Shown: positions 1 to 64,000, counted from the stretch's first letter. The stretch: DNA of 64,000 nucleotides from Cellulomonadaceae bacterium (GCA_031551755.1 JAVBNE010000006.1:56737-120736); one strand, 5' to 3'. The notes: a model not told the origin generated them from the sequence alone. Program-made: numbers and translations.

Positions 1-1337
1 CCGATCACCGTCAACGAACGGCGCACGACACTTGGCCGTGCCGCCAACGCCTCGGCGGCACCCGGTTCCGACCGGGCGAAGGAGATGACCACGCCGAGGG
101 CGCCCATGGTGGCGATGAGCGCGGAGCCACCCGCCGAGACGAGCGGGAGCGGGACCCCGATCACCGGGAAGAGACCGATGACCACCCCGATGTTGATGAA
201 TGCCTGCCCAACGATCCAGCAGGCGATCGCGGTCGTTGCGATCTTGACGAAGGGATCGGGGTGCCGTCGCACGATCCTGCTCATCGCAACCCCCAGCACG
301 ACGAACAGCCCGAGCACCAGCAGTGTGCCGAGCAGGCCCAGTTCCTCCCCGATCACCGAGAAAATGAAGTCGTTATGCGCCTCCGGCAGATAACTCCACT
401 TCTCCCGCCCGGCCCCGAGACCGACACCGGTCAACCCACCTGTCCCGAGACCCCACAATCCGTGCAGTGGCTGGTAGCAGGCCATCGTCGGGTCACAGGA
501 ACTGCCGTAGACCGCAAGGATCCGATCCGTGCGGTTCTCGTTGCCGTGGACGAAGAAGTAGAGCGTGGCGGCCACAGCGATCCCGATGCCCGGCAGAAGC
601 AGCCGCAGGTCGACTCCGGCCACCAGATAGGCACCCGCAACCAGCATCGCGAAAACGAGCACCGTGCCGAGGTCGTGTCCGGCGAGCACGAGCCCGATGG
701 CGAGCACAGCGCCCGGCAGGCTCGGGAGAAGGGCATGGCGCCACTGCCCCACCAGGCGGTGTTTGCGACCCAGGACGGCTCCCAGCCAGAGCGCCAGCGC
801 CACCTTCAAGAGCTCCGACGGCTGCATCGTGAACGAACCGATGTGGATCCAGTTCGTGTTTCCCTTGTCGCTCAACCGGAACTGGGGAAGGAAGATCAGC
901 GCTTGCAGAGCGAGCGCACCCAAGAAGAAGATCCAGGCGGTGTTCTTGTAGAAGGCGACCGGCAACCGAGAGGCGATCAACAGCGCCGGCAGCCCGATGA
1001 GCACGAACTTCGCCTGCACCAGGAACTCGGTGTACGGGGAGTTGCCCGCCGCGATCTGCGTCACCGCGGAACTCGACAGCACCATGACCAGGCCGATGAC
1101 CGTGAGCAGCCCGGTGGCGCCGACCAGCAGGTAGTAGCTGGTCACGGAACTGTTCCACTGACCCAGCCAAATGGCGGCCGGAGCTTCGGGCGAGCTCTTA
1201 CGAGGCGCGGCAGTCGGGCGAGCGCGCGCTGGTGTCGGCCGCGCGCCTTGGGTAGGACGTCGTGCGGGAACCGCAACCGCTGCGGATCGCTGGGAGGTTG
1301 CCGACGCGCCCCGGACGGTGCCGCTCCGGCGGGCCAT
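1..1337 (-). CDS. ftsW: SEDS-family cell-division protein FtsW (3' end runs off the window)
   Basis: It is absent from the ORF track because it has no in-window stop. My minus-strand translation from ATG 1337 reads MARRSGTV...FTMQPSELLKVALALW...PEAHNDFIFSVIGEELG...GVPLPLVSAGGS, which are FtsW/RodA signatures. It is polytopic and sits directly after murD, as in dcw clusters. Confidence 0.85.
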   Translation of the reverse strand, partial: MARRSGTVRGASATSQRSAAVAVPARRPTQGARPTPARARPTAAPRKSSPEAPAAIWLGQWNSSVTSYYLLVGATGLLTVIGLVMVLSSSAVTQIAAGNSPYTEFLVQAKFVLIGLPALLIASRLPVAFYKNTAWIFFLGALALQALIFLPQFRLSDKGNTNWIHIGSFTMQPSELLKVALALWLGAVLGRKHRLVGQWRHALLPSLPGAVLAIGLVLAGHDLGTVLVFAMLVAGAYLVAGVDLRLLLPGIGIAVAATLYFFVHGNENRTDRILAVYGSSCDPTMACYQPLHGLWGLGTGGLTGVGLGAGREKWSYLPEAHNDFIFSVIGEELGLLGTLLVLGLFVVLGVAMSRIVRRHPDPFVKIATTAIACWIVGQAFINIGVVIGLFPVIGVPLPLVSAGGSALIATMGALGVVISFARSEPGAAEALAARPSVVRRSLTVI

Positions 1338-1339
1338 CG

Positions 1340-2797
1340 TCAGGACCCGCCGAGGGACCCGACGGCCGTGACGAAGGCGTCGCCGCGATCAGCGTAGGAG
1401 CGGAACTGGTCCATCGAGGCGCACGCAGGAGCCAGTAACACCGTGTCGCCTGGCTGGGCAAGACGGTGCGCATGGTCAACGGCGCGGGACATCACGGTCC
1501 CAGTCTCACCAGGTTCGACCACCACGACGGGGATATCCGGCGCGTGTCGCCGGAGCGCTCCGGCGATCGGCTCGGGATCGACACCGATCACCACCGCCGC
1601 CCGCAGTTGGCCGGCCCGCTCGATGACAAGGTCGTCGAAGGCCGCGCCCTTGGCCAGCCCACCAGCGATCCAGACCACGGAGCCCGCATCGAAGGCAGCC
1701 AGCGACGCGGCTGCGGCGTGGGCGTTCGTCGCCTTCGAATCATCGACGTAGGCGACTCGATCAAGACTGCGAACGGTCGCGATCCGGTGTCCGCCCGGCC
1801 TAAATGCCCGTAACCCGGATCTGACTGCCTCGGCGGTGACTCCCCCGGCCCGAGCCAACGCGGCCGCTGCCAGAGAGTTGGCCACGACATGTCCGGGCAC
1901 CCGACCATCCGGACCGGCCATCGCCACCAGATCGTCCAACGTGGCAAGCTCAACGGCCGTCCGCTGCCGGTCGGGGTCACCGGCCTCCGTGTGGAAGGCT
2001 CGGTCGACCAACATGCCTTCGACCACGCCAAGCTGCCCGACTGCCGGTGCACCCAAAGTGAAACCCACAGCGCGCGCACCCTCCGCCACTTCGGCCGCCC
2101 GCACCAGCTCCTCGGTCTGCCGGTCAGCCACCGAGTACACGCAGGCCACCGTCGCCCCGGAGTAAATCCGACCCTTGTCGGCGGCATAAGCAGCGAGGCC
2201 ACCGTGCCAGTCGAGGTGGTCCGGCGCCACATTGAGCACGGCGCCGGCGTGGACTGTCATGGTGTGCGTGAAGTGAAGCTGGAAACTGGACAGTTCGACA
2301 GCCAGCGCGTCAAGGGTCCCATCCTGGGCGGCGGCGACGACCGGTGCGCCGACATTGCCTACCGCGGGCGCCTGGAGCCCCGCCGCGCGCAGGATCGAGG
2401 CGAGCATCTCCACAGTGGTGGTCTTGCCGTTGGTCCCGGTCACCGCCAGCCACGGGGCGAATCGCCCGTCTGGTCGCCGGGCACGCAACCGCCAGGCCAA
2501 CTCGACCTCACTCCAGATCGGCACCCCGAGGCCGGCAGCGGCCTGCAGGATCGGACCGTGAGGTGGCCAACCCGGTGAAGCGATGATGAGATCGAATGCG
2601 GCCAGATCCACTGCGTCCACGTCGGTTTGGTCGGCGTCGGGTGCGGCCTGATCCACGGTCCGAACCGAGGCCACCAGCGGGGCCAATGCCGCGACGGCCG
2701 CCCGGCCGGAGACGCCCAACCCGGCAACCAAGACTCGCGATCGTTCGAGGGGAACTGCGGGCTCGACGGCGCCGGCAGCCACTAGCTGACCACCCAC
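1340..2797 (-). CDS. murD: UDP-N-acetylmuramoylalanine--D-glutamate ligase
   Basis: 485 aa with the Mur-ligase P-loop GTNGKTTT. It lies between mraY and ftsW. Its stop is 2 nt before the ftsW ATG. Confidence 0.9.
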
Positions 2798-3864
2798 TCG
2801 GCGTAGAAGGTTCCCATCCCAAGGGCGACGAAGAGTCCCGCGATCAGCCAGAACCGGATCACGATGGTGACCTCACCCCAGCCGGACAACTCGAAATGAT
2901 GGTGCAAAGGCGCCATCTTGAAGACCCGCTTTCGAGTCAACTTGAAGAAGCCGATCTGGATGACGTCCGACATCACGATGATGACGAACATGCCACCGAG
3001 AATGGCGCCCAGAATCTCGGTCCGGGACAGGATCGATAGCCCGGCGAGCGCCCCACCGAGCGCCAGGGCCCCGGTGTCGCCCATGAAGATCCGAGCCGGG
3101 CTCGCGTTCCACCAGAGAAAGCCGACACAGGCCCCCATGATCGCCGCCGCGACGATCGCCAGATCCTGGGGATCGCGCGCTTCGTAGCAGCCAGCCCCGG
3201 CGGAGGCCAGTCGCTGACACGTCTGGTTGGTCTGCCATATGCCGACGAGAACATAAGCGCCGAAGACGATCAGCGACACACCCGTCGCCAACCCGTCCAG
3301 ACCGTCGGTGAGGTTCACCGCGTTGGACCAGGCCGTGATCAAGAAATTTGCCCAGATCACGAAAAGGATCAATCCGACCGTTGCCCCCGCGAAGGCGAGG
3401 TCGAGGTTCGTGTCGCGCAGAAAGGAGATGTTGGTCGAGGCCGGGGTACGCCCATGATCGTTGGGGAACTGCAGTGCCAGCACCGCGAAGATGACCCCGA
3501 CCGCTCCCTGACCGACGATCTTCTGCCATTCCGACAGGCCGAGACTGCGCTGCTTCTTGATCTTGGTGAAGTCATCCAGGAAACCGACCAGACCGAGTCC
3601 CGTCATGAGGAACAACACCAGAAGCGAGGACACGCTCGGCAGTCGACCGGTCACCAGGCAGGACGTGACCCAACCGATGAGCGTGGCACCGATGACCACC
3701 ACTCCACCCATCGTGGGTGTGCCACGTTTGGTGAAGTGCGCGGTCGGACCGTCCTGGCGAATGAACTGCCCGTAGTTGCGGTGGATCAGGAAGCGGATGA
3801 ACAGCGGCGTGCCGAAGAGCGCGATCAGCAGCGAGACACCGGCAGCGACCAGAACCGCAATCAC
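2782..3864 (-). CDS. mraY: phospho-N-acetylmuramoyl-pentapeptide transferase
   Basis: 360-aa polytopic membrane protein with [13 protein letters not shown] and DTGALALGG motifs typical of MraY. Its GTG start overlaps the murF stop (GTGA). Confidence 0.92.
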
Positions 3865-5267
3865 GAGGCTGCCCCTCCGTCACCGGCCACCAACCAGTCT
3901 CCGAGCCGCCACAGCCCTGACCCGTTGGAGGACTTGACGAGCACCACATCACCGGGCCGCAGCTCGGCCCGGAGCAGCTCCTTCGCCTCGTCGAGGTCAG
4001 CCACGAACCGCGACTCATCCCCCCAAGAACCCTCATGCACCGCGCCATCGTAAATGCTCCCGGCACCCGATCCGACCACGATCAGCAAGTCGATGTTCAG
4101 CCTGACGACCAGTCGGCCGATCGCGTCATGGGCCTCCCGCGAGCCTTCGCCGAGCTCCAGCATCTGGCCGAGGACTGCGATCGACCGTCGTTGCCGCCCG
4201 GACATTACAGCCAAGGTGCGCAGTGCCGCCCGCATGGAATCGGGGTTGGCATTGTAGGAATCGTCGATGACGGTGACATGGTCTGAGCGTTCAGTGACCT
4301 GCATCCGATGAGGGCTGCGGGCAGTGGCCCCGGAGAGGCCGGCCGCCACCTCGCCCGGCCCGAGACCCAGCTCGAGGGCAGCTGCGCCCGCCGCGAGCGC
4401 ATTGGTGACGTGGTGCTCACCGACCAGCTGGAGCGTGACCTCGGCACGCACATCGCCGGGCGCTCGTAAGGTGAAGGCCGCATGACCGTCGCGATCCGTC
4501 CGCACCTCCTCGGCCCGCACGTCAGCGGACAGAATCGTGCCGAAGGTCGTGACGCGACCTGGAGCCGAGTCGCTCATCGCGGCCACCCGCAGGTCGTCGG
4601 CGTTGAGCACGGCGACACCGCCCGGTGCGAGTCCGGTCAAGATCTCCCTTTTCGCGTCCGCGACCGCTTCGATCCCGCCGAAGCCCCCGAGGTGTGCGGC
4701 ACCGACCGCGAGGATGACGGCGACATCGGGCGGCGCGATCCGCGTGAGATAGGTCAGATGCCCGGAACCGCTGGCGCCCATCTCCAACACCAGGAACCGC
4801 GTCGTGGAGTCGGCCTCGAGGACCGTCAGCGGCATGCCGATCTCGTTGTTGAACGAGCCCTGCGGCACCACGACCGGCCCATGCGGGGCGAGCAGCTGAC
4901 CCAGGAGGTCCTTGGTGGTCGTCTTGCCGACCGACCCGGTGACCCCGACCACCCGGGGCCCACCATCTCCCCGCAACGTCGCGAGAACCTCCCGGGCGAG
5001 TTCCCCGAGAGCAAACTGGACATCCGGCACCACCACGCAGGGCACGTCGAGCTCCCGCGCGGACAGCACGAGCGTCGCCCCGTTCGCCACAGCTGTCTCG
5101 GCGAAATCGTGACCGTCGACGTTCTCTCCGGGAAGGGCCACGAAGAGCGATCCCGGTACGACCCGCCGGGAGTCGATGACGACCGAGGTATGGACCCGGG
5201 TATCTGGGTCCGCGACCAACCGTCCGCCGGTCGCTGCGGCCACCTGCGCCGCAGTCAGCTCGATCAT
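3861..5267 (-). CDS. murF: UDP-N-acetylmuramoyl-tripeptide--D-alanyl-D-alanine ligase
   Basis: Mur ligase with [10 protein letters not shown]. The track ORF extends to 5372, but ATG 5267 (MIELTAAQV...) forms an ATGA overlap with the murE stop and gives a normal N-terminus. Confidence 0.88.
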
Positions 5268-6880
5268 GCGCGCTGCTCCTTCGTGGGTTCGTCCTTGGCT
5301 TTCGCGGCCAGCGCGGCCCGCGCCTCCGCCCGGTCGTCGAGCGCATGGTTGACGCCCGAGATCTCCTGCCACACCTCGTGGCCGCGACCGGCCAGAAGAA
5401 CCGTGTCCCCTGGGCCGGCGGCGGCTACCGCCGCCGCGATCGCCGCAGCTCGTGGAGCGATCTCGCGGACCTCCACGATGCGGGGGGGCGCCTGCTCAGC
5501 GGCCTCGTCTCTGGCAGTCAAGGCGCCCGGAAGCACCTCGGCCCGGATCGATGCGGCATCCTCATCGTGCGGGTCGTCGTCGGTGACGATCACGATGTCG
5601 GCGCCCTCGACAGCTATCCGTCCCATGGTCGGCCGTTTTCCACGGTCGCGCTGACCGGTGGCCCCGAAGACCAGCACGAGGCGACCGTCCGTGGTTGGGC
5701 GGAGGGCAGCCATCGCCAGCGCAAGGGCGTCGGAGTTGTGCGCGAAGTCCACGATCACCCGCGGATCGCTCTGCGCGACGACCTCCATCCGCCCTGGCAC
5801 GACGGCGGTCAGGCCACCGACGGCGTCGAGCGCCGCCGTGAGATCCGCGATGGCGACACCGGACTCGATCATCATGACCACGGCCAGCGCCGCATTGGCG
5901 ATGTTGAAGCTACCCGGCAGGGGAATCGAGGTGCGCAGCTCCCGGCCGTCCCTGTGCCGCACGGTGAAGACCGAACCCAAGACGGAGGATTCCACGTCAG
6001 TGGCCACCCAGTCGGCGTCCTGGTCGGCGGTCGTCACGCGGAGTGTCACCACGGGGACCGTGGCGGCCGCAGCGAGCCGCACACCCCAGTCGTCGTCGAC
6101 GATCACGACCCCGCGCTTTGCGTGCTCAGGAGTGAACAGGAGCGCCTTGGTGGCGAAGTAGGTTTCGAGGTCGCCGTGGAAGTCCAGATGGTCCTGGCTC
6201 AGGTTGGTGAACCCGGCGACGTCGAAGACGATGCCGTCCACCCGATGCAGCGCCAGCGCATGCGAGGAGACTTCCATCGCCAGGGTGCGCACGCCGTCGT
6301 CGCGCATCGCGGCCAGCAATCCCTGCAACTCCGGGGCTTCCGGGGTGGTGAGCTTGCTGGCGACGGCGCGGTCCCCCGACCGGATCTCGACCGTTCCGAT
6401 CAGCCCACCCAGCGAGCCCAGGGCGCGGGACGTGTGTTCCAGGAGATAGGTCGTCGTGGTCTTGCCGTTGGTGCCGGTGACTGCGAAGGTCGTCAACTGC
6501 TCGGCCGGATTGCCGAAGACCCACGCGGCCAACTCGCCCAGCAACCCACGCGGGTCGTCCGCGACCAGAACGGGAACCCCGCCCAGGGAGTCACCCAAGG
6601 ACTCGGCCCCGGCGGCATCGGTGAGCACTGCGTGGGCCCCGTGGGACACGGCCCGTGACGCGAATGCCGCCCCATGGGAGTGGTCGCCTGCAAGCGCCAC
6701 GAACAGTTCACCCGCGCAGACCACCCGGTCGTCGAGGGCCACGGACCAGACCTCGACGGCCGCCGCCGCCTCGGGCGCCAGCGCTCCAGGCAGCAATGTC
6801 AGGCCGAACCGGGTAGCCAAGTCTCCGAGTGTCCGCCGCGTGATCACGGCAGGCCGGATGCGCTCGATCGGAGAAGTCAC
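5264..6880 (-). CDS. murE: UDP-N-acetylmuramoyl-L-alanyl-D-glutamate--diamino-acid ligase (MurE)
   Basis: 538 aa with the GTNGKTTT P-loop and a dcw position. The substrate-specificity motif reads DDPH rather than the usual DNPR (see findings). Confidence 0.9.
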   Translation of the reverse strand: MTSPIERIRPAVITRRTLGDLATRFGLTLLPGALAPEAAAAVEVWSVALDDRVVCAGELFVALAGDHSHGAAFASRAVSHGAHAVLTDAAGAESLGDSLGGVPVLVADDPRGLLGELAAWVFGNPAEQLTTFAVTGTNGKTTTTYLLEHTSRALGSLGGLIGTVEIRSGDRAVASKLTTPEAPELQGLLAAMRDDGVRTLAMEVSSHALALHRVDGIVFDVAGFTNLSQDHLDFHGDLETYFATKALLFTPEHAKRGVVIVDDDWGVRLAAAATVPVVTLRVTTADQDADWVATDVESSVLGSVFTVRHRDGRELRTSIPLPGSFNIANAALAVVMMIESGVAIADLTAALDAVGGLTAVVPGRMEVVAQSDPRVIVDFAHNSDALALAMAALRPTTDGRLVLVFGATGQRDRGKRPTMGRIAVEGADIVIVTDDDPHDEDAASIRAEVLPGALTARDEAAEQAPPRIVEVREIAPRAAAIAAAVAAAGPGDTVLLAGRGHEVWQEISGVNHALDDRAEARAALAAKAKDEPTKEQRA

Positions 6881-6924
6881 GTGTAGAACCTACCTTGCCA
6901 GGGCCGGTGTGCTCGTCGGCTGCC

Positions 6925-8826
6925 TCACCAGGTCGTCGGGAGGGCGACGTACGGCTCCTCACTCGGGGTGACGCCCATGTGCTCCAGGGTGAATCCCATG
7001 ATGTCCGCGAAAACGGGTGCAGCCACGTCGCCACCGAAGGACGACGTCTTCGGGTCGCGAAGGAAGACCGATACGGTGTAGCGCGGATGATCCGCCGGGG
7101 CCACCCCGATGAACGACGACATAATGCCGGAGAGCTTCCCGTCACCACCGACGACCTGGGCGGTACCGGTCTTGCCCGCCACGCGGTAACCCGGTACGGC
7201 CGCATGCGAACCAGTGCCCTTGTCGACGACCGCCTCCATCATCCGCAGCACCGTCTTCGCCGTTCCGGCCGACACGATCGGGGTGCCCTCGGGCATCTCG
7301 GCTGCGGTGAACTTGCCGTCCGCCGTCGAGGTGCCGGCCACGAGATGCGGCTGCATCCGCACGCCGCCATTCGCGATGGTGGAGAACACGCTGGTGGCTT
7401 GGACGGCATTCACCGACACACCTTGACCGAAGAGCACCGCGTACTGGGTGCGGCCGTCCCACGAGTCGGCCGAATGCAGGATGCCGGCCGACTCCCCCGG
7501 CAGGCCCAGCCCGGTGGGCTCGCCGAAACCGAATTTGGACAAGTAGTCATAGCGCACCTGCTTGGGGATCCGCTCACCCACCTGAACCGTACCGGTGTTG
7601 GACGACTCAGCCAGGACCCCGGCGAGCGTCAACCGCTGGACCCCATGTTCGTGGGAGTCCGAGAAGGTCATCCCATTCGGCGCGGTGTAGCGGTAGGGAA
7701 CAGTGAAGCGGGTGTCGGCCTTGGCATACCCACCTTCCAGCGCGGCAGCCATGGTGATCACCTTGCCGGTCGACCCGGGATCGAAGATATTCGAGACTGC
7801 GCGGCTGGGCGCGGCCACCGCATCGGTGCTCCGGTCGTTGGGATCGACCGTCCCCGAGTCGGCCAAGGCCGCCACGGCGCCGGTCTTGATGTCCTGCACG
7901 ACGACGATTCCGTAGCTGGCTCCGGTCGTGCGCACGGCCTCGTCAATCGCGTCCTGGGACTTCCACTGCACGTCACGGATGACGGTGAGGCGGACGTCAT
8001 CGCCGGGCACAGCGTCGACCTGTTCGCGGGCGCCCGTCGGAATGCGCTGGCCACCCCGGCCACGCTCGTACTTGTCCTCTCCGGGCGTGCCCGCCAGGGT
8101 CTTGTCGTACACGGCCTCGACTCCGCCGCGACCGACCGCACCATCCGGGGTGGTCGACACGAAACCGACGAGGTTGCCTCCCACGGCACCGGCCGGATAG
8201 GTCCGCTCGGACGTGGGCGTCGTGGAAATCCAGGCACCGACGTTCAGTTCGGCGACAGCACGCTGCACCTCAGGGACGACATTCTTCTTGAGGATCGCAT
8301 AGCGGTTCGTGCCGTTGAGCTGAGCAGCGAGCACGGGAGCCGGGATGCCGAGCACCGGGGACAGCAGTTTCGCCAGGCCGACGGCTCCGCCCTCGGTCAA
8401 AGGCCGTCCGTCGACCGTGTCCTTGCGCCGCGGCTGGAAGTCGGCGATGGCCACCTGGTCCGCGGCGATCGTGAACCGGTCCACCGAGGTGGCCAAGACC
8501 ACGCCGTCGGCATCGGTGATGTCACCGCGATGGGCGATGGTGACTTTGGTCGCCATGCGCTGCTCTTGGGCGACCGCTGCCAGCGCCGGACCGCGGTAAA
8601 CCTGGACATAGGCGAGGCGAACGACGAAGACGGCCACGACCGCCAGCACGACCGCGAGCAGCACCCGTTGCCGACGCACCGGGTTACCGGGTCGGCGCAG
8701 CCGCGACCCGCCAGGCCGACCGGCCACCCCCGCAGCACTTCGGCTGGTCACCGTTCCCGTCGTCGTGCGGCGTCGTGTGGGCCGCGGGCGTGCAATGCCC
8801 GCGGCTCCACGACGGGGTTCGCTCAC
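6925..8826 (-). CDS. ftsI: class B penicillin-binding protein / septal transpeptidase
   Basis: 633 aa with an N-terminal TM segment and the motifs SxxK (STGK), SxN (SSN) and KTG (KTGT). It lies between the ftsL-like gene and murE. Confidence 0.9.
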   Translation of the reverse strand: MSEPRRGAAGIARPRPTRRRTTTGTVTSRSAAGVAGRPGGSRLRRPGNPVRRQRVLLAVVLAVVAVFVVRLAYVQVYRGPALAAVAQEQRMATKVTIAHRGDITDADGVVLATSVDRFTIAADQVAIADFQPRRKDTVDGRPLTEGGAVGLAKLLSPVLGIPAPVLAAQLNGTNRYAILKKNVVPEVQRAVAELNVGAWISTTPTSERTYPAGAVGGNLVGFVSTTPDGAVGRGGVEAVYDKTLAGTPGEDKYERGRGGQRIPTGAREQVDAVPGDDVRLTVIRDVQWKSQDAIDEAVRTTGASYGIVVVQDIKTGAVAALADSGTVDPNDRSTDAVAAPSRAVSNIFDPGSTGKVITMAAALEGGYAKADTRFTVPYRYTAPNGMTFSDSHEHGVQRLTLAGVLAESSNTGTVQVGERIPKQVRYDYLSKFGFGEPTGLGLPGESAGILHSADSWDGRTQYAVLFGQGVSVNAVQATSVFSTIANGGVRMQPHLVAGTSTADGKFTAAEMPEGTPIVSAGTAKTVLRMMEAVVDKGTGSHAAVPGYRVAGKTGTAQVVGGDGKLSGIMSSFIGVAPADHPRYTVSVFLRDPKTSSFGGDVAAPVFADIMGFTLEHMGVTPSEEPYVALPTTW

Positions 8827-9248
8827 GGCTTCACCTCCGCCTCCGCAGCGGTATCAGAGAGGCGTACCAGTTGCGGGGCAGGAGCCTCGACCATCCCGAG
8901 GGCACGGGCGCGCTCGGGCAGCGAGGCCTCCGCGGCCCGGATCTGACCCTGCAGGGTCTGGGTGTCCTGGGCCACGGTGCCGACCTGCTGACGCAGCTCG
9001 GACATCTCGTAGGAACCGCGCGCCATCGTGGTGTTGAGAATGAGCGCGGTCAGCAGCGCACCGACGATGAGCAGGCCGCACAGGACGAGCAACGGTCCGG
9101 CGGTCGATGCGGTCAAGGGTGCCCGCACACCGTCCAGGCGCGGCCGGGTCCGACCGCCTCCGCCCGGGATGGCGGTGAGTTCCGGACGGGCCGCTGGGGC
9201 GCGGTGAGGCAACGGCCGGGCGGCTGCTGCGGAGGCTCGGGGGCTCAT
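8823..9248 (-). CDS. FtsL-like bitopic cell-division protein
   Basis: 141 aa with a single TM segment ([19 protein letters not shown]) followed by a coiled-coil-like segment. It has an ATGA overlap with rsmH and a GTGA overlap with ftsI. The call rests mainly on position and architecture. Confidence 0.55.
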
Positions 9249-10285
9249 GAGCTGCGCTCCTTTCGGGGGCGTCGGTTTGCTGGGGTAGGTCGCAAGCGTT
9301 CGGCGGCTCTCAACCGAACGGAAGCCGAGCGGGGATTACGTTCCCGTTCAGCGGGTGGAGCCTCCTCGGCCCCTCGGGTGAGCAACCGTAGATAGGGGGC
9401 GTCGGCTTCTGGTTCGACGGGCAGGCCGGGCGGCGCGCTCGAGGTCGCGCCACTGGCCAGCGTGCGTTTGACGATCCGATCCTCAAGGGAGTGATAGGAC
9501 TCGACCACCAGTCGGCCCCCGACCGCGAGGGCCTCGACCGCCGCCGGGACCGCGCGCTGCAACACCTCGAGTTCGCCGTTCACCTCGATCCGCAACGCTT
9601 GGAAGGTTCGCTTGGCCGGGTTGCTCCCCGCCTGCCTGGTGGCGGCCGGGATACAGGCACGCACGAGGTCCACCAGGTCGGCACTGCGAGTCCATGGCCG
9701 CTCCTGGCGCCGGCGCACGATTCCCTCGGCGATCCGCTGGGCGAACCGCTCCTCGCCGTAGTCCCGCAAGATCCGGGTCAGCTCACGCTCGTCGTAGGTG
9801 TTCAAGACGTCGGCCGCCGTGCGATCCGCGCCGGCATCCATCCGCATGTCCAACGGCGCGTCCTGGGCGTAGGAGAACCCGCGATCGACCTCGTCGATCT
9901 GCAAGGAGGACACACCCAGGTCCATCAACACGCCCTGCACGGTTCCGGTGACCAGGGTCGGTGACCAGCCCGCGAGCATCCGCTCGGCCACTTGGGCGAT
10001 GACGGCGTCGATCTCGTCGTAGACGGCGTGCACCGCCTGGAAGCGCTCGGCGAACCGTGCGAGCCGCTCCGAAGCCAAGGCGATCGCTTGCGGATCTCGG
10101 TCGATGCCGATCACGCGCACCTGCGGCAGCGCCCTCAATACGGCCTCTGTGTGACCGCCCATCCCCAGGGTGCAGTCGACCAGCACTGAACCGGGGTCAT
10201 GCAGCGCCGGTCTCAGGAGGTCCACGCAACGCTCGAGCAGTACCGGGTCATGACGTGCTGCGGTCTCCGGAGTCATTGCGTCCAC
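9245..10285 (-). CDS. rsmH: 16S rRNA (cytosine1402-N4)-methyltransferase
   Basis: RsmH/MraW-like sequence (HDPVLL...[10 protein letters not shown]...DLGVSSLQ) sitting after mraZ. The track start GTG 10285 lies inside the AGGAAGGAGG Shine-Dalgarno sequence. ATG 10276 ([12 protein letters not shown]) is therefore the more likely start. Confidence 0.9.
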
Positions 10286-10347
10286 CTCCTTCCTGTGAGC
10301 TGTCGCGGTGTCGGGTCGGGTGGCGGCGCTGGGCCGTCCGGTCAGGT

Positions 10348-10402
10348 CTCCCTCCGCGTCCGATCTGGCACCGGGGAAGTGCGCCAGAGCGGGCGGGAGG
10401 AG
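10348..10402 (-). promoter_or_regulatory. extended imperfect hairpin in the mraZ-rsmH spacer (possible structured leader or attenuator)
   Basis: On the minus strand, an outer 10-bp stem (CUCCUCCCGC / GCGGAGGGAG, with one mismatch and one G-U) encloses an inner 7-bp stem (CUGGCGC / GUGCCAG) with a 9-nt loop. It sits in a 132-nt non-coding spacer. Confidence 0.3.
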
Positions 10403-10417
10403 GCCTCAGCGGACGGA

Positions 10418-10882
10418 TCAGAAACGCAGGTCGGGAAACACCTCCTCAGCCGTGTCGGCGTAGAGGGGCTCTTGTTCGGCCATGTAGGTCTCCCACGCGA
10501 GCGCATCCCAGATCTCCACCCGGGTGCCAGCACCGATGACGGCGACGTCACGGTCCAGGCCCGCGTACTGCCGCAACGGCGCCGGGATCGACAATCGCCC
10601 CTGCTTGTCGGGAATCTCGTCACTGGCTCCTGAGAGGAAGACTCGCAAGTAGTCCCGCGCCTGCTTGCTCGTAACTGGCGCTTGTCTGATCTGGTCATAC
10701 ATGCGTCGGAACTCCTCCATCGGGAGCAAGAACAGACAACGTTCCTGGCCGCGCGTCATGACCAGGCCCGAAGCGAGCCGCGGTCGGAACTTTGCCGGCA
10801 GAATGAGGCGCCCCTTATCGTCCAATTTGGGGGTGAACGTGCCAAGTAGAAGATCGGTTGGTCCGCTCAAGACGTCGATCAT
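10418..10882 (-). CDS. mraZ: transcriptional regulator MraZ
   Basis: [23 protein letters not shown] and a second ...[16 protein letters not shown] half, which is the duplicated SpoVT/AbrB-like MraZ signature. The start is placed at ATG 10882, preceded by GGGAGGAGG. The track ORF (TTG 10975) would read through the operator-like repeats. Confidence 0.88.
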
Positions 10883-10902
10883 GCTCAGGCACCTCCTCCC
10901 TG

Positions 10903-10938
10903 CTCCCGATCGCTCCACCGTACTCCACATCGCTCCAC
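10903..10938 (-). promoter_or_regulatory. MraZ-box-like direct repeats (3x GTGGAG plus CGGGAG, 10-bp period)
   Basis: The minus strand reads GTGGAGCGAT GTGGAGTACG GTGGAGCGAT CGGGAG immediately upstream of the mraZ RBS. MraZ operators elsewhere are short G-rich direct repeats with a 10-bp period. Confidence 0.5.
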
Positions 10939-11192
10939 ATGCACCGGTGCTTTTCTCAGTTTTCACCCCGGACAAGGGCGTTTGCCCAGGTCAAATGCAC
11001 AGAGTGATGTGGAGTAGATCCTGGACGACACCCCGACGATTGTCCGCGCAGGTATCGGATGCCCGATTCGCGTTTCACGGGCCCGATGAGCGGCAAAGCC
11101 GCGCCGCCCGGACCTCGAATGCCCGGTGGAGAGAGGTGGAGCGGGACTGTCGCTTACGCTCGAATCACGAGGCTCAGCCCAGTCGGGCTGAG

Positions 11193-12254
11193 ATGATCCG
11201 GCGTCCTGACCACGGAGGTACCGTGCTCCCCGAGATCGCTCCCAGTACCACCAGGCACGTCGAGATCGAAGACGAAGGACTCGACGGACTCGTCGCCGTA
11301 ATGGATCGCGTCCGAGCCGGGATCGAAAGCGTCATCACGGGTCGCCCGAACGTCGTCCATGCGACCGTCGCGGTGCTCCTCGCTCAAGGGCATCTCCTCA
11401 TCGAGGACGTCCCCGGTGTGGGAAAAACCACTCTCGCGAAGGCGTTGGCACGCACGATCGACTGCCGGGTCGGGCGGATCCAGTTCACGCCCGACCTGCT
11501 GCCCAGTGACCTCACCGGTGTGAACATCTACCGGTCCGCGACCCAGGAGTTCGAGTTCCGGCCTGGACCGGTGTTCGCGAACGTCGTGATCGGCGACGAG
11601 ATAAACCGGGCTTCGCCCAAGACCCAGTCGGCTCTCCTGGAATGCATGGAGGAAGCCCAGACGACCGTGGACGGGACCACCCATGCCCTTCCCCAGCCGT
11701 TCTTGGTGGTCGCCACCCAGAATCCGGTTGAGATGGGCGGCACTTATCCGTTGCCGGAAGCTCAACGGGACCGGTTCATGGCCCGGCTCACCGTCGGTTA
11801 CCCGGACATAGACGCCGAACTCGCGATGCTCGATCGACAGGGGTCCGCGGATCCGCTGAGCCAGCTCAGCCCGATCACCGACGGCGCGACAATTCTGCGC
11901 TTCGGCGATCAGGTGCGCACGATCCATGCCTCAAGGGCCGTCAAGCAGTATGTTCTGGCACTCATCGCAGCAACGCGGACGAACCCGAGCCTGCGCCTGG
12001 GGGCATCACCTCGAACGTCCTTGCAGTTGCTCAGAGCGGCCCGTGCCGTGGCCGCGCTGGCCGGCCGCGACCATGTCCTGCCCGATGACGTCCAGTATCT
12101 GGCTGAACCCGTCCTGGCCCACCGCCTGGTCCTCACCAGTGAGGCTCGCCTGACCGGCCAGGACGAGCAGTCGATCGTCGCAGAGATCGTCGCAGAGACT
12201 CCGCTGCCCGCGACTCCTCGTGATGAACCTGCACGTCCGAGGCTCCTGACATGA
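11193..12254 (+). CDS. MoxR-family AAA+ ATPase
   Basis: GHLLIEDVPGVGKTTLAKALA (Walker A), FANVVIGDEINRASPKTQSALLE (Walker B region) and VVATQNP. The start is ATG 11193, or GTG 11223 behind GGAGG. The long N-terminal extension in the track overlaps mraZ and is rejected. Confidence 0.85.
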   Translation: MIRRPDHGGTVLPEIAPSTTRHVEIEDEGLDGLVAVMDRVRAGIESVITGRPNVVHATVAVLLAQGHLLIEDVPGVGKTTLAKALARTIDCRVGRIQFTPDLLPSDLTGVNIYRSATQEFEFRPGPVFANVVIGDEINRASPKTQSALLECMEEAQTTVDGTTHALPQPFLVVATQNPVEMGGTYPLPEAQRDRFMARLTVGYPDIDAELAMLDRQGSADPLSQLSPITDGATILRFGDQVRTIHASRAVKQYVLALIAATRTNPSLRLGASPRTSLQLLRAARAVAALAGRDHVLPDDVQYLAEPVLAHRLVLTSEARLTGQDEQSIVAEIVAETPLPATPRDEPARPRLLT

Positions 12255-13570
12255 ACGTCCGTCCGGACTCGGGCGTCTGGGAGCGCCTTCGCCGAAAGGC
12301 GCCCCGAAGACCAATCCGGCTCACACTTCGGGGTGGGTCGGTACTCGTCGGCGGAGTCGGCCTGGTCCTTTTGGGAATAGTGCTCGGCCTTCGGGATGTC
12401 GTCGGTATCGGCGCCGCCGGAGTGCTGGCGGTCGGTGGCTCGGCGGGGTGGCTCAGTCTGCGCCGACTCGACCGGGGACGGTCCGCGCTCCAGGTGTCCC
12501 GCCGGATCGAGCCGAACCCCAGCGTGCGCGGATCACGCATCCACGTAACCCTGAGCGTGGCCGCACGCCAACCGAACTCCACCACGCGGGTCCGTCTGGA
12601 CCGGCTCGAGATCGGCGAACAAGCTGATCCAGAACTCGGTTGCAGCGGTCGCCAGCGGGCCAAGATCACCGCTGAGCCGGACCGGATCTCAGTTCGCTTC
12701 CCGATCTCACCTACTCGGCGGGGTCGCTGGACACTCGGACCGCTCGCCACCGAGCGCACCGACCTCTTCGGTTTGGTCCGGGTCCGCCAGGATCTGGGCG
12801 GGATCAGCACGGTCGCCGTCTGGCCCCGAACCGTCGCACTGCCCATCGGGGGCTCCCAGGTGCTCGGCGAAGCGGAGCCCGCGACCGTCGGGGCTCGGCT
12901 CTCCTCGACCGAGGACACCACGGTGCGCGATTACGTTCCCGGGGACGACCCGCGCCGGGTCCACTGGGTCAGCGCAGCACGCCACGGCCAGCTCATGGTG
13001 CGCGCCGATGAGAGCGCCGGTCGGTCGGCGGTGACGGTTCTACTCGATTCCGGCCTGGTGCCCCCGACCCACCAGCGCGACTCGGACAACGACTGGGCCG
13101 TCGAATGCGCCGCATCCATCGCGCTGTCCTGCGCGCGGGCCGGGCACCCGGTTCGGATCATGGCGACCACCAAACACCCAATGGCCACCGTCAATCAGTA
13201 TGTGATGGGCCACGCCGGCGAAGACCTGGACCACATTCTCGATCAGACCCTCTCCATCCAACGACCGGCCACGCCCGCTGACGCTCAGGAAGCCTTCCTG
13301 GCCACCGCCGCCGTGCTGCGGGCGCATCGACGCCCCAACGAGATCCTGATAGGCGTCTTGGGGGGCCTGCGGCCCGTCGAAAGGGCTGCCCTGGGAGCCC
13401 TCGGGCGTAACGGCATCCGGTTGGCGCTGGTGGTCGACTCACCGACCGACCGCCGACCAGCCAGCTTAGAAGTCACCGGTGCTCTGCGGAATACGGGCTG
13501 GCGCGCGGTGATCATCCGTAACCGCAGCATCCCCGATGCGTGGCAACTCCTGATCGATTCGGCGAGCTGA
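12251..13570 (+). CDS. DUF58 domain protein (MoxR partner)
   Basis: N-terminal TM pair and the DUF58 core VRDYVPGDDPRRVHWVSAARHGQLMVRADE. It has an ATGA overlap with the MoxR stop. Confidence 0.8.
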   Translation: MNVRPDSGVWERLRRKAPRRPIRLTLRGGSVLVGGVGLVLLGIVLGLRDVVGIGAAGVLAVGGSAGWLSLRRLDRGRSALQVSRRIEPNPSVRGSRIHVTLSVAARQPNSTTRVRLDRLEIGEQADPELGCSGRQRAKITAEPDRISVRFPISPTRRGRWTLGPLATERTDLFGLVRVRQDLGGISTVAVWPRTVALPIGGSQVLGEAEPATVGARLSSTEDTTVRDYVPGDDPRRVHWVSAARHGQLMVRADESAGRSAVTVLLDSGLVPPTHQRDSDNDWAVECAASIALSCARAGHPVRIMATTKHPMATVNQYVMGHAGEDLDHILDQTLSIQRPATPADAQEAFLATAAVLRAHRRPNEILIGVLGGLRPVERAALGALGRNGIRLALVVDSPTDRRPASLEVTGALRNTGWRAVIIRNRSIPDAWQLLIDSAS

Positions 13571-15801
13571 TGCGAACCGAATCGAAGCAGTATTTCTATG
13601 ATCGTTGGCCGACGATCCTGGGGAGCAGCCTGTGCTTGGCGGGGGCCGCCATCGCCTCGCTTCATGCCCTAACCATCGTGATCGGCCCCGGGAGCTGGAC
13701 AGCCACGGGGACTTGGATGATCCTCCTCCTGGCCACAGTGACCGGTGGAGCACGCGTTCTGGCCAGCAGTACTCCCGGCGAAGCGAAATTGTGGCGCTCC
13801 CTCTGGCCCTCCTGCCTTGGGACGATCGTTGCGGCCTGGGTCCTGCTCGGAAACTACGGCGGACGATCGACGAGCTTCTCAGTGGCGATCGACTGGTCCT
13901 CGGTGAACCGCTTCCAGGACCGGATCGAATCAGCGCGTGGACTGATCCAGGACGGAGTCGCACCGGTAGACCCGGCGATACCGATCGCGGCCGTCGCCGT
14001 GGGCAGCACCACGCTGGCCTTCCTGCTGGCCGACGCCCTTGCCGGCGGTCTCCGGGCACCCGCACTCGCAGGCATTCCGTTGCTCGCTCTTTGGTTTCCA
14101 GGGCTCATCCTCTTCCGGCAGTTGCCACCGCTAGTCTTCATCGGCACTGTCGGCTGCCTGCTCGGCGCGCTGGCGTTCGACCATTCCCACCTCGGTCCCC
14201 GCAATCGACTACGAGGCCGAGTGGCCCGTCGGATGGCGGGTGTCCGGGGGGTCGCCGTGGCCGCTACCGCGACCGGCGTAGCGGTTGCCGCGCTCATCGT
14301 CGGTTCCGCGAGCGCGGGGGTGCCTGCCGTCCTCGGCACCGCCTGGGTTCGGATCTTCACCTCCCCCGGAGACGGTGTGGCACTCTCTGCCGATCTCGAC
14401 ATGCGACGCGACCTGTCCGAGCGCCAGAGCATGGTTCTCCTGACGTACCGGACCATGGGGCCGGACGTAGGCCCTTTGCGGGTGCTCACCCTGACCGGCT
14501 TCGACGGTACGAACTGGCGGCGCGGTGCCGATCGCACGGGTACGGACTTCGACGGCGATGAACTGTTGTGGCCTGATCCCAGGCCGGCCAAGGGCGAGGG
14601 CCTACAAGTGGATTTCACCGTGGAGGCGCTGCGCGACCGCAAACTCCCGCTGCCCACCGAACCCCGGTCGGTCGACGTCTCCGGCGACTGGTCGTATGAC
14701 GCGGTCCGCGACGAGGTGATCGGAAGCGAGTCCACACGGGCCGGCACCGAGTTCTCCGTGTTGGCCTACCCCCGGACCCTCACTGCTTCCGGTTTACGGA
14801 AGGCGGCCGGACCGGATCCTCTCGATCCCGCTTATCTCCAACTCGCCCGGACCGACCATGCCTCAGATGTCCGCGCGCGAGCAGTGGAGATCGTGGATGG
14901 CGCAACGAACCGATACGACCAGGCAGTCGCGCTTCAGGGGTATCTGCGAAACGCGGCGGTGTTCACCTACTCGACGACCGTCCCCCCGGCCAAGACCGAC
15001 GACGCCGTCTGGGATTTCCTGCAACAGCGCACCGGATACTGCGTTCAATTCGCTACCAGCATGACGATCATGGCTCGGTCGCTGGGGATTCCGGCGCGTC
15101 TCGCGGTCGGGTTCCTGCCCGGGACCGACAACGGCGACGGTCTCTTCACCGTGACCGGCCGAGACTCGCATGCCTGGCCGGAGTTGTACTTCCCGGATTA
15201 CGGATGGGTACGTTTCGAACCGACCCCCGCGCAACAGTCCGGCAGCGTGCCTTCGTGGGCGACCCCTCTCCTGTCGGGGCCTACGGGGGCCTTCGACCCA
15301 AGCCAGATACCGCAGGGCCGCGGCGATCAGGAGTCCTTCGACTCACCGGTCACCGGCGCGTCCCCCGTGGAGGCCCCGGTCGCGCAGGACCGCCCGGCGA
15401 CCTCATGGTGGTTGATCGCACCGCTCGCGGCGGCGGTCGTCGCCCTCTTGGGATTCACGGTGTGGCTCAGCCGCCGGCGCCCGGTCACACCTGACGGGGT
15501 TGAGGAAACCTGGCAGCGACTCCAGATCGGACTGACCGCACTGGGGGTCACGTGGCCTAAGTCAGCCACGCCGCGACAGGTTCCAGCACTGGTTGATCGC
15601 ACTCTGCTGACCCGGACGGGCGGCGAACTGCCCGAACCGGCGCACTCGGCGATGCGCGAGTTGGCTCACGCCGTCGAGGCCGAGCGATACCAGCGCTTCC
15701 CGGAACCCGTTACGCAAACCCAACTGGATCGGTTGTCGGCGAAAATCCTCGGGGAGACCGGTCAGTTGCTCGCGAACCGCCGTGAGCGCACGCCGTCGTA
15801 G
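13540..15801 (+). CDS. transglutaminase-like membrane protein
   Basis: Multi-TM N-terminal half plus a transglutaminase core (GYCVQFATSM...DSHAWPELYF...GWVRFEPTP, a Cys-His-Asp arrangement). The alternative start ATG 13570 overlaps the DUF58 stop by 1 nt. Confidence 0.8.
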   Translation: MATPDRFGELMRTESKQYFYDRWPTILGSSLCLAGAAIASLHALTIVIGPGSWTATGTWMILLLATVTGGARVLASSTPGEAKLWRSLWPSCLGTIVAAWVLLGNYGGRSTSFSVAIDWSSVNRFQDRIESARGLIQDGVAPVDPAIPIAAVAVGSTTLAFLLADALAGGLRAPALAGIPLLALWFPGLILFRQLPPLVFIGTVGCLLGALAFDHSHLGPRNRLRGRVARRMAGVRGVAVAATATGVAVAALIVGSASAGVPAVLGTAWVRIFTSPGDGVALSADLDMRRDLSERQSMVLLTYRTMGPDVGPLRVLTLTGFDGTNWRRGADRTGTDFDGDELLWPDPRPAKGEGLQVDFTVEALRDRKLPLPTEPRSVDVSGDWSYDAVRDEVIGSESTRAGTEFSVLAYPRTLTASGLRKAAGPDPLDPAYLQLARTDHASDVRARAVEIVDGATNRYDQAVALQGYLRNAAVFTYSTTVPPAKTDDAVWDFLQQRTGYCVQFATSMTIMARSLGIPARLAVGFLPGTDNGDGLFTVTGRDSHAWPELYFPDYGWVRFEPTPAQQSGSVPSWATPLLSGPTGAFDPSQIPQGRGDQESFDSPVTGASPVEAPVAQDRPATSWWLIAPLAAAVVALLGFTVWLSRRRPVTPDGVEETWQRLQIGLTALGVTWPKSATPRQVPALVDRTLLTRTGGELPEPAHSAMRELAHAVEAERYQRFPEPVTQTQLDRLSAKILGETGQLLANRRERTPS

Positions 15802-15820
15802 CAGCGCATGTTGCTGCTAC
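15798..15820. terminator. 8-bp hairpin between convergent genes
   Basis: GTAGCAGC-gcatgtt-GCTGCTAC. It starts inside the TAG stop of the transglutaminase gene. There is no T-tract, so strength is uncertain. Confidence 0.35.
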
Positions 15821-15865
15821 TCAACGCCCACCTTGTTCGCGTACTCAACGCCCACCTTGTTCGCG
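15818..15865. repeat. perfect 24-nt tandem duplication (2 copies)
   Basis: tactcaacgcccaccttgttcgcg occurs at 15818-15841 and again at 15842-15865. Copy 2 carries the last codons and the stop of the DUF3040 gene. Confidence 0.95.
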
Positions 15866-16261
15866 CCGACGGTCCCAACGTTGCTCAAGTCGTGCCATGA
15901 AACCCGGCCTGGCGGGCGACGACCCTTTTCTTGCGGACGATCCCTTGCGCTGTTTCGGACGGGTCTTGCCCTCGGCATCGACCGTGCCGACAGGGCCGCG
16001 GCGCGACCGTGGTGATTGGAAGGCGTAGACAACGCCGCCGAACATCAACACGAATCCGATGGCACCGAGCCATATACGGGATGTCGCTGCGCCGACGACA
16101 AGAAGGAGCAGGCCGACGACAACCGCCGCTCCCGCCAGGGCATAGTGGAATACCGGATGGCGCTTCGGCGACTGCAGCGTGTTCGCCAACCGCGGATCAT
16201 CCGAGGTCAGAGCCCGCTCCATTTGCTCCAGCACCCGCTGCTCGTACTCCGACAGAGGCAT
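15845..16261 (-). CDS. DUF3040 membrane protein
   Basis: MPLSEYEQRVLEQMERALTSDDPRLANTL is a typical DUF3040 N-terminus, followed by two TM helices. The start is placed at ATG 16261, behind GGAGG. Confidence 0.7.
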   Translation of the reverse strand: MPLSEYEQRVLEQMERALTSDDPRLANTLQSPKRHPVFHYALAGAAVVVGLLLLVVGAATSRIWLGAIGFVLMFGGVVYAFQSPRSRRGPVGTVDAEGKTRPKQRKGSSARKGSSPARPGFMARLEQRWDRRREQGGR

Positions 16262-16299
16262 CAGAACCTCCGTTCCTCCGCGGTGGCTAATTGACTCCA

Positions 16300-17559
16300 T
16301 CAGGATAGGTCCAGTTGCGCGACGGGGGTAGTCACACGGGTTCTCGCCGGGCCAAGGTCGATCGAATGTGTGCCAAATCGCCCACGAACCTCGTCCACCG
16401 CGGCTTCCACGCGCCGTCGCGCATCCCGGTTGCCGCTCGTGGCGTCCTCCAATGTGAGCTGCACGACCGACCGCTCCCGCTTCTCGATGCCCTCCGCTCG
16501 GACGCCGACGAGCCGCACGGGTAACCCCCTCAGGTCGACACTGGCAACAAGGTCCCGGGCAACGAGGTAGATCTCCCGCGCGAGGTCCGTCGGTGAGGCC
16601 AACGTCCGGGACCTCGTCAGTGTCCGGAAATCACTCGTGCGGACCTTGACACTGATCGTGCGTGCGACAAAGGAGTGCCGCCGAAGCCGGGACGCACACT
16701 TGTCGGCCAGCTGGAGTAACCGTCCCTCCACCACCGCCGGATCATCCGCATCCGAGCCGAACGTCGACTCCGCTCCGATGCTGCGCTCCGCACGTCCCGG
16801 ATCGACATGCCGCGGATCGCGCCCCCAGGCCAAGTCGTGGAGGTGTGCACCCGCCACCCGGCCGACCGCCGACTGGAGAACCGTCACGTCTGTGTCGGCC
16901 AGTTCGGCGACCGTCCGGATCCCCCACTTCTTGAGTACCTCCTCGGAACGCTCCCCCACACCCCACAGTGCACCAACGGGCAACGTCCGCAGGAACGACA
17001 CCGTGGCATCGGCAGGAATCAAAAGCAGGCCGTCCGGTTTGGCATGCGTGGAGGCGAGTTTCGCGACGAACTTATTACGCGCTATCCCAACCGAGCAGGT
17101 GATCCCGTGAGCCGCGTACACCCGCTCCCTGATCAGCGCACCGATCACAGTGGGGGGTCCAACCCGACGCCGCGCCCCGCTGACGTCCAGGAATGCCTCG
17201 TCCACGCTGATCTGCTCGACTATCGCGGTCACCTCGTTGAGGATGCCCATCACGGCCTTCGACACCACGTCGTACTGCCGGTGATCGGGCGGCACGATCA
17301 CCGCCTGCGGGCAGCGGCGAATCGCGACCGCCATCGGCATCGCCGAATGAACGCCGAAGGCCCGGGCCTCGTAGGTCGCCGCAAGGACGACACCGCGACC
17401 TGCGCCGCCCACAATCACCGGGCGACCGATCAGCTGGGGGCGACGGGCCAACTCGACCGAGGCGAAGAACGCATCCATATCGACGTGCAGGATGGAGCAT
17501 CCCAGTTCATCGCTGCCCCAATCCCGCCGCGCGAGTGGCGCGCGTGGCCCACGGCTCAT
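16300..17559 (-). CDS. dinB: DNA polymerase IV (Y-family)
   Basis: ILHVDMDAFFASVE...VIVGG...SVDEAFLDV... Y-family motifs, 419 aa. It has an ATGA overlap with the upstream small gene. Confidence 0.9.
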   Translation of the reverse strand: MSRGPRAPLARRDWGSDELGCSILHVDMDAFFASVELARRPQLIGRPVIVGGAGRGVVLAATYEARAFGVHSAMPMAVAIRRCPQAVIVPPDHRQYDVVSKAVMGILNEVTAIVEQISVDEAFLDVSGARRRVGPPTVIGALIRERVYAAHGITCSVGIARNKFVAKLASTHAKPDGLLLIPADATVSFLRTLPVGALWGVGERSEEVLKKWGIRTVAELADTDVTVLQSAVGRVAGAHLHDLAWGRDPRHVDPGRAERSIGAESTFGSDADDPAVVEGRLLQLADKCASRLRRHSFVARTISVKVRTSDFRTLTRSRTLASPTDLAREIYLVARDLVASVDLRGLPVRLVGVRAEGIEKRERSVVQLTLEDATSGNRDARRRVEAAVDEVRGRFGTHSIDLGPARTRVTTPVAQLDLS

Positions 17560-17993
17560 GACGCCGCCGAATGCAGCCGTGGCATGGCGACGAACCCGGC
17601 AGCCGGATCGACCACCATGGCAACCTCATCTCGGAAGTCCTCCGCGCATGCGAGGAGCTCATCGGCTCGTGCGGCATCAACGACGTCGAAACGACCCGCG
17701 TCGACCGCAGCCCGGAGCCGTGCACCGCTGGCGAAGTAGACCGACCAGGCAGCGAGCGCGGGCTCAGCGATCAGCAACTGGTCCCAGACGGATCGCGAGC
17801 GCCGACGCCCGTGCCCGACGCACCGCAGGGCAACGACCGCAGCGGCGGCCCGCAGCGCACCCAGATGGGCGTGCACGAACCGCTCCCCCGGTTCGCCGGC
17901 CAATCGAGCGGCCACCAGCTCCGCATCGGCGCGCCTCAGAAGCGCGACCGCGTCCGCTGATGCCCTGGGGCCCGCTGTTGCGTAGCTACTCAT
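17556..17993 (-). CDS. small alpha-helical protein, probably a SAV_6107-type HEPN-like protein
   Basis: 145 aa and Ala-rich, with RFVHAH (an Rx4H arrangement) and HLGALRAAAAVVA. The pattern and the dcw-proximal position match my memory of the SAV_6107 family. This was not verified by any search. Confidence 0.45.
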   Translation of the reverse strand: MSSYATAGPRASADAVALLRRADAELVAARLAGEPGERFVHAHLGALRAAAAVVALRCVGHGRRRSRSVWDQLLIAEPALAAWSVYFASGARLRAAVDAGRFDVVDAARADELLACAEDFRDEVAMVVDPAAGFVAMPRLHSAAS

Positions 17994-18014
17994 CTCGCAC
18001 CTCCAGCTCTACTA

Positions 18015-18030
18015 TCGAACATATGTTCGA
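18015..18030. promoter_or_regulatory. LexA SOS box (perfect palindrome) inside the promoter of the HEPN-like/dinB operon
   Basis: TCGAACATATGTTCGA matches the actinobacterial consensus TCGAAC-N4-GTTCGA exactly. On the minus strand it lies between TTGACA (18040-18035) and GATAGT (18016-18011), 18-35 nt upstream of ATG 17993. Confidence 0.8.
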
Positions 18031-18085
18031 TGTCTGTCAACGGCAACCGACCGGTTCGCTGCCGGGCTACCCGTACCGTGGACTC

Positions 18086-18985
18086 ATGGCCCGCGCCTCC
18101 CGGACTTCTCGACGCTCAGCATTTCGCGAGCCACCCACATCCCGGTCAACCCCTTGGCCGACCGGGGATGTGCCCACCTCGAGCGGCACGGTCCGGGTCG
18201 AACGCGATCTGGACCGACCCGACCTCGTCACCCTCTATGTCAACGGTGTGCCGAGTTCCGCACTGGACCTCGCCGATCCCGGCTTCCTGGCCTTCGAGTA
18301 CATGCAGCAGATGGCGGCCGTCCTCGACGCACTCCGGCCCGGGCCGCTCCACGCCGTACACCTCGGGGCCGGCGCTTGCGCCCTGGCTCGGTATGTCGAC
18401 CATGCCCGACCCGGTTCGCGGCAACTCGCGGTGGACCACGACACGCTGCTCACGGAGTTGGTGCGGACGTGGTTCGGGCTGCCGCGCTCCCCGTGGTTGC
18501 GGCTGCGCACCCAAGACGCCCGCGCCACCATCCAGAGCAGGCCACCGGCCTCGGCCGATGTAGTGATCCGCGACGCCTTCGTTCAGGACACCACACCCGC
18601 GCACCTGTCGACGACCGGGTTCGCCGACGACGTTCGGCGAGCCCTGCGCCCCGGTGGCCTCTACCTCGCCAACTGCGCTGATCGGCACGGACTCCTCGGC
18701 GTCCGGCGCGAAGTCGCCAGCATCGCAGCGGCCTGGGGGCCGGCGGCACCGTGGTCCGCTCTTGGCGTCATCGCCGAACCCGCGGTCCTCAAGGGCAGGC
18801 GTTATGGGAACGTCGTGGTGGTGGCGTCCGCGCCGGGCGGTGAACCGCTCGACCTGGCCGACCCCCGGATCGGGCGCGCACTGCGGTCGTTGGCGGTGCC
18901 CACGCGCATTCTGCTCGGCGACGAGGTCCGCGCCTTCGCGGGCAACGCACGGCCGTTCACCGATTCTTCCTCCGAACGCCCGTGA
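18086..18985 (+). CDS. spermidine-synthase-like SAM-dependent methyltransferase-fold protein
   Basis: HLGAGACALARY (glycine-rich SAM loop), VVIRDAF and LRPGGLYLAN resemble spermidine synthase-like proteins. The start is chosen at ATG 18086 and remains uncertain. Confidence 0.45.
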   Translation: MARASRTSRRSAFREPPTSRSTPWPTGDVPTSSGTVRVERDLDRPDLVTLYVNGVPSSALDLADPGFLAFEYMQQMAAVLDALRPGPLHAVHLGAGACALARYVDHARPGSRQLAVDHDTLLTELVRTWFGLPRSPWLRLRTQDARATIQSRPPASADVVIRDAFVQDTTPAHLSTTGFADDVRRALRPGGLYLANCADRHGLLGVRREVASIAAAWGPAAPWSALGVIAEPAVLKGRRYGNVVVVASAPGGEPLDLADPRIGRALRSLAVPTRILLGDEVRAFAGNARPFTDSSSERP

Positions 18986-19016
18986 GGGTCACACCCGAAT
19001 CGGATGTGACCCTCAC
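18982..19016. terminator. bidirectional hairpin terminator between convergent genes
   Basis: A perfect 12-bp stem GTGAGGGTCACA / TGTGACCCTCAC with an 11-nt loop that can pair further (CCG/CGG). It overlaps the TGA of the plus-strand gene and lies downstream of cspA. Confidence 0.6.
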
Positions 19017-19058
19017 GGTGCCGCACGGAACGGCGTGCTCGTCAATGACGAGCCATCA

Positions 19059-19262
19059 TCACAGCGGGCGGACGTTCTCCGCCTGCGGGCCCTTCGGACC
19101 CTGGCTGATCTCGAATTCGACGCGCTGCGCCTCGTCGAGAGTGCGGTACCCCTGGGTCTCGATCGCGGAGTAGTGAACGAAGACGTCTGTACCGCCGTCG
19201 TCCTGGGCGATGAACCCGTAGCCCTTTTCCGCGTTGAACCACTTCACAGAACCCTGCGCCAT
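19059..19262 (-). CDS. cspA: cold-shock protein (CspA family)
   Basis: 67 aa. [18 protein letters not shown]...DVFVHYSAI contains the RNP1 and RNP2 motifs. Confidence 0.95.
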
Positions 19263-19573
19263 CTGTCTTCCTCTGATCTTCCGTCCGTGACGGATATTGG
19301 CGAACGGACCCTTCGCCCGCTCTTCGAATCACCCCGGATAGCCGTGACGGCCGCCCGCGGAGACCGGTCCGGCAACACCGGTGGGCACCTCCGCGAACGA
19401 CCCTCAAATACCCACCCCACAAGGCTTGGACCAGGTATTTCCCAGGCGGTCATCCAGGACGACGCCGCCAGTGTGGCACGGACCCCCGGATACCCGCCAT
19501 GTCTAGGCCCCTACAATCGTCGCCAATGAGCGCGCGGAACCGGTTCACCCCCATTGACCGGTTGCGGAAGGGC

Positions 19574-20494
19574 TCAGTCACCGGACTGCTGAGCGAGGAA
19601 ACGCTCGAACTCAGCGCCCAACTCCTCGGCCGTCGGAATGGGGCCGGACTCGGCCAACAGATTGCGCCGGCCCAAGGAGTTGGCGACCGCGTCGTACTGT
19701 TCCTCGAGCGCATGGACCACGGCTGCCACCTCGGCGGACTCGGCCACCTGCCGCTCGACCTCCGTTGTCGCCTCGGCTGCCGCCTCTAAGAGACCCGCAC
19801 TGTCCAGCAGCAGACCGGTCGAACGCTCGACCGCCTCCAGGGCGACCACCGCGGCAGGCGGGAACGGCGATTGGGCCAGGTAGTGGGGCACGTGCACGGT
19901 GAACCCGGCCGCGTCCTTGTCCGCTTGACCGAGCCGCAGCTCCAACAGTGCCGCGAGGCTGGCCGGCACCTGGACTGTGCCGAACCAGGCGGGATGCTCA
20001 CCGAGCAGACCGGGCCGGGTGCCGTGAGCCGTCAGCGAAAGCGGGCGGGTATGCGGGATGCCCATCGGGATGCCGTGGATGCCGAGGGTGAGCGAGACAC
20101 CGAAGGCGTCGATCAGCTCCCGCAGCGCACCGATCACCCGTTCCCAGCGCAGGTCCGGCTCAACCCCGTGCAGCAGGAGGAACCCGGTGCCCTCCGCGTC
20201 GCGAACATGATCGATGACGAGGTAGGGGTCCTCGTAGTCGGTCCAGCGGTCCGAGCGGAATGTCATCGGTGTCCGCTTCGACCGGTAGTCGAGCAAGTCG
20301 TCGACGGCGAAGGTGACGAGCCGCGTCACCGGGAACCGGGTGAGCAGGTGTTCGACGGCGAGTTCGCCCGCGCTGCCCGCGTCGATGAACCCCGTCATGG
20401 CGTGCACCAGCACAGGCCCGGCACCGGCCGCCGCCGGGCCGATTAGCCGCGCAGCGGCCTCGGTGTCGATGCCGTATATCCGTGCCTCAGTCAT
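19574..20494 (-). CDS. PAC2 (proteasome assembly chaperone 2-like) family protein
   Basis: 306 aa. PVLVHAMTGFIDAGSAG...LLLHGVEPDLRWE...HVPHYLA resembles actinobacterial PAC2 proteins. Confidence 0.65.
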   Translation of the reverse strand: MTEARIYGIDTEAAARLIGPAAAGAGPVLVHAMTGFIDAGSAGELAVEHLLTRFPVTRLVTFAVDDLLDYRSKRTPMTFRSDRWTDYEDPYLVIDHVRDAEGTGFLLLHGVEPDLRWERVIGALRELIDAFGVSLTLGIHGIPMGIPHTRPLSLTAHGTRPGLLGEHPAWFGTVQVPASLAALLELRLGQADKDAAGFTVHVPHYLAQSPFPPAAVVALEAVERSTGLLLDSAGLLEAAAEATTEVERQVAESAEVAAVVHALEEQYDAVANSLGRRNLLAESGPIPTAEELGAEFERFLAQQSGD

Positions 20495-20700
20495 TCGTCC
20501 TCCTCGTTGCGCCGTCGCAGGTCACGACCGGTCATCTGGCCATTCCGGCGACCCAAGGACGATAACAACGCAGCCCACCGGTTCCTTCCCGGTCCACTGT
20601 CGACGACCGCAGATCAGGCACCTGGACGCGAACCCCCGCCGATGAGCAATAATGGACGGCCGCGCGGCATGCCCGTCGCCCATCGGACCAAAGGAAACAC

Positions 20701-22941
20701 GTGACGTTAGCGAGCGAGCTCCGCTACGAGCAAGAAGTCGTGGACGGTTTGTATGCGCGTCTCGACGAACTGCGCACGAATACCCGCTCGCGGCTGACCG
20801 CAGTCCGCCGCGAAGGCCCCTCGGGCTCACCGCAGAACCGCTCCGAACGCGATGCCTTCGCGACCTTGTACGAAGACCGGATCGCCCAGCTCGAAGCCGT
20901 CGAGGACCGATTGGCCTTCGGGCGGCTGGACCGCAGCGACGAGACGCTCTACGTCGGCCGCATCGGTCTCACTGATGAGGACCATGTCCCGATCCTCACC
21001 GACTGGCGAGCACCGGCCGCCCAGGCGTTCTACCGGGCCACCGCGGCCAGGCCCGACGGCGTACGCCGCCGCCGACATCTGGTCACCCGCGGCCGTGAGG
21101 TCACCGGGCTGGAGGACGACCTCCTGGAACTCGACCCCGATGCGGGTGCCGACGGGCTGGCCGGAGAGGGCGCCTTGCTGGCTGCGATGGCCGCTGGCCG
21201 CACTGGGCGGATGGGCGACATCGTCGCCACCATCCAGGCGGAGCAGGATGCGATCATCCGCGCCGACATGACCGGCGCCCTCGTGGTACAGGGCGGTCCA
21301 GGCACCGGAAAGACGGCGGTCGCACTCCATCGGGCAGCGTATCTGCTGTATGGGCACCGGCGGATGCTCGAACGCTCGGGCGTCCTCATCGTCGGCCCCA
21401 GCCATTCCTTCTTGCGGTACATCGACCAAGTGCTGCCCTCCCTGGGCGAGACCGGAGTCGTCAGCGCAACGATCGCGGATCTCGTACCCGGTGTCGTGGT
21501 CGACGGCGAGGACGATCCCGCCGTCGCTCGCATCAAGGGTCGTACCGCGATGGCCCGGGTCATCGACCGAGCCATCGCGGCCCGTCGACGCATTCCTGCG
21601 GCGGACACACCGATCCGGGTCGAGGGGCACGATCTGGTCATCCGCCGCCGAGACATCCAGGATGCCATCGGGAAGGCGCGAAGGACTCACAAGCCGCACA
21701 ACCTAGCTCGGGTCAGCTTCGTCCGCGAAATGCTCAACCGACTGAGTGCCCAGTACGCCGCCCAGCTCGGGTACACCCTGGATGCCGACGACCGGGCGGC
21801 GATCACCGAGGAGCTTCGGGGCGAACGGGCAGTGCGGCGGTCACTGAACCTCGCCTGGTTCCCGCTGACCCCCGAAGGGTTGATCCGGGACCTCTACGCC
21901 AAGCCGCACCGCCTGGCGGAGGCGGCGAGGGAGCTGAACGAGGAGGATCGTCGCCTGCTCGCACGGCCGACCGACTCCCCCTGGACGCCCGCGGATGTGC
22001 CCCTGCTCGATGAAGCCGCCGAGCTGCTCGGCTACGACGATCAGGCGGCTCGCCTCCAGTCACAGGCCCAGGCCGCGCAGCGCGCAGCCGACGTGGACTA
22101 CGCGCGCCAGGTGCTCGCCAACAGCAGTGCGAGCGCCTTCGTCGACGCTGAGGCACTCGCGGACCGGTTCGCGGAATCCGGGCCGCGCCTGACCACCGCT
22201 GAACGAGCCGCACAGGACCGGTCGTGGACCTATGGGCACATCGTGGTCGATGAGGCGCAGGAGCTCTCCCCCATGGCCTGGCGAATGCTCGTCCGACGCT
22301 GCCCGTCTCGTTCGATGACGATCGTGGGTGACGTCGCCCAGACCTCGGCGCCGGCTGGCGCGCGGTCGTGGACACGCATGCTCGACCCGATCCTGCAGGA
22401 CAGCTGGCGTCTCGCCGAACTGACCGTGAACTACCGGACCCCGGCCGCGATCGCCGAGGCGGCGGGTCGCGTGGCCGTGGCCGCCGGCTTGCCGGTCTCG
22501 GAACTGACATCCGCCCGGGACGTGGCGCAAGCGCTCCGGTTCATCGAAGTGCTGCCGGGACCGGACCCGATGGCAGACCTGGTGGCCGCAGCGGCTCAAG
22601 CCGCCGAAGGCGCCCGGGATGAGTTCACCGGTGACGGGGTCGGCAGGGTCGCCGTGCTGGCAACATCCGATCTCCTGGGACCGCTACGCGCGGCACTGGG
22701 CACGCCAGTATCGGACGCGGACGACGAACCGCTCGTGGTCCTGACCCCCGCCCACAGCAAAGGGCTCGAGTTCGACGCGGTGATCCTCGTCGAACCCGCC
22801 GCGATCCTCCAGGGGTCGCCGACCACCACAACCGGTTCCGGGAGCGCGGGTGCTTCGGACCTCTACGTCGCGATGACCAGGCCGACGCAACGACTGGTGG
22901 TGGTTCATCACCGCCCGCTTCCGCCGGGTCTGCGAAGCTGA
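20701..22941 (+). CDS. HelD-like UvrD/Rep superfamily-1 helicase (RNA polymerase-associated type)
   Basis: 746 aa. It has an N-terminal coiled segment, LYVGRIGL...DWRAPAAQAFY, Walker A VVQGGPGTGKTAVALHRAAYLLY, and IVVDEAQELS. Confidence 0.75.
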   Translation: MTLASELRYEQEVVDGLYARLDELRTNTRSRLTAVRREGPSGSPQNRSERDAFATLYEDRIAQLEAVEDRLAFGRLDRSDETLYVGRIGLTDEDHVPILTDWRAPAAQAFYRATAARPDGVRRRRHLVTRGREVTGLEDDLLELDPDAGADGLAGEGALLAAMAAGRTGRMGDIVATIQAEQDAIIRADMTGALVVQGGPGTGKTAVALHRAAYLLYGHRRMLERSGVLIVGPSHSFLRYIDQVLPSLGETGVVSATIADLVPGVVVDGEDDPAVARIKGRTAMARVIDRAIAARRRIPAADTPIRVEGHDLVIRRRDIQDAIGKARRTHKPHNLARVSFVREMLNRLSAQYAAQLGYTLDADDRAAITEELRGERAVRRSLNLAWFPLTPEGLIRDLYAKPHRLAEAARELNEEDRRLLARPTDSPWTPADVPLLDEAAELLGYDDQAARLQSQAQAAQRAADVDYARQVLANSSASAFVDAEALADRFAESGPRLTTAERAAQDRSWTYGHIVVDEAQELSPMAWRMLVRRCPSRSMTIVGDVAQTSAPAGARSWTRMLDPILQDSWRLAELTVNYRTPAAIAEAAGRVAVAAGLPVSELTSARDVAQALRFIEVLPGPDPMADLVAAAAQAAEGARDEFTGDGVGRVAVLATSDLLGPLRAALGTPVSDADDEPLVVLTPAHSKGLEFDAVILVEPAAILQGSPTTTTGSGSAGASDLYVAMTRPTQRLVVVHHRPLPPGLRS

Positions 22942-23122
22942 CCGTCGAGCCGTCGCAGGCCTGATCGCACCCAGGCGAACCGGCCGATGACCCAGGGACC
23001 CGTGCCGGGACGTCTGCTCAGCCTTGCCGACTCGAAGCGGCGGCTGATCGCTGATAGGGCCGGAACCGTCCGAGGGTCAAGATCGGTTTGTCCGCAACCG
23101 GCTCCGGGCGCACCATGGACCG

Positions 23123-24322
23123 GTGCTACGAGCCCTGCTCCTCGAGAGCCTGCATCCCCTTGCCGCCACCACCCTTGAGCGTCTCGGGGTGGACGTCACT
23201 GTCCGCACGGGCGCACTGGACGAGTCCGAACTCATCGACGCCCTCCAGGGGGTCCACCTGCTCGGTATCAGGTCGAAGACGAACGTCACCGCGAACGTGC
23301 TGGAACACGCCCCTGACCTCCTGGCCGTCGGCGCATACTGCATCGGCACCAATCAGATCGACCTGACTGCCGCTGCTACGAACGGCGTCGCGGTCTTCAA
23401 CGCGCCCTTCCAGAACACTCGCTCGGTGGTGGAGATCGCGCTCGCCGAAATTATCGCTCTTACTCGGCGGCTGACCGAACGCGACCGCGCCCTTCATGAG
23501 GGCATCTGGGACAAGTCCGCAGACGGCGCCCACGAGGTGCGCGGCCGGACTCTCGGAATCATCGGCTACGGCAACATCGGCACACAGCTATCGATCGTCG
23601 CGGAGAACCTCGGCATGTCCGTGGTCTTCTTCGACACTGCGGAGAAGCTCGCGCTGGGCAACGCCCGTCGGATGGGCTCCCTGGATGAACTACTTGAAAC
23701 GGCCGATATCGTCTCGTTGCATGTCGATGGCAGGACCGGGAATGCGGGACTCTTCGGTGCCGCCCAGTTCGACCGGATGCGCCCGGGTGCCATCTTCCTC
23801 AACCTCTCGCGAGGATTCGTGGTCGACTACGCCGCATTGCGCGCAGCCATTCTCAGCGGACACGTCGCCGGGGCCGCGGCCGATGTTTTCCCGGAGGAGC
23901 CCAAGAGCCGCGGTGACCATTTCGACTCGGATCTACGCGGACTGCCGAATGTCATTCTGACTCCACATATCGGTGGTTCCACCCAAGAGGCACAAGAGGC
24001 CATTGGCGTTTACGTATCGAATAAGCTCCGCGAGTACGTGACAACCGGCTCGACGACACTCGCGGTCAATGTGCCGAACCTTGCCCTGGACCAAACCACC
24101 GGCGTTGCCCGCATCACGCATCTGCACCACAACACGCCCGGGGTGCTCGCGGCGGTCAATGCCACCCTCGCCGAACACGGCACAAACATCGAGGGTCAGT
24201 TGCTCGCCACCCACGGAGAGTTCGGATACGTCGTCACGGATGTGGGGGCCGAACTGGAACCCGATGTCATTGCCGCACTTGAGGCGATGGAGTCGACGAT
24301 CCGACTGCGCGTGCTGGACTAA
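23123..24322 (+). CDS. serA: D-3-phosphoglycerate dehydrogenase
   Basis: 399 aa, a 2-hydroxyacid dehydrogenase fold (GIIGYGNIGTQ NAD loop, catalytic ...LTPHIGGST...) with a C-terminal ACT-like domain. Confidence 0.85.
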   Translation: MLRALLLESLHPLAATTLERLGVDVTVRTGALDESELIDALQGVHLLGIRSKTNVTANVLEHAPDLLAVGAYCIGTNQIDLTAAATNGVAVFNAPFQNTRSVVEIALAEIIALTRRLTERDRALHEGIWDKSADGAHEVRGRTLGIIGYGNIGTQLSIVAENLGMSVVFFDTAEKLALGNARRMGSLDELLETADIVSLHVDGRTGNAGLFGAAQFDRMRPGAIFLNLSRGFVVDYAALRAAILSGHVAGAAADVFPEEPKSRGDHFDSDLRGLPNVILTPHIGGSTQEAQEAIGVYVSNKLREYVTTGSTTLAVNVPNLALDQTTGVARITHLHHNTPGVLAAVNATLAEHGTNIEGQLLATHGEFGYVVTDVGAELEPDVIAALEAMESTIRLRVLD

Positions 24323-24450
24323 GAGTCGGCAACCAGTAACAGGTACCGCCGTTCCAGCAATCGTCGCACGCCCGCGCCAGGGACCTTGGCCTCTGTCGGC
24401 TGCGCCGCTGGTCCCAATACGGATCTGCGTCGCGCATGCCATCATGAGTC

Positions 24451-24876
24451 ATGACTGGATATTCAACTGAGCCCATTGCCCCGTTGACCAGTGCAGAATG
24501 CTGGCAATTAGTAGAGGGCACCCATCTTGCCCGTTTGGCCGTCAGCGTCAGTGGTGAGCCGGACATTTTCCCGATTACTGTCTTCGGCGCCGAGGGAACC
24601 CTGACTTTCCGCACGGTCCCCGGCACAAAACTCGCCTCGCTGGTGACCAACCATCGCGTAGCGGTCGAATGGGATGGTTGCGACCAACACTACGCCTGGA
24701 GCATCGTGGTCCACGCCCAGGCCCAACGCCGCGCTCCACACCACGCGGACGAGACGATCGAACGAGCCGCGAGAAAGATCCGTCCGATCATTGATTTCCC
24801 CGCGGAGGATTGGGTCGTCCTGACACCGATTACGGTGACCGGTCGACGGTTCCGCCGGGCGAACCCCTCGGCGTAA
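24451..24876 (+). CDS. pyridoxamine 5'-phosphate oxidase-like (FMN-binding split barrel) protein
   Basis: 141 aa. LTSAECWQLVEGTHLARLAV...PDIFPI is typical of the PPOX-class family. The assignment is from sequence pattern only. Confidence 0.55.
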   Translation: MTGYSTEPIAPLTSAECWQLVEGTHLARLAVSVSGEPDIFPITVFGAEGTLTFRTVPGTKLASLVTNHRVAVEWDGCDQHYAWSIVVHAQAQRRAPHHADETIERAARKIRPIIDFPAEDWVVLTPITVTGRRFRRANPSA

Positions 24877-24939
24877 CGAGAGGACGTTGACCTGGTGGCG
24901 GCCGGGGCAAAGCCCCTGACCGCCACCCGCAGGTGGCCC

Positions 24940-25131
24940 TCAGCCGGACTTGCGCCGGAAGGTGCGCTGCACCGGGCCGACTGTCTCCGACCCGTGCACC
25001 GATCCGGTGTTCGCATCGCCCTCGGCTGTCCGGTGTCGGCCGGCGTTCTTGCGCTCCAGGGCTTCCCGGAACTTGGCCTTGGCCTCCTCGCTCGGCTTCA
25101 CCTTCGAATCGCTGCTTTCGCTGCTCGGCAT
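24940..25131 (-). CDS. small basic protein, DUF5302-like
   Basis: 63 aa. KAKFREALERKN...FRRKSG at the C-terminus, with a GAGGAGG RBS 4 nt upstream of the ATG. Confidence 0.5.
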   Translation of the reverse strand: MPSSESSDSKVKPSEEAKAKFREALERKNAGRHRTAEGDANTGSVHGSETVGPVQRTFRRKSG

Positions 25132-25748
25132 CGTTCCTCCTCATCATGGCCCCGTCACCTACCGAGGCTGCCACCACACAGCTTGCGTTTGTGAACTACC
25201 ACGGAGCCGGGGTAACGGGCGTGTGCCTGCCAGCCTTGCGCAGCATCGACCCAAAAGCCACCCCGCGGCGGCGTGTCGCGCCGAACGAGCGGCCACGTCA
25301 GGAGCCAGGGCTGTGACGCTGGAATGATCGGACACACCCTGAGGGGCGACGTGGTCAGGCCAAGACGAGGACCACGAAGAGAATCACTGCGCGCGCAAAT
25401 GCACCCGCCAGGAAAATAGTGGCCCAGGACCCACTTCCTCTGTCATCCGTCGAAGAATCGCCACTCCGATAGAGTCTGATTCCTGGTACATTCTAGCCTC
25501 CGGCGGCGTGCGTACCGCATCGCCGTAGAACCGAACAAGGCAAGAAGCACTCCATTTCAGCTCTTTCAGCCTGAAATACGGAACGCCTAATTCTCGCCCG
25601 GGGAACAAACGCTTTTCAGGGTTTCGCACGATTTATCGTCGCTCACTGCACTTCGTCTTGCCGATCTTGCGCTTTGCGGGCCGAGGAATTCTTCGGGTTG
25701 GGGAAGCCGACATGGGGACCCGTTCCCCACGGACCCGCCGAACTAATC

Positions 25749-26252
25749 CTATCCCGCGGAATCGATCGCGGAGTCCTCGGACACCTTTCCATCAGTTGCC
25801 CGCTCGGCGTGTTCCAGCCGCAGAGACGTGATCGCACTCTCAAAGTCCTCCAGCGAATCGAAAGCGCGGTAGACACTCGCGAATCGCAGGTAAGCCACCT
25901 CATCGAGTTCGCGAAGCGGGCCAAGAATGGCCAACCCGATCTCATTGGCCTCCAACTCGGCGGTTCCGCTCGCACGAATGGTCTCCTCCACCCGCTGGGC
26001 CAAAAGCGCAAGGTCATCTTCGTTGACCGGCCGGCCCTGGCATGCCTTACGCACCCCGTTGACGATCTTCTCACGGGAAAAGGGCTCGGTCGCGCCGGAT
26101 CTCTTCACAACGGTGAGACTGGCCGTCTCGATCGTGGTGAAGCGTCGTTGACACGCCGGACACTGACGGCGACGACGAATGGATGTGCCGTCGTCGGCCG
26201 TCCGGGAGTCGATGACCCGCGAATCGGCATTGCGGCAGAACGGACAGTGCAT
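25749..26252 (-). CDS. nrdR: transcriptional repressor NrdR
   Basis: [17 protein letters not shown]...[17 protein letters not shown] is a zinc ribbon, followed by an ATP-cone domain. The track ORF is extended at the N-terminus; the start is placed at ATG 26252. Confidence 0.93.
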
Positions 26253-26383
26253 GGAGGTCACTCCTGGGCTCGGCAACGCCGAGGGTACGGTGGGGCCGGG
26301 TCCCTGGCTCGTCGAACGTATTGCGTAGGTGCCGCTATGCGCAAGAGAGCACGATTGGAACCTCCTGGTCAGCCCCCAGGATC

Positions 26384-26701
26384 TCACTCCACCGGCAGCA
26401 GGATGCGTTGCCCTACCGTCAGCCTGCCCGATTCCAGTCCGTTGAGATCGACGATGTCCGCAACGACGTCCCGCACGTCCTGTCCCGAACCGGCCGCGAC
26501 ACGAGCGTAGCCCCACAACGTATCCCCCGCGGCGACGGTGTGGACGCGCACCTGCGTAGGGGTCGACTCCGAGGCTGCAAAAGCGATCTTGCCGCCCCAG
26601 CCAAGGCCACCTGCCATCAGGAACGCCAAGAGCGCGAAGACCACCCGACCGCGCGTCGTCAGCCGTAGTGGACCACCGTGACCAGTCGACACCTCACCCA
26701 T
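26384..26701 (-). CDS. membrane-anchored LysM-domain protein (ChiZ-like)
   Basis: TM segment [14 protein letters not shown] plus a C-terminal LysM ([13 protein letters not shown]...[18 protein letters not shown]). ATG 26701 lies behind AAGGAGG. It is divergent from lexA and upstream of nrdR, like M. tuberculosis Rv2719c. Confidence 0.7.
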
Positions 26702-26770
26702 CACGTCCTCCTTCAACCGATCATCCCGGGCATCCGGATCACCTTCCCCGGTCGATCCGGATACCCGAGT

Positions 26771-26801
26771 TCGAACATCTGTATGACGAACACCTGTACG
26801 A
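26771..26801. promoter_or_regulatory. two overlapping degenerate LexA-box-like sites
   Basis: TCGAACatctGTATGA (26771-26786) and ACGAACacctGTACGA (26786-26801). Each keeps the GAAC half-site, with 1-2 mismatches in the second half. Confidence 0.4.
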
Positions 26802-26838
26802 AGGTCTATCACGCAACACTGACAAAGTCGAGACACTC

Positions 26839-26854
26839 TCGAACACGTGTTTGA
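26839..26854. promoter_or_regulatory. LexA SOS box in the lexA / LysM divergent intergenic region
   Basis: TCGAACACGTGTTTGA has one mismatch to TCGAAC-N4-GTTCGA. It lies between the LysM start (26701) and the lexA start (27049). Confidence 0.7.
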
Positions 26855-27048
26855 TTCGCGTGGCTTCGTCCCCTAACCTGTACCCAGGTCGAGTCACCCG
26901 TTCGAACCAGTTCCGGCCGTCGGCTCCAGCAGCTCTGGACCTGGGGCAGTCCGATCGGCGGCCAACAGGCGCGACGGTAGACCGACCCAGTGACAGACAG
27001 ACCAAGCGGTCCCCGGACCGGCGGCAATCAGACAGTGCGGAGGCGACC

Positions 27049-27777
27049 ATGACCGGACGCGAGCCAGGCGATGCGTCGTTGGCGAAGGTCCATGAGCTAC
27101 GCGACCGTTCAGCCGCCGACGACGGTCTCACCGGACGGCAACGACTCATCCTGGAAACCATCCGCTCGCGCGTGGAGAGCCGGGGCTACCCGCCGAGCAT
27201 GCGTGAGATCGGCGAGGCTGTGGGTCTGACGAGCCCGTCAAGCGTCAAGCACCAACTGACCACGCTCGAACGCAAGGGCTACCTGCGCCGTGACCCGAAC
27301 CGCCCCCGTGCGATTGAGGTCGTGCAGCCGGACGACGCTCGCCGGGTGACCTCAACAGACCACGGCGGCTCGTCGACCCTCGAGTTCAACGATGCCCACC
27401 CAGCACCGTCCTATGTGCCGGTGGTCGGCCGAATCGCCGCCGGCGGGCCGATTCTCGCGGAGCAGGCCGTCGAGGACGTCTTCCCACTCCCCCGGCAACT
27501 GGTCGGCGACGGCGAGTTGTTCCTGCTGAAGGTCGTCGGCGACTCAATGATCGACGCCGCCATCTGCGACGGCGACTGGGTCGTCGTTCGCCGCCAGCCG
27601 GTTGCCGAGAACGGTGAGATCGTGGCAGCAATGATCGACGGCGAAGCGACCGTGAAGACGTTCAAGCGGTCCGCTGGCCACATCTGGCTCATGCCGCACA
27701 ACCCGGCGTACACACCCATCCCTGGCGACGACGCGCAGATCCTCGGCCGGGTCGTGAGCGTGCTCCGTAGCCTCTAG
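27049..27777 (+). CDS. lexA: LexA repressor
   Basis: [53 protein letters not shown] is a winged HTH, followed by an S24 peptidase C-terminal domain (VVGDSM...). The start is placed at ATG 27049, behind GCGGAGG. The track ORF is over-extended. Confidence 0.93.
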
Positions 27778-27834
27778 GGAGCCGCTTCCGTCGCTCCCCG
27801 CACAACAAATGCTGAAGCCGCGACCCACGCTTGC

Positions 27835-28818
27835 TCAAAGGCCGAAGCGCCGGGCAACCTGCCGCAACGAATCAGCCGAGGCATGGAGTCCCTGCAGTTC
27901 TTCGTCTGAGACCGAGACATGCACCCGCTGGGAGCAGCCGCGCCGGTCGACCAAAGAAGGCAGCGAGAGGCACACATCCTCGATACCGTACTCTCCGGTG
28001 ATAAGCGACGAGACCGGCAGAATGCGGTGTTCATCGCCCAGGATCGCCTCGATGATCCGGGTACCGGCGAGCCCGACGGCGTAGTTCGTCGCACCCTTCC
28101 CCTCGATGATCTGGTAGGCGGAACGCACCACTTCGTGGGCGATCTCGCGCCGCACCTCCTCGGTCAACGGCGGGTGCCCGACGATTCCCGGCCAGTCGAG
28201 CAGCGGCGCCCCACCGATCGTGGCCGAACTCCACAGTGGGATCTCGCTATCACCGTGTTCGCCCGCAATGTAGGCATGAACATTCTGCACGGCGACCCCG
28301 CAGTACTGCGCGACTTGAAACCGCAGACGCGAGGAATCGAGCACCGTTCCGCTGCCAAACAGCTGCGCGGGGGGAAGCCCGGAGATCTTGAGTGCAGCGT
28401 ACGTAACGATGTCGACGGGGTTTGTGACCATCACAAAGACCGCGCGAGGAGCTACTTCGACCAATCCCGGCAACACCTTGTGCACCAGGTTTATCGTGGC
28501 CTCGGCCAGGTCGAGGCGAGTCTGGCCGGAACGTTGTTTAGCACCCGCTGTCACCAAGACGACATCGGCATCGGCACACACAGCCACGTCATCGGAGCCT
28601 TCGACTTTCGCCATCGGCATGAACTGGATGCCGTGTTGCAGGTCCAGCACCTCGGCCTCGACCTTGGCCCGATTGACGTCGAGCAATGCCACCGTCCGCG
28701 CCGCGCCCCGCATCAAAGTGGCATAGGCCAGCGTTGAGCCGACAGCACCCGCACCGACGACCGCGACCTTGGTCGTCCGGGTGGTCACTTGGGAGTTCGA
28801 CGTCTCGGCCGTCATCAC
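27835..28818 (-). CDS. ldh: L-lactate dehydrogenase
   Basis: KVAVVGAGAVGS NAD loop, MVTNPVDI, and IAGEHGDSE with the catalytic His. 327 aa. Confidence 0.85.
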   Translation of the reverse strand: MMTAETSNSQVTTRTTKVAVVGAGAVGSTLAYATLMRGAARTVALLDVNRAKVEAEVLDLQHGIQFMPMAKVEGSDDVAVCADADVVLVTAGAKQRSGQTRLDLAEATINLVHKVLPGLVEVAPRAVFVMVTNPVDIVTYAALKISGLPPAQLFGSGTVLDSSRLRFQVAQYCGVAVQNVHAYIAGEHGDSEIPLWSSATIGGAPLLDWPGIVGHPPLTEEVRREIAHEVVRSAYQIIEGKGATNYAVGLAGTRIIEAILGDEHRILPVSSLITGEYGIEDVCLSLPSLVDRRGCSQRVHVSVSDEELQGLHASADSLRQVARRFGL

Positions 28819-28857
28819 GTCTCCGGTGGTGAGGTGTTCCGGGCGTGCGGAGCGGTC

Positions 28858-30975
28858 TCAGGGTAAGTCGCTGAGGCGCCTCAACGCAGCCGTAGCGACG
28901 TCTCGGTCGGTAGTCGGCCAGAACGGTGGCATCGATCGGAGCAGAAAGCTGCCGTAGCGGGCCGTGACCAGACGTGGGTCCAGAACCGCCACGACCCCAC
29001 GGTCGGTCGTGGTCCGAATCAACCGACCGGCCCCCTGAGCCATGAGCAGCGCGGCATGCGTGACGTAGATCTGCATGAACCCGCTGCCACCGCTCTGATC
29101 GGCCACCCGGGATAGAGCGGACTTCACCGGATCGTCGGGGCGCGGAAAGGGTATCCGGTCGATGATGACCAGGCTGCAGGTCGGCCCCGGCACATCCACC
29201 CCCTGCCAGAGCGACAGTGTGCCAAAGAGACAGGCTCGCTCGTCCTGGGCAAACTCCCGGACCAGGCTCGGCAGCTGGTCCTCCCCCTGGCAGAGAATCG
29301 GTACGGTCAATCGTTCACGCATAGCCGCTGCTGCGGCAACGGCGGCGCGACGAGACGAGAACAGGCCGAGCGTTCGGCCACCCGCAGCCTCGATCAGGGC
29401 GGCGATCTCCTCGTCCTGGACTCCTGGGCGTGTTTCCCGTCCTGGCGTCGGTAGATGTTTGGCCACGTAGCAGATGCCCTGCTTCGCGAAGTCGAACGGG
29501 CTTCCGACGTCCAACCCACGCCAAGAAGGCGCGTCCCCCATGGCATCGGTTGGCGACCCCGCGTCACCGGTATCCGCCGACTCTCCACGCCGCGGTCCCA
29601 GTCCGAGCGTGCGGGCGACCGGCTCGAAACTGCCGCCCAAGCTGAGCGTCGCCGAGGTGAAGATGCCGGTCCGCTCGCTGAGCAGATGGGTCCGGATGAG
29701 CCCGGCCACCCCCAGCGGAGCAGCATGGAGCTTCGTCGCCCCGTCGCGGTCCCCGGCCCACACACCCTCTCCGGGACGCGAACACCAGACAATGTCATGG
29801 CCAGTCGGGTCGCCCGCCATCCGTTCCGCCACTTCGAAGACGAGAAGCACCGCAGATTGAGCCATCTTGAGTCCGGGGTCCGGCACCTCGGGTTTGGTCA
29901 CGCCGGTGGCCGGTTTCAGGGCAGAGAGCACTCCCCGGGCCGCATCCCGCACGGATTCCAGCGCAATCCGCACCCCCTCCGGGAGCCCCGCGGGGAAGGA
30001 CTGGGCAGGCAGCCCGGCCACGGCTGTCCCGAACGCCGCCGAGGCGTTACCCAACTCGTCTGTCGACACTGAAGCATGGCGGCGGGCGAGGCGAGCGGCC
30101 GCTTCGATGATCGGCACCGAAAGGTCTGCGGTGGCGGCCGCGGTCACCCGGTCACTGAGTTCATGCGCCTCGTCGACCACTAGGACGTGGTGGTCAGGCA
30201 AGACACCGGGCGATCCGCTCGCGGCAATACCCAACATGGCGTGATTGGTGACAACGACGTCCGCCACCCGCGCGGCCGCGCGGGCACGCTCGGGAAAGCA
30301 CTCGCCGATCATCGGGCATTTGGGGCCAAGGCATTCGAGGGACGTGACCGACACCTGCCGCCAGGCCCGGTCGCTGACGCCGGGCACCAGGTCGTCACGG
30401 TCGCCCGTGGTCGTCTCGCCCGCCCACTCGCGCAACCGCACCACCTGTTTGCCGAGGTCCGCGGCCCCGGTCTTGGCTGAGCCCCCCGCCTGATCGGGGT
30501 GATCCGCCGCCGACACCGGCTCCACAGGCAGGTCGAAGAGCGTCGACTCATCAGGCGGATACCCGCCCGCGATCTTGTGCAGGCATATGTAGTTGTGGAA
30601 GCCCTTGAGCAGGGCGACACGAGGCGGCCGCGGCAGCCGGTCCTCGACCGCGCTGGCAACGAGCGGCAGGTCCCGCGTCATCACCTGCCGCTGCAGGGCG
30701 AGGGTGGCAGTGGAGACGATGACCCGTTCATCGGTGGTCACCGCGTGCCGTAGTGCCGGCACCAAGTAGCCGAGCGACTTACCCGTACCCGTACCCGCCT
30801 GGACCAGCAGGTGTTCGCCTGAGTCGATGGCCTCGTCCGTGGCCACCGCCATCGCATGCTGGCCCTCGCGTCGAGCGCCGCCCAGCCGCTCGACCGACAG
30901 GTCCAGGAGGACCCCGGTGGCCGGAGTGTCGGAGGTCGCCGGGGCCGGGGCGTCGGCGGCGGTCTCAGACGGCAT
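28858..30975 (-). CDS. DinG/Rad3-like ATP-dependent DNA helicase
   Basis: 705 aa. Walker A is VQAGTGTGKSLGYLVPAL and the DEAH-type box is VVDEAHEL, with helicase C-terminal motifs. It lies 18 nt after hflX. Confidence 0.8.
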   Translation of the reverse strand: MPSETAADAPAPATSDTPATGVLLDLSVERLGGARREGQHAMAVATDEAIDSGEHLLVQAGTGTGKSLGYLVPALRHAVTTDERVIVSTATLALQRQVMTRDLPLVASAVEDRLPRPPRVALLKGFHNYICLHKIAGGYPPDESTLFDLPVEPVSAADHPDQAGGSAKTGAADLGKQVVRLREWAGETTTGDRDDLVPGVSDRAWRQVSVTSLECLGPKCPMIGECFPERARAAARVADVVVTNHAMLGIAASGSPGVLPDHHVLVVDEAHELSDRVTAAATADLSVPIIEAAARLARRHASVSTDELGNASAAFGTAVAGLPAQSFPAGLPEGVRIALESVRDAARGVLSALKPATGVTKPEVPDPGLKMAQSAVLLVFEVAERMAGDPTGHDIVWCSRPGEGVWAGDRDGATKLHAAPLGVAGLIRTHLLSERTGIFTSATLSLGGSFEPVARTLGLGPRRGESADTGDAGSPTDAMGDAPSWRGLDVGSPFDFAKQGICYVAKHLPTPGRETRPGVQDEEIAALIEAAGGRTLGLFSSRRAAVAAAAAMRERLTVPILCQGEDQLPSLVREFAQDERACLFGTLSLWQGVDVPGPTCSLVIIDRIPFPRPDDPVKSALSRVADQSGGSGFMQIYVTHAALLMAQGAGRLIRTTTDRGVVAVLDPRLVTARYGSFLLRSMPPFWPTTDRDVATAALRRLSDLP

Positions 30976-30993
30976 CCGGAGAGTCTACGGCGG

Positions 30994-32559
30994 CTAGCCT
31001 GCGACCTTGGCCGCGGCCGCGAGATCGGCGGCGAGTTCCTCGTCGACTCGCCCGCACAGCCGCGTGCCCTCGCCCGTGTGCTCCTCGTGATCGATCTCGC
31101 CATGGACATGAACCCGGTGTACGAGGTCGCCCCTGGAGTACGGCACCACCACGTCGATCTCGACCCTGGGCCGTGGGAGCTGGTCGGCGATCAGCGACCG
31201 TAGCTCGTCGATCCCTGCTCCGGTGTGCGCCGAGACGACCACCGCCCCGGGCTCCCGACGGCGGACCCGGCCGATCACATCGGGATCGGCGGCATCGGCC
31301 TTGTTGAGCACGATGACCTCCGGCACGTCGAGACCACCCGGGATATCGGCTAGCACATGGCGGACCGCCGCGATCTGGCCCTCCGGGTCCGGGTGGGAGA
31401 TATCGACCACGTGCAGGAGCAGATCGGCATCGGCGACCTCCTCCAAGGTGGACCGGAAAGCCTCCACCAGTTGATGCGGGAGCGCCCGGACGAAACCCAC
31501 CGTATCGGCCAGCGTGTACACCCGGCCGTCGTCGGTCTGCGTGCGCCGCACGGTCGGATCGAGGGTCGCGAAGAGCGCGTTCTCCACGAGCACGCCCGCC
31601 CCGGTGATCGCATTCAGCAGACTCGACTTACCGGCGTTGGTGTAGCCCGCAATGGCCACTGAGGGCACCGAGTTCCGCCGTCTCGACGCCCGCCGAGTGG
31701 CACGAGAAGGCGCCATCGCGGCGATCTCGCGCCGGAGCTTGGCCATCCGGTCCCGGATGCGCCGCCGGTCCAGCTCGATCTTCGTCTCACCCGGGCCACG
31801 CGACCCCATCCCGGCACCGGCACCACCGACCTGACCACCGGCCTGCCGCGACATCGACTCGCCCCACCCGCGCAAGCGCGGGAGCAGGTACTCGAGCTGA
31901 GCCAACTCGACCTGGGCCTTGCCCTCCCGGGACTTCGCGTGCTGAGCGAAGATGTCGAGAATTAGGGCCGTTCGGTCGACCACCTTGACCTGCACGATGT
32001 CTTCCAGGGCACGCCGCTGGGAGGGGGCCAGGTCTCCGTCGACCACGACGGTGTCGGCCCCGCAGGCCGCGACCACATCAGCGAGCTCCACCGCCTTACC
32101 GGAACCGAGATACGTCCCGGGGTCGGGCTTGAGCCGTCGCTGGATCACGCCGTCCAGCACCTGGGAACCCGCCGTTTCGGCGAGCGCCGCGAGTTCCCGC
32201 AAGGAGATCTCGGCCTCCTCCGCTGTAGACGGCGCGCCGTCGGCCCGGGATTCTCCGGGCGTCCACATGCCCACCAGCACCACCCGTTCCAGGCGCAGCT
32301 GGCGATACTCGACCTCGGAGACGTCTTGAAGTTCGGTCGACAGACCCGCGACACGGCGCAGCGCCGATCGCTCGTCGAGTTCGAGTTGGTCGCCGTCGTG
32401 GAGGGCGTGCACCGTCTGTCCCTCGGCGCGGGCCGTCCCGGCCCGGGCGAGTACACGTGCGACGACGTCGTCGGCCAGCGCGGCCGCTGCAGCCGCGGAC
32501 AGCTCCTCCGCCGGGGCACCGGACCCCTCATTCGCCGGCTTGGGAGTAGTCGAAGCCAT
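30994..32559 (-). CDS. hflX: GTPase HflX
   Basis: HflX N-terminal domain (ILDIFAQHAKSREGKAQVELAQLEY) plus a G domain (GYTNAGKSSLLN, DTVGF, NKAD). The start is chosen at ATG 32559. Confidence 0.9.
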   Translation of the reverse strand: MASTTPKPANEGSGAPAEELSAAAAAALADDVVARVLARAGTARAEGQTVHALHDGDQLELDERSALRRVAGLSTELQDVSEVEYRQLRLERVVLVGMWTPGESRADGAPSTAEEAEISLRELAALAETAGSQVLDGVIQRRLKPDPGTYLGSGKAVELADVVAACGADTVVVDGDLAPSQRRALEDIVQVKVVDRTALILDIFAQHAKSREGKAQVELAQLEYLLPRLRGWGESMSRQAGGQVGGAGAGMGSRGPGETKIELDRRRIRDRMAKLRREIAAMAPSRATRRASRRRNSVPSVAIAGYTNAGKSSLLNAITGAGVLVENALFATLDPTVRRTQTDDGRVYTLADTVGFVRALPHQLVEAFRSTLEEVADADLLLHVVDISHPDPEGQIAAVRHVLADIPGGLDVPEVIVLNKADAADPDVIGRVRRREPGAVVVSAHTGAGIDELRSLIADQLPRPRVEIDVVVPYSRGDLVHRVHVHGEIDHEEHTGEGTRLCGRVDEELAADLAAAAKVAG

Positions 32560-32680
32560 GGGCCGCCTTTCTGCCTGTCTGTCGTCACACACCGCCGGTC
32601 GTCCGGCGGTTCGACACCAGCCTGACACGACCGATCGCGCCGGGGCCAGCCCTTTGCGGCCGCTGGGTAGGATCGCCGAC

Positions 32681-33316
32681 GTGAGCGACTCCCCCGACCA
32701 CTACTTCACGTCCAAGGATCCTCAGGACCCGAGCGTGGATCGTGGCACCGTCCAGGTTCGCATCGCGGGCCGGGACGTCGAGGTGGAGACCGCCGCCGGG
32801 GTGTTCTCCCGCGGCCGGCTCGACCTGGGAACCCAGGTGTTGCTGCGGAAGGTGCCACAAATCCCGGCCTCCGCTCGCAACGTCCTCGATCTGGGTTGCG
32901 GCTGGGGGCCGATAGCCCTGACCATGGCGAGCCAATCACCGCAATCGACCGTCTGGGCGGTGGACGTCAACGAGCTGGCCCTCGATCTGACCCGGCGCAA
33001 CAGTGCGCGGCTGGGGCTCAGCAAGATCGAGGCCCGGCTGCCGGAGGATGTACCGGATGACGTGCGCTTCGACGCACTGTGGTCGAACCCACCCGTCCGG
33101 ATCGGGCGTACCGCGATGGACGTGATGCTGCTGCACTGGCTGCCGAGGCTCGCCCCGGGGGCGAGCGCCCATCTCGTCGTCCAGCACAATCTCGGCTCGG
33201 ACTCCCTGCTGCGCTGGCTGGGGAGCCGCCTGCCCACCGAGATGCCCGGGGTGACGGTCGGCAAGCTGGGCAGCGCCAAAGGCTACCGGGTACTCGTGGT
33301 GACAGCGGCGTCCTGA
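32681..33316 (+). CDS. class I SAM-dependent methyltransferase (RsmC/RlmG small-domain type)
   Basis: VLDLGCGWGPIAL SAM motif and the catalytic NPP motif (WSNPPVRIG). GTG 32681 is chosen as the start. The 3' end overlaps the convergent dapF by 34 nt. Confidence 0.65.
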   Translation: MSDSPDHYFTSKDPQDPSVDRGTVQVRIAGRDVEVETAAGVFSRGRLDLGTQVLLRKVPQIPASARNVLDLGCGWGPIALTMASQSPQSTVWAVDVNELALDLTRRNSARLGLSKIEARLPEDVPDDVRFDALWSNPPVRIGRTAMDVMLLHWLPRLAPGASAHLVVQHNLGSDSLLRWLGSRLPTEMPGVTVGKLGSAKGYRVLVVTAAS

Positions 33317-34293
33317 TCGGCCGGGGAGCCGGAGCCGCCGGCCGATCCGTGCGCCCGCGGCGCCCGTTCGACCACCCGAAACCCGTCTTCGGTCAGCTCA
33401 CATTCCCCGCTGAACACCAACTCGGCAGGACCGGACAACTCCACGCGTGGGCCGAAGACTTGCACTCGCAACGCGCCTCCAGGCACCTCCACATGCCAAG
33501 CGTCGGGAGCACCGTCGCCCCGCCATGCCCGGACGGCGAGCGCCGCCGCGCAGGCACCCGTGCCGCAGGAAGCTGTCTCCCCCACGCCGCGTTCGTGCAC
33601 CCGCATCCGCACCCGTCCCCAATGTCGGCCGTCGGTATCCACCGAGTCCGCCAACGGCACGACCGCCTCAACATTCGTACCCTCGGCCGGGACCGGCTCC
33701 ACGACGGGTGCTTGCCCCATGTCGACTGCGGCGAGCTCGTCCTCCGAGGACAGCACAAAGACGGTGTGCGGGTTGCCCATGTCGACCGACAGCGCCGGGC
33801 GCGGCACACCCTGGCGACCGGTCACGGCGACCATCGCGTCGTACCCCGCGGCCAGTGCCTGTTCACCACCCGGCAGTGACCAGTGACCCATGTCCACGGC
33901 GAACCAACCGTCTGGTTCCCGGCGCACTCGTTTGACGCCGGCCCGGGTGCCGAAAGCGACCGTCGTGTCACCGGCGAAGCTGACCAGCCCGGCGCGCTCC
34001 GCGAAGGCCGCGAAGACCCGTACCCCGTTCCCGCACATCTGCGCGACGGAACCGTCGGCATTGCGGTAGTCCATGAACCAGATGGCGTGCGGGTCCTCCG
34101 CGAGGATCATGTCGCTCTCCGCGACATCGGCCGTGGGCACCAACCGGATGACCCCGTCACCTCCGATGCCACCGCGGCGATCGGCCAATGCGCGCACCAG
34201 GACCGGGGTGAGGTCGAGTTCATTGCGGGTATCGGAGATCAGCACGAAATCGTTCTTCGTCCCGTGACCTTTGGTGAACCGCATCGGTGTCAT
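33283..34293 (-). CDS. dapF: diaminopimelate epimerase
   Basis: FTKGHGTKNDFVL, with the catalytic cysteines in MCGNGVR and SCGTGACAAA. It has an ATGA overlap with the miaA stop. Confidence 0.88.
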   Translation of the reverse strand: MTPMRFTKGHGTKNDFVLISDTRNELDLTPVLVRALADRRGGIGGDGVIRLVPTADVAESDMILAEDPHAIWFMDYRNADGSVAQMCGNGVRVFAAFAERAGLVSFAGDTTVAFGTRAGVKRVRREPDGWFAVDMGHWSLPGGEQALAAGYDAMVAVTGRQGVPRPALSVDMGNPHTVFVLSSEDELAAVDMGQAPVVEPVPAEGTNVEAVVPLADSVDTDGRHWGRVRMRVHERGVGETASCGTGACAAALAVRAWRGDGAPDAWHVEVPGGALRVQVFGPRVELSGPAELVFSGECELTEDGFRVVERAPRAHGSAGGSGSPADQDAAVTTSTR

Positions 34294-35258
34294 GAACCCA
34301 GACTACGGCGGACCGAAGCGGTCCCTTCCGGGTCGGGGTCCACGTCGGTGACCGCGGCCAGCGCATCGGCCACCAAGGTGGGCGACCGGGAATCGAGCCA
34401 TCGGATACGTGGATCACGACCGAACCACCCCATCTGCTTACGCGCCAGTCGCCGCGTGTTGGTGATGATGGCGGCCTTCGCTTCGTCGGCGCTGAGCTCA
34501 CCCGCGAAATGCGCCAGGATCTCCACGTAGCCGACGGCCCGGCGCGCGGTACGGCCCATGCCGCGCGCGGCCAGTGCACGGACTTCCTCAACGAGTCCCT
34601 GCGCCCACATGCTCTCCACCCGCTGCGCAACCCGAGCGTCGAGGGCGGCACGGTCGCAGTCGAGGCCGAGTTGGACGGTGGACCGGACGTACTTCATTTG
34701 CGGCAAGGTGGCGCTGAAAGGCCGGCCGGTGATCTCGATGACCTCCAAGGCCCGGACGATCCGGCGGGTATTGGCGGAGTCAATGCGCTCGGCAGCCGGC
34801 GGGTCGAGCTGGGCGAGGCGGGCATGCAGCACACCGGAACCCACCTGGTGTGCCTCGGCTTCGAGCGCCGCCCGCACGGTCGGTTCGGTACCGGGGAACT
34901 CCATCTCGTCGAGGAGGGCGCGGACGTACAGTCCCGATCCACCGACTACCACTGCCCGTCGCCCCCGGGCCGCGATCGCGGACAGGTCGTTGCGGGCGGA
35001 CTCCTGATACCGCGCCACGGATGCGTCCTGGGCGGGATCCAGGACGTCGATCTGATGATGGATCACCCCGTGGCGCGCCTCCAGATCCAGCTTCGCGGTG
35101 CCGATGTCCATCCCGCGGTAGAGCTGGAATGCGTCGGCATTGACGACCTCGGCCGGGCCGGGCATCTCCCCGGTGAGCACCTGGGCCAGGGCCACGGCGA
35201 GATCGGATTTCCCGGTCGCAGTCGGACCCACAATGGCGATCACTGGAAGGGTGTGCAC
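34290..35258 (-). CDS. miaA: tRNA dimethylallyltransferase
   Basis: IAIVGPTATGKSDLAV P-loop, HHQIDV, and RRLARKQMGWF. Confidence 0.9.
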   Translation of the reverse strand: MHTLPVIAIVGPTATGKSDLAVALAQVLTGEMPGPAEVVNADAFQLYRGMDIGTAKLDLEARHGVIHHQIDVLDPAQDASVARYQESARNDLSAIAARGRRAVVVGGSGLYVRALLDEMEFPGTEPTVRAALEAEAHQVGSGVLHARLAQLDPPAAERIDSANTRRIVRALEVIEITGRPFSATLPQMKYVRSTVQLGLDCDRAALDARVAQRVESMWAQGLVEEVRALAARGMGRTARRAVGYVEILAHFAGELSADEAKAAIITNTRRLARKQMGWFGRDPRIRWLDSRSPTLVADALAAVTDVDPDPEGTASVRRSLGS

Positions 35259-35275
35259 GCGACGAAGGTACCGGG

Positions 35276-35297
35276 TGTCGGCAGCCTCAACTAGGCT
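35276..35297 (+). promoter_or_regulatory. RecA-NDp / PafBC-type promoter-like motif
   Basis: TGTCGGCA-gcctcaac-TAGGCT fits tTGTCRgtg-N8-TAnnnT in the strongly conserved positions. It lies in the 70-nt miaA/ybjN-like spacer, about 32 nt upstream of ATG 35329. Confidence 0.4.
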
Positions 35298-35328
35298 GGC
35301 GGTTCCGCTTCATTCAACCGTAGGAGCC

Positions 35329-35844
35329 ATGATGGGATTCTTCGCCAAGCCTGAGGGTGCGCCGCTCACCAGCAACGCACCCCTGTCCAGAGACCGGATC
35401 GAGGCTTGCCTCAAGGCCCATGAATGGCACTACTCGATCGACTCCGACGGCGACATCGGCGGGATCTGGGACAATAAGATCTTCTACTTCTTCCTCATGG
35501 GCGAGAAGAAGGAAATCCTCCAGGTACGGGGTCGCTGGCACCGATCGTTGCCCGCCACTGCCGAGGCACAGATCATCGCAGCCACGAACGAGTTCAACCG
35601 CGACAAGATCTGGCCGAAGGCCTACACGCGCATCGAGGACGACAAACTCGGTGTCTACAGCGAGGTCTCCACAGACCTGGAGTACGGAGTCGCCGACGAC
35701 CAGCTCAGCCAGTTGATCGAGTGCGGCCTCTTCACCGGGCTGCGGTTCTTCGAGTTCCTCGACGAGAAGTTCCCGGAGACGGGCCTTGCGAGCGACCCCG
35801 CCACCGCGATCCCGCCGACCTCGCCCACCGGTCCAGCTTGGTGA
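35329..35844 (+). CDS. YbjN-like (type III secretion chaperone-fold) protein, paralogue 1
   Basis: 171 aa with an AGGAG RBS. It shares DSDGDIGGIW, EILQVRGRW, DKIWPKAYTR and DLEYGVADDQL blocks with the ORFs at 39900 and 40505. The family name comes from pattern memory. Confidence 0.55.
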   Translation: MMGFFAKPEGAPLTSNAPLSRDRIEACLKAHEWHYSIDSDGDIGGIWDNKIFYFFLMGEKKEILQVRGRWHRSLPATAEAQIIAATNEFNRDKIWPKAYTRIEDDKLGVYSEVSTDLEYGVADDQLSQLIECGLFTGLRFFEFLDEKFPETGLASDPATAIPPTSPTGPAW

Positions 35845-37715
35845 CCGACTCTACGGCCAGCTCCGACACCTTCCAGGTCGATCTTCGGGGCATCGTCGAT
35901 CTCCTCGCGCGGCACCTCTACTCCAGCCCGCGGGTCTATCTTCGCGAACTCCTGCAGAACGGCGTTGACGCGATCACCGCCCGCCGGGAGCTGGACAACG
36001 GGCCGGAGCACATCTTGCTCCGGCCGCTCACGGACGGCGGCCTGGAGGTCATCGACACCGGGGTGGGCCTGACGGTCACAGAGGCCCGCGAGTTGCTGGC
36101 CACGATCGGCCGCAGCTCGAAACGCGATGTCGAGTTTGGTCAGGGGCGCGAGGAGTTCCTCGGCCAGTTCGGCATCGGACTGCTGTCGGCGTTCATGGTG
36201 GCGGACGAGATCGAGTTGTTCTCCCGGTCGGCCCGGGTGACGGCCGAGGGCGCGCCGGAACCGATCCGTTGGCTGGGCTATGCCGACGGACGGTACGCGC
36301 TGACCACGTTGCCCGCGGACGACCCCGCCCTCGCGGGCCTGGACGGCCCCGGCTCGCTTGTGCGACTGCGGCCTCGCCGCGATCTGGAACACTGGCTCGC
36401 CCCCGAGACGGTCACGGCCCTCGCGCAGGATTTCGGCGGGCTACTGCCGGTCGATGTGTCGATCGAGGTCGCACTCGAGGACGGCAGGAAGCGCCGCCGG
36501 CGACTCTCCGTCGAGGAGTTGCCCTGGCGACGGGAGTACCCGGACGCCGAAGCACGCACTGTCGCGCTCACCGGCTACGCCGAGCGGACTCTCGGCATGA
36601 CTCCATTGGCTCATATCGATGTGAATCTGCCCCTCGCCGGACTGACCGGGGTCGCCTTCGTCCTGCCGGCCGCGGTGGCACCCACGACGACCGCACAACA
36701 TCGCGTTTACCTCAAACGGATGCTCCTGGGCACCCAAGTGACGGACCTTCTGCCACCTTGGGCATTCTTCGTCCGGTGTGTCATCGACACTTCCACCTTG
36801 CGCCCTACCGCCGCACGTGAAGGTCTCTACGAGGACGAGATCTTGCTGGCGACTCGCGATGCGCTCGGCGCACGCATCCGGCAATGGGTCCTGGACACGG
36901 TCAATGCGGACGGGTCGCTGGGTCGGCGGTTCGTAGCGACCCATCACTTGGCGCTCCGTGCGCTCGCACTCTTCGACGACGAACTTCTCGAACTCGCGGC
37001 CAGAGTGCTGCCGTATGAGACGACGGTCGGAGCACGCACCCTCACGGAGCTCCACGAGGCCTCCGATCGCCTGCTGTACACGACCACCGTGGAGGAGTAC
37101 CGGCGCATCGCCCCGGTCGCCGCGGCCCAAGGGCTGCCGGTGATCAACGGCGGATACGTCTACGACGCCGAGCTCCTCGAACGGGTCGCCCTACGGCACC
37201 CCGATTGGCGCCTGGTACCGGTCACAGCGGACGATGTCGCACAGGTCCTGACCGTCGTGGAACCGATGCGGGAGTTGGAGATCACCGACGCAGTCACCGC
37301 GCTGAACGAAACACTGGAGCCGCAGGACTGTGATGTCGCGGTCCGCCGGTTTGAGCCGGACGGTCTCGCCGCGATCATTCTGCACGACCGTGACGGCGAC
37401 CATGCCCGGGCCGCCCAGGCGACAGCGGCAGCCGTCGACGACCTGTGGGGTGAGGTCCTGGCGGGCCTGACAGGTCCGCCCCGCCCGCGGCAGCTGGTGC
37501 TCAACGACGCCAATGAGACGGTCCGGGCCCTTCTTGCGGCAACCGACCCTCCGGTGCGCGACGCCGGCGTGCGGTCGCTCTACGTCACCGCGTTGCTCGC
37601 CTCAGGCCACCAGCTCCACGCTCCCGAGGCGGCGTTGATGAACAGTTCCCTCGCCACACTGCTCGAACGCGCACTCACCCGGCCCGACGCCGGCGATCAA
37701 TCCGAAAGGCCCTGA
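35841..37715 (+). CDS. divergent HSP90/HtpG-like GHKL ATPase
   Basis: Bergerat-fold motifs in HtpG order and context: LYSSPRVYLRELLQNGVDA (ExxxNxxD), DTGVGLT (DxGxG) and GQFGIGLLSAFMVADE (GxxGxG). 624 aa counted from GTG 35841, which overlaps the preceding stop (GTGA). Confidence 0.7.
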   Translation: MTDSTASSDTFQVDLRGIVDLLARHLYSSPRVYLRELLQNGVDAITARRELDNGPEHILLRPLTDGGLEVIDTGVGLTVTEARELLATIGRSSKRDVEFGQGREEFLGQFGIGLLSAFMVADEIELFSRSARVTAEGAPEPIRWLGYADGRYALTTLPADDPALAGLDGPGSLVRLRPRRDLEHWLAPETVTALAQDFGGLLPVDVSIEVALEDGRKRRRRLSVEELPWRREYPDAEARTVALTGYAERTLGMTPLAHIDVNLPLAGLTGVAFVLPAAVAPTTTAQHRVYLKRMLLGTQVTDLLPPWAFFVRCVIDTSTLRPTAAREGLYEDEILLATRDALGARIRQWVLDTVNADGSLGRRFVATHHLALRALALFDDELLELAARVLPYETTVGARTLTELHEASDRLLYTTTVEEYRRIAPVAAAQGLPVINGGYVYDAELLERVALRHPDWRLVPVTADDVAQVLTVVEPMRELEITDAVTALNETLEPQDCDVAVRRFEPDGLAAIILHDRDGDHARAAQATAAAVDDLWGEVLAGLTGPPRPRQLVLNDANETVRALLAATDPPVRDAGVRSLYVTALLASGHQLHAPEAALMNSSLATLLERALTRPDAGDQSERP

Positions 37716-37718
37716 CCG

Positions 37719-39674
37719 ATGTCCCGATCCGTCTTAGAGGTCAACTCCGCTCTCTTCGGTCTCCGGCGGATGCCGTTCGGTCTGGCCCGCTCCACCGCCA
37801 CCGCCGCCGAGGTCGATCGGGTGCGGACAGAGGGGCCGGACGGGGCACGGGCCTTCGCGCTGATCTGTCTCGTCGAGGCGTATGTCTGGGGAGATGAAGT
37901 CTCCAAGGCCTACCTGCCGTTCACCGAACTCCTTCGGTGGTGGGACGAACACCCGGAGACCTTCGACGAAGAAGACACCCACGCGATGTTCTGGTCATTC
38001 AAATGGATGGTCAGCAACCTCATGGAGTTCTCCAGTGTGTCGGCGGAACAGATCGAGCGGACGCTCGAGGACATGCGGCGCCGGTTCGCAATCGCGGGGA
38101 ACGGCATGAACGCCGTCCGGCTCTGTGAGTTCCATTGGGCGTCACAACGCGGTGCCGATGGCGTCGAGGCCGCCTACCAAGCCTGGGTGAGCACTCCCCA
38201 CGACGACTACGCTCAATGCGCCGCCTGTGAACCTGGTGACCGCGCCGCATATCTGTTCGAGACCGGGCGCAACACCGAGGGAATCCGGCTGCTCGAGGCC
38301 ACGCTCGCCACGTCGCCGTCATGCGCGACCGAACCCGGCGACATGCTGTCCTACCTCCAGCTCGCCTACCTGGAAGAGGGCGAGGCGGCAAAGGCCGCCG
38401 CTACCCACCGACGGGCGATGCAGCAACTGAACACCGAGATCCCCATGGTGGGAGCACGCGCCCGGCATATCGAGTTCTGCGCCCGCTCCGGCAACTTCGC
38501 GCGGGCGCTGCGTCTCCTTCAGGAGAATGCACACCTGCTCACCACGACCGAGTCCCCCTACACCCGGTGGCAGTTCCTTCATCGCGTCGGGAGCGCCACC
38601 GCCATTCTGCGGCAAGCCGATCCCGGCACCATCGTCGCTCTTCCCGGCCACGACACGCGGACGATCGAGGAACTCGACGACTGGATCGCCTCCGAGGCGC
38701 TGAGCATCGCGGCCGACTTCGACCGTCGTGACGGCACGACCGCCACCACGGACCGCACCCATCGTCACCGGAAGCGCGCCTTGGAGAAGCGCTTACCGGT
38801 GGATCTCTCCCTTTTCGCCACGGGACTCTCCGAAGACCCGCTTGCCGATTCGCTCAGGACCGACGACACCAAGGGTGCCGCGAGTGCGGGCACCGAATCC
38901 GATGCTCCTGCTCTTTCCGCACATGCCTCGGCGCTCGTCACTCTCGGACACGCCGAGGCACTGGCCAACTCCGATCAGGCACAGGCAGCCATGCTCTACC
39001 ACGATGCCGCTGCCGCATTCGAGGCCGACGGTTATCTCGGCGACGCCGGTTTCGCGCTCGCCGAAGCGGCCGAACTCGCTGCCCGGGTGGGTGATCCTGA
39101 GACCGTCGCACTTTTCGATCGTGCTCTCGACCTGCTCTGGGCCGCAGATACCCCAGCCCCGCACATCGGCCCGGTCGCCCGCGCACGGGCGCGTCGGTCA
39201 GTCACCCCGGCAGATTTTGAGGCCGCACTGGCCGCCATCGACCGGGTCCAGGCAACCTGCACCGAGACGCCGATTGAAGGTATCCAGACGGCGACGCCGC
39301 TCCCGGATCTGGTTGCGCGCCAGGAGGCAGCGACAAGGGCCGAGTTCCGCGAACTAACCGATTCCAGAGCGCGAGTACTGGCTGAGCTCGGCCGCTACAC
39401 AGAGGCAGCGCGCACGGCCCAAGACGTCGCGGAGGAGTTCGCTCATGCAGGCGACGTCTCGAACGCCGCGCACGCCTTTCGTCTGGCAGGCAGCGCTTTC
39501 CTCGCCGATGGCGACACGCAGGCGGCCACCGAGCAATGGGAATCGTCGATCGAAGGCTTCGAGATCACCCGCAACACGGACATGCGGATCGCGGTGGGCA
39601 ATGAACTCCTCGCGCTCCTGCGGCGACTGGGCCGCACGGAAGAGGCAGCCGCACTGAGTGCCCGGCTGACCTGA
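37719..39674 (+). CDS. 651-aa alpha-helical repeat (TPR-like) protein of unknown function
   Basis: It starts 3 nt after the HtpG-like stop. The C-terminal third has repeated helix-hairpin-like A/L/E-rich units (e.g. AELGRYTEAARTAQDVAEEFAHAGD..., AFRLAGSAFLADGDTQAATEQWE...). It also has a CAAC motif. The fold assignment is by eye only. Confidence 0.45.
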   Translation: MSRSVLEVNSALFGLRRMPFGLARSTATAAEVDRVRTEGPDGARAFALICLVEAYVWGDEVSKAYLPFTELLRWWDEHPETFDEEDTHAMFWSFKWMVSNLMEFSSVSAEQIERTLEDMRRRFAIAGNGMNAVRLCEFHWASQRGADGVEAAYQAWVSTPHDDYAQCAACEPGDRAAYLFETGRNTEGIRLLEATLATSPSCATEPGDMLSYLQLAYLEEGEAAKAAATHRRAMQQLNTEIPMVGARARHIEFCARSGNFARALRLLQENAHLLTTTESPYTRWQFLHRVGSATAILRQADPGTIVALPGHDTRTIEELDDWIASEALSIAADFDRRDGTTATTDRTHRHRKRALEKRLPVDLSLFATGLSEDPLADSLRTDDTKGAASAGTESDAPALSAHASALVTLGHAEALANSDQAQAAMLYHDAAAAFEADGYLGDAGFALAEAAELAARVGDPETVALFDRALDLLWAADTPAPHIGPVARARARRSVTPADFEAALAAIDRVQATCTETPIEGIQTATPLPDLVARQEAATRAEFRELTDSRARVLAELGRYTEAARTAQDVAEEFAHAGDVSNAAHAFRLAGSAFLADGDTQAATEQWESSIEGFEITRNTDMRIAVGNELLALLRRLGRTEEAAALSARLT

Positions 39675-39899
39675 TAAGTCTCAGCCGCCCTTGTGGCCAC
39701 GCCACACGCATTGTCGACCGTCGGCCGCGACCGCCATCGGCGGGTGTCCCGGTGCGAGCCGTCTTCGCCGGTCCGGCTCCGACCACCGCGCCCACCGACG
39801 GCCCTCGGGCGGCGCGCATCTGGTGAACATCGGTACTCCGCCGAGTGAAATTCCCAAACAAGGGAGCGTTCTGCGATCGCGCCCGAGTACGGTGGGACA

Positions 39900-40508
39900 G
39901 TGAGGTACTTCGACGATCATCGGGAACCCCCCCGACCGGAGGAGCCAGAACCCGACGATGGCTCACCCGAATCTCGACCGACACCAGGAAGAGGGAGTCG
40001 CCGAGCAGCGGACGGTCAGCCCGGTCACATGCTCCTCGGTGATTTCACGGGTGCGGTCGCGATCGACACACGCCAAACGCCCGCACCCCTGAGCCTCGCT
40101 CGTGTGGTTGAGTGGACGGCCGATTGCGGGTATGCCTACTTCATCGACTCAGATGGCGACCTCGGCGGGCTGTGGCGTGGACGCCTCTTCTACTTCCTGC
40201 TCTTCGGCGCACAAGACGAGATCCTCCAAGTGCGCGGTCAATGGAACCGCGATCTAACCATCGAGCGCCTCGAGGAGATTCTCGAGTTCTGCAATGAATG
40301 GAATACAGACCGCATTTGGCCGAAAACGTATACGCGGGTGCGCGACAACGGGATGATCCAAGTCTTCACCGAGGTCACCGTCGACCTTGAACACGGCGTG
40401 ACCGATGATCAACTCGACCAGATGCTTCAATGCGGCCTGAGTACTGGATCGATGTTCTTCGACGCCCTCGACGAGTTCTATCCTGACCCCGCGAGGCAGG
40501 CGCCGTGA
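39900..40508 (+). CDS. YbjN-like protein, paralogue 2 (with a Pro/Glu/Arg-rich N-terminal tail)
   Basis: It has DSDGDLGGLW, EILQVRGQW, DRIWPKTYTR and DLEHGVTDDQL blocks, clearly paralogous to the ORFs at 35329 and 40505. Confidence 0.55.
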   Translation: MRYFDDHREPPRPEEPEPDDGSPESRPTPGRGSRRAADGQPGHMLLGDFTGAVAIDTRQTPAPLSLARVVEWTADCGYAYFIDSDGDLGGLWRGRLFYFLLFGAQDEILQVRGQWNRDLTIERLEEILEFCNEWNTDRIWPKTYTRVRDNGMIQVFTEVTVDLEHGVTDDQLDQMLQCGLSTGSMFFDALDEFYPDPARQAP

Positions 40509-41017
40509 GCCCGACCCGAGCAAGTTGGCTCGCTCGTCTTCTTTTCGGGAACCGTCGGGTCAAGGTCGACGCACCGTCCACGGTAGCCGAAGCCGTCAGC
40601 CCCTTGACCATGGATCGGGTCGGCGACCACTTGCGCCGACGGGGGTATCACTTCCGCGTCGACGAGGACGGCGACATCACCGGCACTTGGGACGGGCACC
40701 GGTTCTGGTTCCTACTCCTCGGAGCGCACCACGAGATCCTGCAGATCCGTGGACGGTGGTCGACCCGATTGCCGACCACTGCCCGGTTGGCGGTACTCCA
40801 GGCCGTGAACGACTGGAACCGTGAACGCATCTGGCCGAAGGTCTATACCCGGGAGGAGGGCGACGGACTGACGGTGTGCAGCGAAGTCTCGGTCGACTTC
40901 GAACATGGGGCTACCGACGCTCAACTCGGCCAAGTCCTTTCCTGCGGGCTCGGCACAGCGATCCAGCTCTTTCAGAGCATCACTGCCCAGCTGCCCCCGG
41001 ATATCGAAGGACACTAG
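40505..41017 (+). CDS. YbjN-like protein, paralogue 3
   Basis: It has DEDGDITGTW, EILQIRGRW, ERIWPKVYTR and DFEHGATDAQL blocks. Its GTG start overlaps the paralogue 2 stop (GTGA). Confidence 0.55.
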   Translation: MSPTRASWLARLLFGNRRVKVDAPSTVAEAVSPLTMDRVGDHLRRRGYHFRVDEDGDITGTWDGHRFWFLLLGAHHEILQIRGRWSTRLPTTARLAVLQAVNDWNRERIWPKVYTREEGDGLTVCSEVSVDFEHGATDAQLGQVLSCGLGTAIQLFQSITAQLPPDIEGH

Positions 41018-41099
41018 GTCTCGGCCGTTCCGGGGTCCGCACGGCGGATGGAGGGCGGGTGACAGCACCCTTCTTCGATGACCGCGCGCCAACCCGCCC

Positions 41100-42650
41100 T
41101 CAGCGCCGCAGCGTGGGGAGCCCGAGTTGAACTGGACCGCCGGCTCCCGCACCGTGTTCATGGGCGTGCGGTTCCGCCGAGAGCCCCTGCGCCACCGCCC
41201 AGGCATCCCCCGCCCTCGTCGGCCGCACCGTGAAGAGTCCGCCGGTCAACGCAGAGTCGGCGATCAGATGATGAGACCCCGCCGATGTCACCTGAACCGT
41301 CACAAGATCCCCCGGTCGTGGCCCGGGTGCCCGGCCGGCGGCCGCATCCGACGGCAGGGCCAGGTGAACAAGGCGGTTATCGGGAGCACGACCAGTCAGG
41401 CGGTTGGTCGCGCCATCCTTGCGACCGCCGCCGTCGACCACCATCACCTCAACGACGTCCCCCACGAGGCGCGCAGACTCCTCGGCGGTGATTCGTTCCT
41501 GTAGCGCCAGCAGACGGTCGAACCGCTCCTGCACGATTTCCTTGGGAAGCTGATCAGGCATTTCCGCCGCCGGGGTGCCAGGACGCGGCGAATACTGAAA
41601 GAGGAACGCCGAGGAAAATCGTGACTGGGCGACCATTCGCATGGTGTCCTGAAAATCCTCTTCGGTCTCGCCGGGGAATCCAACGATGATATCCGAGGTG
41701 ATGGCTACAGCTGGGATCGCCGCGCGCACGCGATTGACGATGTCGAGGAAACGCGTCGTCCGATAGGAGCGTCGCATCGCACGCAGGACGCGATCCGACC
41801 CGGATTGCAGCGGCATGTGAAGCGACGGCATGACGTTAGCGGTCTCGCTCATCGCAGCGATGACATCGTCAGTGAATGCGGCGGGATGCGGTGAGGTGAA
41901 TCGGACTCGCTCCAACCCCTCGATTTCACCGCAGGCACGAAGGAGCTTGCTGAAGGCGCCTCGGTCGCCGAACTCCACGCCGTAGCTATTCACGTTCTGG
42001 CCGAGCAGGGTCACTTCGATCGCACCGGCGTCAACGAGGGCGCTGATCTCCGCCAGGATCTCTCCCGGTCGGCGGTCGCGCTCCTTGCCCCGGAGCGACG
42101 GCACAATGCAGAAGGTGCAGGTGTTGTTGCATCCGACGCTGATGGAGACCCAGCCCGCGTAGACGCTGTCCCGGCGAGTGGGCAAGGTCGAGGGGAAGAC
42201 CTGAAGTGATTCGGCGATCTCCACCTGTGCCGCCGAGTTGTGCCGGGCACGGGCCAGCAGCACCGGAAGCGCGTCGAGGTTGTGGGTACCGAAGACGACG
42301 TCAACCCAGGGAGCCTTGCGGAGAATCTCGCCGCGATCCTTCTGGGCGAGGCACCCCCCGACAGCGATCTGCATCCCAGGCCGTTGTGCCTTAATGGAGG
42401 CCAACTGGCCCAAGTTGCCGTAGAGACGGTTGGCCGCGTTCTCACGGACCGCACAGGTGTTGATGACGACGACATCGGCCTGGCTGGACGCGTCCGCTGA
42501 TGCTGCGGCGCGCACATATCCGGCCTGTTCCAGAAGACCTGCCATGTGTTCGGAGTCATGCACATTCATTTGGCAGCCGAGGGTGCGCACCAGGTAGGTA
42601 CGTGGGTCTGACAGTGGGGAGGGCTGAGCCTGAGTGATCGTCGACATCAC
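41100..42650 (-). CDS. miaB: tRNA-2-methylthio-N6-dimethylallyladenosine synthase
   Basis: UPF0004 N-terminal domain ([12 protein letters not shown]), a radical-SAM CNNTCTFC cluster motif and a TRAM C-terminal domain. 516 aa. Confidence 0.92.
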
Positions 42651-42682
42651 CGTCCAGGGTACGGCCAGAGCGGGTTCAGCCC

Positions 42683-43234
42683 CTACTGCGGGGCGTCCTC
42701 GAGCACTAGTTCCCGCTGCACGACCTCGAAGGCCAGCGACGGCGGATAGCCCTTACGGGCCAGCGCACCCACTGCTCGCCGGAGACGCACCTCTGTCTCT
42801 AGCCCGCGGGTTCGCGCCAACCGTGTGCGCGCCACCGCGCGAGCTGCCTCACTCTCGGACTCTTCACCGATCTCTGCGAGCGCCTGAGAGGCGATCTCAT
42901 CATCGATTCCACGGCGGCGCAGCTCCTGGGCAATTGCCAGCCGAGACAGGCCACGATCGGCCTGCCCGCTTCGCACGACCGATGCTGCGAACTCAATGTC
43001 ATTGAGCAGACCGACTGCTTCAAAACGGTCCAGAAGCGGCTCCACGATGCACTCGGGATACCCCCTCCGCAGGAGAGTGTGCGACACCTGCGAACGGCTG
43101 CGCCGCGCAGCTGTCAGACTGCGCAGCGCCACCTCGCGGGCACGCTCGACGAGTTCTTCTGCGGAGATCTCACCAGATTCGATGAGTTCTGGAACAGTCC
43201 GACGCCGCTTGGAGGGTGTGGGAGGACTACTCAT
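42683..43234 (-). CDS. recX: recombination regulator RecX
   Basis: Three-repeat helical RecX pattern (...[18 protein letters not shown]...[15 protein letters not shown]...[15 protein letters not shown]). The start is chosen at ATG 43234, 13 nt after the recA stop. The 304-aa track ORF runs into recA. Confidence 0.85.
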
Positions 43235-43247
43235 CGGCCCAGGACCC

Positions 43248-44423
43248 TCAGAACGGCGCCTTCTTCGCCCTGGAGGCAGCCTTGGTCGCGGGTGTTTTGG
43301 CGGTGACTCCAGCCGACGCCGACTCGGCGGCACTAACCGAACCAGCCTTGGCAGCCGCGGCGGCGACCGACTCCGCCTCAGCCACGACGGCCGACGAATC
43401 AGCTCCGTCCGCTGTCGATGGACCGACGCCGAGCTTTTCCTTGATCCGTCGCTCGAGCTCGTTCGCCAAGTCCGGGTTGTCCCGCAAGAAGGACCTCGCA
43501 TTCTCCTTGCCCTGACCGAGCTGGTCGCCCTCGTAGGTGAACCAGGACCCGGATTTGCGGACGAAGCCGTGCTCGACTCCCATATCGATGAGTCCACCTT
43601 CGCGCGAGATGCCGACTCCGTATAAGATGTCGAACTCGGCCTGCTTGAAAGGCGGGGCCATCTTGTTCTTCACGACCTTGACTCGGGTCCGGTTACCGAC
43701 AGGCTCCGTCCCTTCCTTCAAAGTCTCGATACGACGTATGTCGAGCCGAACAGAGGCGTAGAACTTCAGCGCCTTCCCACCCGTGGTGGTCTCGGGCGAG
43801 CCGAAAAACACACCGATCTTCTCCCGGAGCTGGTTGATGAAGATCGCCGTCGTACCGGATTGGCTCAGAGCGCCAGTGATCTTGCGCAGCGCTTGGGACA
43901 TCAGCCGGGCCTGGAGACCGACGTGGCTATCACCCATCTCGCCCTCGATCTCTGCTTTGGGCACCAGTGCGGCGACGGAGTCGATCACGATGATGTCCAG
44001 AGCTCCCGAGCGAATCAACATGTCGGCGATCTCCAGCGCCTGCTCACCGGTGTCCGGCTGGGAAACAAGTAGGGCGTCGGTGTCCACGCCCAGTTTCTTG
44101 GCGTACTCCGGGTCCAGGGCATGTTCGGCATCGATGAACGCCGCGATACCGCCCGCGCGCTGGGCGCTGGCCACAGCATGAAGCGCGACGGTCGTCTTAC
44201 CACTGGATTCCGGACCGTAGACCTCAACGACCCGCCCACGCGGCAGTCCCCCGATGCCGAGCGCCACATCGAGTGCGATCGAGCCGGTAGGAATCACGTC
44301 GACCGGGACCCGGCCCTCCTCACCGAGCCGCATGACGGATCCCTTGCCGAAATTCCGGTCGATCTGGGCAAGAGCTGCTTCGAGTGCCTTCTCGCGGTCA
44401 GCGGGTGCGGGCATGGTCGTCAC
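43248..44423 (-). CDS. recA: recombinase RecA
   Basis: Canonical RecA ([43 protein letters not shown]) with no intein. The likely true start is ATG 44414 ([11 protein letters not shown]), behind GAAGG. It carries a 50-60 aa Ala/Ser-rich C-terminal tail. Confidence 0.97.
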
Positions 44424-44509
44424 CTTCGTTCATGGGGCGCGCATCGCGCCACCGAGCAGATGGCCGAGAGGACTCGGCCCTTCGGTTATTCGATGTGTGG
44501 TCGAGAGCG

Positions 44510-44532
44510 ACACTACGATCCGCCACCGACAA
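44510..44532 (-). promoter_or_regulatory. RecA-NDp / PafBC-type promoter upstream of recA
   Basis: The minus strand reads TTGTCGGTG-gcggatcg-TAGTGT, an exact fit to tTGTCRgtg-N8-TAnnnT. It lies about 85-110 nt upstream of the recA start. Confidence 0.65.
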
Positions 44533-44595
44533 GACGATCTGCGATCACCGCCACTGTGGACGAGCCCGTGAGCGGAGCTGCTGTGGACACTCTAG

Positions 44596-44611
44596 CCGAA
44601 CACCTGTTCGA
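44596..44611. promoter_or_regulatory. LexA SOS box upstream of recA
   Basis: CCGAACACCTGTTCGA has one mismatch to TCGAAC-N4-GTTCGA. It lies distal to the RecA-NDp-type element. Confidence 0.7.
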
Positions 44612-44730
44612 TCGAGTCCCGTCTTCGGCGTGTCGGTCGGATCGGGCTGCGGAAGCATCATCGCCCAGGGTCATCCCGGACATAGCCGCACTGGGCACGC
44701 CACGAACGCAATTGCGGTCCCGGTACAAGT

Positions 44731-44767
44731 CCATGGGGTCGACGGGAAGAACCCGTCGACCCCATGG
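44731..44767 (-). terminator. strong hairpin terminator after the surface-protein gene
   Basis: A perfect 16-bp inverted repeat CCATGGGGTCGACGGG-aagaa-CCCGTCGACCCCATGG, 24 nt downstream of the TAG at 44791-44793. There is no T-tract, which is common in actinobacteria. Confidence 0.7.
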
Positions 44768-44790
44768 GAGCTCTACCGCTCAGGAACGTG

Positions 44791-47700
44791 CTAGTCCTGC
44801 GTGCGTCGGCGGACGATGAACGCCCCGACACCGAGGACCACCAAGAGGAACGCAGCTCCCCCGGCCGCCAGGGCGTTCGCCCCCGTGTGGGCCAAGACCC
44901 GCGCGACCTTGGACGATGGCCGACCGCGGTCGGCCGGATCGGTTGACGACAGCGCGTCGGCGGAATCAGTCGGCCCGGTCGGGTCATCAGTCGGATTGAC
45001 CGGTCCTTCCCCTTGGACCTCGAAGGCGGCCGTCACCTTGTTGTTGGCCTGATCGGGGTCCGGGTAGTCCCCACTGATAGTGGCCGTGACCGAGACCTTC
45101 TGGCCCACCAACGAGCTGTCTGCTAAGAGGGTGATCGGCAAGATGTCATCAGCCCCCGAGGCCAGCACACCAACCGCTTCACAGTCGATCTCCTGGCCGG
45201 AGACGATGCAGCTCCAATCACCTGGGTCTTCCCCGCCATCGACCACGGCAGCCGTGACACCCACCGGAAGTGTCACACGAACCTTGGCCGGGGCGTTGCT
45301 GGGACCTTTGTTCTGCGCACGCATTCCAAGCGACCGAGCAGTGTCCACCACCAGCTCGCCGCCCGGCAGGGTGACCGCCAGGTCCGCCTGTGCAACCTGA
45401 ACAGTCGCGAACCCGGGCTCAGCCACCACCACGGCTCCGGTATCGGCTCGCTTCACGGCGAAGGCCACAGAGTTCGATGCCAGGTAACCCCCCGGGGCAT
45501 CGGCCGGGATGCTCATCGGCCAGCTCGTCGAGCTGGTATCCCCGGGCCGCAGGACTCCGCCATCCTGCTGGACGAACTTGAGCGCCTTGACCGCACCAAA
45601 GTCCGCTGGCGACTTGGTCCAGTTGTCATCACAACCCTGCAGACCGGGGTACACCTCGGGGCGGCACGGGTTGTTGGAGACGGAGTACCAGACGTCGAAT
45701 CCCTTGAGGGCTGGGACCGTCCCGGTCAATATCGGAGCGAACCGCGAATTGCGTCGGATCGCCGCGGCCGCCTTGCTCACACCCGTATCACCCACATGCG
45801 GGAAGATGTCGTAGACGACCATGTCGCTCAGGTCGATGTTGCCGGTGTTCTCGATCGGCAACCGGTAAGCGATCGGCTGACCCACCGCGGTCGCGCCCGT
45901 CTGGGGTGCCGTGACGAAGTCCGCGTCCAGTGAACCCTCAACTTCCAACTGCGAGGAGACGCCCACACCCGAGCCGGTCTGGACCGTCGCCATCGCCCGC
46001 GCCAACGTTCCGCCGACCTTCCCGTCAGCATCAAGGTCGCGGTCGTCACGCACCCGCTGGGTCCAGGTATTGGCGTTCGCAGAATCGTTGGAGTATGCGG
46101 AGTTGGAGACATCATACGGATACTCGGGGATCGGCCCACGCGCATCACCCAGATAGACGCGCGCCGTCAACGCGCCGGCCGGGGCCGTTGTCACCACCGT
46201 GCGCACCGCCAACTCCAGCTGAGAGTTCAACTCGGCGTTCTCCGGCCAAGAGATGACTAGGACGTCCTGCTCAAGCGAATCGTTGTGCACCACCCGGGTG
46301 GTCGGCTTCTCAAAGCTGACCGGGGCCGGCTGCCACTGCGCACCGACGGTCACCGGCTCCTTGGCCAGCTTGGTGCCCTTGGGGATCGGAAAGTACACCA
46401 CCGGACGCAGAGTCTCATTGCCCAACATGTCGGCGTTCATGAGGCTGATCTTCCAGAGCAGATCCTCCCCCGGCTTGGGAGCGGTCTGGGAGGACGAGTA
46501 CAACCAGACGCTGGGAACTGGAAGAGGATCGATGACGGTGAACCGCGCAGTGTCACTCAGGGCGATGTCGTCGAAGCCGTCTGCCGAATAGGTCACGTCG
46601 GCCGTCACGGAGACAGTTGCACGATCTGCACCGTCGATGACACCACTGACTCCATTGCCGCCTTGACCCGGCCCGTCGATCCCCGGACCAACGATCGTCA
46701 GATGCGCCACATGTGCCCCTCGGGGGACTCCCATCTGGACAAGCGTCGCTTTGGGGGACTCGTCCTCGCTATCGGGCGCCGGGTAGTCGGCCGTCGAGAA
46801 CCTCCCGGTCACGCCGTCATCCGTACGCCAGCTGACAGTCGAGTCGCCCTGCGGGGGCTTTCCCACAGCGGTGGCGGTGAACTCTGCGGGCAGGTCCACC
46901 TCGGTCACCGTCTTCGTCACCCGAACCGTGCTGTTGAAATTATTCAAGCCCAAGCCGACGCCCACAGCGGCGCCCCGGGCAACCCACGCATGCGCCGCCG
47001 TATCGGCGGTGACATAGTTGCTCCCGGGTGTGACCTGCAGACCCGGGCGGAAAACTGACTTGAATGCCGTCGGCGCCAAGGTTGCTCGGGCTGTAGTGCT
47101 GATCGCCGAGCCACCTACGCTTGTTCCAGAGAACGCGAAGGGGACATCGACGGAGCGACCACTTGTGAAGTTCGCCGCCGGGAATTTCACCACCATTTGG
47201 ACACCGCGGCTGTAATATCCGGCGCCCACCTGCCCCGGAATGGAGTCCCAGGAGACCTTGGTGCCGTCGGCCGACACGGAAGACTGCGCAGGATCAGCAG
47301 AGACGAAGACGGCGCCTGCGGGAAGCGTCGCCATGACCCCGAGGTCCCCGATCCCCTCTTTGCCCGTAATCCCCCAGACGCTGGCTGACGCGGTGGAGCT
47401 GATCACCGCCTCCCGATCCAAATAGACCGGGTACTGCCCCTGGGCGGAGGCCGACAACCCTGCCGGTGTCGCCGTCAGCGTCACCGAAACCGAAGTCGAG
47501 GTGGGATCGCTGTTCGCACCGGATGCATTCGCCGTCACCACCAGCTTGGTGCCGCCAGCGATCGGGCCATTGTCCGTGAGGTAGTGCACCCCAATAGTCC
47601 CGCTCGACCCCGCCGGGAGCTTTTCGGCGAACGTGAACTGTACCGACTTATCCGAATTGACACTTACCGAAGTGACATCCTTGGATGTTGTCGCCACCGG

Positions 47701-47982
47701 TTGCCCACCCGACGGTGACCATTCGTCAAAGAGTCCGGCCGGACGTGGTAGGCCGATCACGACACCTGAGCAAGCCACCGCACTCGAACACGAGTAGGCG
47801 ATCTCGACATCAACCGGTTCCCCCGTCTGCACCGCGTCGTGCGAGCTGGTCATGGTGATCGTGAAGGCTGCGGCAGCCGCGGCGGCGGGCTGGGCACCCA
47901 ACACCATCCCGCCACCGAGAGACATAGCGGTCAGCACAAGCGCGAACCGTGCAAAAACGCGTTGACGTACTTTGTTCTCCAT
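44791..47982 (-). CDS. large sortase-anchored (LAHTG) surface protein with DUF11-type repeat domains
   Basis: 1063 aa. It has a signal peptide (ARFALVLTAMSLGGGMVLGAQPAAA). Its C-terminus is LAHTG, then a hydrophobic helix, then RRRTQD. It carries DUF11-like segments (IAYRLPIENTGNIDLSDMVVYD..., ...DYPDPDQANNKVTAAFEV). Confidence 0.75.
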   Translation of the reverse strand: MENKVRQRVFARFALVLTAMSLGGGMVLGAQPAAAAAAAFTITMTSSHDAVQTGEPVDVEIAYSCSSAVACSGVVIGLPRPAGLFDEWSPSGGQPVATTSKDVTSVSVNSDKSVQFTFAEKLPAGSSGTIGVHYLTDNGPIAGGTKLVVTANASGANSDPTSTSVSVTLTATPAGLSASAQGQYPVYLDREAVISSTASASVWGITGKEGIGDLGVMATLPAGAVFVSADPAQSSVSADGTKVSWDSIPGQVGAGYYSRGVQMVVKFPAANFTSGRSVDVPFAFSGTSVGGSAISTTARATLAPTAFKSVFRPGLQVTPGSNYVTADTAAHAWVARGAAVGVGLGLNNFNSTVRVTKTVTEVDLPAEFTATAVGKPPQGDSTVSWRTDDGVTGRFSTADYPAPDSEDESPKATLVQMGVPRGAHVAHLTIVGPGIDGPGQGGNGVSGVIDGADRATVSVTADVTYSADGFDDIALSDTARFTVIDPLPVPSVWLYSSSQTAPKPGEDLLWKISLMNADMLGNETLRPVVYFPIPKGTKLAKEPVTVGAQWQPAPVSFEKPTTRVVHNDSLEQDVLVISWPENAELNSQLELAVRTVVTTAPAGALTARVYLGDARGPIPEYPYDVSNSAYSNDSANANTWTQRVRDDRDLDADGKVGGTLARAMATVQTGSGVGVSSQLEVEGSLDADFVTAPQTGATAVGQPIAYRLPIENTGNIDLSDMVVYDIFPHVGDTGVSKAAAAIRRNSRFAPILTGTVPALKGFDVWYSVSNNPCRPEVYPGLQGCDDNWTKSPADFGAVKALKFVQQDGGVLRPGDTSSTSWPMSIPADAPGGYLASNSVAFAVKRADTGAVVVAEPGFATVQVAQADLAVTLPGGELVVDTARSLGMRAQNKGPSNAPAKVRVTLPVGVTAAVVDGGEDPGDWSCIVSGQEIDCEAVGVLASGADDILPITLLADSSLVGQKVSVTATISGDYPDPDQANNKVTAAFEVQGEGPVNPTDDPTGPTDSADALSSTDPADRGRPSSKVARVLAHTGANALAAGGAAFLLVVLGVGAFIVRRRTQD

Positions 47983-48044
47983 CTTTATTAGCTCCTGGAC
48001 ACCCGACCGGACTACTACCCAACATCCGCTCTTCGCGAGCGATG

Positions 48045-48064
48045 CGAACCAGATTACTGGTTCG
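48045..48064. promoter_or_regulatory. perfect 8-bp inverted repeat (candidate operator) upstream of the surface-protein gene
   Basis: CGAACCAG-atta-CTGGTTCG lies 63-82 nt upstream of ATG 47982 in an AT-rich spacer. I know of no regulator for it. Confidence 0.3.
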
Positions 48065-48289
48065 ATCGGACAAGTAGGTGCCGGTTTTTGGCGAATCTCA
48101 GGCCAATCTGGAGAAGAGTCGCTGGTACGCCAGTACTGATTGGTGTGCCACTCTCCCGCCTTTCGTGACTGTCAAATTTCGGGCTGGACAGGCCATTTCT
48201 CTCAACTACTTACGTTTTCTGGCACGACGGCGACTGACTGGTTGCCGAGAGAATACGAAGAAGTTGTGAATGGAAATTCACCCAGCTTC

Positions 48290-49099
48290 TCACACGGGGT
48301 ATGCCCCCACGCTCCATGCCTGACCGGGCGCCAGGACCACGGCTCTCGTCTCTGATGCCTCCCGCGCGGCCGACGCCGCAAATGCCGCTCCAGCGTGATC
48401 CATCCAGCCACGAGGGAAGTGCCTGCCACCGGGCGCATGCAGGGTGCCCCAATGCACCGGGATCGCCGTCTGCACGCCGACCTGTGCGCACACTCGCGCC
48501 GCCTGGGCGGGGTCCATATGACCGCCCGAGAGTCGGGGTCCCCATCCACCCACCGGGATCAGCGCGACATCGATCGGCCCACCGGCGAGTTCGGCAAGGT
48601 GGGTCATGGCGGGGAAAGGCTCCGTGTCCCCCACCACCCACACCGTCGTCACCCGACCGTCGGACTCCACCGAGCGCAACAGATGCCCATTGGCCGCATT
48701 GGGTCGGTGCGGCATCGGCCGGTGCCCGTGGACAGCGGGCACCAACCGCACGGATACCTGCGGGTGCCGGTCATCGGCACCGATCGGCCACCACCGCGCC
48801 CCGAGGCCGACCCCCTCCACCGCCCTGCCGCGCAGCCATCGGGCATTCGCGGGTGCGGTCAGAACCGGCACCCCGGCCAGGAGCCGCAGCGAACGCAACT
48901 CGGCGTGATCGTGGTGCAGATGCGAAAGCAGGACGGCGTCCGCGCCCCGCCAGCAATCCGCAGGCCGATCACCACGACGCCGGAGGACACCCGCGTGGCG
49001 GTGCAGCAGCGGATCGGTCACCACCCGAACCGTCTGGCCCACCGAACCGAAGTCGATCACCGCAGTGGAATGCCCCAGCCAGGTCACCGCCACCGTCAT
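48290..49099 (-). CDS. MBL-fold metallo-hydrolase
   Basis: 269 aa with HLHHDH (the HxHxDH motif). It has an ATGA overlap with the upstream AlkP-family gene. Confidence 0.75.
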   Translation of the reverse strand: MTVAVTWLGHSTAVIDFGSVGQTVRVVTDPLLHRHAGVLRRRGDRPADCWRGADAVLLSHLHHDHAELRSLRLLAGVPVLTAPANARWLRGRAVEGVGLGARWWPIGADDRHPQVSVRLVPAVHGHRPMPHRPNAANGHLLRSVESDGRVTTVWVVGDTEPFPAMTHLAELAGGPIDVALIPVGGWGPRLSGGHMDPAQAARVCAQVGVQTAIPVHWGTLHAPGGRHFPRGWMDHAGAAFAASAAREASETRAVVLAPGQAWSVGAYPV

Positions 49100-51225
49100 G
49101 ATGGCCGCCGCTCATCGGTCACGGGTACCTCCATTGCCGGCTCCGGCGGCCGGATGCCGAGTTCCACCAGCCATGCCAACAGTCGGCGATGAACCGCCTC
49201 GGCGCCCACCAGCATGCGGTCGACGCCGTCACCGGAGCGTTCATCGTCGGACACCGAGAAGCTCGCCGGGTAGAGCAGAATCGCCTCATTCTGAGCGCCA
49301 CCAAGGCCGCCGTGGGAACCGACCAGACCCTCGAATGCGTGCACCATCCCCACCTCATTCACACTCGACAGCAGGATCAGATCGCCGGCATTCGGCAACC
49401 GGGCGACCCGCAGGAGGTCGCTCGCAGCACGCGGACCGAACCGGAGCAACGGATCATCGCCCGCCACCGTTCCCGCGACCAGGAACCGGGTACCGCCCGC
49501 CCCGTGCACAACCAACTCCGGCCCGGAGCGCTCCACCACCACCCCAACGGCAGGGTTGGCCACCAACCCCGGTATCAGCGCCGGCCAAAGCGACCGGATC
49601 TGCGGGCCGTCGAGCGGCTCATGTCGCGGGAACCAGATCATTCCGAGGTTCCCCGAACCCACCACCGCCACCTCGGGAAGCGTCGGGGCGGCCACGGTCG
49701 GCCGATCGGGGCCAACCAGTACCCGCGCATCGTCAGATCGGCCGAAGGCGTTCAGCGCAGTGTTGACGGAGCCCCAGACCTCCGGCGACCGTGGCGTCTC
49801 CGCTTCGTTGGCCGAGGCCGCTGCCGGTAGAGCCATCAACCGACGCACCTCGGCCGCGAAAGAGCGCCCCACCTCCTGCTCAAAGGTGGAGCCGAGCGAC
49901 TGGCCATGATCGGACAGGACGACGATGTCGTAACGCCGGGGGGCGACCTCCGCGACCTGCTCCCACAACCCGATCACGCGATCCAGCCCCTCGAGTGACC
50001 TCAACGACTCGGGCCGCATCGGACCGGCGTGATGGGCGATCTCGTCGTAGTCGACAAGATCGACGAAGACCACCGGGGCTCCACGCACCAGTTGTTCGGC
50101 CACCAACGAGGTGTTCAGGTCTCGCAGGATGACGTTGGACACGGCCCGAAGCACCGGATAAGCCCCGAGCCGCGAGACCCTCGGGAGAACACCACGCAGG
50201 GACTGCTGCCACGCCTGGTACAGCTCCTTGAAGAACTCCCCGGCCGTCATCACCAGGGCACGGACCAGCACGAACGGGCTTGCGAAGAAACGCACGAACA
50301 TCTGGCCCGGACCCAGCCCGGACCGCGCCCGGCTCATGACGAGCAACGAAGTCGAGGCGTCACCGGAGAACATCGTCGACACCGCGACTCCGCCGTCGGC
50401 GAGCAGGCCGCACCCGTCGCTGAGGCGTGCCTCGATCACCGCTGCATCAGCCGGCCGGTTGCTGACGACGAGCCGCCCTGCCGCACGGTCCCACCAACGG
50501 AAAGCCGGCACCGCATCCGTCGTTCCATGCAACAGCCCCGCCTGCGATGCCGGGGTGGTGGAGGGCACCCGTGCCCACCAGGACTCGAGCAGATGGCTGC
50601 CGCTGCTGAGCCAGCGGGCAAGCCGCGGCGCCAGGCCCGCCTGGAGAGCATGGTCCAGAGTCGTCCGCGAAACTCCATCGAGCTGAACGATGAGCAGGCC
50701 CCGATCAGCCCCGTCCGCCGTAGGGTCCGTACCGGCGGCCCGTCCCCCACGGGCCACGCCCGACCGTCCGGCATTGCGCCGTGCGCGGCGCAACAGATCA
50801 CCCAACACGTACTCCCGGTCGCTCGCACCGACGACCCACCGACCGACCGCCATGATCGCACCGGCCGCCACCAACACCCACACCACATCGGCCCAGGTCC
50901 TCGTCCAGATCCCCGGGACATAGGTCAGAGCCAACCACGCGACCACCAGCTGGGCGACGATGCCGGAGACGAGGGCACCCAAGGCCCCCAACCGCAAGGC
51001 CAACCGGCGCAGCAGAGGGCGAGCCAGCACATCACCGATGCCCACCAGGAGCGCCACCACCAACGGCGCCCACACGGTCGTCGCGCTGGCCCCCGGCAAC
51101 AACGCGATCGCCAGGCCGAGCCCGGCAGCTGTCGAGACCAACGACCAGAGCGCGCCCCGCACGTCGGTGGCCGTGATGCGCAGCCACCGGCGCCGGGTCT
51201 GTTCGGACGTGGTCGCCACGATCAC
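49096..51225 (-). CDS. membrane-anchored alkaline-phosphatase-superfamily (nucleotide pyrophosphatase/phosphodiesterase-like) protein
   Basis: 709 aa. It has an N-terminal domain of about four TM helices, then an AlkP-type core (LLIVQLDGVS, DYDEIAHHAGP, VVLSDHGQS, GSHGGLGG). Its GTG start overlaps the DUF3046 stop (GTGA). Confidence 0.7.
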   Translation of the reverse strand: MIVATTSEQTRRRWLRITATDVRGALWSLVSTAAGLGLAIALLPGASATTVWAPLVVALLVGIGDVLARPLLRRLALRLGALGALVSGIVAQLVVAWLALTYVPGIWTRTWADVVWVLVAAGAIMAVGRWVVGASDREYVLGDLLRRARRNAGRSGVARGGRAAGTDPTADGADRGLLIVQLDGVSRTTLDHALQAGLAPRLARWLSSGSHLLESWWARVPSTTPASQAGLLHGTTDAVPAFRWWDRAAGRLVVSNRPADAAVIEARLSDGCGLLADGGVAVSTMFSGDASTSLLVMSRARSGLGPGQMFVRFFASPFVLVRALVMTAGEFFKELYQAWQQSLRGVLPRVSRLGAYPVLRAVSNVILRDLNTSLVAEQLVRGAPVVFVDLVDYDEIAHHAGPMRPESLRSLEGLDRVIGLWEQVAEVAPRRYDIVVLSDHGQSLGSTFEQEVGRSFAAEVRRLMALPAAASANEAETPRSPEVWGSVNTALNAFGRSDDARVLVGPDRPTVAAPTLPEVAVVGSGNLGMIWFPRHEPLDGPQIRSLWPALIPGLVANPAVGVVVERSGPELVVHGAGGTRFLVAGTVAGDDPLLRFGPRAASDLLRVARLPNAGDLILLSSVNEVGMVHAFEGLVGSHGGLGGAQNEAILLYPASFSVSDDERSGDGVDRMLVGAEAVHRRLLAWLVELGIRPPEPAMEVPVTDERRPS

Positions 51226-51455
51226 GCCCTCGGCGGCGCCTGCCGACGCTCGTCGAGGCCCCAGCGGCGCTCATCCGGAACATCCAAGGCATCGCAGAGC
51301 GCGTGCCAGACGACTCTCGGCTCCTCGCCGTCCTCCAATGCCTGCACCGCTGTCCGATCAGCCAGGGCCGTCATGACCTGATCACCGGCGACCGTCCGGC
51401 CATAGGCAGGGCCGAAGACTTCGTCAACCAGTTCCCAGAACTCGCGATAGCGCAC
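51222..51455 (-). CDS. DUF3046 small protein
   Basis: VRYREFWELVDEVFGPAYGRTVAGDQVMTALADRTAVQALEDGEEPRVVWHALCDALDVP fits the DUF3046 pattern. The start is GTG 51455 or 51458. The 236-aa track ORF is rejected. Confidence 0.65.
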   Translation of the reverse strand: MRYREFWELVDEVFGPAYGRTVAGDQVMTALADRTAVQALEDGEEPRVVWHALCDALDVPDERRWGLDERRQAPPRA

Positions 51456-51485
51456 CACCCCAGCGTGCCACGGGCTGCCCGCGGA

Positions 51486-51507
51486 TGTCGGCGGCGACCG
51501 GCACAAT
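51486..51507 (+). promoter_or_regulatory. RecA-NDp / PafBC-type promoter-like motif abutting the lhr start codon
   Basis: TGTCGGCG-gcgaccgg-CACAAT. The -10-like hexamer ends 6 nt before GTG 51514, which implies a leaderless lhr mRNA. Confidence 0.5.
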
Positions 51508-51513
51508 GGCCTC

Positions 51514-54500
51514 GTGGCCCGCGATACTCGACCCCCCGACGCGGCCCTGGGGCGCTTCAGCGCGCCCACCCGGGCGTGGTTCACCGGCGCCTTCGAGAGC
51601 CCGACGGCCGCGCAGGCGGGCACGTGGGAGGCCGCTGCCGCCGACAAGCACGCCCTCGTAGTCGCCCCCACCGGCTCAGGGAAGACGTTGGCCGCCTTTC
51701 TGTGGGCGCTCGACCGGATCATGTCGGCTCCACCGGCCGAGACCGCCGACCGCTGCCGGGTCGTGTACATCTCGCCGCTCAAGGCCCTCGCGGCCGACGT
51801 CGAGCGGAACCTGCGTTCGCCGCTTACCGGTATCCGGCAGGCGGCGACGCGGCTGAGCCAGCCGGTGCCCGACGTCGAGGTCGGCACCCGCACCGGTGAC
51901 ACTCCGGCAGCCGAACGGCGTAGGTTCGCCACTCGCCCTCAGGACATCCTGATCACAACACCGGAGTCACTCTTCCTCATCCTGACCTCAGCGGCTCGTG
52001 CCGGCCTGGCGGGTGTCGAGACGGTGATCGTCGACGAGATCCACGCCCTGGCGGGCACCAAACGCGGGGCCCATCTCGCCGTGAGCCTGGAACGTCTGGA
52101 TACCGACCTCGCGACCCTCGGCCGCAGACCGGCCCAGCGGATCGGCTTGTCAGCCACGGTACGCCCGCCCGAGGAGGTGGCCACCTTCCTGGCCGGACAC
52201 CGCACCGCGGCCGACGGCGGCCGCCAGGTGGCGATCGTCCAGCCCGAAACAAGCAAACGCATCACGGTCGACATCGTCGTCCCCGTCCCCGATCTCTCCG
52301 ACCTGACCGCGGTGCCACACTCCGGCTCCGAAGACGCGTCCACGGCCGACCTCCCACCGCTGCCCGAGGGCGCACCAGACCTGTCCGGGTCAGCCGGAAC
52401 CCTACCGTCCGGCGATCAGCCCACTACTTCTTCGGTCTGGCCACATGTCGAGAGCCGCATCGTCGATCTGGTCGCCGAACATCGATCCACCTTGGTGTTC
52501 ACCAACTCCCGCCGGGGTGCCGAACGACTCACCGCCCGGATGAACGAGGTCTGGGCGACGCGCCAGGGTGCCGACATCCCCGAGCCCGGGACGCTGACAC
52601 CCGCCCAGGTGACCGCACAGTCCGGTGCCGCGGTCGGGCTCGACCCCGTCATCGCGAGGGCCCATCACGGGTCGATGAGCCGGCTCGAACGAAACCGCAC
52701 CGAGTCGGCCCTCAAAGAAGGGCGGCTGCCCGCTGTCGTCGCGACGTCCTCCCTGGAGTTGGGCATCGACATGGGCGCCATCGACCTCGTAGTCCAGGTC
52801 GGTGCGCCTCCCTCGGTCGCCTCCGGGCTCCAGCGGATAGGACGGGCCGGACACCAAGTGGGCGCGGTCTCCCACGGTGTGGTCTTCCCCACCCATCGAG
52901 GGGACCTCGTCCCGGCCGCGGTCATCGCCGAACGGATGCGCGCCGGGCGGATCGAAGAACTCCGGGTGCTGCACAACCCCCTCGATGTGCTGTCCCAGCA
53001 GATCGTCGCGATGGTCGCCATGGACACCTGGACCCTCGACGAGCTGGCCGCCACCCTGCGACGCTCGGCCCCCTTCGCGACGCTTGGCGACGCCACCCTG
53101 CGCGCGGTCCTGGACATGCTGGCGGGGCGTTATCCCAGTGAGGACTTCGGCGAGCTGCGAGCACGGATCGTCTGGAATCGCACCACCGACGAGTTGACCG
53201 GCCGGCCGGGTGCGATGCATCTGGCGGTCACCAGCGGAGGGACGATCCCTGATCGAGGGCTGTACGGAGTCTTCCTCGCCGATGGCTCCACGGGCACCCC
53301 GAACAGTCGTGCCCCGCGCGGCGGCAAACGCGTGGGTGAACTCGACGAGGAGATGGTCTACGAATCGCGGGTCGGCGACACCTTCACCCTCGGGTCGAGC
53401 ACCTGGCGGATCGAGGACATCACCCCCGACCGTGTGCTGGTCTCCCCCGCTCCCGGACTGCCCGGTCGGCTGCCGTTCTGGAAAGGTGACTCTCCCGGCC
53501 GCCCCGCGGAACTCGGCCGGGCCATCGGGCGGTGGGTGCGGAACCTCGACCAGGGGGTTGCCCGGGATCCAGCAGCTGCGCGGGAGACGCTGCTGACCGC
53601 TGGTCTCGACCCCTGGGCGGCCGACAACGTCACGGCCTACGTGTCCGAACAACGCGCCGCCACCGGACGGGTACCCGACGATCGCACGATCGTCGTCGAA
53701 CGGTTCCGCGACGAGCTGGGCGACTGGCGTGTGGTGATCCACTCGCCACACGGTGCTCGGGTAAACGCCCCGTGGGCCCTGGTCATAGCGGCTCGACTGC
53801 GGGAACGCTACGGGGTGGACGCGGCCACCCTGCATGCCGACGACGGCATCGTGGTGCGGCTCCCGGACCTCGGTGACTCCTGGGCGGAAGCCGCCACCGC
53901 GGCCGACACCGAGACCCCCGTGTCAGCCGAGGAATTGCTGATCGACCCCGGCGAAGTGCTGGAGGTCGTCCGCCGCGAACTGGGTGGCTCGGTGATGTTT
54001 GCGGCACGCTTCCGGGAGGCCGCAGCCCGCGCTCTGCTGTTGCCCCGCCGCCGTCCGGACCGACGGAGCCCACTGTGGCAACAGCGGCAACGGTCGGCGC
54101 AACTGCTGGCCGTGGCGGCACAGTTCCCGGAGTTCCCCATCGTCTTGGAGGCGGCTCGAGAATGCGTCCAAGACGATTTCGACGTGGCGGCACTGACCAC
54201 CCTGATGACGGCCATCGCCGCCGGTCAGGTCCACATCGTCGAAGTCACCACACCCACACCGTCGCCGTTCGCCCAATCGCTGCTCTTCGGCTACACGGCC
54301 TCGTTCCTGTACGACGGCGACGCCCCTTTGGCCGAACGTCGAGCGGCCGCGCTCTCACTGGACCCCACACTGCTCGCCGAGATCCTCGGGGGCGACGGCG
54401 CCGCCACGCAGTTGGCGGATCTGCTCGATCCGGATGCGATCGAACGCACCGAAGCTGAACTCGGAGGGCTCTCCGAAAGCCGGCTCCTGCGGCACGCCGA

Positions 54501-56340
54501 GGACACTTGGGATCTACTCCACCGGGTCGGTCCGCTGCCAATCGCGGAGATCGAACGCCGGATGCGACCGGAGGATCGGACCTCGGCCGAGGCATGGCTC
54601 GCGGAACTCGAGTCGGCACGGCGGGTCATCCCCGTGCGCCTCGCCGGGGTAGCCGAAGAGTCAACCGCGCAGTGGGCCGTGATCGAGGACGCCGGGCGAT
54701 TGCGGGATGCTCTCGGCGTCGCCCTCCCGGTCGGGATTCCCGAAACCTTCACCGAAGTGGTGCCCGATCCCTTGAGCGACCTCCTGCGGCGGCACGCCCG
54801 CACGCACGGACCGTTCACCACCCGGGACGCGGCCGAACGCTTCGGCGTCGGGGCCGCCATCGCCGCCCAAGGCCTGGCCGGACTCGAGCGCCGTGGTCTA
54901 TTGATCCGCGGCAGGCTGCGCCCCGAGGCCATCGGAGGCCTTGGGGACGACTGGTGTGACCCCGATGTGCTGCGGGTGCTTCGCCGCCGCTCCTTGGCCG
55001 CGTTGCGCGCTGAGGTCGAGCCAGTGCCGGCCGCGGCCCTCGGCGTTTTTCTCCCACGTTGGCACAGCATCGGGACCCTTCGCGGTCACGATGGCGTCCT
55101 GCGCGCCGTCGAACAACTGGCCGGGGCGGCCCTACCGGCCTCCGCTTGGGAGACGCTCATCCTCCCCACCCGTGTGATCGACTACGCACCCCGAATGCTC
55201 GACGAACTCACCACCTCGGGACAGGTGCTGTGGTGCGGGCATTCTGCCTTACCGCCGGGCGGTGACGGCCTGATCAGCCTGCATCTCGCCGAGTGGGCAC
55301 ATTTGACTCTGCCCGACGAGCAGCCGGTTCCTGAGGGACTGGCCGCCGCCGTCCACACGGCACTGGCCGGATCGGGCGGACGGTTCCTCGGCGACATCGC
55401 CGACCTGGTCGAGGCTCCCTCGCGCGAGGTCCTCGACGCATTGTGGGAACTCGTCTGGGCGGGCCATGTCACCAATGACGGTCTGGGTGCCTTGCGGGCG
55501 CGGCTCTCCGGGGGCGCGCACCGAGCGCCCAAGCCTGCGGCTCACGCGCGACCGTTGCGCCCATCCCGTTTCGCCGGCCTGGGCACCGGGGCTGGCCTGA
55601 GCACGCACGCTCCCCGCGACGCCCTCATCGGCGGCGCCGGACGCTGGTCCTTGGTCGGCGACCGGGAACCGGACCCGACCCGGCGGATCGCCGCGCTGAC
55701 CCGCGTCCTGCTCGACCGCCATGGTGTGCTGACCCGCGCGGCAGCGCCCTCGGAGGGCGCCGCCGGGGCTTTCCGCGGTATCTACCGGGTTCTCGCGGAA
55801 CTCGAGTCGCAGGGAACCATCCGTCGCGGCTACTTCGTCGAGCATCTGGGCGGCTCGCAGTTCGCCCTCCCGGGTGCGGTCGATCAGCTGCGCACCGACG
55901 CCCAGGATCGCGAACACGGCACCACGGCGCTCCTGCTCGCGGCAACCGATCCGGCGAACCCGTACGGGGCCGCTCTCCCCTGGCCGGCCGTCACCACGCC
56001 GCAGTCGGGGCCGGCCACCGGGGACGAACCGCGCCGAGGGCACCGTGCCGGGCGCAAGGCCGGGGCCGTCGTCGTGCTGCTCAGAGGAGAGCTCGCCCTC
56101 TACCTGGAACGTGGTGCACGCACGCTGCTGACCTACGTGACCGAGGATGCACTGACCATCGCCTGCGCAAGCCTGGCCGAGGCCGCGCGGGGCGGTGCGC
56201 TCGGCAAGGTCGTCGTCCACCGGATCGATGGCCTGCCCGCACTCGCGGGGGCAGGGAGCACCGGAACCCGCGCCCAGGGACCGGTCGCGGCACTGCTCGC
56301 GGCAGGATTCCGGCCGACTCCACGCGGCTTGCGGATCTGA
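51514..56340 (+). CDS. lhr: large ATP-dependent helicase Lhr
   Basis: 1608 aa. It has a DEAD/DEAH core (VVAPTGSGKTLAAF, VIVDEIHAL, helicase-C motifs) and the long Lhr-specific C-terminal extension. It is followed by nei, as in mycobacteria. Confidence 0.9.
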   Translation: MARDTRPPDAALGRFSAPTRAWFTGAFESPTAAQAGTWEAAAADKHALVVAPTGSGKTLAAFLWALDRIMSAPPAETADRCRVVYISPLKALAADVERNLRSPLTGIRQAATRLSQPVPDVEVGTRTGDTPAAERRRFATRPQDILITTPESLFLILTSAARAGLAGVETVIVDEIHALAGTKRGAHLAVSLERLDTDLATLGRRPAQRIGLSATVRPPEEVATFLAGHRTAADGGRQVAIVQPETSKRITVDIVVPVPDLSDLTAVPHSGSEDASTADLPPLPEGAPDLSGSAGTLPSGDQPTTSSVWPHVESRIVDLVAEHRSTLVFTNSRRGAERLTARMNEVWATRQGADIPEPGTLTPAQVTAQSGAAVGLDPVIARAHHGSMSRLERNRTESALKEGRLPAVVATSSLELGIDMGAIDLVVQVGAPPSVASGLQRIGRAGHQVGAVSHGVVFPTHRGDLVPAAVIAERMRAGRIEELRVLHNPLDVLSQQIVAMVAMDTWTLDELAATLRRSAPFATLGDATLRAVLDMLAGRYPSEDFGELRARIVWNRTTDELTGRPGAMHLAVTSGGTIPDRGLYGVFLADGSTGTPNSRAPRGGKRVGELDEEMVYESRVGDTFTLGSSTWRIEDITPDRVLVSPAPGLPGRLPFWKGDSPGRPAELGRAIGRWVRNLDQGVARDPAAARETLLTAGLDPWAADNVTAYVSEQRAATGRVPDDRTIVVERFRDELGDWRVVIHSPHGARVNAPWALVIAARLRERYGVDAATLHADDGIVVRLPDLGDSWAEAATAADTETPVSAEELLIDPGEVLEVVRRELGGSVMFAARFREAAARALLLPRRRPDRRSPLWQQRQRSAQLLAVAAQFPEFPIVLEAARECVQDDFDVAALTTLMTAIAAGQVHIVEVTTPTPSPFAQSLLFGYTASFLYDGDAPLAERRAAALSLDPTLLAEILGGDGAATQLADLLDPDAIERTEAELGGLSESRLLRHAEDTWDLLHRVGPLPIAEIERRMRPEDRTSAEAWLAELESARRVIPVRLAGVAEESTAQWAVIEDAGRLRDALGVALPVGIPETFTEVVPDPLSDLLRRHARTHGPFTTRDAAERFGVGAAIAAQGLAGLERRGLLIRGRLRPEAIGGLGDDWCDPDVLRVLRRRSLAALRAEVEPVPAAALGVFLPRWHSIGTLRGHDGVLRAVEQLAGAALPASAWETLILPTRVIDYAPRMLDELTTSGQVLWCGHSALPPGGDGLISLHLAEWAHLTLPDEQPVPEGLAAAVHTALAGSGGRFLGDIADLVEAPSREVLDALWELVWAGHVTNDGLGALRARLSGGAHRAPKPAAHARPLRPSRFAGLGTGAGLSTHAPRDALIGGAGRWSLVGDREPDPTRRIAALTRVLLDRHGVLTRAAAPSEGAAGAFRGIYRVLAELESQGTIRRGYFVEHLGGSQFALPGAVDQLRTDAQDREHGTTALLLAATDPANPYGAALPWPAVTTPQSGPATGDEPRRGHRAGRKAGAVVVLLRGELALYLERGARTLLTYVTEDALTIACASLAEAARGGALGKVVVHRIDGLPALAGAGSTGTRAQGPVAALLAAGFRPTPRGLRI

Positions 56341-56341
56341 G

Positions 56342-57189
56342 ATGCCCGAAGGTGACGTCCTCCGGCTCACCGCCGCTCGGCTCGATGCGGCCCTCACGGG
56401 CCAGCCGCTGACCCAGGCGGACCTGCGGTGGCCGGACCTGCCCGAGGTCGACCTGCTCGGCGCAGTCTCCACCGGGACGAGCGCCTACGGCAAGCACCTA
56501 CTCACGCGGTTCGACAACGGCTGGACGCTGCACACCCACCTCCGAATGGAGGGCGAGTGGTATCTCCTGCGGACCGGCGCGGCCGCGGGCCGGTCCCGCT
56601 GGGCCGATGTCCGGGCCGTGCTGGCCACCACGTGGTGGACCGCGATCGGCCACCGACTCGGGATGCTCGACCTACTGCGCAGCCGGGATGAGTCGAGGAT
56701 CATCGGGGCACTGGGGCCGGATATCCTGGCCGACGACTTCCTGGAGAACGGGCTGCCCGAGGCGATCGACCGCCTCCGCCGATGGCAGCCCCACCCGGTC
56801 GGCAGTTCGATGACGCTGACCTACCGGGCCCCCGGTGAGGCTCCGCTCTCCCGAGCACTCCTCGATCAGCACGGCGTCGCCGGTCTGGGCACAATCTGGG
56901 TCGCGGAATCGCTGTGGGCCGTCCGGCAATGGCCGTGGACGCCAGTCCGCGAGGCCGATCTGAATGCGATCCTGCGCAACGCTCGCACCCAGATGAAGCG
57001 ATCCGTTACGACGGCCCGGACGACCGCGGCAGGCAAGCGCATGGGCGCACACGAAAGGCGTGCCGTCGCTGCGGCACGCCCATCGCGGTTGGTCAGTCCA
57101 GCACGCCGCCCGGTGTCCTCCCGGACCCCAGTGAGACGCTGCTAGACCGGCCGGTGTTCTACTGCCCGACCTGTCAACGACCGCGGTAG
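56342..57189 (+). pseudogene. nei: Fpg/Nei-family DNA glycosylase (endonuclease VIII-like) with an apparent frameshift before the zinc finger
   Basis: The frame from ATG 56342 gives MPEGDVL... and the H2TH-like LLDQHGVAGLGTIWVAESLW, then stops at 57145 without a zinc finger. The overlapping frame (ORF 56914..57189) encodes HGRTRKACRRCGTPI...VFYCPTCQ. The switch lies at about 57000-57040. Confidence 0.7.
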
Positions 57190-57192
57190 CTA

Positions 57193-57528
57193 TCAGCCGA
57201 CGGGCTGGAGGTCCGAACGTCGGCGACCATCGTCGCCTCGGCCGAAAGCGGCCATCGCGAAGTCCACGGGAATCGTATCCGGGATGCTCAAGCCCTCGGC
57301 GACCGCCACCCGGTCGCTGACCTCACGCAGCACCAGCGACATCGGAACGTCCAATGCCTCGCAGATGGAGGCGAGCAACTCGGACGAGGCTTCCTTCTGC
57401 CCACGCTCGACCTCGCTCAGGTAACCGAGCGAAACCCGCGCCGCAGAGGACACCTCTCGCAGGGTACGCCCCTGCCGTTGCCGTGCGTCTCGCAGCACAT
57501 CCCCGATCTCTCTCCGGAGAACGATCAT
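57193..57528 (-). CDS. clgR: XRE-family transcriptional regulator ClgR
   Basis: [54 protein letters not shown] is near-identical in pattern to actinobacterial ClgR. The start is ATG 57528. The track ORF is over-extended. Confidence 0.85.
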
Positions 57529-57800
57529 CTGGCGACCCCCTTCCGTGTCCCGCGTGACTGCCGGTTCAATGACCGGTGAACGCCCACTCGTCTTGCCTCG
57601 TGCTCCCCTCGTGGGAGTCGCTCTACCGTACCCCGCGCCTGGCCCGCTCACGCCAGCGGGGCGAGCGATGCCGGGACGATTCAGAGGTCTGTTACCGATC
57701 ACGTCGTGTGCAACGCCTGGTCGCCAAAGGTTGTTCCCATCTGGGGTCGAACCGAAACGTTTCACCCAGCAACGGTGTGATTCCGGTACCCCGGATCCTG

Positions 57801-58298
57801 TCAGGGCTCCACCAACATCGAGCGCGCCAACTCCAGCACCGCTGTCGCCGAGGCCCATCGGATCGCGCCGCGGCCGCCCGCGAACCGGCGTTCCGACACG
57901 TGCGACGCGGTTGGCGTGACGGCTGCGACAAAGACCACTCCGGGTTCGTGTCCGTCGGCAGCGTTCGGACCAGCCACCCCGGTCGTCGCCAGCCCCACAT
58001 CGGTCCGCAGCATCCGCCGCACCCCAGCGGCCATCGCGAGGGCCACTTCGCCATCCACGGCGCCACGCTCAGCCAACAGATCGCCGTCCACGCCCAACAA
58101 GGTCGCCTTGAGGTCGGTCGCATAGGCGACGATCGCGCCGCGCACCACCGCCGAAGCACCGGGCACCTCAATCAACATCGCCGCAACCAGCCCGCCGGTC
58201 AGGGACTCGGCCGTCGCGAGCGTCCAGTGGCGGGCAGCGCAACCGTCGAGCACACCGACGGCATCGGCGGTGGTGGCACTCACCGGATGTTCGCTCAC
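57801..58298 (-). CDS. CinA-family protein (nicotinamide-nucleotide amidohydrolase PncC domain)
   Basis: 165 aa. [17 protein letters not shown]...GAIVAYA...[10 protein letters not shown]. Confidence 0.8.
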
Positions 58299-58882
58299 GC
58301 CTCGACCTTGCGAGCCGCGGCACGTAACCGGATGGCCTGGTAGACGTACTCAATGCCCGTCACGATCGTGACCACGATGGCAGCGCTCAGAATCACCCAT
58401 GCCAGCACCTCGATCCACGCGGGCAGGTGGGCTAGCGGCAGCAGGAAGAGGCCGATCGCGATGGACTGTAGGACGGTCTTGAGCTTGCCGCCGCGCGAGG
58501 CCGGCATCACCGCGTACTTGAGCACGAAGAACCGCATCACGGTGATGCCCAGTTCCCGCACCAGGATGACCACCGGTACCCACCAGGGCAGCTCACCCAG
58601 CGGCCAGGCCAACAGGATCAGCGCGGCGCCGATGAGCAGCTTGTCGGCGATCGGATCGATGAGTTTGCCGAGGTCAGTCACCAATCCATAACGCCGTGCG
58701 AGGTACCCGTCGAGCCGATCGGAAGACGCCGCGACCACGAAGAGTCCCGTGGCGATCAACCGCCAGCCGACAGAGTCGCCACCGTCCATCAGGAGGGCCC
58801 AGGCGAAGAACGGAACCAGCAGGATGCGCAGTGCCGTCACGGCATTGGCGGTATTCCACGGAGAGGGGACGACGGTGACCAC
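58295..58882 (-). CDS. pgsA: CDP-diacylglycerol--glycerol-3-phosphate 3-phosphatidyltransferase
   Basis: CDP-alcohol phosphatidyltransferase motif DRLDGYLARRYGLVTDLGKLIDPIADK. Multi-TM, 195 aa. Confidence 0.88.
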   Translation of the reverse strand: MVTVVPSPWNTANAVTALRILLVPFFAWALLMDGGDSVGWRLIATGLFVVAASSDRLDGYLARRYGLVTDLGKLIDPIADKLLIGAALILLAWPLGELPWWVPVVILVRELGITVMRFFVLKYAVMPASRGGKLKTVLQSIAIGLFLLPLAHLPAWIEVLAWVILSAAIVVTIVTGIEYVYQAIRLRAAARKVEA

Positions 58883-58929
58883 GGACCCAAGCCTATGCGC
58901 ACCCGGATGCGCTTCCGCGCCTCACGACG

Positions 58930-61779
58930 TCATCTCCAACCGTCTTCGCCCTCATCGGCACCATCGTGGTAGTCCTTCACCGCGGGTGGAAGGTGTCCAT
59001 CTGCTCCTGTCGCGTAGTCACGACCAGTAGATTCGGGTCCGTCAGCTGCCGACATCGGTGACTGCCCAGGCCCTGCGCCGATGCTACCCGCGGCCTCGGT
59101 CGACGGCTCAGCGGGCGTCTCACCACGGATCAGCGCGAGGGCACTCGGCAACTCTTCGGCCGCCACCAGCACCTCGCGCGCCTTGGATCCTTCGGAGGGT
59201 CCGACAATCTCCCGGGATTCCAGCAGGTCCATCAACCTGCCCGCCTTCGCGAAACCGACCCGGAGCTTTCGCTGCAGCATGGACGTCGACCCGAACTGGG
59301 ACGTGACCACGAGTTCCGCCGCCTGCAGCAACAGGTCGAGATCGTCGCCGATGTCGTCGTCGATCTGCCGTTTGGCGGAGGCCGCGGCTGTCACGTCTTC
59401 GCGGTAGGTGGGCTTGAGTTGCTTCTTGACGTGCTCGACGACCTCGTGGACTTCGCTTTCGGTGACCCAGGCACCCTGGACCCGCATCGGCTTGGCCGCG
59501 CCCATCGGCAGGAAGAGCGCGTCGCCCTGCCCGATGAGCTTCTCGGCCCCGGCCTGATCCAGGACGACCCGGGAGTCGGCCAAGGAAGAGGTCGCGAAGG
59601 CCAGCCGCGAGGGCACATTGGCCTTGATGAGCCCGGTCACGACATCGACCGACGGACGCTGCGTCGCCAGGACCAAGTGGATCCCGGCGGCCCGCGCGAG
59701 CTGGGTGATCCGCTGGATCGATGCCTCCACGTCGCGAGGGGCCACCATCATGAGGTCGGCCAGCTCGTCCACCACCACCAGGAGGTAGGGGTAGGTCGCG
59801 ATCTTGCGCTCCGAACCCGGCAGGGGCTTGACCTTGCCGGCGCGAACGGCGGCGTTGAAATCGTCGATGTGTTTGTACCCGAAGGCGGCGAGGTCGTCGT
59901 AGCGGGCGTCCATCTCCCGCACGACCCACTCCAGCGCCTCGGCCGCCTTCTTCGGGCTGGTGATGATCGGGGTAATCAGGTGGGGAATGCCCTCATAGAT
60001 CGTCAGCTCAACCCGTTTGGGGTCGACCAGCACGAGTCGCACCTGATCCGGGGTGGCCCGCATGAGGATCGAGGTGATCATCGCGTTGATGAACGCCGAC
60101 TTACCGGCACCGGTCGCCCCCGCCACCAGGATGTGCGGCATCTTGGCCAGGTTGGCGACCACATAGCCGCCCTCGACGTCCTTACCCACACCCATCACCA
60201 TCGGATGTTCGGTGCGCCGGGCGGCCGAGGACCGCAGGACATCGCCGAGGACGACCGTCTCCCGGTCGGTGTTCGGAATCTCGATGCCGATCGCGGACTT
60301 GCCCGGGATCGGGGCAAGGATGCGCACATCGGCGCTCGCCACGGCGTAGGCGATGTTGTTCGACAGGGAGGTGATCCGCTCGACCTTGACCTTGGGGCCG
60401 ACCTCGACCTCATATCGGGTCACAGTCGGGCCCCGAGTGAAGCCGGTGACCTTGGCGTCCACCTCGAACTGGTCGAAGGTCACCGTGAGCGCTTCGACCA
60501 CCCGATCGTTGGCGGCGGAACGCACCTTGTGCGGAGCGCCCTTGACCAGCTTGTCCTCTTCGGGAAGCAGGTAGACGGTGTCGCCCTCGAGCATCGGCTG
60601 GACACCTCGCGGGACCGGTGAGGTCTCGGGCGGCAGCACCTCCGTGACCGGTTCGGCCGGTACCACCATCGAGGGCGCGGGTGCACTCGATGCCGCAACT
60701 GGTGGGACCTCGGTCGCGTCTTCGCCACCCCGCTCGCGCCCCGAGGCACGTTCTGACCGCGCCTTGGCGGTGCGCTGCTCACGCTCCAGCTCCGCCGCCG
60801 ACAGGAATGCCTCGTCGCCCGCGTAACCGGCCAGCCGCTTATCGTCCTCGGCGTGATCGGAGATGGTGCGCCGAGGCGCCCGGATGGACCGTGCATGCTT
60901 GCGCCGACTGGAGCGCTTGCCGCCGTCGGAACCGTCATGGCGCGAGACCCCGTCGGCCAACGGCAGCCCGTCCCCGTCTTCCGACTGCGCATCAGGCCGG
61001 ACATTGCCGGTGAGTCGGTCGTAACCCGCCTGCAACCTGCTCGGAATGGCGTGCACCGGGGTGGCGGTCACCACCAGGATGCCGAAGAAACCCAAGAGCA
61101 GGAAGATCGGCACCGCCAACCACTCGGTGATGCCGGCGACCAGCGGCGTCCCGGATGCGTAGCCGATGATCCCGCCCGCATCCTGGACCGCGGCGAAACC
61201 CTCACGGGACGGCGAGGGCAGGTCTTCCGCGATGTGGATGAGTGCGCAAGTGGCGACGGTGATCATCGACAGGCCGATGACGATCCGGCCATTGGCCTGC
61301 GGACGATCCGGGCGACGCATGATTCGAAGGGCGATCCACAGCAACAACGCTGGGAAGGCGACAGCCGCGACACCGAACACCCCGGCCACCGCCGCATGCA
61401 CGGCAGTGCCGAAGGGACCGCCGGCGCCGGCCCACTCCCGAGCTGCGACGACAGCGGCCAGTGCCAACAGGAGGAAGGCGACGCCATCGCGCCGATGTGC
61501 GGGGTCCAGGTCTTTTGCTCCATTTCCGATCGCGCGGACGAGTCCGCCCAAAGCATGGGCGATCCCTAGCCAGACGGCGCGCAGCGCCCGGATCGGCCAA
61601 GATGGACCCGTGCGCCGGGGAGCGGGCTTCCGTGCCGGGGTCGCTCGCTTCGCCGTGGAGGTCTTGGTCGCGCCGGAGCGCGCCGATCCGCGGGCCGCAG
61701 GGGCTCCGCTGCGCGCCCGAGGCGCGGGATTGCGGTTGCCTGAGGCCCGGGGTTCCTTGGACGGGGTTCGGGTCGCCAT
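58930..61779 (-). CDS. ftsK: DNA translocase FtsK
   Basis: N-terminal TM domain, a Pro/Ala-rich linker, a motor domain (GATGAGKSAFINAMI, LLVVVDELADLMM) and a gamma winged-helix C-terminus. The start is chosen at ATG 61779 (MATRTPSKE). The track ORF starts at 61869. Confidence 0.92.
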   Translation of the reverse strand: MATRTPSKEPRASGNRNPAPRARSGAPAARGSARSGATKTSTAKRATPARKPAPRRTGPSWPIRALRAVWLGIAHALGGLVRAIGNGAKDLDPAHRRDGVAFLLLALAAVVAAREWAGAGGPFGTAVHAAVAGVFGVAAVAFPALLLWIALRIMRRPDRPQANGRIVIGLSMITVATCALIHIAEDLPSPSREGFAAVQDAGGIIGYASGTPLVAGITEWLAVPIFLLLGFFGILVVTATPVHAIPSRLQAGYDRLTGNVRPDAQSEDGDGLPLADGVSRHDGSDGGKRSSRRKHARSIRAPRRTISDHAEDDKRLAGYAGDEAFLSAAELEREQRTAKARSERASGRERGGEDATEVPPVAASSAPAPSMVVPAEPVTEVLPPETSPVPRGVQPMLEGDTVYLLPEEDKLVKGAPHKVRSAANDRVVEALTVTFDQFEVDAKVTGFTRGPTVTRYEVEVGPKVKVERITSLSNNIAYAVASADVRILAPIPGKSAIGIEIPNTDRETVVLGDVLRSSAARRTEHPMVMGVGKDVEGGYVVANLAKMPHILVAGATGAGKSAFINAMITSILMRATPDQVRLVLVDPKRVELTIYEGIPHLITPIITSPKKAAEALEWVVREMDARYDDLAAFGYKHIDDFNAAVRAGKVKPLPGSERKIATYPYLLVVVDELADLMMVAPRDVEASIQRITQLARAAGIHLVLATQRPSVDVVTGLIKANVPSRLAFATSSLADSRVVLDQAGAEKLIGQGDALFLPMGAAKPMRVQGAWVTESEVHEVVEHVKKQLKPTYREDVTAAASAKRQIDDDIGDDLDLLLQAAELVVTSQFGSTSMLQRKLRVGFAKAGRLMDLLESREIVGPSEGSKAREVLVAAEELPSALALIRGETPAEPSTEAAGSIGAGPGQSPMSAADGPESTGRDYATGADGHLPPAVKDYHDGADEGEDGWR

Positions 61780-61893
61780 AACCTCACCAACGTACCCGTC
61801 GGCCACGACACGTACCCGAAGGCACGGCGACAACGGAAGATTTCGGCAAGAGTGTCCCCCGGACCGCACGAACTCCGATGAAAGGCAAGCGAC

Positions 61894-62721
61894 GTGGAAG
61901 CAGCCGTGCCCGGCGGGTCGAGGCTCGTCGAGGTCGCGCCCCGGATCTGGGTGGCCACCAGCCCCATCTGGCTGACGAACTCGACCGTGATCGTCGCCGA
62001 CGATGGTCGCGCCCTCGTCGTCGACCCCGGGGTCACCGTGGCGGAGGTCGACTCACTGGCGAGCGAGATCACCGCCCGGGGATGGCGAGTGACCACCGGG
62101 TTCAGCACTCATCCCCACTGGGATCACGCGCTCTGGTCACGATCACTGGGCTCGGTCCCGCGCTGGGCGACGGCCTCTGGAGTGACCGAACTACGGCACA
62201 AGGTCGGCCACGCACAGGCGGAGGCAGATAAGTACGCTCCCGGGCATGACTTTGCCGCGTTGGTCGACCTTGCGCCGCTGCCGGCCAACTCAACTTCGAT
62301 CCCCTGGGCGGGCTCACCCGCCTATGTGATCGAACACCGCGGTCACGCTCCCGGACATGCGGCGCTCATCGTCGACGATGTCCTGCTCGCTGGTGACATG
62401 CTCTCCGATATCGAGGTGCCACTCGTCGATACGGATGCCGAAGACCCGCTGGAGGACTACGGACAAGCCCTCGACCTGATCGAACGGGCGGTCGCCGCCC
62501 ACTCAGTCCGGGTACTGGTGCCCGGCCACGGACGGCCCCTGACGGGAACTCAGGCGATTGCGGCCCGGTTCGTCCAGGACCGCGAGTACCTCGACTCCCT
62601 CGACTGCCTGGTGGCAGCGCCCCGGTGGACGCCGCCACCGGCGACTGTCGATCCCCGCGCGGTCGACCATGTGGCCGATTGGCACACGGAGCAGCTCGGG
62701 GCACTGCGCGCTCGTCGTTGA
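61894..62721 (+). CDS. MBL-fold metallo-hydrolase
   Basis: 275 aa with the HPHWDH (HxHxDH) motif and downstream His/Asp ligand positions (GHAPGH, LVPGHG). Confidence 0.7.
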   Translation: MEAAVPGGSRLVEVAPRIWVATSPIWLTNSTVIVADDGRALVVDPGVTVAEVDSLASEITARGWRVTTGFSTHPHWDHALWSRSLGSVPRWATASGVTELRHKVGHAQAEADKYAPGHDFAALVDLAPLPANSTSIPWAGSPAYVIEHRGHAPGHAALIVDDVLLAGDMLSDIEVPLVDTDAEDPLEDYGQALDLIERAVAAHSVRVLVPGHGRPLTGTQAIAARFVQDREYLDSLDCLVAAPRWTPPPATVDPRAVDHVADWHTEQLGALRARR

Positions 62722-62727
62722 CGACCG

Positions 62728-63438
62728 TCAGCCCAGCAACGAGGACACCAGCCCACCGCCCGATGAGCCTGAGCCAGACGCGTCCATCGGGTAGCCCTCT
62801 GAGGGCTGAACCACCACGAAGCCCGGGCCGTGGAAGGCGTACTGGAAGGCTTCACCGCTGCCCCCGCGCAGCATCGAACGGACATTCATGCTGTTCACCA
62901 GGCTTGGGGTCAGGTTGGCCGACCAGCAGACAGCGGCATTGGGGTCGACGAAGGTGGGTTGCTGAGAACAGTCCAGGATCATGGGCTGACCGTCCGAAGA
63001 CAAGGCCGCGACACCATGGCCTTGAACGACCGTGTTGAACAGCCCGGAACTGACCGCCGAGGTCCCTTTAGTGCGGACGATGTCCCAGCTCAACGACGAA
63101 TCGAAAGCCAGCAGGGAGTAGGAACCAATCGAAATCGCGTCGCCCTCCAGCTGAATGAGGAAAACGTTGGAGGCCGCACGGGCAAAGAAAACCTCACCCT
63201 GGCCGGAGACCCGCATCAGGGGCTGGTCCTCACTTGTCACCACCCGCTTGACGAGCTTCTTCATGCCGCCCGCGCCTTCGTGGTGGAACTGGACCTGGCC
63301 CTGGTAAGCGACCATGGCACCCTTGGCGGCAATGACGTCCGGCCCGAGGGTGACTTTGAGCATCTTCGTACTCTGGAGCGCCATCCTCTCGGCGGTTTCG
63401 ATCTCGGCGTTCTCCTGGCTGAAAAGGTTACTTCGCAT
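62728..63438 (-). CDS. AIM24 (DUF124) family protein
   Basis: 236 aa. It shows the beta-rich AIM24-like pattern (VIAAKGAMVAYQG..., VSGQGEVFFA..., LLAFDSSLSWDI...). The assignment is from pattern memory only. Confidence 0.6.
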   Translation of the reverse strand: MRSNLFSQENAEIETAERMALQSTKMLKVTLGPDVIAAKGAMVAYQGQVQFHHEGAGGMKKLVKRVVTSEDQPLMRVSGQGEVFFARAASNVFLIQLEGDAISIGSYSLLAFDSSLSWDIVRTKGTSAVSSGLFNTVVQGHGVAALSSDGQPMILDCSQQPTFVDPNAAVCWSANLTPSLVNSMNVRSMLRGGSGEAFQYAFHGPGFVVVQPSEGYPMDASGSGSSGGGLVSSLLG

Positions 63439-63530
63439 CCGCCAATTATCACGGTGACGAAACGGTGCCCTGAGCCAGATTCACTGTGATTTTCGGAACG
63501 CCCCGGCCTTTAGGACGCATGACCGGCGGC

Positions 63531-64000
63531 TTACGCCTCTACGACCACCGGGACGATCATCGGACGCCGCCGCAAGCGGTTGGACACCCACCGGCCCACC
63601 ACCCGGCGCATGACCTGCTGGAGTTGGTGGGTGTCGGTCGCCCCGGCCGCTACGGCTTCCTCCAAGGCCGCCACCACATCAGGTCGCACACCCTCGAATA
63701 CCGAATCGTCCTCAGCAAACCCGCGAGCCAGGATCTGCGGCCCTGCCAGAACCTTGCCGGTGGCGGAGTCGACGACGGCGAAGACCGAGATGAAGCCCTC
63801 TTCGCCCAGGATGCGCCGATCCTTCAGCTCGACATCGGTGATCTCCCCGACGCTCGACCCATCGACGTAGACATAGCCGCAAGGCACCGCGCCGACCACT
63901 GAGGCTCGACCATCGACCAAGTCCACGACCACGCCGTCCTCCGCGAGCACCACCCGGTCGGCCGGAACCCCCGTTCGCACTGCCAGCGCCCCGTTCGCAA
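63531..64000 (-). CDS. rnj: ribonuclease J, C-terminal part (5' end beyond the window)
   Basis: YVYVDGSSVGEITDVELKDRRILGEEGFISVFAVVD...LRRRPMIVPVVVEA matches the RNase J C-terminal region. The reading frame stays open to the window edge. Confidence 0.8.
   Translation of the reverse strand, partial: ANGALAVRTGVPADRVVLAEDGVVVDLVDGRASVVGAVPCGYVYVDGSSVGEITDVELKDRRILGEEGFISVFAVVDSATGKVLAGPQILARGFAEDDSVFEGVRPDVVAALEEAVAAGATDTHQLQQVMRRVVGRWVSNRLRRRPMIVPVVVEA

Follow-up and report, generated by a model that had tools for sequence, protein, structure and literature searches.

A putative DNA-damage-linked HSP90 operon with a TPR-like partner gene, and a separate YbjN gene pair, between miaA and miaB of a Cellulomonadaceae bacterium

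In a 64,000-nucleotide stretch of DNA from a Cellulomonadaceae bacterium (hereafter the window), the five genes between miaA and miaB are best read as two adjacent and separable units, a specialised HSP90 machine that may be linked to DNA damage and a unit of two YbjN genes, and we hold this reading with slightly better than even confidence. The features of the locus are as follows.

34290-35258, minus strand: miaA (flank)
35276-35297, plus strand: RecA-NDp / PafBC-type promoter motif, TGTCGGCAGCCTCAACTAGGCT, with -26 element TGTCGG, N10 and -10 TAGGCT
35329-35844, plus strand: YbjN1, 171 aa, Pfam YbjN PF10722 (E 1.4e-26), opening the HSP90 operon
35841-37715, plus strand: HSP90-family ATPase, here called HSP90C, 624 aa, NCBIfam NF010683
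37719-39674, plus strand: partner protein, 651 aa, all-alpha TPR-like solenoid in its AF2 model
39675-39899, no strand: intergenic gap of 225 bp, dividing the HSP90C operon from the YbjN2-YbjN3 pair
39900-40508, plus strand: YbjN2, 202 aa, PF10722 (E 4.1e-29), orthologue group P1
40505-41017, plus strand: YbjN3, 170 aa, PF10722 (E 1.6e-26), orthologue group P2
41100-42650, minus strand: miaB (flank)
43248-44423, minus strand: recA
44510-44531, minus strand: RecA-NDp motif TGTCGGTGGCGGATCGTAGTGT upstream of recA, used as internal control

The five ORFs (all on the plus strand), their quoted motifs, their junctions and the flanking genes miaA and miaB had been given in a preliminary description of this DNA, and all of them were borne out. 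By direct inspection of the sequence, GTG at 35841 overlaps the TGA of YbjN1 at 35842-35844 (GTGA), the TGA of HSP90C at 37713-37715 is followed by ccg and then by the ATG of the partner at 37719 (3 nt), and GTG at 40505 overlaps the TGA of YbjN2 at 40506-40508 (GTGA). The ribosome-binding site AGGAG of YbjN1 lies at 35322-35326. The 225-bp gap between the third and fourth genes is untranslated, so the five genes do not form one tightly coupled string. We searched this gap and found no ORF, no Rfam family, neither a terminator-like nor a sigma-70-like site, and no match to the RecA-NDp motif or to an SOS box, and its predicted folding is no better than that of shuffles (z = -0.34).

HSP90C reaches 719 bits against NF010683, “HSP90 family protein” (cut-off 455; residues 6-615 on positions 3-599 of 604), and is placed in this named but uncharacterised NCBIfam equivalog. 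Besides, its residues 9-598 align in a single stretch to positions 3-606 of 614 of the HtpG profile NF003555, with 123 bits, below the equivalog cut-off of 371, and the protein was rejected as a canonical HtpG on this score. The earlier suggestion of an HSP90-type ATPase other than an ordinary HtpG was upheld in this way, and the family profile of HSP90C also matches TRAP1 and HtpG structures with E 1e-38. The segments RELLQNGVDA (within LRELLQNGVDA), DTGVGLT and GQFGIGLLSAF align with RELISNGSDA, DTGVGMN and GQFGVGFYSAF of TRAP1, and these Bergerat motifs are invariant in a 12-sequence alignment. For the middle domain, PTAsREgLYED is aligned to NLSRELLQE of TRAP1, the NLSRE-type motif with the catalytic Arg, and R326 and E327 are invariant in the same 12 sequences. 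HSP90C thus retains the catalytic Glu, the Mg-binding Asn, DxGxG and GQFGIG, together with the Arg of the middle domain. Judged by its sequence, HSP90C appears to be a full-length HSP90-family GHKL ATPase with a C-terminal dimerisation domain, colinear with HSP90 throughout and with a catalytic apparatus that is predicted to be intact, and to represent an HSP90 paralogue distinct from the standard HtpG. The tails of the HSP90C proteins are acidic, vary in length and often end in ...QEDx, and no conserved C-terminal MEEVD was found in them; these acidic tails overlap the Shine-Dalgarno sequence (ribosome-binding site) of the partner gene, and no EEVD-type anchor could be made out from them.

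To describe the linkage of these genes in Actinomycetota, we examined the loci of the 80 top-ranking out of at least 589 matches, which are not a random sample. It turned out that in 82 of 83 of these loci the HSP90C gene is directly followed by an orthologue of the partner gene (E 1e-23 to 1e-287). They range from Micrococcales, Propionibacteriales, Actinomycetales, Mycobacteriales, Pseudonocardiales, Streptosporangiales and Micromonosporales to Streptomyces. The co-occurrence of the ATPase with the helical-repeat gene, a point raised by the preliminary description, was thereby established for this sample, and the link hardly varies within the phylum. In Streptomyces-type loci, HSP90C and the partner are each other's sole conserved neighbours. 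Of the sampled loci, 44 have an attached YbjN gene, upstream of HSP90C in 39 (Micrococcales and Actinomycetales) and downstream of the partner in 5 (Propionibacteriaceae), while the HSP90C operon stands without any YbjN in 39; that it is attached in two gene orders speaks for selection acting on the association as such.

The identity of the HSP90C-partner pair tracks taxonomy, with 70% in Cellulosimicrobium, 60% in Cellulomonas and 47% in Streptomyces. This pattern of a near-universal syntenic core pair does not suit an anti-phage or conflict system that combines a GHKL ATPase with a TPR sensor, which we consider highly improbable. Pairs of GHKL and repeat proteins are known in conflict systems, and PADLOC gave matches of HSP90C to REase_II and TmtA, but these are weak (E 9e-6 to 7.5e-4) and confined to the N-domain. 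Effector domains, signs of a mobile element and compositional anomalies are all absent. The other four proteins had no PADLOC match, and a known PADLOC defence system was rejected.

The partner is predicted to be a two-domain TPR-like solenoid. Its AF2 model (pLDDT 92.6, pTM 0.89, 31 helices) consists of an N-domain (1-360), a disordered linker (368-392) and a C-domain (400-651), and Foldseek matched it to the TPR domains of LGN/Pins, Ski3, APC and OGT (E about 1e-6, prob 1.0), in agreement with the helical-repeat assignment made earlier. Pfam and NCBIfam profiles gave no match for the 651-aa protein of the window, whereas long orthologues score above the threshold of Pfam TPR_12 (34.6 and 58.6 bits vs 30.1). 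The N-domain, about 360 aa long, could be assigned to no family. The best PDB sequence matches are Acl4 and alpha-SNAP (E 4e-4 to 0.01). In the N-domain, C167-x2-C170 and C202 are retained in 79-80 of 82 orthologues, and about 12 further residues are near-invariant phylum-wide.

The partner might instead be a dedicated client or output of HSP90C, for instance a scaffold that depends on metal or redox state and would need the ATPase in order to assemble or to switch conformation. The strict one-to-one adjacency fits a chaperone with its client and a chaperone with its cofactor equally; the conserved Cys and the many invariant residues of the N-domain hint that the partner itself has an activity or binds a ligand, and the variable length of the C-terminal TPR region, from about 650 to about 1000 aa among orthologues, is also in favour of a client. 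However, a TPR solenoid usually serves as a binding platform, and Pfam, NCBIfam and PDB sequence comparisons gave no enzymatic domain in the partner; we find a client quite unlikely and prefer a cofactor.

The three YbjN proteins are 46-49% identical to each other, with 49 invariant columns that include the blocks quoted for them earlier, and score 93-102 bits against PF10722 (cut-off 22; E 1e-26 to 4e-29), so that both the YbjN assignment and the paralogy of the three hold. The AF2 model of YbjN3 (pLDDT 89.6) has its best structural matches in E. coli YbjN (6vu7, TM 0.80), AmyR (5fr7) and D. radiodurans DR_1245 (4h5b), these solved members being matched with TM 0.72-0.80 at about 10-16% identity, and the next matches are T3SS chaperones, including the heterodimer SycN-YscB. 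By family membership, YbjN1 is likewise predicted to have the YbjN fold, like T3SS class-I chaperones.

The YbjN2-YbjN3 pair is a unit separate from the HSP90C operon. It resides between miaA and miaB whether the operon is present or not, and in Promicromonospora, Xylanimonas and Cellulomonas fimi-like genomes it occupies this slot with HSP90C and the partner not nearby. In the loci of the 80 top-ranking out of at least 589 matches, the pair adjoins the HSP90C operon in 16 loci, and 22 loci carry YbjN-HSP90C-partner with the pair absent within 10 kb. In several Cellulomonas loci, e.g. C. gilvus, the pair is divergently oriented. On these grounds and on the 39 loci without any YbjN, the idea of a single five-gene module was not supported, while the expectation that the content of the miaA-miaB slot differs between actinobacteria proved right, as it varies between genera. 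In a neighbour-joining tree without support values, the P1 and the P2 orthologues form one clade each, and these clades are nested within the grade of HSP90-linked YbjN proteins.

It could still be that the five genes are one machine, in which a YbjN2-YbjN3 heterodimer serves as a further adaptor of a complex of HSP90C and the partner. The paralogy of the three YbjN proteins, the nesting in the tree (which has no support values), the 16 loci where pair and operon adjoin, and the strict RecA-NDp motif borne by the C. gilvus pair would all fit, but we judge it unlikely in view of the genera in which the pair stands without HSP90C and the partner, the 22 loci of the sample without the pair, the 225-bp gap, the variable orientation, the intervening extra genes, and the absence of the motif from 17 of 19 regions upstream of the pair.

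As for the promoter, TGTCGGCAGCCTCAACTAGGCT is located 31 nt upstream of the YbjN1 ATG, within the 70-bp miaA-ybjN1 intergenic region, and conforms to the RecA-NDp consensus, reportedly TGTCRG, N10, TAnnnT (Gamulin et al. 2004, cited in PMC8223512). Strict matches in the 64-kb window are only two (0.26 expected), one upstream of YbjN1 and the other upstream of recA, and the motif was also found upstream of recA in five further loci. For the orthologous operons from the 80 top-ranking out of at least 589 matches, the strict motif is found upstream in 14 of 82 loci vs 0.04 in dinucleotide shuffles, and a score of at least 8 of 9 in 23 of 82 upstream regions vs 1.25, where several of the motif-positive loci are close relatives and hence non-independent. 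The DNA-damage-type promoter that the preliminary description had proposed is thus present as a pattern at 35276-35297, and a RecA-NDp/PafBC-type promoter is predicted to precede YbjN1. In the same sample, the motif was detected in only about 28% of loci and in few of those from Streptomyces or Nocardia, so damage control may be lineage-specific. RecA-NDp is the PafBC-dependent promoter and occurs across Actinobacteria (PMC6789036, PMC8223512, PMC11804915, PMC5087735), its -26 element being recognised by PafBC through sigma adaptation (PMC11804915); recA P1 serves as the reference among PafBC-dependent promoters (PMC11804915, PMC8223512), and in S. venezuelae the motif has been reported as not conserved (PMC9380542).

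A damage promoter might also reflect a direct role in repair, with HSP90C as a GHKL clamp like MutL, MORC or topoisomerase that works on DNA or repair intermediates and not as a protein chaperone, and the N-domain of HSP90C weakly resembles GHKL restriction and defence proteins. This seems very unlikely to us: the restriction enzyme and TmtA matches reflect the shared Bergerat fold only, over about 120 residues (E 1e-5 to 1e-3), the homology of HSP90C to HtpG is full-length (residues 9-598) and includes the HSP90-specific middle-domain Arg motif, and none of the five proteins showed a nuclease domain or a domain for DNA binding.

In the reading with two units, the first (35276-39674) would be a translationally coupled operon ybjN1-hsp90C-partner driven by the RecA-NDp/PafBC-type promoter. 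Single-stranded DNA or DNA damage would induce the HSP90C machine via PafBC, alongside recA, and the machine would then mature, remodel or protect a few damage-response proteins. The partner would be an obligate cofactor, adaptor or co-chaperone in physical complex with HSP90C, possibly sensing metal or redox state, and YbjN1, with its holdase fold of the secretion-chaperone type, may be the third component, restricted to certain lineages, and hold or deliver a substrate. The second unit (39900-41017) would consist of the coupled paralogues YbjN2 and YbjN3, probably a heterodimer. In Cellulomonadaceae and Promicromonosporaceae it is the unit that occupies the miaA-miaB slot. It presumably arose when a gene of the HSP90-linked YbjN lineage was duplicated, and it persists where the first unit sits elsewhere. 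More tentatively, and with well less than even confidence, we propose a three-part HSP90 machine of Actinomycetota, made of HSP90C, partner and YbjN holdase and switched on together with recA by PafBC, the sensor of single-stranded DNA, in which the putative Cys3 cluster of the partner would be a metal or redox switch gating client loading. We found no publication describing the HSP90C machine. If true, HSP90C would be the first HSP90 of a bacterium to come with dedicated cofactors and genuine co-chaperones, and HSP90-type chaperoning would be linked directly to the bacterial DNA damage response.

Compared with known systems, the operon shares with the mycobacterial RecA-NDp/PafBC regulon the bipartite promoter that is also found at the recA of the window, and no HSP90-family gene was found reported in the literature on the described regulons. 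The YbjN proteins of the window resemble E. coli YbjN, Erwinia AmyR and Deinococcus DR1245 in PF10722 membership and predicted fold (modelled for YbjN3), whereas the set differs in having three paralogues, one operon-linked to HSP90 and two as a coupled pair. To our knowledge, no HSP90 linkage of YbjN, AmyR or DR1245 has been reported. Class I T3SS chaperones share the YbjN fold (PMC5398634), and DR1245 binds the damage-induced SSB-like DdrB in Deinococcus (PMC3575483), which is a precedent for this fold in damage responses.

With E. coli HtpG and mitochondrial TRAP1, HSP90C has in common the full-length HSP90 architecture of about 620 aa with no charged linker, the Glu and Asn of RELLQNG, DTGVG, GQFGIG and the middle-domain Arg. 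It differs from HtpG in family (NF010683), in profile score (123 bits vs the cut-off of 371 on NF003555) and in the TPR-like partner encoded alongside (82 of 83 loci from the 80 top-ranking out of at least 589 matches), often with a YbjN as well; we know of no dedicated cofactors established for HtpG. Two HTPG copies from different groups were reported in S. coelicolor by Chen et al. 2006, where partners are not discussed (PMC1525184).

The conserved Cys of the partner recall Cys/His-rich HSP90 cofactors, as an analogy only. Eukaryotic HSP90 works with the TPR co-chaperones Hop/Sti1, PP5, CHIP, Tah1 and SGT1 and with Zn-binding CHORD co-chaperones. The partner has no sequence homology to any of the eukaryotic co-chaperones in the PDB sequence comparison, and no conserved C-terminal MEEVD was found in HSP90C; the likeness lies in the pairing of an HSP90 ATPase with a TPR-fold protein, which is here a pairing by gene linkage.

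The slot between miaA and miaB contains five ORFs on the forward strand. Here HSP90C is the 624-aa HSP90-family ATPase, the partner is the 651-aa protein encoded directly downstream of it, and YbjN1, YbjN2 and YbjN3 are three YbjN-family paralogues, of which the last two are called the pair.

34290-35258, reverse strand: miaA, one flank of the five ORFs
35329-35844, forward strand: ORF, YbjN1
35841-37715, forward strand: ORF, HSP90C ATPase, 624 aa
37719-39674, forward strand: ORF, partner, 651 aa
39675-39899: non-coding gap of 225 bp between the partner gene and ybjN2
39900-40508, forward strand: ORF, YbjN2
40505-41017, forward strand: ORF, YbjN3
41100-42650, reverse strand: miaB, the other flank of the five ORFs

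The coordinates and strands of the five ORFs and their junctions (GTGA at 35841-35844, TGA-ccg-ATG at 37713-37721, GTGA at 40505-40508) were read directly from the window and agree with the preliminary description. The three small proteins were described there as paralogues, and in our alignment they share 46-49% identity, with the quoted sequence blocks lying inside 49 invariant columns. No significant fold was found in the gap at 39675-39899, and a search of the gap and of 33000-46000 returned no terminator, sigma-70 promoter, structured RNA or Rfam family.

HSP90C matches the NCBIfam model NF010683 “HSP90 family protein” with 719 bits (cut-off 455), while it reaches 123 bits with the HtpG equivalog NF003555, below the cut-off of 371, in an alignment that spans residues 9-598, indicating that HSP90C is a full-length HSP90 paralogue and no ordinary HtpG. 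A profile of 12 family members matched TRAP1 and HtpG structures at E 1e-38, so the assignment of this divergent ATPase to HSP90 holds. In the alignment to these structures, the catalytic Glu and Asn (RELLQNG), DTGVG and GQFGIG all line up, and so does the middle-domain Arg (PTAsRE vs NLSRE). It is unlikely that HSP90C is a DNA-acting GHKL clamp, because the HSP90 homology runs full length and no DNA-binding or nuclease domains were found in any of the five proteins. A defence system was rejected: PADLOC on the five proteins gave only weak GHKL N-domain matches, and HSP90C and the partner belong to the syntenic core genes, with identities that follow taxonomy. The family name of HSP90C already exists in NCBI annotation, and the sole literature trace of the paralogue that we found is the report of two HTPG copies from different groups in S. 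coelicolor (Chen et al. 2006, PMC1525184).

The partner has no Pfam or NCBIfam match. A PDB sequence search with its profile gave marginal TPR-like matches only (Acl4, alpha-SNAP) and one with the profile of the three YbjN paralogues gave no match, so structure comparison was used for both families. With a 54-sequence alignment as input, AF2 predicted the partner to be all-alpha (pLDDT 92.6, pTM 0.89), with two domains (1-360 and 400-651) and a disordered linker between them. Foldseek matched this model to the TPR superhelices of LGN/Pins, Ski3, APC subunits and OGT at probability 1.0, and Pfam TPR_12 scores above its cut-off in longer orthologues (Streptomyces, Nocardia and an Actinomycetales MAG). 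The label “helical-repeat protein” given before is thus right, and TPR-like is the better name. Besides, three cysteines (C167, C170 and C202; motif QCxxCEPGD...C) are kept in 79-80 of the 82 orthologues across the phylum, together with about a dozen other N-domain residues (G21, D76, P79, W92, K95, M119, R122, W156, P206, F334, D335 and R337). From this conservation we propose a possible metal or redox site at the cysteine cluster; among these orthologues, a fourth ligand beside the three cysteines is not conserved, H88 being present in only 48 of 82. With at least 744 clusters (50% identity) that reach E <= 1e-30 against the partner profile, the family is large. In one Propionibacteriaceae MAG (L027), a second full-length partner paralogue is located at 16778-18901, roughly 3 kb downstream from the HSP90C-partner-YbjN operon, and no further HSP90C lies near it.

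YbjN1, YbjN2 and YbjN3 all match Pfam YbjN (PF10722) with 93-102 bits (cut-off 22). The AlphaFold2 model of YbjN3 (pLDDT 89.6) has E. coli YbjN as its top structure match (6vu7, TM 0.80), with Erwinia AmyR (5fr7) and Deinococcus DR_1245 (4h5b) as further best matches and class I type III secretion chaperones, including the heterodimer SycN-YscB, also among them. Both the domain scores and this fold bear out the YbjN assignment.

For the neighbourhood survey, HSP90C was scanned with one genome per species, the best 80 of at least 589 matches were taken, and all six-frame ORFs of the loci were searched with profiles built in this analysis. The loci belong to Cellulosimicrobium, Cellulomonas, Sanguibacter, Isoptericola, Leucobacter, Microbacterium, Rothia, Arcanobacterium, Propionibacteriaceae, Bifidobacteriaceae, Nocardia, Amycolatopsis, Pseudonocardia, Actinomadura, Micromonosporaceae and Streptomyces. 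In 82 of 83 loci, the gene that directly follows HSP90C, in the same orientation, encodes the partner (E 1e-23 to 1e-287), and in the one remaining locus the contig ends there. The partner is longer in Streptomyces, Nocardia and Actinomadura (about 900-1000 aa), with additional TPRs at the C-terminus. No neighbours other than HSP90C and the partner are conserved in those genomes, and a search for further ones in Streptomyces-type loci gave antisense shadow ORFs only. A YbjN gene immediately precedes HSP90C in 39 loci (Micrococcales, Actinomycetales) and immediately follows the partner in 5 loci of Propionibacteriaceae, while 39 loci are without any YbjN gene. Since the partner is present in 82 of 83 loci and YbjN in only part of them, the core is the two-gene unit HSP90C-partner with YbjN as a lineage-specific third gene. 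The attachment of YbjN in two different orders argues that its association with this unit is itself under selection. No description of the HSP90C-partner-YbjN linkage was found in our literature search.

The YbjN2-YbjN3 pair can be found without HSP90C and the partner. In Promicromonospora (L085), Xylanimonas cellulosilytica (L086) and a Cellulomonas fimi-like genome (L087), the miaA-miaB slot holds a coupled YbjN pair with neither HSP90C nor partner, and in 22 loci YbjN-HSP90C-partner has no pair within 10 kb. The pair is divergent from the operon in C. gilvus and several other Cellulomonas loci, and in Sanguibacter an unrelated gene lies between them. These arrangements, together with the layout in the window, correct the module boundary: the supposed single five-gene module is two units side by side, ybjN1-hsp90C-partner and ybjN2-ybjN3. 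That all five proteins form one machine, as the paralogy of the three YbjN proteins and the adjacency of the genes would favour, is doubtful in view of the same arrangements. As for the origin of the separate pair, in an NJ tree without support values the YbjN2 orthologues form one clade and the YbjN3 orthologues another, and both nest in a grade of HSP90-linked YbjN proteins, which suggests that the pair may have arisen when the YbjN gene of the operon was duplicated in the lineage of Cellulomonadaceae and Promicromonosporaceae. The HSP90C-partner genes of Promicromonospora are located elsewhere in a Streptomyces-like form without YbjN (L055, L068, L078), only about 47% identical and preceded at -48 by a strict RecA-NDp match, which suggests that the operon was replaced or transferred within Promicromonosporaceae.

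A hypothetical protein of 190-280 aa without Pfam match recurs in related genomes, adjoining miaA or the YbjN pair. The slot of the window is without it, and that of C. gilvus also holds a 916-aa protein without Pfam matches. The positions of the 190-280 aa protein in five of the compared loci are:

L001, 9997-10572, reverse strand
L085, 7690-8292, reverse strand
L086, 7707-8282, reverse strand
L087, 7522-8343, reverse strand
L003, 9916-10758, forward strand

The operon carries a candidate DNA-damage promoter. TGTCRG-N10-TAnnnT, which we take to be the pattern of the PafBC-type motif RecA-NDp, has only two strict matches in the 64-kb window, versus 0.26 expected:

35276-35297: TGTCGGCAGCCTCAACTAGGCT, in the 70-bp miaA-ybjN1 spacer, ending 31 nt before the ybjN1 ATG
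44510-44531, reverse strand: TGTCGGTGGCGGATCGTAGTGT, strict, upstream of recA (43248-44423, reverse strand)

The motif is also located upstream of recA in five other loci (L001, L012, L030, L086 and L087), so recA serves as an internal positive control. As far as sequence can tell, its strict form at recA here and its presence in the five loci imply that a LexA-independent damage regulon would operate in this organism. recA is the reference target of this promoter type (PMC11804915, PMC8223512). Upstream of the HSP90C operon the motif is enriched, with 8/9 matches in 9 more regions beyond the 14 strict ones.

RecA-NDp motif upstream of the HSP90C operon and in background sequences
HSP90C-operon upstream regions (n=82), observed: strict (9/9) 14; at least 8/9, 23
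Dinucleotide shuffles of the same regions, mean per set: strict 0.04; at least 8/9, 1.25
Random 280-nt windows of the same loci, fraction: strict 0.1%; at least 8/9, 2.5% (0.1% plus 2.4% at exactly 8)

The motif-positive loci come from Cellulomonas, Sanguibacter, Isoptericola, Leucobacter, Microbacterium, Propionibacteriaceae, Promicromonospora and two Streptomyces, and are not all independent, because several are close relatives. RecA-NDp is read by ssDNA-activated PafBC via a -26 element and is found across Actinobacteria (PMC6789036, PMC8223512, PMC11804915, PMC5087735). For S. venezuelae, a lack of conservation is reported (PMC9380542), in agreement with the rarity of the motif in the examined Streptomyces loci. 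Upstream of the YbjN pair, both RecA-NDp and the SOS box (TCGAAC-N4-GTTCGA) are absent in the window and in most loci, with strict RecA-NDp in C. gilvus only. Our literature search found neither an HSP90 in PafBC regulons nor a damage-type promoter on the HSP90C operon.

Two other genes near recA were recorded. The longest recX ORF (42683-43597, reverse strand, 304 aa) overlaps the recA 3' end by about 350 nt, and its RecX domains do not begin before residue 153, which means that RecX is extended by a long stretch at its N-terminus or that translation really starts further downstream. Directly adjoining the recA promoter region, a gene at 44791-47982 (reverse strand) encodes 1063 aa, comprising a signal-like segment at the N-terminus, repeats of DUF11 and DUF7507, and a sorting signal (LAHTG-hydrophobic-RRRTQD) at the C-terminus. 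The product is probably a sortase-anchored surface protein.

We infer that HSP90C, the partner and YbjN1 may form an inducible complex acting on clients. Upon DNA damage, PafBC would drive co-expression of the three proteins from one translationally coupled transcript. HSP90C would act as an ATP-driven clamp and the partner as its obligate adaptor or co-chaperone, whose cysteine cluster may sense metal or redox state; a less probable alternative is that the partner is a client of HSP90C instead of a cofactor. YbjN-fold proteins hold or deliver secretion substrates. YbjN1 might likewise hold or deliver a substrate, and DR1245, which acts so for DdrB, is the model for this role (PMC3575483). YbjN2 and YbjN3 would probably form a heterodimer.

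If the complex exists, it would provide a simple bacterial model for cofactor-controlled HSP90 function and assign a role to the large uncharacterised partner family. The PafBC-type promoter leads to the hypothesis that the LexA-independent damage response of actinobacteria includes a specialised chaperone, which would bear on mutagenesis and stress survival in actinobacteria generally.

To our knowledge, the prevailing view is that HtpG, the bacterial HSP90, works without co-chaperones of its own and that the elaborate TPR cofactor network of HSP90 is a eukaryotic invention. HSP90C shares the HSP90 family with HtpG but falls outside the HtpG equivalog. The tails of its orthologues are short, variable and acidic, often with ...QEDx at the end (L010 ...PDETQEDV, L035 ...PQEDTP; 37690-37715 in the window), and recall the eukaryotic MEEVD. 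We do not count them as evidence for an EEVD-like anchor, because they are encoded by codons that double as the Shine-Dalgarno sequence for the partner gene downstream, and the pattern may be a nucleotide-level constraint. The partner is TPR-like in its predicted fold, which would make it a putative counterpart of the EEVD-clamp co-chaperones. In this system, genetic linkage joins a divergent HSP90 paralogue to a TPR-like protein throughout the phylum, and to a protein of secretion-chaperone fold, YbjN, in several orders.
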